Source: an uncultured Haloplasmataceae bacterium (lineage in GTDB: Bacteria; Bacillota_I; Bacilli_A; Haloplasmatales; Haloplasmataceae). From it: a DNA stretch of 22,126 bases. Below are positions 1-22,126 of this stretch, in pieces; position 1 is the first letter of the stretch, and every line of letters begins with the position of its first letter. The translations under genes were made by a program, and so were the position numbers. The notes beneath the pieces were generated by a model. The model made no database searches and was not told the DNA's origin. It saw only the letters and a list, made by a program, of their open reading frames with translations. Location: positions 1-22,126 of the forward strand of contig CALFRW010000102.1 in the NCBI GenBank assembly GCA_937919135.1, in the 5' to 3' direction.

Positions 1-64
1 CTTAGGCAATCAAAAGATACTTAGTTAAAAAACTTAATTATCCGACAGCCCCTTTTTCATATAC

Positions 65-93
65 TTACAATTTACCACAAATAATGCTATAAT
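65..93 (+). promoter_or_regulatory. Sigma-70-like promoter for the surface-protein operon: -35 TTACAA (65-70), 17-nt spacer, -10 TATAAT (88-93)
   Basis: Read directly from the sequence. Near-consensus hexamers with canonical 17-nt spacing sit about 50 nt upstream of the AGGGGGG RBS and the ATG at 146. Confidence 0.45.
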
Positions 94-145
94 AATATAT
101 ACAAAAAATGCTAATTAATAAACTTTCCATAGGGGGGCTATATTC

Positions 146-3100
146 ATGAATAAATATCGCTATATCTTTCCTTTGTTGCTTTTAATTTTATTTTCTATTA
201 ATAACAAAACTCTTGCTGAAAGTGGTATGATCCCTAGTATTGAATTAATAGGTAGTGCTACTATTTATCTTGAACGTGGTACAGAATATCAAGAATTAGG
301 TGTAACCGCTTATGATAATGAAGATGGTGATTTAACTACTGAGATTCAAATATCTTCTTCATTAAATATTAACCGCGTTGGAACTTATAAAATTACTTAT
401 TCAGTTACTGATAGTGATAATAATACCGCAACAGTTGAAAGACAAATTCAAGTATATGATTTTATTTATGACGAAAATAGTGTATTGTTAAAATATTATT
501 TTGAAGATAACTCTATGCAGGAAACATCAATAATTACTGATATCGTACCTGATTCAGATGGGGGCTTTATTGCCGTCGGTCAATTTCTCACAAATGAGTA
601 TCTTGAACCAGAATCAAGGGGATATGCGACAATCGCCAAAATAAATAATTTTGGTGAAATTAAATGGGCTAGGACCGAGATTATAGGCAGTACACAATAC
701 CATGGTGTAAGTGATGAAAGTAATCACAAATTGAAAGTATCAAAGGTGATTAAAACTCAGGATAACAACTATTTAGTAATTGCGACAAATTACTTTAAAT
801 ATATTTCAGCACTTATTAAATTTGATGAAAACTTTTCGGAAGTAAGTAGAGCTGAATTTAATTTTCCAGGCTATTATATTGATATCGTTGAATATCAAGA
901 AAATAAATATGCGGTACTAGATAATGGAAGCAATCTGCGTTTATTTGATAATTTAGATGCAACTGATATTAAATCAAATTTTGGTCCGATTGATAATATT
1001 ACTTTGTTATCTGAAGGAAAAATTGTCGCTTATGATAATAAGGATTACGGTGTCGAAGTTAAATTGATTGACCTTCTTGACCATTATGGCGCAAAGGTTT
1101 GTTGGAGTGAAGTAATTAATGATATTAATTTAATCGATATTTTTGTTTATAATAATGAGATTATTCTGGTTGGAAACACAATCAATGAAGATCCAAATCT
1201 TATGGATGGTGTTGTAGTAAGTTTGGGAACAAATGGCGCAGTTTTAACTAATAAAAATTTTGGTGGTAATAAAAAAGATGAATTTCGCTCTGCTGATTTA
1301 GTTGATAATAAACTCTTTATCCAAACGCGATCAGTTAGTGAGGATGGGGATTTAATACTAGCACCATTTTATGGTGCGGCGATTATTGATCTTAATACTA
1401 TGGAAGTAGCTAGTAATACCAGTTTTAGTAGTATGTTTATCCCTAATGTAATCTCTGGTAATAGTGAGGGTTGTATTGTAATTGGAGGAAATCATCTTTA
1501 CAGTGGGTATTCTCAAAAACTAACCGTTTTATGTCCGAAGCTTAATTTTACAAAATTTGCTTATTCAAAACTAAAATATGATGAAGAATTTACTCCTGAT
1601 TATGATATTGAAATCATTAATAATTACGGTGAAGCTTTAAGTTATGAGGTTCATTCAGTTGATCGTGAAATTGACACTAAAGTAGTAGGCTATCATGATT
1701 TGATTTATTACCTAACGGTCACCGATGGTACTGATGTTTATCCAATGGAATTAAAACGAACGCTGATTGTTGAACCAAGTCTTGACAATGGTGGGATTTA
1801 TTATCAAGCGTTAACACCTAATCTCGGAGGAGCCAGTGCTACTTTAGATGGTATAACTTATCAAGAAGGTACATTAATCAGTGAAATTGGTAATCATACA
1901 ATGAAAATTACCGGAGCAAATGGTTATGAAGCGGATTTCTTGTTTACAATTACCTCGTCTTTAAGTGATGGAGAGGTATTTGAAGATTATTTTCAAGCAG
2001 ATTTTACAGCTCCCACTGTTTATTTAGATGGTGAACTTTATCAAAATGAAAAAATTACCGAAATTGGGAATCATGTTTTAGAAATTCATGGAGTTGGTGA
2101 TTATATTGAAACTATATCCTTTCAAATTATTCCTTCTTTAAGTAATGATGAAACAGTTAGGGCTCCATTTGAACCAAATATTAATGCGGAAATGTATTTA
2201 AATGGTGAACCTTATAATAATGATATGATTACTGAAATAGGTTATCAAACACTAGAAATTTATGGAAGTGGTGATTACTATCAAACGATAAACTTTCTAG
2301 TAATAGCTGATATCCCAAATAATCAAACCTATCATAATTCATATATGCCACAAATTAACGCACCTTTATTAGAATTAAATGGTGAAGTATATAATAATGA
2401 AATAATTACTGAAGCAGGAGAATATGAGCTAAAAATCACCGGTCGTGGTGACTTTATCCAAATAATTAATTTTCAAATAATTCCTAAATATCATGTTTTT
2501 AAGGATGATATTTATAAAGCTGGTGTAATCCCAGTTGAGATAGGAGTAAGTGCGACATACCGCATTAATGGTGAGGCTTATAAGCCTGGGGCTACTTTTT
2601 ATCAGATCGGAAATCATCTTTTAGAGGTTACTAGTCTTAATGGATATACGGAAACGATACCTTTTACAATTACTGTAAAGGATTTAGCTGAAATTTACAA
2701 CTATGTTTTTAATTTGGAGTTACCAGCTGAATTAGATATTGATGGAGAAGAATATATTTCAGGGTCTAACTATTATAAAGTAGGGCATCATGTTTTAACT
2801 ATTAGAGGAACTAATGATTATATCACGACTAACGCGTTTACGATTACTGAAAAAGCATTACATATCGAAAATAACCAGATTTATATAAATACTGTAACCC
2901 CTGTCATTACTTATGCAGACTTACTGCTTGACGGAAAAGTATATGAGTCTGGCACAGCGATTACAGAATTAGGAAATCACGTGCTTACAGTTAAGGGGAG
3001 CAATGACTATCTTAGTGAGTATCATTTTACAATTGACTTTGAAACTCCAGGTCTTGAGGATCAGGGAGTATATTTATACCCAATATATCCGACTTTTACT

Positions 3101-4450
3101 GAAGGAAACGCTACTTTAAATGGCAAACCTTATGAAAGTGGAACTAAAATAGCTGAAGTCGGTAACCATGTACTTTGTATTACGACAGAAAATGGTTATA
3201 CCAAAACCCTAAGTTTTCAAATTATTCCGGATATAGAAAACAAGCAAATATTTTATCAGGCATATACCCCTAATATAAATGCTTACCAGATGTCATTAAA
3301 TGGCAAACCATATAATAATGAGTTAATTGAGGCTATTGGTAATTATGTTTTAGTTATTAATGGTACCGGGGGATATACGCAAACCTTAAACTTTCAAATC
3401 CTCCCTAAGTTACAAATTGCTGATAAAGCAGTTTTTTATGGAACGACCACGATTAACATTCCTAATGCTTTATTAAAATTAAATGGAGAAGATTATATAA
3501 GTGGAACTAAAATAACGACGATTGGTAACCATAGATTAGAAATAATTGGTGTAAGTGGTTATAAAGCAATAATCGAGTTTGTAATTACTCCAGAGATTAA
3601 TGTAATCAACAATGAAAAATATAATAAAGGTTTTATTATCGATGTTGAAAATCATCTTAAACTAGATTTAAATGGTGATATTTATGAAGCAGGAGAAAAG
3701 ATAAATCGAGCGGGCAATTATACTTTGACAGTTTATGGAATTAATGATTATCAGAAAACATATAACTTTGTTATTTTGGGAGATCTAAATATCGAAGCAG
3801 GTGGAGTCTATACAGGAGATGTGACCCCTGAAATTGATAATGGTGAAATTTTAATTGATGGCACTCCTCATAAAGTAGGCACAAAATATGCAGTTGTGGG
3901 GCATCATGAGTTAACAATCTTAGGTGTTAATGATTATAAATATACACTGAGCTTTACAATTGCACCGGTTGTTACTGGTGTTGAAAATGGTAAGGATTAT
4001 GAAGGTGAGGTACATTATCAGGTTGAAAATGCGGTTGTAAAGCTTAATGGAGAAAGTGCACCTAATAGTGGAATTATTACTAGCGTTGGTCATCATACCA
4101 TAACAATAACTGGTACTAATGATTACGAGGTTTCAATATCGTTTACGCTTAATCCAATTATCACAGGGCTTAAAGATAAAGCTGTATATTATGATAAATT
4201 GATTATCAATATTCCAAACAGTAAGTTATCGATTGATGGTAAAATTTATAAAAATGGAACTCCATATGAGAAAATAGGCAAACATAAATTAACCATAACC
4301 GGAGAAAATGGTTATCAACAAGAAATTGAGTTCACACTTAAATATTCTAATAAAGTTATAACTGAGCAAATAATAATAATCGCAATTCCTGTTTTAATGA
4401 TTAGTGGTTTAACCTTTATCGCAATTAAATTAAGAAGAAAAGTGGTATAA
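146..4450 (+). CDS. Large secreted, C-terminally membrane-anchored surface protein (1434 aa). It has an N-terminal signal peptide, a DUF5011/Ig-like domain, a central beta-rich region and 14 tandem ~60-aa repeats.
   Basis: Strong RBS AGGGGGG lies 8 nt upstream of the ATG. The signal peptide MNKYRYIFPLLLLILFSINNKTLA-ESG is hydrophobic with an AxA-like cleavage site. Residues ~40-105 (GTEYQELGVTAYDNEDGDLTTEI...GTYKITYSVTDSDNNTATVERQIQVYD) match the bacterial Ig-like DUF5011 pattern. From about aa 548 to 1398 a ~60-aa unit recurs 14 times ([F/Y]x..P.I...A.L.LNG/DG..Y..G..I...GNH/GHH.L.I.G.NGY..T..F.I.P). The C-terminal hydrophobic segment IIIIAIPVLMISGLTFIAI is followed by KLRRKVV, a stop-transfer anchor. 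No LPXTG motif is present. Confidence 0.9.
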   Translation: MNKYRYIFPLLLLILFSINNKTLAESGMIPSIELIGSATIYLERGTEYQELGVTAYDNEDGDLTTEIQISSSLNINRVGTYKITYSVTDSDNNTATVERQIQVYDFIYDENSVLLKYYFEDNSMQETSIITDIVPDSDGGFIAVGQFLTNEYLEPESRGYATIAKINNFGEIKWARTEIIGSTQYHGVSDESNHKLKVSKVIKTQDNNYLVIATNYFKYISALIKFDENFSEVSRAEFNFPGYYIDIVEYQENKYAVLDNGSNLRLFDNLDATDIKSNFGPIDNITLLSEGKIVAYDNKDYGVEVKLIDLLDHYGAKVCWSEVINDINLIDIFVYNNEIILVGNTINEDPNLMDGVVVSLGTNGAVLTNKNFGGNKKDEFRSADLVDNKLFIQTRSVSEDGDLILAPFYGAAIIDLNTMEVASNTSFSSMFIPNVISGNSEGCIVIGGNHLYSGYSQKLTVLCPKLNFTKFAYSKLKYDEEFTPDYDIEIINNYGEALSYEVHSVDREIDTKVVGYHDLIYYLTVTDGTDVYPMELKRTLIVEPSLDNGGIYYQALTPNLGGASATLDGITYQEGTLISEIGNHTMKITGANGYEADFLFTITSSLSDGEVFEDYFQADFTAPTVYLDGELYQNEKITEIGNHVLEIHGVGDYIETISFQIIPSLSNDETVRAPFEPNINAEMYLNGEPYNNDMITEIGYQTLEIYGSGDYYQTINFLVIADIPNNQTYHNSYMPQINAPLLELNGEVYNNEIITEAGEYELKITGRGDFIQIINFQIIPKYHVFKDDIYKAGVIPVEIGVSATYRINGEAYKPGATFYQIGNHLLEVTSLNGYTETIPFTITVKDLAEIYNYVFNLELPAELDIDGEEYISGSNYYKVGHHVLTIRGTNDYITTNAFTITEKALHIENNQIYINTVTPVITYADLLLDGKVYESGTAITELGNHVLTVKGSNDYLSEYHFTIDFETPGLEDQGVYLYPIYPTFTEGNATLNGKPYESGTKIAEVGNHVLCITTENGYTKTLSFQIIPDIENKQIFYQAYTPNINAYQMSLNGKPYNNELIEAIGNYVLVINGTGGYTQTLNFQILPKLQIADKAVFYGTTTINIPNALLKLNGEDYISGTKITTIGNHRLEIIGVSGYKAIIEFVITPEINVINNEKYNKGFIIDVENHLKLDLNGDIYEAGEKINRAGNYTLTVYGINDYQKTYNFVILGDLNIEAGGVYTGDVTPEIDNGEILIDGTPHKVGTKYAVVGHHELTILGVNDYKYTLSFTIAPVVTGVENGKDYEGEVHYQVENAVVKLNGESAPNSGIITSVGHHTITITGTNDYEVSISFTLNPIITGLKDKAVYYDKLIINIPNSKLSIDGKIYKNGTPYEKIGKHKLTITGENGYQQEIEFTLKYSNKVITEQIIIIAIPVLMISGLTFIAIKLRRKVV
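1787..4339 (+). repeat. Intragenic tandem coding repeats: 14 copies of a ~175-195 bp (58-65 aa) unit, divergent at the nucleotide level
   Basis: A conserved GNH/GHH/GNY anchor sits at protein residues 582, 641, 699, 757, 822, 880, 943, 1006, 1065, 1127, 1190, 1252, 1315 and 1379. A flanking LNG/LDG..Y and a GxNGY...F.I.P motif accompany each anchor. The copies are degenerate, so this is a protein-domain array and not a CRISPR array or recent DNA repeat. Confidence 0.8.
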
Positions 4451-6228
4451 TGATTACCCTTCTTAAAGATGATGTTTTAAGGATAGTAGCTTTACTATTA
4501 ATTTTTGCGATTATATTAGTTGTGATAGCTTTATTTCAAGAAATTAATTTACGAAGAAGAAAGAAAATCAATTATAATAATTTTGAGAAATTTCAGAAGT
4601 ATTATCAGTTAAAAATTAATTACCTATATTTAATTGGAGTATTCGGAGATATTATCTTTTCTACATACTTTGCCTTTATTACTGTAAGAAACCCTAACTA
4701 TGCGCTTTATATGATTACACTTGTGGTGCTAAATCTGTTGCTTTTTCCGCTTATCTATTTACAAATAAGTAGAAATAAATATAATAAAGACTTAACTATT
4801 TTTAGTCAGTATTACTATATCATTCGAAAAAGTTATGAAGCAAGAACGGTATTAATGCATCATAAACAGGATCTTGAAGCTATTTATCAAACCTTATTAG
4901 AGGAAAGTCTGCGGGTTAATGATAAGTTTAGTAGTTTTATGAAAAGTTATCAGGGGATTCCTGATTTATTAGCTACACTTAAGCCAATTAGTGAAATAAT
5001 TAAACAGCATCAAGAAAAGCTTGACGCTTTTGATTACGGGCTGATTAATAAGTTTAATCAAGAATTAAATAGCTTTATCACCACTAACCAACATAATAAG
5101 TGGGCATTAAACGTTTTTAATTATCAAAAGAATTATCATGAAAAAGATATCCAGGCTTCGATTACTAAAGCACAAAATAAATTAATCTATGAACATGCGT
5201 TAACTGAATTAAAACAAGATAATCTTAAATCGGTTAGTGCGTTAATGGATTTAATCTTATTTTTAGAAAGTTTGAAGGTAAATTTACGGGAAGAATTAAT
5301 TATTGAGGTATTAAATTACATTTACCAGCACTATGAAAATAGAACGAAGATTTTAAGTTTATTAATCAGTAAGGGCTTAATATCGGTAAATATTTTAGAA
5401 ACACATGTTAACGTAAAAGATTGGTCTTGGGTTTATGAGATCCCGTTAGATAAGATAATTGAAGTTCAGGATGCATATAGAGTATTTCTATCACTGATTC
5501 GTTCTAATGCCTACAACAGTGCTTACAATGTTTTAACAACATGTGATAGTAAGTATAGCGCAAGTATCAGAAAGGCAGCGAAGTTAGTCACTGAAGCAAA
5601 TGAAACGCATAAATTATTTCTTATTTTTCATGAAGTATATGCCTCTAATGACTGCTTTAATATAAAAGCTCTGAAGTATGAAAATATCGCTGTTGTTTTA
5701 AATTTTTTCTTTAAAGATTATTATCCTAAAGATAAAGATGCCAATAAAATAGCTGAAATATTAAGAAATAACAGTTATGTAAACAATCGTGAATTTATTA
5801 ATAATGTCTATTTACGTATTCAATCAGGGTATAGTAAATTCCTTAATTATACAATGAATACCTTAATTAATTATCGTAATACAAACTGTGATTACATTAA
5901 TTATCAGAAGTTGATTAACCAATATGCTCAGTATCGTAAAAATTTAAATATTAAAGAGCTGAAAGTACTTGATGTAATATTAAATGTTTTAATTTTACTT
6001 AATGAAACTAATCCGAAATATATTGGTGAGGTATTTCAAAATTTTGCCCAAATCGATGTTTTATATCGGGGAAAGATTTCCGTAGAAGCATTATATTATG
6101 ATAATCGGTTAAAAATTGGCAACCAACTTTTAAGAAATCTCTTGAAATATGAGATAAATACGGTCAAAAAGGTGGTAAATCAAATTGAGAATGAACGATT
6201 AGTTTTCGATAAGATCGTCAATTTATAG
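4450..6228 (+). CDS. Hypothetical membrane protein (592 aa) with three N-terminal TM helices and a large alpha-helical domain. It is translationally coupled to the upstream surface-protein gene.
   Basis: The ATG overlaps the upstream TAA by 1 nt (TAATG). The TM segments are VLRIVALLLIFAIILVVIALF, LYLIGVFGDIIFSTYFAFITV and LYMITLVVLNLLLFPLIYL. The rest is K/N/E/L-rich and helical, and I recognise no catalytic motif. Confidence 0.8.
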   Translation: MITLLKDDVLRIVALLLIFAIILVVIALFQEINLRRRKKINYNNFEKFQKYYQLKINYLYLIGVFGDIIFSTYFAFITVRNPNYALYMITLVVLNLLLFPLIYLQISRNKYNKDLTIFSQYYYIIRKSYEARTVLMHHKQDLEAIYQTLLEESLRVNDKFSSFMKSYQGIPDLLATLKPISEIIKQHQEKLDAFDYGLINKFNQELNSFITTNQHNKWALNVFNYQKNYHEKDIQASITKAQNKLIYEHALTELKQDNLKSVSALMDLILFLESLKVNLREELIIEVLNYIYQHYENRTKILSLLISKGLISVNILETHVNVKDWSWVYEIPLDKIIEVQDAYRVFLSLIRSNAYNSAYNVLTTCDSKYSASIRKAAKLVTEANETHKLFLIFHEVYASNDCFNIKALKYENIAVVLNFFFKDYYPKDKDANKIAEILRNNSYVNNREFINNVYLRIQSGYSKFLNYTMNTLINYRNTNCDYINYQKLINQYAQYRKNLNIKELKVLDVILNVLILLNETNPKYIGEVFQNFAQIDVLYRGKISVEALYYDNRLKIGNQLLRNLLKYEINTVKKVVNQIENERLVFDKIVNL

Positions 6229-6247
6229 TAAATAGGATGTGAGACTT

Positions 6248-6874
6248 ATGTCACAAAATGCGCGTTTATTAATTAATATCATTATTGATAATAGTTCATC
6301 GATGAAAGGTGAAAAACTCCAAAAATTAAAGTCTGCACTGGGCTTATTTCATGATTCTATTTTAGCAAGCAAATTAGATTTTCTCTATTCAGTAATTGGC
6401 TATAAAGGATTTCAAGCTGCGATATTTAAATCGTATGATGATGAGGTTCTTAACCTAGATGATATTTATGAAGGTGGGTTAGCTTTATTAGGTAAGGCAG
6501 TGCTTTTAGGTGTAAAAACATTAGAAGAAAAATTAATTACCTTAAGAACCCAGGGCTGCAAATTATATAAACCTTGGTTTGTCATTTTAAGTGATGGCCA
6601 ATGTTATGGGGAGCTTGATAGTCAATTAGAAGCATTTAAAGATTTGTATAAAAAGCAAAGCATCACCTATTTTCCGTTTTTATTGTCAAATAATCCGCTT
6701 GATGAAAAGTTAACTGAATTTCAAAGCTTGAAACGGCCTTTAGTAATTGCTAATCTGCAGTATGATAAACTATTTAAATGGTTATTTGAAACGCTTAAAT
6801 TAAGGATTACGACGCAAGTTGAACAAACGATTAGATTAACAAGTACAGCATTTGATGGGTGGGTTATAAAATGA
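6248..6874 (+). CDS. von Willebrand factor type A (vWA) domain protein, TerY-like, cytoplasmic (no signal peptide). The ORF track starts it at 6239 (GTG); ATG 6248 with upstream RBS AGGATGTGAG is the likelier start.
   Basis: The MIDAS motif IIIDNSSSM (DxSxS) is near the N-terminus. Downstream hydrophobic strands and VILSDGQ (the T/D MIDAS region) are typical of a vWA Rossmann-like fold. Confidence 0.8.
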   Translation: MSQNARLLINIIIDNSSSMKGEKLQKLKSALGLFHDSILASKLDFLYSVIGYKGFQAAIFKSYDDEVLNLDDIYEGGLALLGKAVLLGVKTLEEKLITLRTQGCKLYKPWFVILSDGQCYGELDSQLEAFKDLYKKQSITYFPFLLSNNPLDEKLTEFQSLKRPLVIANLQYDKLFKWLFETLKLRITTQVEQTIRLTSTAFDGWVIK

Positions 6875-7824
6875 TATTAGAAAATTGGAAACAAACGGCA
6901 ATAGAGGTAACAGGAAAAGACCATTTAGCACTAAATGAAGTCTGTCAAGACCGTACTTATTATGTAAAAAATAATGGTGTCCATGTGATTGCTTTGGCAG
7001 ATGGTGCAGGCTCGCGAAAAAGGTCTGAAATTGGGGCCATGATTGTTACGAAAAAAATTAGTGAATTTCTAGTCAAAAATTTTTATAATGTCTACATGGG
7101 TTTAGAAAAAAGCGGAAAAACGGAAGCGGTATATCTTGAGGAGCTTAAAACATTTAAGAAATTCATCATTAATATCCTCGTAAATGAGTTAAATAATTAT
7201 CCTAATGTTCCGCTTAATGAATTATCCTCAACACTTTTGTTTTTTGCGATTAAAGATGATAAATATATCGTGGGTCATATCGGCGATGGTGTGATTGGTG
7301 GTGTTTTTGAAGAAAGTGAAACTCTTACGATTGAAACATTATCAGAACCCCATAATGGTGGGGCACCTAATATAACTTTTTTTGTTACTGATTCTGATGC
7401 TTATGAAAACTTAAGAATTGGTTCTGGTGAAGCGATTAATTTACGCGGTGTTATCCTAATGAGTGATGGTCCAGCTGAAGTGATGTATCATAAGGATTAT
7501 GGGCTTGACGAAAATGTGATTAAAATCTTTGAAAACTTTGAGCGTATCGTACCAGATAAGTATGAACAGATTCTGAAAACCTTTTTGGTTGAAAGAATAG
7601 CTAAATTTAGTAGTGACGATTTAAGTCTAAATATATTATTCTTAGAAAGTATATTAGCTAATAATCAGGAACAATATGATTTAAATTTATTAAAAACCAT
7701 AAAGGCCAAAACTCAGATTAGTTTTAAATCGCAATACTGTGTTCACATAGACTCTTCCATAAAACCCAATACTCGTGATTTTTTAACCCTTGATGAGCTT
7801 AGGAGATATCTAAAATGGCAATAG
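6871..7824 (+). CDS. PP2C-family Ser/Thr protein phosphatase-like protein. An alternative GTG start at 6859 overlaps the upstream gene by 16 nt.
   Basis: Metal-coordinating Asp/Gly motifs are spaced as in PP2C/SpoIIE-like phosphatases: VIALADGAGS, GHIGDGVIGG and ILMSDGPAEV. The gene sits next to a vWA gene and a kinase gene, the TerY-P triad context. Confidence 0.7.
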   Translation: MILENWKQTAIEVTGKDHLALNEVCQDRTYYVKNNGVHVIALADGAGSRKRSEIGAMIVTKKISEFLVKNFYNVYMGLEKSGKTEAVYLEELKTFKKFIINILVNELNNYPNVPLNELSSTLLFFAIKDDKYIVGHIGDGVIGGVFEESETLTIETLSEPHNGGAPNITFFVTDSDAYENLRIGSGEAINLRGVILMSDGPAEVMYHKDYGLDENVIKIFENFERIVPDKYEQILKTFLVERIAKFSSDDLSLNILFLESILANNQEQYDLNLLKTIKAKTQISFKSQYCVHIDSSIKPNTRDFLTLDELRRYLKWQ

Positions 7825-9140
7825 TCTTTATTGAAGAAAGTTGTTTTCTCGCCCCGGGGTTTATTAACCTTTTAGAAAATCTTGTTAATGACGGAAGTTT
7901 AATCTATGTGGAGCAGCAAATTGAACAGACAATCACAAATTTAAAAGCACAAAATCGGTTTAAGGAAGCCTATATAATTGAAGGTTATCTTGATATACTG
8001 GAATCACTTGCAGTCCTAAAAAAAATAACGACAAACTCTTACTTTGATTTTAGTCATTTTGATCGTGTAATTAAACAAAACCAAAATCTGAGTGTGTTAA
8101 TTCTAACCCAGAAAGAAAGTGTTTATAAAAATGTTTTGGATTTAAAAAACAAATATAAGCATGTTGCGATTGCCCGTTTTTCGCAAAATCTTATCTATTG
8201 GGATGATAATTCAAATGACGCTCTTGATGCCTTTTATCTAGATAATGATCAATATATCAATAAAGTTGATATCGAAAACTTGGATTATGTTTATTCACCT
8301 AAATATGGTCATCTCTGCTTAGATAAAAGAAAAACTTTTAAAGGTGGAGAAGGAATATTATATCCTACTTATAATAATCAACTTTGTAAATTGTATTTTA
8401 AAGATCATCAAACATATGTGAATTTTAAAAAGCTAAATGCAATGTTAGAAATTGATATTCATAATCCGTTTATTAATTGGCCGAAAGATATTCTCTTTTA
8501 TAAAAATGATTTTGTTGGTTATTTAATGGATGAAGTCAAAGCTGCAGAAAGTCTTGATGTCTTACGAATAAATGCTTTTAAAGGCTATAATATTTTTGAA
8601 AGGTATCTAATCAGTTATAATCTCTTATTAAATATTGATTACTTACATAAAAGAAATATTATTGTTGGTGATTTAAAGTTAGATAATATCCTAATTAAAT
8701 CACCCGAAGAAGTGTATTTAGTTGATTGTGGTAGTTGTCAAATCGGTGATTTTGCTTGTAATGTTTGTCACCCAGAATATACAAAAAGAGTCTATACTGC
8801 TGATGAATTAAAACAGAAGCTTAGAACAGTTGAAGATGAATATTATCCGATTAATAAAATTATTTTTGAAATTTTAATTGGTAAAAACCCCAATTATAAC
8901 CGTTATTCGGGAGAAGTTGATATTGAAAATAAAAATAATTTTTATTTTCCGCTGGATTTAAGTGAAATTAAAGAATATACAGGCGAATTATATATGTGGC
9001 GTGGTTTAAGTGAAAGAATGCGGACATTCTTCTACTATTATTTTAAAGAAAATAAAATTACTTATCTATCAGAATGGATAAATGAATTAGAATTATATAT
9101 TAAAAATGCTCAGGCAATGAAAATAAAAGGAGAGAGATAA
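7815..9140 (+). CDS. Ser/Thr protein kinase-like protein (441 aa). It has an N-terminal ~170-aa domain of unknown function and a C-terminal Hanks-type kinase domain.
   Basis: The Gly-rich loop and beta3 Lys region is FKGGEGILYPTYNNQLCKLYFK. The catalytic-loop equivalent is IIVGDLKLDNILI, with D, K and N conserved as in HRDLKxxN. The DFG equivalent is VDCGSCQIGDF, and a PE-containing segment reads CHPEYT. The start overlaps the PP2C stop by 10 nt. Confidence 0.75.
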   Translation: MAIVFIEESCFLAPGFINLLENLVNDGSLIYVEQQIEQTITNLKAQNRFKEAYIIEGYLDILESLAVLKKITTNSYFDFSHFDRVIKQNQNLSVLILTQKESVYKNVLDLKNKYKHVAIARFSQNLIYWDDNSNDALDAFYLDNDQYINKVDIENLDYVYSPKYGHLCLDKRKTFKGGEGILYPTYNNQLCKLYFKDHQTYVNFKKLNAMLEIDIHNPFINWPKDILFYKNDFVGYLMDEVKAAESLDVLRINAFKGYNIFERYLISYNLLLNIDYLHKRNIIVGDLKLDNILIKSPEEVYLVDCGSCQIGDFACNVCHPEYTKRVYTADELKQKLRTVEDEYYPINKIIFEILIGKNPNYNRYSGEVDIENKNNFYFPLDLSEIKEYTGELYMWRGLSERMRTFFYYYFKENKITYLSEWINELELYIKNAQAMKIKGER

Positions 9141-9141
9141 A

Positions 9142-9834
9142 ATGACTTATAATGACTTTAATTTTGATTTGTTTGGTGATTATAAACAACCAAATATTGA
9201 TAGTTCTTTAAAACTACCTTTATGTTTAGTATTAGATAATAGTGGCTCAATGTCGATTAGAACAAAATCGACAAGAGGCTCGATTGTCAAAATTGATGAA
9301 TTAAACTCCAATGTAGAAAAATTAATTAATTATATCAAAAATGATCCGAAAGCTAGTAAAATTTGTGATTTATGTATTATTACTTTTGGAGGTAGAGTTA
9401 ACCTTGTGACCGATTATAACTTAGTTGAAAATATTAGCCCCTTTAGATTAGTGGCAGGGGGTAATACCCCTTTAGGTGAAGCGGTTGGGCTTGCAATCGA
9501 CTTACTTAATAAAAGAAGAGATCATTATATTGAAAATGGGATTGAGCATTATAAACCAATTATGTTAATCATGAGTGATGGTGAGCCAACAGATAGTTAT
9601 ATCGAAAGTGCCAGAAGATGTAGTGAAAAGGTAAGTAGAAAAGAATTAAAAGTTTATCCTGTCGGGATTGGAACTGATTTTCGCGAAGATATTTTACAAG
9701 AATTTTCTCCATTAATAAATCCAAAACGAATTACTGATATGGCTGGCTTTGTAAGATTATTTGAGTTATTAAGTCGAAGTACAAGTAATCCAACGGATGA
9801 TTCAATTGATAAATGGTTTAATGAAGATATCTAG
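9142..9834 (+). CDS. vWA domain protein, TerY-like (second copy)
   Basis: RBS AAAGGAGAGAG precedes the ATG. MIDAS motif LCLVLDNSGSMS (DxSxS) is present, along with NTPLGEAV (the conserved Thr loop) and IMLIMSDGEPTD. Confidence 0.85.
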   Translation: MTYNDFNFDLFGDYKQPNIDSSLKLPLCLVLDNSGSMSIRTKSTRGSIVKIDELNSNVEKLINYIKNDPKASKICDLCIITFGGRVNLVTDYNLVENISPFRLVAGGNTPLGEAVGLAIDLLNKRRDHYIENGIEHYKPIMLIMSDGEPTDSYIESARRCSEKVSRKELKVYPVGIGTDFREDILQEFSPLINPKRITDMAGFVRLFELLSRSTSNPTDDSIDKWFNEDI

Positions 9835-9858
9835 AACCTGATTAAATCAGGTTTTTTC
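9835..9858 (+). terminator. Rho-independent terminator ending operon 1
   Basis: Stem AACCTGAT / ATCAGGTT with loop TAA, followed by TTTTTT. It begins immediately after the TAG at 9832-9834. Confidence 0.75.
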
Positions 9859-9863
9859 GATTG

Positions 9864-9892
9864 TTGACATTTGTTTTATTTTAAGAGATAAT
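9864..9892 (+). promoter_or_regulatory. Sigma-70-like promoter for operon 2: -35 TTGACA (9864-9869), 17-nt spacer, -10 GATAAT (9887-9892)
   Basis: Consensus -35 with a good -10 at canonical spacing. It lies between the terminator and the AGGAGG RBS (9915-9920) of the GTG start at 9926. Confidence 0.5.
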
Positions 9893-9925
9893 AGCAATAA
9901 GAAATGTGTTGTATAGGAGGATAAA

Positions 9926-10645
9926 GTGAAAGAAATTATCAAGTTTTCAGGTAATAAAGATGATTTAGTTTGGATTTATCCCAAGGCTAATATCAGTAAA
10001 GATGCAGAAGTGATTGTTGATAAAGATTATCAAGCAATTTTAGTGCGAAATGGTAAAATTATTCCTTATTTTCCCGGTGTAAATAAGGCGTTTAGTGAGA
10101 AAGTTTCTTTGTTTAATAAATATATCAATGATTGTACAATTTATTTTTTTAATAAGTCGAAAGATGTTAAATTTCATAAATGGGGTACTAAATATCCAAT
10201 TAGATATTTTGATAAACATTATCAAACTGAGCTTTCAATGCGGGCTCATGGCAAGTATAAAGTATATTTGGATAATCCAAGATTATTTATGAATAGTTTT
10301 AAACTTGATAGTAATATTCGCATTGAAAATGATATTAAAGCAATGGTTATTATAAAAATTACCGAAAAATTAGCGAAATTATTAAACTTAGGTAAATATA
10401 ACGCTTTAAGTATTAACGCTTATCTTAATGAGATTTCAACTATGATTCAAGATGAACTTAATCAGGATTTCGAAGAATGGGGATTTAGTCTTTTTAATTT
10501 AAGTTTTACAGAATTATCGCCGCTTGAAGTAAATGAAATCAAAAATGAATGTCCAAATTGTCAAGCTAAAGTTAATCCACAAATGAAGTTTTGTAGTAAT
10601 TGTGGGATGAGTTTAGTAGAAGTTGGTGATGTAGATGTTGTTTAA
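9926..10645 (+). CDS. SPFH/Band-7-like (COG4260 'virion core protein-like') N-terminal domain protein with a C-terminal zinc ribbon; GTG start
   Basis: The N-terminus FSGNKDDLVWIYPKANISKDAEVIVDKDYQAILVRNGKIIPYFPG resembles the characteristic start of SPFH-plus-Zn-ribbon proteins, which I recall as ...D.LVW.FP......I..GS.LIV...Q.AVFV.NG.I. The C-terminus CPNCQAKVNPQMKFCSNCGMSL is a CxxC...CxxC zinc ribbon. At 239 aa it is shorter than a full SPFH protein, so it may be a truncated or minimal version. Confidence 0.55.
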   Translation: MKEIIKFSGNKDDLVWIYPKANISKDAEVIVDKDYQAILVRNGKIIPYFPGVNKAFSEKVSLFNKYINDCTIYFFNKSKDVKFHKWGTKYPIRYFDKHYQTELSMRAHGKYKVYLDNPRLFMNSFKLDSNIRIENDIKAMVIIKITEKLAKLLNLGKYNALSINAYLNEISTMIQDELNQDFEEWGFSLFNLSFTELSPLEVNEIKNECPNCQAKVNPQMKFCSNCGMSLVEVGDVDVV

Positions 10646-10919
10646 TAAGTATAATGATAAACAAAAATTAATTTATAAAACTCTAAGCGAAATTGAATTA
10701 GCAATTAATGAAACGGAAATAAGAAAAAGGGTTAGTGCGGTAATTGATAAATTATATACCATTAAACCAAAAGCTAAAAATGATGGACAGTTAAAACAAC
10801 TTAATCATTATGTCAAAGAATTAAAAAGCGAATTAGTTAACCCAATTGAGTCAATTATTAATAATTATCTTGATAAAATTGATAGTATTTTAAATCAAAT
10901 TAAATATGAGGGTGAGTGA
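10635..10919 (+). CDS. Small (94 aa) predicted alpha-helical/coiled-coil protein of unknown function
   Basis: It overlaps the upstream gene by 11 nt and runs into the next start. It is charged and heptad-like throughout, with no recognisable motif. Confidence 0.6.
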   Translation: MLFNKYNDKQKLIYKTLSEIELAINETEIRKRVSAVIDKLYTIKPKAKNDGQLKQLNHYVKELKSELVNPIESIINNYLDKIDSILNQIKYEGE

Positions 10920-10921
10920 TA

Positions 10922-11494
10922 ATGATGTTTGGTAAAAAGCGAAAACAAAAAGCAAATGAAGAAAAAAACTTTCGTTTACATAATGAGATTTTACGAAAAT
11001 CACATGAACTAGAAAAATTATTTGCAAAATTAGCTGAAACAAAAGCACAAGGGAAAGCTGAAAAAAATGAAAATATGAAACAATTTATCGCTAATGAATA
11101 TATTCAAATCGAAAATAAAATTAAAATGAGTACAATTCAGTTAAAAGATTTACAAAAAACTTATATTTTAAATCTAAATATTATGAGTAAGGAAGAATTA
11201 TTAAAGACTTATAGTGTGATCGATAAGTATAAGATTGCCAGTAATAATGACTTAATAAGTATTGTGGAAAAAATAACCAATATTCAAAAAGATAAAATTG
11301 TTGAAGAAAAAGAACGTGAAGATATTGAAGAAGTATTTGTAGAAAGTATTGATAGTTACTCAGAAGAATTGGATAATCCAAGAGCAAGTGAACTAATAAA
11401 TGCTTGGGCTAAGGAAGTTACTCAAGAGGAATTTGAAAAAGAAAGTAACCCTGAAAATTTAGCGGTTGTAGCTGAAAGCAAAGGAGAGATGTAA
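10922..11494 (+). CDS. ESCRT-III superfamily (Snf7/CHMP-like) protein, paralogue 1. The ORF track starts it at 10916 (GTG); ATG 10922 or 10925, giving MMFGKK, is the likelier start.
   Basis: It has a Snf7-type N-terminus (MFGKKRKQK) and a basic helix-1 (ILRKSHELEKLFAKLAETKAQGKAEKNENMKQFIANEY) with the Snf7-like KKG.NK..A pattern. It then has a long amphipathic helical hairpin and an acidic C-terminal half (EEKEREDIEEVFVESIDSYSEELD). The composition is the basic N-half and acidic C-half typical of ESCRT-III. Confidence 0.7.
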   Translation: MMFGKKRKQKANEEKNFRLHNEILRKSHELEKLFAKLAETKAQGKAEKNENMKQFIANEYIQIENKIKMSTIQLKDLQKTYILNLNIMSKEELLKTYSVIDKYKIASNNDLISIVEKITNIQKDKIVEEKEREDIEEVFVESIDSYSEELDNPRASELINAWAKEVTQEEFEKESNPENLAVVAESKGEM

Positions 11495-12070
11495 ATGTTT
11501 AAATCAAGAGCAGAAAAAGAGCTGGAACGTAAATTAAAAGTAAAACGTACCTTATCAGGTATGAATAAATTTATCTCGCAAATTGAAATGAAAAAGAAAA
11601 AATTAATTGAACAGGCTAGCTTAGCTAAATTAAAAGGAATTGATTCTCAATATAATCTAGCTGTTCAAGGTTTAAAAATTGCTTTAGCGCAACAAAAGCG
11701 TGTTGAAACAATGTTACTTAATTTTGAGATTACGACACAGTTAAAAGATATCTCACAAATGACAAAAGGTTTTTTTGAATCGATGAGTATCTTATCTAAT
11801 GAATTATCAGGTGGTACAAAACAAAAAGATTTTGTGAAAGTGCAACAACAATTTGAAAAAGCAATGATGAAATCACAAATGCAAACTGAAAGATTAGAAG
11901 CATTTTTAGAGTCAACTGAGTCCTTATTTGAAAACTTAAGTGTTGATTCTAGTTCTGTAGATGACCAAGAAATTGAAAAATTAATTGAAAATCAAGCAAG
12001 TAATATTGATAATGATTTAGATCTAGAAATTGAAGAGAAACTTAAGAGTTTAGACACTAAATCATTATAG
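11495..12070 (+). CDS. ESCRT-III superfamily (Vps2/CHMP2-like) protein, paralogue 2, with a C-terminal MIM1-like motif
   Basis: The core KGIDSQYNLAVQGLKIALAQQKRVETMLLNFEITTQLKDISQMTKGFFESMSILSNEL aligns residue-pattern-wise with the CHMP2/Vps2 helices alpha2-alpha4 (..AKQGQMDAVRIMAKDLVRTRRYV...MAQAMKGVTKAMGTMNRQL). The C-terminus DLDLEIEEKLKSLDTKSL matches the MIM1 consensus D-x-x-L-x-x-(R/K)-L-x-x-L, as in CHMP2 ...DADLEERLKNLRR. RBS AAAGGAGAG precedes the ATG, which abuts the upstream stop. Confidence 0.8.
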   Translation: MFKSRAEKELERKLKVKRTLSGMNKFISQIEMKKKKLIEQASLAKLKGIDSQYNLAVQGLKIALAQQKRVETMLLNFEITTQLKDISQMTKGFFESMSILSNELSGGTKQKDFVKVQQQFEKAMMKSQMQTERLEAFLESTESLFENLSVDSSSVDDQEIEKLIENQASNIDNDLDLEIEEKLKSLDTKSL

Positions 12071-12085
12071 AAAAGGAGTGGGATT

Positions 12086-13201
12086 ATGGAGAATCAACAA
12101 TTTTTACTTGATGCATTTAATACGTATTATAATAATGGTATGACCGCAAAACAAAAAGCCAATATTCCCCTCGCCAAAAAAAATTTTAAGAAGGCTTGTG
12201 AAGTATTGTTAAAACTAGCAAAAGTGTCATCAGGTGAATTAAAACGATCTCGTTTAGATAAAGCCACTCGTTTAATGGAGTACATAGATTCTTTAAAAGA
12301 ACCAGATAAATCACGAATAAGCACAAATCAAAATAAAAAAGCAGATAGTACCGAAACCTCTTGGGAAGCAGTTAGCATTCCAAATATTTGTTTTGATGAT
12401 ATCGCTGGTTTAGATGATGTTAAAGAAGCAGTTAGAATAAGAATTATCCTACCTCGAAAATACCCTGAAATATATAATAAGTACAAGAAGAAGGCTGGCG
12501 GAGGCGTATTAATGTATGGTCTACCTGGTACTGGTAAAACCATGATTGCTAAAGCGATTGCTAGAGAAATTCAAGCAAAGTTTTTTTCGGTAAAAAGCAG
12601 TGATATTGTAAGTAAATGGTTTGGTGAGGCAGAAAAGAATGTTAGAAACTTATTCGAAACAGCAAGAAAGGAAAGTAATGCAGTTATCTTTTTTGATGAA
12701 TTTGAAGCATTAGGTGCTAAACGAAGCAGTAATTCAAGTGTTATGTCAAGACTAATTCCAGAATTATTGGCACAAATTCAAGGTTTTAATGAAACAGATG
12801 CCAATATTATGATCCTTGCTGCTACTAACCGACCGTGGGATTTAGATAGTGCCTTTTTAAGACCGGGACGTTTTGATGAAAAACTCTATGTCCCTTTACC
12901 TGATAATGATGCTAGGAAGTTTATTATTACCAAAGCTTTAGAAGGATTACCACTTGATAATAATATTGAAATAGAAAAATTAGTTGCATATACTGATGGA
13001 TTTAATGCTGCTGATGTCGTAGAGTTTTGTGAGCGTTTAAAAGATGGACCAATTAGACGTACGATTGAAAATGGTGGAAAAAATATTGAAAATATCAATC
13101 TTGATGATGTCAATTTTGTCCGGAATAATGTTAAAAGTTCAGTTAATCCTCAGGATATAACTGCACTTCAGAAGTGGAAAACGGAATTCGCTAAAAATTA
13201 G
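12086..13201 (+). CDS. Vps4-like AAA+ ATPase of the meiotic clade (Vps4/katanin/spastin), with an N-terminal MIT-like domain
   Basis: RBS AAAAGGAGTGGG precedes the ATG. The N-terminal three-helix region FLLDAFNTYYNNG...KACEVLLKLAK...KRSRLDKATRLMEYIDSLKE parallels the Vps4 MIT helix ...[24 protein letters not shown]. The ATPase carries Walker A GLPGTGKT and Walker B IFFDEFEAL, sensor-1 ATNRPWDLD and Arg-finger/SRH LRPGRFDEKLYVPLPD. The C-terminal helix VKSSVNPQDITALQKWKTEF matches the Vps4 family C-terminal helix (LKSTRPSVS.EDLEKYEEWTKEF). Confidence 0.9.
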   Translation: MENQQFLLDAFNTYYNNGMTAKQKANIPLAKKNFKKACEVLLKLAKVSSGELKRSRLDKATRLMEYIDSLKEPDKSRISTNQNKKADSTETSWEAVSIPNICFDDIAGLDDVKEAVRIRIILPRKYPEIYNKYKKKAGGGVLMYGLPGTGKTMIAKAIAREIQAKFFSVKSSDIVSKWFGEAEKNVRNLFETARKESNAVIFFDEFEALGAKRSSNSSVMSRLIPELLAQIQGFNETDANIMILAATNRPWDLDSAFLRPGRFDEKLYVPLPDNDARKFIITKALEGLPLDNNIEIEKLVAYTDGFNAADVVEFCERLKDGPIRRTIENGGKNIENINLDDVNFVRNNVKSSVNPQDITALQKWKTEFAKN

Positions 13202-13210
13202 AGGTGGATC

Positions 13211-14104
13211 ATGAAAGAAATAGTAAAGAAGTGTCCTTATTGTGGTAATATCCTAGATGAAAAAAGTGTTTTATATAAAGGATATTATGTTTGTTCAAGT
13301 TGTGCAAATACCATTAATGACAGTAAAAATGTTGAGTTAATTAGGAGATTCAGTAATTATATTCGAAATTTAGAATTTCAAAGAGCAGATAGTTTACGAA
13401 AAGAAATGCTTGATGATGCTGATTTTGATGTTAATGAGTTACAACTGTTTACTTTTTATTCAGCAATTTTGCATCTGTTTTTAACACGTGATCCCAGTAA
13501 TATTATTAAGTTTTTAAATGATTCTACCGCAACTGATATTGGTGTTGTAATTGAAGTGTTGAATTTTTTAACTAGTATTTCTGTATATGTAGAAAAATTA
13601 GGTAAATATATTCATGATTATGTTGATATGCAAGAAAAGTACTTGTCACAGCTTAATAATTATGAGTTTAATGTTGCTTATATTGAGTTAAAGAAAAAAT
13701 ATTTTAAATCAATTTTAAATAAATCCAGTTTTATTATGCAAAGTTATAAACAAGGAAAGATGTCTTTACAAGAAATATTGGAATTAATTCATAAAGAAGA
13801 TCCTGGAAATATTGCCGCACTATATGCGATTTTTGATGATGTTGCGACTAATTCCCACCCGGTTGAATTAATTAATAGTTATCTTAAAACATGCGATTAT
13901 GCTTTAGAACTCTACTATGAGAAATCAAAACGCAAAATGAGTGATAATTATAAAGTTTATTATAAGAAATCGCTCGCATTACGGAGAAAATATAATCTGC
14001 ACGCTAATAAAAATTACTTGTGGCAGAAAAAACTCACTAATAATTTATTCTGGGGAGTTATAATAATTATTATGATCATAATTGGGATAATGTTATTGAA
14101 ATAG
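13211..14104 (+). CDS. Hypothetical protein with an N-terminal zinc ribbon, a helical middle domain and a C-terminal TM anchor
   Basis: RBS AGAGGTGGA precedes the ATG. The zinc ribbon is CPYCGN...(16 aa)...CSSCAN. The C-terminal hydrophobic segment is LFWGVIIIIMIIIGIMLL, followed by K. Confidence 0.75.
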   Translation: MKEIVKKCPYCGNILDEKSVLYKGYYVCSSCANTINDSKNVELIRRFSNYIRNLEFQRADSLRKEMLDDADFDVNELQLFTFYSAILHLFLTRDPSNIIKFLNDSTATDIGVVIEVLNFLTSISVYVEKLGKYIHDYVDMQEKYLSQLNNYEFNVAYIELKKKYFKSILNKSSFIMQSYKQGKMSLQEILELIHKEDPGNIAALYAIFDDVATNSHPVELINSYLKTCDYALELYYEKSKRKMSDNYKVYYKKSLALRRKYNLHANKNYLWQKKLTNNLFWGVIIIIMIIIGIMLLK

Positions 14105-14114
14105 GATGGATATT

Positions 14115-15389
14115 ATGACTAACGAACCTTTATTTAACAAAGGGACAATTTTAAATAACACTATAAAGATTATCGACTATATTGGTTCAGGTGGTCAAGG
14201 TGAAGTGTATCTAGTTAAGTATTATGATAAGCAATATGCTTTAAAATGGTATTATGCTCATATCGTAAATCAAAACCTTAAAAGAGTTATTATAAATTTA
14301 ATATCTAAAGGAGCCCCAAATCAGCATTTTCTTTGGCCGATTAAACTTGTTGAAGAAAATAATCAATTTGGTTATTTAATGGAACTTCGACCGCCAAATT
14401 ACCGGAGTTTAAATGAATGGGTAAAATTAGAGTTTGATATGAATTTATCAACAATAGCCTTAGCGTGTTTTAAATTAACCAATGCTTTTAATAAGCTTCA
14501 TGCTATCGGATTAAGTTATAAAGATATTTCACTAGACAATATCTTTGTCGACCCCAAACGTGGTGATATTTTAATTTGCGATAATGATAATATTACCGCA
14601 AATGGTATTAATGTAGGTGGCCTCTTGGGTACCCCTAAATTTATGGCACCAGAGCTAGTTATGGGGTCAACAATTCCTAATACGGAATCGGATCAGTTTT
14701 CACTCGCTGTTTTATTATTTTATATTTTATTAGTTTCGCATCCGTTTGAGGGAAGGTTAGAAGCAAATATTACGTGCTTTAATGATTTAAGCGCTAAAAT
14801 GCTTTATGGAACGGATGCGGTATTTATTTATGATGAAGCGAATCCTTCTAACCGACCGGTTTTAGGAATTCACAATAATGCGATTAACTTATGGCCAATA
14901 TATCCTAAATACATTAGGGATTTGTTTCATAAAACATTTACCATCGGTGTAAGGAATCCTTTAAAAAGGACAAGAGAAAGTGAGTGGCGAACTGCTTTCT
15001 TAAAGTTATATAATTCACTGTTTAAATGTTCTAATTGTGGGCAAGAAAATATTTATGAGCTAAAGAAATATCAAAGCCAGGGCAAGTTAGACCCTTGCAT
15101 CTATTGTAAACAAGACTTCCAAATTCCACCTCGGATTGGAATTAAAGATAATATTATTGTTTTAAGTGAGGAAAAAGGTTTATTTGTCTGTCATATAAAT
15201 CCTAATGAACCAGCTAATTTAACTTTAGTTGGTAGGATTAATAAAATAAGTTCAGACTATATAATAACTAATGTTTCGAAACTAAATTGGAAAATTAACG
15301 GTCAAAAAATTTTGCCACAAATGTCAAAAACTTTAATAAACGGTGATATAATTGATTTTGGTTTAACAACTGGAGAAATCAGATTTTAG
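14115..15389 (+). CDS. Hanks-type Ser/Thr protein kinase with C-terminal zinc-ribbon and FHA-like modules. The ORF track starts it at 14106; ATG 14115 has the better RBS, AGGATGGA.
   Basis: The Gly-rich loop GSGGQGEVYLV and beta3 YALKW are present. The catalytic loop is YKDISLDNIFV and the Mg-binding loop is ICDNDNI. The activation-segment end GTPKFMAPELV is a canonical APE motif. The zinc ribbon is CSNCGQ...(17 aa)...CIYCKQ. The C-terminal ~85 aa (...VGRINKISSDYIITN...NWKINGQKI....LINGDIIDFG) resemble the FHA GR...D..I......S..H..I...VNG..I....L..GD.I.FG core. Confidence 0.8.
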   Translation: MTNEPLFNKGTILNNTIKIIDYIGSGGQGEVYLVKYYDKQYALKWYYAHIVNQNLKRVIINLISKGAPNQHFLWPIKLVEENNQFGYLMELRPPNYRSLNEWVKLEFDMNLSTIALACFKLTNAFNKLHAIGLSYKDISLDNIFVDPKRGDILICDNDNITANGINVGGLLGTPKFMAPELVMGSTIPNTESDQFSLAVLLFYILLVSHPFEGRLEANITCFNDLSAKMLYGTDAVFIYDEANPSNRPVLGIHNNAINLWPIYPKYIRDLFHKTFTIGVRNPLKRTRESEWRTAFLKLYNSLFKCSNCGQENIYELKKYQSQGKLDPCIYCKQDFQIPPRIGIKDNIIVLSEEKGLFVCHINPNEPANLTLVGRINKISSDYIITNVSKLNWKINGQKILPQMSKTLINGDIIDFGLTTGEIRF

Positions 15390-15406
15390 ATGAAAGAGGA
15401 GAAGAA

Positions 15407-16099
15407 ATGGGATTAAGAAAGTTAGGAGCTGAAAAAATTTCAGCACGTCAGTTGGATTTTATCTTTGTTTTAGACGTATCTGGTTCGATGCATGGGGAAA
15501 AGATTGCTGCTCTTAATTATGCGATTAAAGAAGCAATACCAGCAATGCAAGAAGCAGCACATAAAAATGTAAATGCGGAAATTATGGTGCGGGTACTAAC
15601 ATTTTCAGATGATGTAAATTGGTTTATAGAACGTGAACCAATAAAAGACTTTCTATGGCATGATATTAAACCGCAAGGACTGTCAAATTTAGGTAGAGCA
15701 TTTACTGAGCTTGCTAGAATATTAGATGAATCATTAATGCCTGATCGAGGTCTTCCTCCAGTAATTGTCTTAATCACTGATGGTATGCCGACGGATGATT
15801 ATAAAGAAGGTTTAGCTATGCTTTTGGCAACAAAATGGGGACGTGCTGCAGTTAGGCTTGCAATCGCCTTAGAAAACGATGTTGAAAAAGCTGTATTAGA
15901 TGATTTTATCGATAATAACAGAATAAAACCAATTAGGGTTGAAAATGCTAATCAATTAGTGAAATATATGAGATTTGTCTCGACAGTAGTATTAAATACA
16001 GTTTCATCGGTTAAAGATAATGAGAAGTTGATTTTTGATTTTGATTTCGACCTTCCTGAAGATGATGAAACTACTACTGATGTTTATGATGTATTTTAG
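15407..16099 (+). CDS. vWA domain protein, TerY-like (third copy)
   Basis: RBS AAAGAGGAGAAG precedes the ATG. MIDAS motif FIFVLDVSGSMHG (DxSxS) is present, with LSNLGRAF (Thr/Ser loop) and VIVLITDGMPTDD. An acidic C-terminal tail reads DFDFDLPEDDETTTDVYDVF. Confidence 0.9.
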   Translation: MGLRKLGAEKISARQLDFIFVLDVSGSMHGEKIAALNYAIKEAIPAMQEAAHKNVNAEIMVRVLTFSDDVNWFIEREPIKDFLWHDIKPQGLSNLGRAFTELARILDESLMPDRGLPPVIVLITDGMPTDDYKEGLAMLLATKWGRAAVRLAIALENDVEKAVLDDFIDNNRIKPIRVENANQLVKYMRFVSTVVLNTVSSVKDNEKLIFDFDFDLPEDDETTTDVYDVF

Positions 16100-16128
16100 G
16101 TATTAAAATATAGTTATAGGAGTTAAAT

Positions 16129-17586
16129 ATGGAAACTATAAGGATAATTGATATTTTAAAACAAGTTGATATTGATTTATTGTTAAAGCAAAAATATTTA
16201 AAGGCTGTACTAGCTGACCTTTTGTATGAATATGAAAATGAACGAAAAATATTAAATATGGTTAATAATAGTACTAATGTGGTAAAAAGATTAGCAGATA
16301 GTAATAATAAACTAATTGAATTAGAAAATCTTAATCAGGAATTATTAAGCTTTGGTTTAAATGAAGCAGCAATTAAATGGGCATTAGATATTTGGGCAGG
16401 AGTACTAAATATTAACCAAATAGATCGTAATATTCGTCATGATGCAAACTTATCATTAAGTTTAGGTGGGGCATTTACCATCGCCTTATTTAATAATGAT
16501 TATGTCTATGTATGGGGAAATAATCGTTGGGGTCAACTAGGAGTAGGTAACAAAATTGATTACATTAAACCTCAAGATATTACCGCTTCATTTAATCTTG
16601 GATTAAATGAAAAGGTTAACGCAGTAGCTGCCTCCTTTCGTTCATCATATTTGTTAACTGATCAAGGTAGATTATTTGCTTGGGGTAATAATGAGTATGG
16701 GCAACTTGGTGATGAAACAATGATTAATAGTAATCTACCAATGGATATTACAAATCGGTTTAAGTTAGCTACTTCAGAAAAAATTATTAAAATAAGCGCT
16801 GGCGGTTTCCATGCACTTTTATTAACTAATCAAAATCGAATTTTTACTTGGGGTAACAACCAATATGGCCAGTTAGGTGATGGAACTTATATAAATAAAA
16901 GTAAACCGATAAATATTACCCCTAATTGTTTATTAAAAAATGGCGAATTTATTCAAGAGCTTTATGCCGGATTAGGACATTCGCTGTTTATCACAACAGT
17001 AGGGAGAATCTTTACTTGGGGTAATAATAAATATGGCCAGTTAGGTGTAGAGAATCTTATTAAAGAAAATGTTCCCCTCGATATAACGCAAAATATCCCG
17101 TTCATTAACGGTGAAAGTATTGGAGATTGTTCAGTGGGCTCTCTACATTCATTAATTGCTACCAGTCAAGGGAGATTATATACTTTTGGTAATAATGAAG
17201 ATGGTCAATTAGGTGATAATACACTTAATAACAGTAATATTCCTGTTGAGATATCGCGATACTTTAATCCACAAGAAAGAATTATTAAAGTAAGCGCAGG
17301 AAGGAATTTTTCAATCGCTTTAACAAGTTTAGGTCATGTTTATACTTGGGGTAATAATAAAAAAGGACAATTAGGCATTAATGATTTTATCACTAATAGT
17401 AAAGGTCCAATAGATATCACAAATAAACTAGTCCAAAATGAAAATGAAACGATTGTTGATATTTTTACCGGTTCAAGTTCTAATCATGCATATGCGGTTA
17501 GTTCACAAAATAATATCTATGCTTGGGGAAATAATGAATATGGGCAACTTGGTGAAAGTAGTAGTTTAGATATATATGTAAAATAA
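16129..17586 (+). CDS. RCC1-repeat (regulator of chromosome condensation-like) beta-propeller protein with an N-terminal ~110-aa helical domain
   Basis: RBS TAGGAGTT precedes the ATG. The RCC1 signature WGNNxYGQLG recurs seven or more times: WGNNRWGQLGVG, WGNNEYGQLGDE, WGNNQYGQLGDG, WGNNKYGQLGVE, FGNNEDGQLGDN, WGNNKKGQLGIN and WGNNEYGQLGES. These repeats are spaced about 50-55 aa apart. Confidence 0.9.
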   Translation: METIRIIDILKQVDIDLLLKQKYLKAVLADLLYEYENERKILNMVNNSTNVVKRLADSNNKLIELENLNQELLSFGLNEAAIKWALDIWAGVLNINQIDRNIRHDANLSLSLGGAFTIALFNNDYVYVWGNNRWGQLGVGNKIDYIKPQDITASFNLGLNEKVNAVAASFRSSYLLTDQGRLFAWGNNEYGQLGDETMINSNLPMDITNRFKLATSEKIIKISAGGFHALLLTNQNRIFTWGNNQYGQLGDGTYINKSKPINITPNCLLKNGEFIQELYAGLGHSLFITTVGRIFTWGNNKYGQLGVENLIKENVPLDITQNIPFINGESIGDCSVGSLHSLIATSQGRLYTFGNNEDGQLGDNTLNNSNIPVEISRYFNPQERIIKVSAGRNFSIALTSLGHVYTWGNNKKGQLGINDFITNSKGPIDITNKLVQNENETIVDIFTGSSSNHAYAVSSQNNIYAWGNNEYGQLGESSSLDIYVK

Positions 17587-17590
17587 TTTT

Positions 17591-17626
17591 ATCCTCCTAT
17601 CATTTATTTGGTAGGAGGATTTAAAA
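17591..17626 (+). terminator. Stem-loop after the RCC1 gene (putative terminator of operon 2; weak U-tract)
   Basis: ATCCTCCTA ...12-nt loop... TAGGAGGAT forms a perfect 9-bp stem 5 nt after the TAA. The following TTAAAAT is a poor T-run, so termination efficiency is uncertain. Confidence 0.4.
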
Positions 17627-17735
17627 TAGAGGCTTCAATCTTAAGACATAAATTTTTATCGATTCTTATTTCTCTGCTAAATATAAATTAACCTTTATGC
17701 CATTTTACAGCAATTAAATAATAACCAATTACTTA

Positions 17736-17764
17736 GTACTTACGATCTGTAAGTATTTTTATTT
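17736..17764 (+). terminator. Terminator-like hairpin plus T-tract in the protease leader region
   Basis: GTACTTAC-GATCT-GTAAGTAT is an 8-bp stem with one G-U pair, followed by TTTTTATTT. It lies about 95 nt upstream of the protease ATG. Confidence 0.35.
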
Positions 17765-17799
17765 GTCCGGAAAATTCGACAAAACTCGCACAATCAATG

Positions 17800-17808
17800 T
17801 GATATAAT
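17800..17808 (+). promoter_or_regulatory. Extended -10 promoter element TGaTATAAT for the protease gene
   Basis: TG (17800-17801), n, TATAAT (17803-17808) lies about 50 nt upstream of the ATG. No good -35 is present at 17-nt spacing; the closest candidates are CAAAAC and TTCGAC. Confidence 0.35.
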
Positions 17809-17857
17809 ATTATAACATGATAATATCATGGGATAAAAATAGAAAGCGGGGGAAATA

Positions 17858-20197
17858 ATGCCTAAAAAGTTGATTAAGGCGATGCTTTTAACATTGACAA
17901 TTGTCTTTAGTTCGATTTTTATTTATTGTTCACAAGCTCAGGCAGCTAATTTAAAATTAGCTGAATTATATGGTAATTTTGATTTAGAGTCAAGTGAACT
18001 TACTAGTATAATTATCGAGCTAGAAGATAAATCAATTGTAGAGGCAAAACATACGGGTAGTTTTCAAAATGAAAAACTATTAGAGGTAAAACGTAATTAT
18101 ATTATTGATGAGGTTACAGAATATGGAGAATGTTTTACGATTATTCAAGAATATGATTACTTATTTTCAGGATTTGCGGTAGAATTACCCGCAAATGAAA
18201 TTACTGATATTTTATCAATTCCTGGGATAAAAGCTGTATATCCCAATGTCAATTATTACGTTCCAGAATTTACAACTCTGTTAGAGGAATTTGAACCTAT
18301 GATGACAAGTAGTAATCCATTTATTGGCACACCTGAAGCGTGGAGCATGGGATATACCGGAGAAGGGATGATTGTTGCTGTTATTGATAGTGGTGTTGAT
18401 TATACTCACCCTGAACTTCAACATGCATTTGGCGAATATAAAGGCTATGACTTCTTCGATATGGATTCAGATCCAATGGATGGTGGTTACCATGGAACCC
18501 ATGTTACAGGAACTATCGTTGCTGAAAGTTTTGGGATTGCTCCTGATGCGCAAATTTTAGCTTACCGAGTGCTAGGGCCGAATGGTGGAACTTCAGCACA
18601 AGTTATTGCTGGTATTGAGCAAGCGGTAATTGATGGTGCTGATGTTATGAATTTATCATTAGGAAATGATTTAAATGATCCTGATTATGCTACTAGTATT
18701 GCTCTTGACTGGGCGATGGCTGAAGGGGTAGTAGCTGTTACATCAAGTGGAAATAGTGGTCCTTATGATTGGAGTGTTGGTTCTCCAGGTGCCTCACGGG
18801 AAGCAATTTCTGTGGGTTCAACAGCATTACCATATATCAATGTTGACTTCAATACTTCAGATATTGTTCCATATCCTAGTGCTAAAGTAATGGGATATAA
18901 TAATTATGAAGATTTATTTGCTTTAAGCGGTAATACTTATGAATATGAATTTATTGGACTAGGTTATCCTGAGGACTATGAAGGATTAGATATGGAAGGT
19001 AAAATTGCGTTAATAATCCGTGGTGATTTAACTTTTGTTGATAAAGTACAAATCGCTAAAGATCATGGCGCAGTTGCCGCAATTATTTTCAACAATGCCG
19101 CTGGTGAAATAAATACCAGTGGAGAGTTCTCATTACCTACCTTCCAACTCGATTATACTGATGGTTATAATATGTATGTTGTATCAGTACTATACAGTAA
19201 TCTAATTGAAATTAATCTTTATGAGTTTGGTGAAATGATTTCTGATTTCTCAAGCCGTGGGCCAGCTTATGGAACATGGATGATTAAACCAGATGTTGTT
19301 GCACCTGGAGATTGGATATTAAGTACCTATCCTGGTGGATATTATGCTTATGCTGGTGGTACTAGTATGGCATCACCTCATGTAGCAGCCGCAAGTGCTT
19401 TAATCCTCCAAGCTCACCCAGAATACACGCCTGATGATGTTAAAAATGTTCTAATGAATACAGCTGAGAAAATAACCGATCCATTAACAGGTGAAGATTA
19501 TCCTCATAATGTTCAAGGTGCTGGAAGTATTAGAATTGCTGAAGCTATTAAGGCTAAAACAATTGTCACACCAGGTAGTTATTCATTTGGTGTATTTGAT
19601 AAAACTAAAGGAAAACAAGTAGAAGGTAAGCACTTTGAAATTAAAAACTTTTCTAATGAAAGAAGAAAATACAGTTTTGATGTCCAATTTAATGGCAATC
19701 CAGACGGCATTAAAGTAACTCATAGTAATAATACAAATATTAAAGCTCATAGTTCTCATAGTATTCGTGTTAATGTTCAAGTAGATACGAGAAAATTAGC
19801 ACCAGGACAATATGAAGGTACAATAACAGTTAGTGATAAGAATGAAACGATTGTTGTACCAATCATCATCTTTGTTCATGAACCAAATTATCCACGCGTA
19901 AGCTTTGCTGGTGTTCAAAATAATTATGATGGTACTTATTTAGCTTACGGATACCTTCTAAATGGAGCAGAATATGTTGAAATTGCATTCTTTAATTTTA
20001 ATGAATTTGATGGAACAATTGGGGAATATTTGGATTCACCATTTTATGCTTATGATGTTCCAGCAGGATATTATATAGAAGAGTGGGATGGTACAATACA
20101 AGGGGAAAAACTTCCTCCTGGACTATACGTTATTGCTGTTTATGCTGAATATAAAGGTCTCAGCACAACTACTGCTACTTTATTTGAAATAGTTTAA
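17858..20197 (+). CDS. Secreted subtilisin-like serine protease (peptidase S8) with an N-terminal inhibitor/propeptide region, an inserted PA (protease-associated) domain and C-terminal beta-rich domains
   Basis: RBS AGCGGGGGAAAT precedes the ATG. The signal peptide is MPKKLIKAMLLTLTIVFSSIFIYCSQAQA. The catalytic triad motifs are VAVIDSGVDYTHPEL (Asp), HGTHVTGTI (His) and GGTSMASPHVAAA (Ser), with the oxyanion Asn in GNSGPY. The PA-domain-like insert is GKIALIIRGDLTFVDKVQIAKDHGAVAAIIFNN. No LPXTG or TM anchor is present. Confidence 0.92.
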   Translation: MPKKLIKAMLLTLTIVFSSIFIYCSQAQAANLKLAELYGNFDLESSELTSIIIELEDKSIVEAKHTGSFQNEKLLEVKRNYIIDEVTEYGECFTIIQEYDYLFSGFAVELPANEITDILSIPGIKAVYPNVNYYVPEFTTLLEEFEPMMTSSNPFIGTPEAWSMGYTGEGMIVAVIDSGVDYTHPELQHAFGEYKGYDFFDMDSDPMDGGYHGTHVTGTIVAESFGIAPDAQILAYRVLGPNGGTSAQVIAGIEQAVIDGADVMNLSLGNDLNDPDYATSIALDWAMAEGVVAVTSSGNSGPYDWSVGSPGASREAISVGSTALPYINVDFNTSDIVPYPSAKVMGYNNYEDLFALSGNTYEYEFIGLGYPEDYEGLDMEGKIALIIRGDLTFVDKVQIAKDHGAVAAIIFNNAAGEINTSGEFSLPTFQLDYTDGYNMYVVSVLYSNLIEINLYEFGEMISDFSSRGPAYGTWMIKPDVVAPGDWILSTYPGGYYAYAGGTSMASPHVAAASALILQAHPEYTPDDVKNVLMNTAEKITDPLTGEDYPHNVQGAGSIRIAEAIKAKTIVTPGSYSFGVFDKTKGKQVEGKHFEIKNFSNERRKYSFDVQFNGNPDGIKVTHSNNTNIKAHSSHSIRVNVQVDTRKLAPGQYEGTITVSDKNETIVVPIIIFVHEPNYPRVSFAGVQNNYDGTYLAYGYLLNGAEYVEIAFFNFNEFDGTIGEYLDSPFYAYDVPAGYYIEEWDGTIQGEKLPPGLYVIAVYAEYKGLSTTTATLFEIV

Positions 20198-20207
20198 ATA
20201 ATAAATT

Positions 20208-20239
20208 GGGTAGGTTAGAAATTAACTTACCCTTTTTTT
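20208..20239 (+). terminator. Rho-independent terminator after the protease gene
   Basis: GGGTAGGTTA-GAAAT-TAACTTACCC is a 10-bp stem with one G-U pair, followed by TTTTTTT. Confidence 0.75.
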
Positions 20240-20254
20240 GTTAGGGATAATAAA

Positions 20255-20284
20255 TTAGGAAAAAAACTAAAAATGTGATATGAT
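20255..20284 (+). promoter_or_regulatory. Promoter for the MATE gene: -35-like TTAGGA (20255-20260) and extended -10 TGaTATGAT (20276-20284)
   Basis: TG-n-TATGAT lies about 35 nt upstream of the ATG, which is preceded by RBS AAAGGGGAT. Confidence 0.4.
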
Positions 20285-20318
20285 GTTAGGTGGATATAAA
20301 TAGTAAAGGGGATCTTAT

Positions 20319-21734
20319 ATGGACGTAGTACAAACTGATTTATCTATCAAAGCTATGCGAAAAAAAATCTTAATTTTATCTTGGCCAGCTATTATACGTT
20401 TGTTTTTACAAAGTTTAGTTGGTACCGTTGATGTAATTATGGTTGGCAAATTAACAGGACCAGCAATTGGTGCTGTTGGTGTAAGTAACCGCATCGTTTT
20501 TATAATAATTGGAGCTTTTACCGCTTTATCTGTTGGTTCAACCGCATTAGTTGCGCACTATATTGGAGCTAAAGATATCAAAAAGGGTAATGAAATTCTC
20601 TGGCAATCAATTCTGATTTCATTAATTATGGGGATTGGAATTACTGTAGTAGGATTTCTCTTTTCAGAATCACTTTTAAAAGGAATGCTCTCACTTATGG
20701 ATGACAAAGAAGGATACGATTTTATCATTAGAGAAGGCGTTGTCTATATAAAAATAGTCCTAACTTCGATGATATTCGGATTTCCGATGATGATTATAAA
20801 TGCTGTTTTTCAAGGTGTAGGTGATATGAAGACACCATTATACCTGATGATAATCACAAATATTGTTAATGTTATTTTTAATTACCTTTTAATTTTTGGA
20901 CACTGGATTTTTCCAGAAATGGGTGTTGCTGGTGCAGCCTTAGGGACTGCAATTAGTAGAATGGTCGGTTGTTTAATTGGCGTTGGAATTTTAATAATTG
21001 GTAAGTCAAATCTAAAACTGACATTTAAATATTTAAGTTTTAAGTTGGACACTGTAATTATTAAGGCAATTTTTAAAATTGGAATCCCTTCATCGGTTGA
21101 ACAATTTGCCAGACAAGGTAGCCAAATTATCATTACTATTTTTGTCGCAGGATTAGGTGCTCATGCACTTGATGCTAATGAAATTGTGATGAATATAAAT
21201 AACCTCGCAATTATGCCAGGTTTTGGTTTCGGAGTTGCTGCCCTTACCTTAGTAGGTCAAAGTTTAGGTGCTGGTGATAGCGATTTGGCAAATAGATATG
21301 CTAAGCAAACAGCATTAATTGGTATTGTATTAATGTTACCAATTACGATATCGATGTTTATTTTTGCTGAACCACTCGTAATGTTATTTGATACTTCAAA
21401 AACTGTTGTTCCATTAGCTGTTACAGTGGTTAGAATTATTATTATCACGCAACCGATATTAACCCTAATCTTAATCCTTGCTGGTGCACTTAGGGGTGCA
21501 GGTGATACGATGTGGGTTATGATAAGTACTATTATTGGAAACTGGGGCGCACGAGTAGTATTAGGAATCTTATTCGGATATTATTTAGGTATCGGTTTAA
21601 CAGGTTTCTACCTTGCAATCGGAATCGATATAATTGTAAGAGCACTGCTCATGTTATATCGGTTTAAATCAGGAAAATGGAAAAATATCAAAGTACTATC
21701 AAAAAAAGATAAACTTAAAGAAGTTATTAATTAA
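20319..21734 (+). CDS. MATE-family multidrug/oligosaccharidyl-lipid/polysaccharide (MOP) efflux transporter
   Basis: Twelve hydrophobic segments are predicted. The N-terminal region ILILSWPAIIRLFLQSLVGTVDVIMVGKLTGPAIGAVGV is typical of NorM/DinF-like MATE proteins (ILxLAxPxIxxxLxQ...DxxMVGxLG). An internal repeat gives a second-half analogue, IFKIGIPSSVEQFARQGSQIIITIFVAGLGAHAL. Confidence 0.88.
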   Translation: MDVVQTDLSIKAMRKKILILSWPAIIRLFLQSLVGTVDVIMVGKLTGPAIGAVGVSNRIVFIIIGAFTALSVGSTALVAHYIGAKDIKKGNEILWQSILISLIMGIGITVVGFLFSESLLKGMLSLMDDKEGYDFIIREGVVYIKIVLTSMIFGFPMMIINAVFQGVGDMKTPLYLMIITNIVNVIFNYLLIFGHWIFPEMGVAGAALGTAISRMVGCLIGVGILIIGKSNLKLTFKYLSFKLDTVIIKAIFKIGIPSSVEQFARQGSQIIITIFVAGLGAHALDANEIVMNINNLAIMPGFGFGVAALTLVGQSLGAGDSDLANRYAKQTALIGIVLMLPITISMFIFAEPLVMLFDTSKTVVPLAVTVVRIIIITQPILTLILILAGALRGAGDTMWVMISTIIGNWGARVVLGILFGYYLGIGLTGFYLAIGIDIIVRALLMLYRFKSGKWKNIKVLSKKDKLKEVIN

Positions 21735-21754
21735 GGCATACCTACTGGTGTGCT

Positions 21755-21784
21755 TCAGAGTGTATACACTCTGAACTATCTTTT
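21755..21784 (+). terminator. Palindromic hairpin plus short T-run after the MATE gene
   Basis: TCAGAGTG-TATA-CACTCTGA is a perfect 8-bp stem, followed by ACTATCTTTT. Confidence 0.5.
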
Positions 21785-21900
21785 AGATAATCCCTGTTTT
21801 TACTAAGATAAAGTTACTAGATAAAATAATAAGTTAGCTTATAAAGTTTAAAATCAGCATATAAAAAATACAATTTATGAAAACTTAAAATTAAAGTGTA

Positions 21901-21928
21901 TTGACAAATACATAATAAGTGTTATTAT
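21901..21928 (+). promoter_or_regulatory. Candidate promoter for the riboswitch-led transcript: -35 TTGACA (21901-21906), 16-nt spacer, -10 TATTAT (21923-21928)
   Basis: Consensus -35 hexamer. The AT-rich context makes the -10 assignment ambiguous, and TAGAAT at 21966-21971 is an alternative. Confidence 0.35.
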
Positions 21929-21974
21929 TATTATTGTAATTAAATATTAAATCAATATAGTTACATAGAATATG

Positions 21975-22126
21975 TATTAAAAGGGAATACGGTTAGAATC
22001 CGTAACAGCCCCCGCTACTGTATTTAGCTAATAGCTTTTTATTAAATCACTGAGTTTACTTGGGAAGACAAAAAGCTGTGTTTGATGCTATAAGTCAGGA
22101 GACCTGCTTTATTGTTTTAAAAAGAA
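21975..22126 (+). promoter_or_regulatory. Cobalamin (AdoCbl) riboswitch, 5' portion, running off the window end
   Basis: AAAGGGAATACGGTTAGAATCCGTAACAGCCCCCGCTACTGTA matches the conserved 5' core of cobalamin riboswitches, which I recall as GGGAA..GGTG.AA.TCC...CAG.CCCCGC.ACTGTA. The segment AAGTCAGGAGACCTGC at 22092-22107 matches the B12-box consensus rAGYCMGgAgaCCkGCc. The expression platform and the regulated gene lie beyond the window. Confidence 0.75.

Follow-up and report, generated by a model that had tools for sequence, protein, structure and literature searches.

A putative bacterial ESCRT-III/Vps4-like membrane module with TerY-P-type genes in a Haloplasmataceae bacterium

The archaeal ESCRT/Cdv systems, in which CdvB/ESCRT-III is paired with the ATPase CdvC/Vps4, are encoded in loci that also carry kinase, phosphatase, FHA and SPFH-zinc ribbon (SPFH-ZnR) partners (Makarova et al., 2024, PMC10936438). 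In bacteria, related arrangements have been described in Bacillus subtilis, where YdjI, an SPFH protein of the Band_7_1 plus zinc-ribbon type, localises PspA (PMC11237479; PMC10936438), and in dyads of PspA/Snf7 with a double-AAA ATPase (PMC11237479). Two defence systems are also relevant: the IetAS pair, formed by an AAA ATPase and an S8 protease, and the TerY-P triad, composed of a vWA protein, a PP2C phosphatase and a Ser/Thr kinase carrying a zinc ribbon at its C-terminus (PMC11090510), described by Anantharaman et al. (2012) and validated in defence by Gao et al. (2020), both summarised in PMC11090510. According to recent reviews, the combination of ESCRT-III, a Vps4-like ATPase and SPFH is missing from bacteria. 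The cluster analysed here, from a wall-less Haloplasmataceae bacterium, pairs ESCRT-III-like proteins with a Vps4-like ATPase and an SPFH protein, and no published description of it was found in the literature.

The window, i.e. the whole 22,126-nt stretch of DNA that was analysed, contains nine + strand ORFs between positions 9926 and 17586, all of them at the coordinates given in a first-pass annotation of the sequence. Taken alone, their shared direction is uninformative, since each of the 17 long ORFs in the window lies on the + strand. The gaps between the nine ORFs are, in order, -11, -4, 0, +15, +9, +1, +17 and +29 nt, so the earlier statement that they are under 20 nt holds for the first seven junctions but not for the last. 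A terminator-like hairpin with a U-run behind it (9833-9855, + strand; dG -10.1 kcal/mol, z -3.7), missed at first, is located directly 3' of the stop codon that ends the upstream vWA gene and would separate the two transcription units, perhaps leakily. Shortly 3' of this hairpin, in the sole sizeable intergenic gap (91 nt), the promoter proposed in the first-pass annotation is present as a sigma-70-like site (TTGACA-17-GATAAT, 9864-9892, + strand) with 11/12 matching positions, and an AGGAGG Shine-Dalgarno sequence (9916-9921) precedes the GTG start at 9926. Since promoter-like matches are no commoner in this AT-rich stretch than in shuffled sequence (85 observed vs. 100.6 expected), the hexamers alone are weak evidence, and it is the 91-nt gap and the preceding hairpin that make the site suggestive of a promoter. 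At the 3' end of the nine-gene unit, the hairpin previously placed at 17591-17626 proved to be a real and strong stem-loop (~17587-17627, + strand; dG -19.2 kcal/mol, z -4.45), although its U-tail is poor.

The first gene (9926-10645, + strand) encodes, as initially proposed, an SPFH protein (Pfam Band_7_1, E 2e-13; YdjI-type) without TM segment, which in addition carries a C-terminal zinc ribbon (matches to zinc-ribbon families, E about 1e-5) and is predicted to act as a membrane-proximal scaffold and recruiter. For this protein, the comparison with the PspA-SPFH operon ydj of B. subtilis already drawn is apt. As in ydjFGHI, a TM-less SPFH protein of this type adjoins an ESCRT-III superfamily member, and the operon includes a membrane-anchored zinc-ribbon protein. 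In contrast to ydjFGHI, the filament proteins are Snf7-like instead of PspA_IM30, a TPM-domain YdjH is lacking, and there is invariably an AAA ATPase bearing an MIT-like domain, the latter being also a difference from the PspA/Snf7 plus double-AAA dyads (PMC11237479). Some Clostridial variants of the system resemble these dyads in using a two-domain AAA ATPase, but the published dyad (GntR, double AAA, PspA; PMC11237479) has a different gene order and other partners. The second gene (10635-10919, + strand) encodes a small helical protein of 94 aa with no family match; a 105-150-aa gene occupies this second core position in nearly all loci, and in Clostridia roughly half of the proteins encoded at this position have an N-terminal TM helix.

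The likeness to the PspA-localising YdjI speaks for a housekeeping envelope-stress system, in which the SPFH-ZnR protein would recruit the ESCRT-III-like proteins to stabilise damaged membrane, with no phage role, and the kinases would sense envelope stress; such stabilisation would matter most in a wall-less Haloplasmataceae cell, and the host family belongs to the Mollicutes. We regard this explanation as unlikely, though worth serious weighing, and the finding of neither a PspA_IM30 nor a TPM (YdjH-like) component is a first point against it.

The next two genes encode the proteins named here SnfA (10916-11494, + strand, 192 aa) and SnfB (11495-12070, + strand, 191 aa), both with basic N-termini (MFGKKRKQK in SnfA) and acidic C-terminal halves; in SnfB, an acidic linker is followed by a C-terminal MIM1-like helix (DLEIEEKLKSLD). 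Searches of Pfam and PDB sequences with the window's SnfA and SnfB gave no direct Snf7 or PspA match, and SnfB itself showed a weak match to Vipp1 (E 0.013). The ESCRT-III call of the first-pass annotation stands nevertheless at the family level: Pfam Snf7 was matched by 13 of 24 members of the SnfB family (best E 6.8e-5), which comprises 504 representative clusters, and one relative, P0127, clears the Snf7 gathering cutoff while matching the SnfB family profile at E 1e-29. Moreover, 145 SnfB proteins share a conserved C-terminal motif with MIM1 spacing, D-xx-I-[DE]-xx-L-xx-L-[KR]. On the basis of these profiles, SnfB can be placed in a divergent Snf7 family, the Snf7 relationship being seen at the family level and not for the window's own protein, and SnfA appears as its remote paralogue (profile-profile comparison, P 1.3e-5 over 160 columns). 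AF2 modelled both proteins with low overall confidence (pLDDT about 65), and no hairpin was seen in the model of SnfB.

The fifth gene (12086-13201, + strand) encodes an AAA ATPase with an MIT-like N-terminal domain, a single classical AAA domain (Pfam AAA, E 3e-41) and a Vps4-type C-terminal helix. Its Walker A and Walker B motifs are intact, as are its arginine fingers and the KWFG pore loop. The earlier identification of this protein as Vps4 is backed by its alignment to the NCBIfam CdvC model over the full length (1-368 to 1-368 of 370) and by a weak Vps4_C match (E 0.002); however, the CdvC score (219 bits) is below the cutoff of 650, and the best PDB match of the N-terminal profile, the MIT domain of Sulfolobus CdvC (2w2u), is marginal (E 0.094). 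An MIT-like N-terminal domain is common to 74/74 core-adjacent AAA proteins, and the AAA domain is by sequence no more distant from the Cdc48 D2 domain than from Vps4. The ATPase looks CdvC/Vps4-like.

These features bear on the possibility of a Cdv-like machine acquired from archaea, carrying out membrane scission in division or vesicle release. The Snf7-family genes adjoin an MIT-AAA ATPase as in archaeal ESCRT/Cdv, the C-terminal motif of SnfB is suited to MIT binding, the ATPase aligns to crenarchaeal CdvC over its full length, and the partner types of archaeal ESCRT loci (Ser/Thr kinase, phosphatase, FHA-like domain, SPFH-ZnR) are shared; in addition, the PSP study reports archaea-to-bacteria transfers of Vps4-like ATPases. 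In contrast to the archaeal systems, the hosts are bacterial (Mollicutes and Clostridia), the divergence of the Snf7 proteins leaves them without a direct Pfam match, the ATPase falls far below the CdvC equivalog cutoff with an AAA domain as close to Cdc48 D2 as to Vps4, no CdvA, ESCRT-I or ESCRT-II winged-helix component is found in the window's system, and the partners include vWA and RCC1 proteins in the window and, in other loci, TIR, trypsin-like protease, BrxL and NERD. The system is sporadic in Clostridia and Bacilli, its TIR, protease and nuclease companions are unexpected for core division machinery, and we consider this origin and function very improbable.

The ATPase also matches the PADLOC IetA models (E 1e-37), which suggests a different role, in which the ~190-aa proteins would be generic coiled-coil adaptors and the ATPase a chaperone or unfoldase by which partners (proteases, TIR proteins, nucleases or kinases) are activated or degraded, as in IetAS, without membrane remodelling. 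Trypsin-like proteases often neighbour the core, the ESCRT-III evidence for the window's proteins is indirect and their models are low-confidence, all of which would fit such adaptors. This is difficult to reconcile with the recurrent Snf7 matches, one of them above the gathering score, with the MIM1-spaced motif of SnfB and with the constant SPFH partner. The window resembles IetAS in its classical AAA domain and in an S8 subtilase encoded downstream, but the NCBIfam IteA score is 112 bits against a cutoff of 510, and the subtilase is a secreted PA-domain protein encoded in a separate unit at a distance of 271 nt, which the related loci lack. The adaptor hypothesis is consequently held to be distinctly unlikely.

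When 185,579 species genomes were searched, 147 confirmed matches were obtained, showing a patchy spread. As the first-pass annotation had asked, the order of homologous cassettes and their surroundings were compared. The five-gene core (SPFH-ZnR, small helical protein, SnfA, SnfB, MIT-AAA) was found adjacent and in the same order (SPFH, ~110-145-aa gene, ~200-aa gene, SnfB, AAA) in 84 non-redundant loci of Clostridia and Bacilli, and among 93 loci with SnfB, 83 have the SPFH-ZnR gene and 91 the AAA ATPase gene. The cassette is thus a real unit, and the scattering of homologues that would have spoken against the first-pass proposal is clearly contradicted. The nine-gene unit as first proposed is thus widely conserved in five of its genes, whereas the tail-anchored zinc-ribbon (ZnR-TM), kinase, vWA and RCC1 genes were present in four Haloplasmataceae genomes only (the window and the loci L013-L015), and because this arm is conserved within one family, its linkage to the core could partly reflect shared ancestry. 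In gut Clostridia, the core has immune-type TIR, protease and nuclease genes as neighbours. The place that a vWA-PP2C-kinase-vWA set upstream of the core takes in the four Haloplasmataceae genomes is occupied in Clostridia by TIR-TPR proteins, trypsin-like proteases and BrxL-like ATPases; in the same gene run as the core, a TIR protein is encoded in 57/84 non-redundant loci, a trypsin-like protease in 31/84 and a BrxL-like ATPase in 7/84. Elsewhere, fusions join Snf7-like domains with RuvB-AAA plus NERD, with TnsA-like nucleases or with FtsK, and one of the NERD fusions directly adjoins an SPFH/Snf7/AAA core. PADLOC holds no model for the core proteins.

Patchiness, the wholesale exchange of accessory genes by lineage (TIR-TPR, trypsin-like protease and BrxL vs. 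TerY-P) and nuclease-fused Snf7-like domains beside that core are what is typically seen in conflict systems and not in a stress regulon, and therefore count against the envelope-stress system. In favour of the latter, the Clostridial loci are flanked by housekeeping genes, not by the defence islands that had been considered, and no copy of the cluster was found in phages, plasmids or viral contigs. The conflict role suggested at first is thus plausible from the TIR, protease and nuclease-fusion partners, but is not backed by a mobile-element copy or by the flanking genes. Taken together, the region is probably a bacterial ESCRT-III/Vps4-like membrane module under phospho-control, for which an anti-phage or abortive-infection conflict response, or a response to membrane damage, would be the most likely role, rather than housekeeping.

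The arm downstream of the core begins with a tail-anchored protein (13211-14104, + strand) that has an N-terminal zinc ribbon (CPYC...CSSC; weak matches), a helical middle and a C-terminal TM helix (residues 274-292), and is restricted to the same four Haloplasmataceae loci. It is followed by a Ser/Thr kinase, Kin2 (14106-15389, + strand; Pkinase, E 5e-17), in which a zinc ribbon (CSNC...CIYC) is accompanied by a beta-rich domain at the C-terminus, by a TerY-like vWA protein (15407-16099, + strand; Pfam VWA, E 5e-9) with an intact MIDAS DxSxS motif (DVSGS), and finally by an RCC1 protein (16129-17586, + strand; seven RCC1 repeats, E 3e-73) in which a helical N-terminal domain of ~105 aa precedes a seven-blade beta-propeller. 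The AAA, kinase, vWA and RCC1 calls of the first reading were all confirmed by these matches. The phosphopeptide-binding FHA module that it attributed to the kinase was not established: the sole match of the Kin2 C-terminal domain is to FHA, below threshold (E 0.02, 15.8 bits vs. a gathering score of 20.7), and this domain may be FHA-like.

Upstream of the hairpin at 9833-9855, outside the coordinates considered originally, there is a second TerY-P-like unit (6239-9834, + strand) composed of a vWA gene (6239-6874), a PP2C gene (6859-7824; Pfam PP2C_2, E 5e-37), a kinase gene (7815-9140; Pkinase, E 1e-9) whose product has a ~230-aa N-terminal domain of no assigned family, and a second vWA gene (9142-9834), all on the + strand and overlapping by 16 and 10 nt or lying 1 nt apart; the two VWA matches have E-values of 3e-5 and 5e-9. 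This unit is conserved with the nine genes in L013-L015, and two of the relatives have a PP2C gene between the downstream kinase and vWA genes (Kin2-PP2C-vWA). The system consequently does not start at 9926, as had been proposed: the nine genes are probably the second transcription unit of a ~15-gene block conserved in Haloplasmataceae.

As judged from its domains, the kinase/vWA arm has the make-up of the TerY-P triad and hence is no unnamed novelty, so that the claim of a combination matching no named system fails for this arm. The window shares with TerY-P the vWA proteins with MIDAS motif, the presence of PP2C, a kinase with a C-terminal zinc ribbon and tightly overlapping genes, and an ATPase cassette lies between its vWA genes, an arrangement also seen in the type III-A extensions of CoCoNuT. 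Unlike TerY-P, the triad is duplicated and split around the ESCRT-like core, its downstream copy has lost PP2C, and Kin2 carries the extra beta-rich, possibly FHA-like domain. The PADLOC models for the TerY-P kinase and phosphatase had no match in the window, and the TerY model matched the vWA protein at 15407-16099 weakly (E 0.004).

Gene order and its conservation, the domain identities, the MIM1-like motif and the immune-type partners of other lineages are observed in the sequences. For the favoured phospho-controlled membrane module, we infer polymerisation, MIT-MIM binding, phosphorylation targets, a trigger and a phenotype along the following lines. The TM-less YdjI-type SPFH-ZnR protein would dock on the inner face of the membrane and, with the small helical protein, nucleate a SnfA/SnfB co-polymer. 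The MIT-like domain of the ATPase would then bind the C-terminal MIM1-like helix of SnfB, and subunits would be threaded through the KWFG pore, the polymer being remodelled or recycled. Around the core, the window encodes the parts of a phospho-switch, with two Ser/Thr kinases, three MIDAS vWA proteins and a single PP2C, of which relatives have two; these TerY-P-type parts, together with the tail-anchored zinc-ribbon protein and the RCC1 propeller, are predicted to convert a trigger into reversible phosphorylation that gates assembly.

The surroundings of the two units differ in their conservation. The genes located 3' of the RCC1 gene vary among the four Haloplasmataceae loci. At the other end, the block extends further upstream through a 592-aa protein that has three TM helices near its N-terminus (4450-6228, + strand) and a secreted Ig-like repeat protein of 1434 aa with a C-terminal TM anchor (146-4450, + strand; Bact_surface_Ig-like, E 4e-22), which may form a sensor pair (146-6228) and would belong to the system. 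L013-L015 have homologues of this pair at the corresponding place, shortened to 177 aa in L015.

All 17 long ORFs of the window, in which the G+C content is around 30%, lie on the + strand, and the nine that the first-pass annotation had grouped into a single operon were confirmed at 9926-17586, with junction spacings of -11, -4, 0, +15, +9, +1, +17 and +29 nt. The first of these ORFs was preceded by a 91-nt gap that contained, in this order, a hairpin (9833-9855, + strand; dG -10.1 kcal/mol, z -3.7), absent from the first-pass annotation and with a U-run after it, promoter-like hexamers (TTGACA-17-GATAAT; 9864-9892, + strand) and an AGGAGG sequence (9916-9921, + strand) ahead of a GTG start. 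Promoter-like matches were not enriched in the region (85 found vs. 100.6 expected from shuffled sequence), and the hexamers at 9864-9892 carry weight only because of their location. The downstream hairpin was also found as proposed, at approximately 17587-17627, with a strong stem (dG -19.2 kcal/mol, z -4.45) and a weak U-tail.

The limits assigned to the operon held at one end only. The genes 3' of the RCC1 gene vary among the four Haloplasmataceae genomes compared (the window and the three relatives L013-L015), so the 3' boundary is correct, whereas the 5' boundary of the system was misplaced, as a conserved block extends upstream. In these four genomes, the block runs from a surface Ig-like repeat protein and a three-TM protein to vWA, PP2C, kinase and vWA genes, and then, after a gap of 90-237 nt, to the nine genes. 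The TerY-P-like unit of the window (vWA, PP2C, kinase and vWA; 6239-9834, + strand) is located directly 5' of the operon, with overlaps of 16 and 10 nt; its PP2C was detected at E 5e-37, and its kinase (7815-9140) bears an N-terminal domain of about 230 aa.

The first two genes of the block lie at 146-6228. The first (146-4450) encodes a secreted 1434-aa protein that has one Bact_surface_Ig-like domain, is anchored by a C-terminal TM segment and contains many repeats of about 85 aa, in which the motif '(E/K)(I/V)GNHxLxIxGxxGY' recurs. The second (4450-6228), whose start is overlapped by the stop of the first, encodes a three-TM protein of 592 aa, for which no family match was found. The Haloplasmataceae relatives keep both proteins in this leading position, and the two could form an extracellular sensor pair.

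Beyond the 3' end of the operon, a gap of 271 nt precedes the gene, starting at 17858, for a secreted subtilase of the S8 family that also has I9 inhibitor and PA domains. It was considered to be outside the system because it forms a separate unit and is not kept in related loci. A canonical intrinsic terminator (20208-20232) follows the subtilase, and a MatE transporter comes next. The possibility that the AAA ATPase and this subtilase constitute an IetAS system was discarded, as the IteA score was 112 vs. 510 bits and the protease is unconserved: IetAS has a conserved adjacent S8 partner, whereas the S8 gene of the window encodes a secreted protein, is separated from the operon and is absent from L013-L015.

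Two proteins of about 190 aa, SnfA (10916-11494) and SnfB (11495-12070), had been annotated as ESCRT-III-like. Neither of them matched Snf7 or PspA directly in Pfam, NCBIfam or PDB, and neither family profile, A1 or A2, had a significant match in the same databases (PDB phmmer/hmmsearch included); SnfB itself showed a weak Vipp1 match (E 0.013) and no match to Snf7 (PF03357). A word-indexed search retrieved 40 relatives of SnfB, and an HMM built from their alignment detected 504 representative clusters at E <= 1e-3. When aligned members of this family were scanned singly, 13 of 24 matched Pfam Snf7 (best E 6.8e-5), and one relative, P0127, which the family profile detects at E 1e-29, reached 28.9 bits against a Snf7 gathering score of 27.3. 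The ESCRT-III assignment thus finds support only at the family level for SnfB, and the SnfA and SnfB proteins of the window lack a direct match.

Eukaryotic ESCRT-III proteins bind the MIT domain of Vps4 through the MIM1 motif, the consensus of which is (D/E)xxLxxRLxxL(K/R). After an acidic linker, SnfB ends in the motif D176-xx-I179-[DE]-xx-L183-xx-L186-[KR]187, conserved in 145 members of the family, which has the spacing of this consensus and is a candidate MIT-interacting tail. Judged from its family, SnfB is a putative divergent Snf7-family protein.

The relationship of SnfA to this family was more remote. No direct family matches were obtained for SnfA or for its positional equivalents of about 200 aa in other genomes, and a search with SnfA alone as a query returned just three close relatives. 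Comparison by hhalign of single-sequence SnfA with A1, or of shallow alignments, was negative, and only the deep alignments of the SnfA and SnfB families matched, end-to-end (probability 81%, P 1.3e-5, 160 columns). SnfA is therefore probably a remote paralogue of SnfB. Its AF2 model shows a helical hairpin (residues 3-48 and 52-87, pLDDT 77-88) followed by a pair of short helices, an acidic stretch that is disordered and a C-terminal helix, and a Foldseek search of this model against the PDB gave nothing significant. The SnfB model (pLDDT 64.7, pTM 0.31) showed no hairpin and was kept out of the fold search because of its low confidence.

The next gene (12086-13201), annotated previously as Vps4, encodes a protein with one classical AAA domain (Pfam AAA, E 3e-41) in which the Walker A and B motifs (GLPGTGKT and IFFDEFE), the pore loop (KWFG) and the arginine fingers (RPGRFD) are intact in the translation. 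Its best family was NCBIfam CdvC, with residues 1-368 aligned on positions 1-368 of the 370 of the model, but at 219 bits vs. a cutoff of 650. Pfam Vps4_C was weakly detected in the last 33 residues (336-368; E 0.0023, 18.3 bits vs. a gathering score of 21.3). A profile made from 35 of the AAA N-terminal domains had the MIT domain of Sulfolobus CdvC (2w2u) as its top PDB match, with a marginal E-value (0.094, compared to 0.88 with the single sequence), and the same N-terminal domain was present in 74 of 74 core-adjacent AAA proteins, which include 370-aa, 500-aa and 700-aa forms, the latter with two AAA domains. Against the PDB, the AAA domain scored about 200 bits to the D2 domain of Cdc48, as close as anything, and no Vps4 entry appeared among the top 60 matches. 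Thus, the Vps4 call holds as regards architecture and gene context, by which the enzyme is predicted to be Vps4/CdvC-like, but, given its score below the CdvC cutoff and an AAA domain just as close to Cdc48 D2, it was not called a CdvC orthologue.

The remaining domain calls were mostly confirmed. The SPFH protein is of the Band_7_1 type (E 2e-13), lacks TM helices and carries a zinc ribbon at its C-terminus; the operon kinase (14106-15389) has a protein kinase domain (E 5e-17), the vWA protein (E 5e-9) carries the MIDAS motif DVSGS and the RCC1 protein has seven repeats (E 3e-73). The 297-aa protein encoded at 13211-14104 begins with a CxxC...CxxC zinc ribbon and ends in a TM helix. The stable part of the operon is a bacterial ESCRT-III/Vps4-like module with a predicted SPFH nucleator and, by analogy with YdjI-PspA and Snf7-Vps4, this core would be expected to assemble a polymer on the membrane and to recycle it.

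The SPFH protein shares with YdjI, from the PspA-SPFH operon ydjFGHI of B. subtilis, the combination of a Band_7_1 SPFH domain and a C-terminal zinc ribbon, whereas the PspA_IM30 and TPM-domain (YdjH) partners are missing from the operon of the window, with no match to PspA_IM30 or TPM in any of the nine proteins. A Psp-like role in envelope stress, attractive for a wall-less host, is the main rival to the participation of the module in a conflict system, which fits better than a housekeeping function on the grounds of its distribution and partners. Two further readings were judged less likely: a role in cell division, as in the Cdv system, and one in which the helical proteins serve only as adaptors of an unfoldase.

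Nine contigs, from metagenomes or MAGs, carry the exact same locus. The closest relatives, Inordinaticella fortuita 4B (L013) and two Haloplasmataceae MAGs, showed 79-81% identity, and the window was placed in the Haloplasmataceae, within Mollicutes, on the basis of these relatives. When a single genome was scanned for each species, 147 SnfB relatives were confirmed, the loci of 80 of which were retrieved, and the remaining relatives belonged mostly to gut Clostridia (Christensenellales, 'Coproplasma' and Lachnospiraceae). As counted in an ORF and HMM census, SnfB was accompanied by the SPFH-zinc ribbon protein in 83 of 93 loci, and the AAA gene lies next to it in 91 of these 93 loci. The conservation of gene order that the first-pass annotation had proposed as a check was observed for the core, always as SPFH-zinc ribbon protein, a helical protein of 105-150 aa, in some cases a protein of 119 aa, the protein of about 200 aa, SnfB and AAA ATPase. 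The genes for the zinc ribbon-TM protein, kinase, vWA, PP2C and RCC1 were found only in the window and its three Haloplasmataceae relatives.

Among 84 non-redundant loci, the co-directional run that includes the core also contained TIR proteins in 57, a trypsin-like protease in 31 and a BrxL-like Lon ATPase in 7. The TIR partners, the commonest in Clostridia, are usually TIR-TPR or TIR-LRR proteins of 600-1500 aa. Large examples are found in L028 (10605-14168), L017 (5858-7894 and 14742-18713), L024 (13516-17952) and L048 (11786-15607), and in some Clostridial loci such genes separate SnfB from the AAA gene.

In distant relatives, an N-terminal Snf7-like domain is fused to FtsK/SpoIIIE, to a RuvB-like AAA domain with wH and NERD domains, or to a RuvB-like AAA domain with a TnsA-like endonuclease (P0085, P0088, P0095, P0100, P0113, P0156 and P0187, and 8001-10403 in L093). 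A NERD fusion and a trypsin-like protease adjoin the SPFH/Snf7/AAA core in L093-L095, and in one case this pair is immediately upstream of a core made up of SPFH, 344-aa, 199-aa and AAA genes.

A conflict system thus fits better because the accessory genes are exchanged wholesale by lineage (TIR-TPR, protease and BrxL vs. TerY-P and RCC1), because the Snf7-like domain carries effector-type fusions and because the distribution across genomes is patchy. In such a setting, the polymer might shield the membrane, kill the cell or sequester effectors. The location in defence islands that had been suggested as a further check was not supported, as the Clostridial modules are flanked by ordinary metabolic or housekeeping genes (short-chain dehydrogenase, DXP synthase, NlpC/P60); the immune-type domains are located inside the module and not in its flanks. 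A phage- or plasmid-borne origin was likewise unsupported, since no relatives were found among IMG/VR viral contigs, PLSDB plasmids or INPHARED phages.

In the Haloplasmataceae, the signalling arm resembles the TerY-P triad, which consists of a vWA protein, a PP2C phosphatase and a Ser/Thr kinase bearing a zinc ribbon at its C-terminus (PMC11090510). The downstream genes of the window encode a kinase with a zinc ribbon and a vWA protein, with a PP2C between the two in L013 and L015. The domain set is that of TerY-P, and the triad is doubled here, on both sides of the ATPase-containing core. TerY-like vWA genes flank other ATPase cassettes in a comparable arrangement (PMC11090510). With PADLOC, two of the vWA proteins matched TerY at only E 0.004-0.005, the third vWA protein and the PP2C gave no match, and the kinases matched the mad6 and PD-T4-6 models and not those of TerY-P. 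Therefore, the arm appears TerY-P-like by architecture and is not a demonstrated member of a validated defence system.

The 'FHA kinase' of the first-pass annotation was not established. This operon kinase has a CxxC...CxxC zinc ribbon after the catalytic domain and then a beta-rich tail of about 87 aa, for which FHA was the sole Pfam match, below threshold (E 0.02, 15.8 bits vs. a gathering score of 20.7). One of its three orthologues gave E 0.15 and the other two nothing, and the canonical GR, SxxH and NG positions were not conserved among the four proteins; it is this sub-threshold match together with the unconserved residues that prevents the assignment.

A more specific proposal, which we regard as tentative and rather doubtful, is that of a genuine bacterial ESCRT-III/Vps4 machine (Snf7-type co-polymer, MIT-AAA disassemblase and SPFH nucleator) serving immunity. 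Such a machine would either mend or shed membrane damaged by infection, or hold Snf7-tagged effectors (NERD/TnsA nucleases, FtsK translocases and TIR proteins) in filaments released by the ATPase, with TIR-TPR sensors as the switch in Clostridia and the TerY-P kinase, phosphatase and vWA proteins in Haloplasmataceae. If true, prokaryotes would have a counterpart of the membrane repair that ESCRT carries out in the cell-death immunity of eukaryotes.

According to a 2025 review, a Vps4-like ATPase is apparently missing from bacteria, and the disassembly of bacterial ESCRT-III polymers was left open (PMC7619361). A survey of PSP systems described dyads in bacteria that combine PspA/Snf7 and a double AAA ATPase, and bacterial Vps4-like ATPases where a TPR-6TM gene replaces snf7 (PMC11237479). 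No description of a module with SPFH, two Snf7 proteins and MIT-AAA, or of its TIR/TerY-P partners, was found in full-text searches of openly accessible literature. The conserved module, with Snf7-like proteins bearing a MIM1-like tail, a MIT-like AAA ATPase and an SPFH scaffold, makes the question of disassembly in bacteria directly testable. Its repeated location beside TIR, protease, nuclease and TerY-P components also suggests a tie between ESCRT-type membrane remodelling and prokaryotic immunity, a link of which no description was found. Inordinaticella fortuita 4B, as a named strain, may be culturable.

Several variants of the locus were also observed. The PP2C gene that follows the second kinase and precedes its vWA partner in L013 (13936-14715) and L015 (13986-14843) is missing from the window and L014, suggesting the recent loss of one phosphatase in the latter two. 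A minimal variant without SPFH (L007, 8487-11640), beside the sporulation gene spoIVA, consists of an FtsK/SpoIIIE-family protein with an N-terminus recognised by the SnfB profile, then SnfB and a 356-aa AAA ATPase. A Ppx/GppA-family gene (298 aa, actin-like ATPase fold) is located between SnfB and AAA in one subgroup of the Clostridial loci, in L052 (10620-11516) and also in L053 and L055, and DUF6273 proteins recur 3' of the core in L011, L031 and L093.

Follow-up and report, generated by a model that had tools for sequence, protein, structure and literature searches.

Two neighboring forward-strand genes, 11495-12070 and 12086-13201, in the window (the whole 22,126-nucleotide stretch of uncultured Haloplasmataceae DNA analyzed here) are likely to encode a bacterial ESCRT-III/Vps4-type pair: a Snf7-family protein of 191 amino acids (aa) that ends in a candidate MIT-interacting motif, and an AAA+ ATPase with a MIT-like N-terminal domain. 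A preliminary description of this DNA had taken the co-occurrence of motif and reader domain for a genuine functional pair as opposed to chance similarity, an interpretation that gains support from the conservation of the terminal helix and from the helical bundle formed by the ATPase N-terminus. Together with their conserved neighbors, the two genes make up a probable bacterial Snf7-type ESCRT-III/MIT-AAA module.

The open reading frame at 11495-12070 (+) encodes 191 aa and terminates in NIDNDLDLEIEEKLKSLDTKSL before the stop. Used as a sole query, this protein gave no significant match in Pfam, NCBIfam or the PDB. It joins its family through two profiles, a narrower one of 28 sequences (A1) and a broader one built from 100 diverse non-fused relatives (A5), with E values of about 1e-77 to 1e-106. 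Searched against the PDB, A1 returned nothing relevant and CHMPs were reached by the broad A5 alone, the best match being human CHMP2A (E = 5.4e-6; profile positions 7-149 aligned with residues 4-142), followed by CHMP3, CHMP1A and CHMP1B, with Vps24 and CdvB among later matches. The Pfam family Snf7 (PF03357) is matched by 28 of the 100 relatives (best E = 1.4e-9) and the relative P0251 scores above its gathering threshold, while every other Pfam family is matched by at most three of the 100. Profile comparison thus identifies the protein, at the family level, as a Snf7-family ESCRT-III homologue of CHMP2/3/1-like type, and the label "CHMP2-like" attached to it earlier is upheld at that level. 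The AF2 model places helices at residues 5-47, 50-105, 110-146 and 157-190, a predicted order compatible with alpha1 to alpha5/6. The segment DDQEIEKLIENQ (aa 157-168; 11963-11998, +), which lies 5' of the terminal-helix segment, resembles alpha5, and its consensus "D-EI--LI" is kept in A1 and A5 and visible in most family tails. The N-terminus, MFKSRAEKE, presumably recalls the basic/hydrophobic N-termini of ESCRT-III proteins, as does that of the upstream protein, MMFGKKRK.

Two other assignments were considered and abandoned. A PspA reading was dropped: PspA_IM30 (PF04012) is not matched by the window protein and is absent among the 25 families most often matched by the 100 relatives. A link to type VII secretion (WXG100/EssC-like), an idea prompted by ESAT-6-like matches and FtsK fusions, was rejected in view of a protein length of about 190 aa and because Snf7 alone recurs among the Pfam families matched.

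The protein closes with the helix DLDLEIEEKLKSLDTKSL (aa 174-191), a MIM1-like candidate MIT-interacting motif. These 18 residues cover 12014-12067 (+), followed by the stop codon at 12068-12070, so that the start of 12017 assigned to the motif in the preliminary description was one codon late. Counting from I179 as position 0, the motif residues are D176 (-3), I179 (0), K182 (+3), L183 (+4), L186 (+7) and D187 (+8). The hydrophobic positions of MIM1 are thus occupied by I179, L183 and L186, 6-13 residues before the C-terminal end, and its acidic -3 position by D176. Among the 100 representatives, position 0 is I/L in 87%, +4 is L/I in 93%, +7 is L/I in 79%; an acidic residue stands at -3 in 54%, Asp by itself accounting for 46%. 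Conservation of the terminal helix had been proposed as a check on the motif, and it is borne out by homologues: I179 is identical throughout the 28 sequences of A1, and the helix is present in all 83 genome pairs examined. Where MIM1 has two further residues, Arg (+3) and K/R (+8), the window has K182 and D187; at +3, 54% of the 100 representatives have K/R and 19% have Glu, which prevails in Clostridia, as Lys does in the window's clade, and at +8, 41% have K/R. Judged by its residues, the helix is MIM1-like by spacing and not a strict MIM1: the claimed D-x-x-[LI]-x-x-[KR]-L-x-x-L spacing is present, but the final K/R of the consensus is an Asp in the window.

The pattern is enriched at the C-terminus. 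Its strict form, [DE]..[ILVM]..[KR][ILVM]..[ILVM], was scored on the 100 non-fused representatives: 25% of their C-terminal tails have it, while the rate is 1.1% for shuffled tails and 0% for internal windows. The window's 17 proteins (7005 aa in total) contain the pattern as first described at two sites, this one and another in the vWA protein encoded at 6239-6874. When the 191-aa protein was shuffled 20,000 times, 0.4% of the shuffles had the pattern at any position and 0.025% had it among the final 25 residues. By its Eisenberg hydrophobic moment the tail is unremarkable, 32% of shuffles equalling or exceeding it; AF2 pLDDT is low over the tail (48-66), and its last 40 residues carry a net charge of -8. 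The tail is also a near residue-for-residue match to what we take to be the tail of CHMP2A, a resemblance that serves as a lead and not as a test.

How the helix would dock on a MIT domain is a separate matter. Binding through the helix 1/3 groove (type 3), or in a type 4/7 mode, in place of the type-1 MIM1 mode, which uses the helix 2/3 groove and runs parallel to helix 3, is possible, if not the reading we favor; the name MIM1 would then be wrong and the functional pairing still right. MIT domains take helical MIMs in at least four modes, and one MIM may use various grooves (PMC9477494). Docking in another groove is also suggested by the lack of conservation of the MIM1 Arg (+3) and K/R (+8), by a fourth hydrophobic position at +11 in 66% of the family (100 representatives), which makes the helix longer than a minimal MIM1, and by the 2w2u structure, in which the Sulfolobus CdvC MIT domain, the nearest relative by fold, has a MIM2 ligand in groove 1/3. 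Against this, the 0/+4/+7 positions and the acidic -3 reproduce the exact MIM1 spacing, and the conserved basic residues of the partner domain are grouped on MIT helices 2 and 3.

The putative partner domain is encoded next door. The ATPase gene (12086-13201) follows immediately 3' of the Snf7-like gene with a gap of 15 nt, and the two are therefore neighbors, not "two genes apart" as had been stated. A ribosome-binding site, AAGGAG (12073-12078, +), can be read directly within this gap and is consistent with co-transcription; a search for terminator-like sites on the + strand of 9900-13300 yielded none. At 84 of 86 loci the Snf7-like gene is followed on the same strand by a gene with the MIT-like domain, after a median gap of about 18 nt; the remaining two loci are on truncated contigs. 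The linkage of Snf7-like and MIT-AAA genes is near-obligatory. It extends to minimal modules (loci L006 and L090) that have neither the SPFH gene nor the small helical gene found in the window, and in which the ATPase-adjacent paralogue keeps the helix; at L090, the paralogue away from the ATPase lacks it. Mutual information over 81 unique MIT/tail pairs was uninformative, as clade structure and linker positions of high entropy made up most of the signal.

This genomic arrangement bears on a second alternative, in which the helix is an intrinsic ESCRT-III element serving autoinhibition, subunit contact or membrane binding, unrelated to the ATPase N-domain, and the ATPase recognizes its substrate by another route. 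Autoinhibition and packing are known roles of ESCRT-III C-terminal helices (general knowledge; PMC7619361), and fusion proteins of the family keep a shortened form of the motif although it is no longer C-terminal there. We nonetheless consider this unlikely: a separate alpha5-like motif is already present further upstream, the helix sits at the extreme C-terminus past a variable acidic linker in the style of a recruitment motif, at L090 it is kept by the ATPase-adjacent paralogue alone, and every testable locus pairs it with an N-domain known for MIM binding only.

That N-domain, aa 1-74 of the ATPase (12086-12307, +), is modeled as a three-helix bundle with a pLDDT of 95.1. Its three best Foldseek matches are archaeal Vps4 MIT domains, and two independent fold searches are led by MIT domains with the Vps4/CdvC type on top, so that the helical bundle sought as a check on the earlier proposal is found with confidence and the structural model shows a MIT fold. 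Sequence profiles recover it faintly: the Pfam MIT family (PF04212) is touched at E = 0.027, with 15 bits against a cut-off of 30, weak Pfam MIT matches appear in 4 of 28 family members, and in a PDB profile search all MIT entries fall below threshold (2mpk, E = 0.15; 2w2u, E = 0.27). The domain has a net charge of +5, with conserved K31, K/R32, K46, R56, R/K59 and K/R61 on helices 2-3. This charge is complementary to the -8 of the tail, which speaks in favor of docking.

A low-complexity linker (aa 75-95; 12308-12370, +) joins the MIT-like domain to the AAA+ module and C-terminal helix (12371-13201, +), and the protein thus has the Vps4/CdvC architecture of N-terminal MIT domain, linker, one AAA cassette and C-terminal helix. 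In an alignment of the ATPases (A2), the N-domain and the C-terminal segment are conserved and the linker varies in length and sequence. The MIT-like N-domain is common to single-AAA, extended and double-AAA forms. The AAA motifs are intact: Walker A GLPGTGKT, Walker B FFDEFE, pore loop KWFG and arginine fingers in RPGRFD. The short lid stretch from "PIRRTIENGG" to "INLDDV" in A2 suggests that there is no Vta1/LIP5-binding beta-domain insertion. The ATPase matches Pfam AAA at E = 3.1e-41 and Vps4_C weakly (E = 0.0023). The NCBIfam CdvC model covers its residues 1-368 at model positions 1-368 of 370 with 219 bits, far below the equivalog cut-off of 650 bits, and all curated NCBIfam cut-offs are missed. 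For the AAA core alone, HMM bits rank CDC48 (212) above PAN (206), CdvC (188) and FtsH (179), and the second region of homology, LRPGRFDE, is of Cdc48 style. By these scores the core appears nearer to Cdc48-D2/PAN than to CdvC, and membership of the Vps4 clade is not demonstrable.

The affinities of the core are one argument for a third alternative, a Cdc48/IetA-like conflict unfoldase with a generic TPR-like N-domain and a coiled-coil scaffold, whose likeness to ESCRT would be convergent or compositional. Besides the proximity of the core to CDC48-D2 and PAN, it can draw on a PADLOC IetA match of 128 bits and an NCBIfam IteA match of 112 bits, on weak contacts of 8 of 28 N-domains with TPR_2, and on TIR, BrxL-like, trypsin and kinase/vWA genes among the neighbors. 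The IetA and IteA matches are, however, confined to the generic AAA core; MIT domains, archaeal Vps4 first, lead two independent fold searches; and on the scaffold side Snf7 is the sole recurrent Pfam family (28/100), while four different CHMPs top the PDB list across the whole core, for which composition alone is insufficient. A defense setting is in any case compatible with an ESCRT-III/Vps4-type mechanism. We regard a convergent conflict unfoldase as the least probable of the three alternatives, with little chance of being correct, and keep to the ESCRT-III/Vps4-type pair.

The pair belongs to a conserved cassette. It opens, 3' of a promoter-like TTGACA-17-GATAAT (9864-9892), with a YdjI-like SPFH/Band-7 protein bearing a C-terminal zinc ribbon (9926-10645, +), which matches Pfam Band_7_1 at E = 2.2e-13 as well as Zn-ribbon families and whose architecture recurs upstream in loci L005 and L007-L009. 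Next comes a 94-aa helical protein (10635-10919, +) of unassigned role and conserved position, for which family searches gave no significant match; in L005 and L007-L009 the same slot is filled by a gene of 107-140 aa. A helical protein of about 190 aa (10922-11494, +) precedes the Snf7-like protein, and its gene is kept directly 5' of the Snf7-like gene in most loci. It may be a divergent ESCRT-III-like paralogue: hhalign of the two families gives a probability of 39-50% (P = 2-3e-4), collinear across 164 columns, whereas the family itself (A6) has no Pfam or PDB match, and a homologue search with 846 matches brought up no annotated relative. The preliminary description had contrasted this "other paralogue", lacking the motif, with the 191-aa protein. 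The terminal helix is indeed absent, the protein stopping soon past an alpha5-like "ASELINAWAKE / DDELLAMFE"; the paralogy, which is weakly supported, stands on the hhalign P of about 2-3e-4.

Accessory genes flank this core. Those upstream (6239-9834, +) encode a vWA protein, a PP2C phosphatase, a Ser/Thr kinase and a second vWA protein by Pfam; they form a TerY-P-triad-like set, a variable context outside the conserved core, and their slot holds TIR/TPR, trypsin or BrxL genes at other loci. Downstream (13211-16099, +), Pfam matches and translations indicate a Zn-ribbon/TM protein, a second Ser/Thr kinase and a third vWA protein. No ESCRT-I/II, Vta1 or ubiquitin components were found near the Snf7-like and ATPase genes, and PADLOC recognized no known defense system, returning just generic AAA (IetA, TRIP13) and generic kinase matches. 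Searches of IMG/VR viral contigs and PLSDB plasmids brought up no relatives, which gives no evident sign of a mobile-element gene.

The closest eukaryotic parallel is the type-1 complex of the CHMP2A/Vps2 or CHMP1 MIM1 with the VPS4 MIT domain (2jq9, 2v6x), which likewise involves a Snf7-family partner, a C-terminal helix past a flexible acidic linker, an acidic -3 and hydrophobic 0/+4/+7. The window differs in its bacterial host, in having Lys (Glu in most Clostridia) for the MIM1 Arg (+3) and Asp for K/R (+8), in the +11 hydrophobic residue common in the bacterial family, and in an AAA core that is not of Vps4 type by HMM score. The crenarchaeal CdvB-CdvC system (Sulfolobus; 2w2u) is also a prokaryotic operon of ESCRT-III and a MIT-AAA ATPase of about 370 aa, and its CdvC model aligns full length with the window ATPase, although at 219 bits against 650. 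CdvB offers a proline-rich MIM2 strand to the helix 1/3 groove where the window protein has a predicted helical MIM1-like ligand, and it carries a winged-helix domain that binds CdvA; the window has neither CdvA nor winged helix, and its partners are the SPFH/zinc-ribbon and small helical proteins.

Bacterial comparisons point to related gene couplings with other components. In Bacillus subtilis, PspA (YdjF) is coupled to YdjI, in which a Band-7/SPFH domain is joined to a zinc ribbon at the C-terminus (PMC11237479; PMC10936438); the YdjI architecture matches gene 9926-10645, but the window protein is of Snf7 type and not PspA_IM30, and the ydj operon has no MIT-AAA ATPase. MIT plus Vps4-like AAA ATPases paired with a TPR-6TM protein have been described in Opitutus (ACB74714.1) and others (Ravi et al., 2024). 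These are also bacterial, annotated as MIT plus Vps4-AAA and thought to be membrane-proximal; in their operons, however, an unrelated TPR-6TM gene is said to have taken the place of snf7, whereas in the present family every testable locus has, directly upstream of the ATPase gene, a gene of Snf7 type whose product ends in a MIM-like tail. Genetic coupling between the ESCRT-III superfamily and AAA+ proteins is further seen in proteobacterial PspA-PspF and in Clostridium sp. BNL1100, which has PspA and a double-AAA ATPase. PspF is a sigma-54 activator under PspA inhibition and not a MIT-bearing unfoldase (PMC7619361), and in the BNL1100 dyad the ATPase comes first, followed by a classical PspA.

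By homology to CHMP and CdvB proteins, the 191-aa protein probably polymerizes on the cytoplasmic face of the membrane, perhaps jointly with the ~190-aa helical protein encoded upstream of it and with the SPFH/zinc-ribbon protein. The acidic, flexible tail closes with the conserved helix and its 0/+4/+7 residues (I179, L183, L186), and it is this helix, as a MIM, on which the adjacent ATPase would dock through its basic three-helix MIT domain. The hexameric ATPase would thereby be concentrated on the polymer, which it would remodel or disassemble by threading subunits through its KWFG pore. The variable kinase/vWA, TIR, protease and BrxL neighbors suggest a role in membrane stress or conflict.

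A broader reading, to which we give an even chance, is that Bacillota and Mollicutes-like lineages possess, on the chromosome, an ESCRT-III machine of Snf7 type, equipped with a MIT-AAA ATPase for disassembly, a MIM-like tail and interchangeable sensor/effector modules. In this reading, the core set would be SPFH-ZnR, the small helical protein, two ESCRT-III-like proteins and MIT-AAA. Carriers would belong to Haloplasmatales, Anaeroplasmatales, Christensenellales and other Clostridia, and the exchangeable partner modules would comprise kinase/PP2C/vWA, TIR-TPR, trypsin, BrxL, and FtsK or RuvB-nuclease fusions. The wiring of the core to such modules suggests a membrane-directed stress or immune system, while a minimal module beside spoIVA in spore-former-like genomes suggests a membrane-fission device.

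Bacteria are said to hold just PspA/Vipp1-type relatives of ESCRT-III, and a Vps4-like regulator "appears absent in bacteria" (PMC7619361); ESCRT components are described as identifiable in archaea "but not in bacteria" (Makarova et al., 2024; PMC10936438). We found no description of a Firmicute Snf7/MIT-AAA module in the searchable literature, subscription-only papers lying outside that scope. If our interpretation is correct, MIT-MIM-coupled ESCRT-III remodeling would not be restricted to archaea and eukaryotes, and a bacterial Snf7-type protein with a conserved MIM-like tail, nearly always encoded beside an ATPase with a CdvC-like MIT domain, would bring bacteria into the ESCRT-III/Vps4 scheme of recruitment. 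The combination of MIT with a Cdc48-D2-like core, found also in double-AAA forms, would bear on a single Cdc48-like origin of Vps4, and the small, compact operon would offer a system in which to probe how MIT-MIM recruitment drives polymer turnover. With TIR, protease and kinase genes as neighbors, ESCRT-III-type remodeling may also take part in bacterial stress or immune responses.

The 191-aa protein encoded at 11495-12070 (+) lies in a window of 31% G+C, on a contig identical to a MAG contig in GCA_036844665.1. Its nearest genomic relatives (79-81% identity) come from Inordinaticella fortuita and Haloplasmataceae MAGs and remoter ones from Anaeroplasmatales, Christensenellaceae and many Clostridia MAGs; none were found in IMG/VR and PLSDB. 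Between 4450 and 17586 every gene is on the + strand, with ends overlapping or abutting: vWA, PP2C, Ser/Thr kinase and vWA genes (6239-9834), an SPFH/Band-7 protein with a zinc ribbon (9926-10645), a 94-aa helical protein (10635-10919), a ~190-aa helical protein (10922-11494), the 191-aa protein, an AAA ATPase (12086-13201), a Zn-ribbon/TM protein (13211-14104), kinase and vWA genes (14106-16099) and an RCC1-repeat protein (16129-17586). The SPFH gene has a promoter-like site on its 5' side, and 9900-13300 is free of terminator-like sites. The 191-aa protein and the ATPase, previously placed two genes apart, are adjacent, separated by a 15-nt gap that contains AAGGAG. The 94-aa protein matched no family; it is kept between the SPFH and ~190-aa genes in most cassettes, and its counterparts elsewhere measure 107-140 aa, with an N-terminal TM segment in locus L007. 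The gene immediately 5' of the vWA/PP2C/kinase block, likewise on the + strand, encodes a 592-aa protein (4450-6228) without a family match, which carries near its own C-terminus (aa 582) a match to a strict pattern, [DE]..[ILVM]..[KR][ILVM]..[ILVM], for the type-1 MIT-interacting motif (MIM1); further 5' on that strand, a 1434-aa protein (146-4450) carries a bacterial surface Ig-like domain at its N-terminus. At the end of the window, 3' of the MatE gene, positions 21941-22125 (+) match the aptamer of the cobalamin riboswitch (Rfam RF00174, 115 bits, E 1.2e-28).

Taken alone, the 191-aa protein matched nothing significant in Pfam, NCBIfam or PDB. An exhaustive profile search gathered 510 cluster representatives at E <= 1e-3, mostly 185-230 aa. 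When 100 diverse representatives were scanned individually, Snf7 was the Pfam family matched by 28 of them (best E 1.4e-9); every other Pfam family was matched by three at most. One family member exceeded the Snf7 gathering score. A 100-sequence profile including the window protein, searched against PDB sequences, best matched human CHMP2A (E 5.4e-6; profile positions 7-149 against CHMP2A residues 4-142), followed by CHMP3, CHMP1A, CHMP1B, Vps24 and CdvB, and no PspA_IM30 signal was seen among the family searches. From these profile matches we conclude that the protein is homologous, at the family level, to Snf7-type ESCRT-III proteins and stands closest to the CHMP2/3/1 group; the earlier label CHMP2-like holds for the family profile but not for the single sequence. 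Fold modelling is no more than compatible with ESCRT-III identity.

The protein ends in NIDNDLDLEIEEKLKSLDTKSL. The preliminary description saw in this tail a motif resembling MIM1 (consensus (D/E)xxLxxRLxxL(K/R)), near a gene for a Vps4-like ATPase with an MIT domain, and sequence and coordinates confirm the motif beside that gene; its start, given as 12017, is one codon late, since the 18 quoted residues map to 12014-12067, ahead of a stop codon at 12068-12070. With I179 numbered 0, D176 falls at -3, K182 at +3, L183 at +4, L186 at +7 and D187 at +8. This is the MIM1 spacing, but Asp (D187) replaces the consensus terminal basic residue. The 17 window proteins, 7005 residues in all, contain the proposed pattern two times, and when this protein is shuffled, 0.025% of the products have it among their last 25 residues; the tail has an unremarkable hydrophobic moment. 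The terminal helix is conserved in 28 homologues (35-85% identity), with I179 invariant and the pattern retained. Of 100 representatives that are not fusions, 82 carry hydrophobic residues at 0, +4 and +7 inside the last 32 positions, and the preferred residues are D at -3 (46%), I/L at 0 (87%), D/E at +1 (68%), K/R at +3 (54%; E 19%), L/I at +4 (93%) and +7 (79%), K/R at +8 (41%) and L/I at +11 (66%). The strict MIM1 expression matches 25% of the tails; after shuffling of the tails it matches 1.1%, and among 1799 internal windows it matches none (0%). The tail motif is conserved and position-specific. The charged residues that are hallmarks of MIM1 vary, most Clostridial tails reading I-D-K-E-L-E-E-L-K-K-K, and the motif is MIM1-like by spacing, not a strict MIM1. 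A separate motif, D-EI--LI (aa 157-168), already lies upstream and looks like alpha5, which makes the terminal helix an extra element.

The top full-length match of the ATPase is the NCBIfam CdvC model (aligned 1-368 of 370), an end-to-end alignment that points to a Vps4-like architecture. The AAA core alone scores best to CDC48 (212 bits), ahead of PAN (206), CdvC (188) and FtsH (179), and Cdc48/p97 D2 heads the PDB phmmer list; the ATPase missed all curated cut-offs. The earlier term Vps4-like thus suits its architecture, but its core is not demonstrably of the Vps4 clade by these scores, and given this combination we call it an MIT-AAA protein rather than a Vps4 orthologue. Its relatives are single-AAA (370-390 aa), extended (~480-520 aa) or double-AAA (~680-715 aa) proteins, all with the same N-domain. 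Four loci (L007:8596-10641, L008:8585-10723, L009:8585-10732 and L005:10615-12183) join this domain to two AAA cassettes or a ~150-aa C-terminal extension; the double-AAA forms have a Cdc48-like two-ring layout, the MIT domain replacing the usual N-domain. Thirty homologues are built alike: a ~75-aa N-domain that is conserved, a linker that varies, an AAA cassette (Walker A/B intact, KWFG pore loop, RPGRFD arginine fingers) and, at the C-terminus, another conserved segment. Pfam MIT matches the N-domain weakly (E 0.027), and its PDB matches, 2mpk and 2w2u among them, are all sub-threshold. The AF2 model of residues 1-74 is highly confident (pLDDT 95.1, pTM 0.83), with helices at 2-23, 27-46 and 50-69, and predicts an MIT-type bundle, so the objection that the N-terminus might not be a helical bundle falls away. 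This domain has a net charge of +5, with K31, K/R32, K46, R56, R/K59 and K/R61 conserved on helices 2-3; the last 40 residues of the Snf7-like protein have a net charge of -8.

We scanned HMMs of the Snf7-like family and the N-domain over 86 loci (the window, five contigs from exact protein look-up and 80 genome loci). A gene with the MIT-like domain lies downstream on the same strand in 84, the other two being 2.9- and 3.4-kb contigs that end before its position. The median gap is ~18 nt, with 1-4 kb of other genes between in a minority of loci. A larger cassette, in the order SPFH-ZnR, ~110-aa protein, ~200-aa protein, Snf7-like, MIT-AAA, recurs amid very different flanks. Among the neighbours are giant TIR_2+TPR proteins, proteases of the trypsin type and ATPases resembling BrxL/Lon (L007:10691-16358, L008:10982-14842, L091:2875-5784 and L005:12205-14780); the window has vWA/PP2C/kinase triads and the RCC1 protein instead. 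Such lineage-varying neighbours resemble, by analogy, the wiring of conflict or stress systems; PADLOC recognised no known system.

In two minimal modules, L006 and L090, which have neither the SPFH gene nor the small protein, the Snf7-like gene next to the ATPase still encodes the tail helix; a second Snf7-like paralogue in L090, not adjacent to the ATPase, is without it. By this pattern the helix is linked more closely to the ATPase than to other cassette members. The modules (L006:8487-11640, L090:8001-10290) sit between der/plsY and spoIVA, a spore-former-like synteny, and comprise a Snf7-like gene (FtsK-fused in L006), another Snf7-like gene that encodes the tail helix, and the MIT-AAA gene; they may be linked to sporulation membrane fission. 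Elsewhere the Snf7-like domain is fused N-terminally to FtsK/SpoIIIE ATPases, or to RuvB-like AAA modules with a NERD or TnsA-like nuclease behind them (cluster representatives P0203, P0208, P0210, P0218; L006:8487-10004; P0215, P0232, P0278, P0281), many fusions retaining a shortened tail motif at the junction. Judged by domain content, these are ESCRT-III-like domains wired to DNA-pumping or nuclease modules.

The 10922-11494 protein had been described as a paralogue whose lack of the motif suggested subunit specialisation. It has no Pfam or PDB matches; hhalign aligns it collinearly with the Snf7-like family over ~164 columns (probability 39-50%, P 2-3e-4), placing its DDELLAMFE-type motif on the alpha5 D-EI--LI, which tentatively suggests paralogy. 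Support for its own paralogy is weak; specialisation of the proposed type is seen in the L090 pair. The DDELLAMFE motif is conserved near the C-terminus of its family (ASELINAWAKE in the window, ~11385-11420), and both proteins have ESCRT-III-like N-termini (MMFGKKRK upstream, MFKSRAEK in the 191-aa protein).

Beyond the observed homology, fold, conservation and linkage, we infer binding, groove usage, polymerisation and a cellular role by analogy with established ESCRT-III/Vps4 biology (PMC9477494, PMC7619361): the Snf7-like protein would polymerise at a membrane, the MIT domain would dock onto its terminal helix, and the hexameric AAA ring would then pull subunits out through its pore. Since helical MIMs can use several MIT grooves (PMC9477494) and CdvC, the nearest structural relative of this MIT domain, was solved with a groove-1/3 ligand, the label "type 1" is provisional for the pairing.

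According to the searchable reviews and comparative studies, bacteria have no ESCRT components beyond PspA/Vipp1 (PMC10936438, PMC7619361), and a Vps4-like regulator "appears absent in bacteria" (PMC7619361). The bacterial MIT+Vps4-like ATPases in Ravi et al. (2024) have a TPR-6TM protein, not Snf7, as their partner; the same study lists a Clostridium PspA/double-AAA dyad, whose gene order differs from that of the cassette here. PspA is already known to be coupled to an SPFH/zinc-ribbon protein, YdjI, in B. subtilis (PMC10936438, PMC11237479). The openly searchable literature yielded no account of a Snf7-type/MIT-AAA cassette in Bacillota. The proposed pairing of the tail with the MIT domain is supported in its essentials, subject to the corrections given above on gene adjacency, the MIM1-like spacing, the AAA core and the upstream protein, and is of high interest for the fields of ESCRT evolution and bacterial membrane remodelling.
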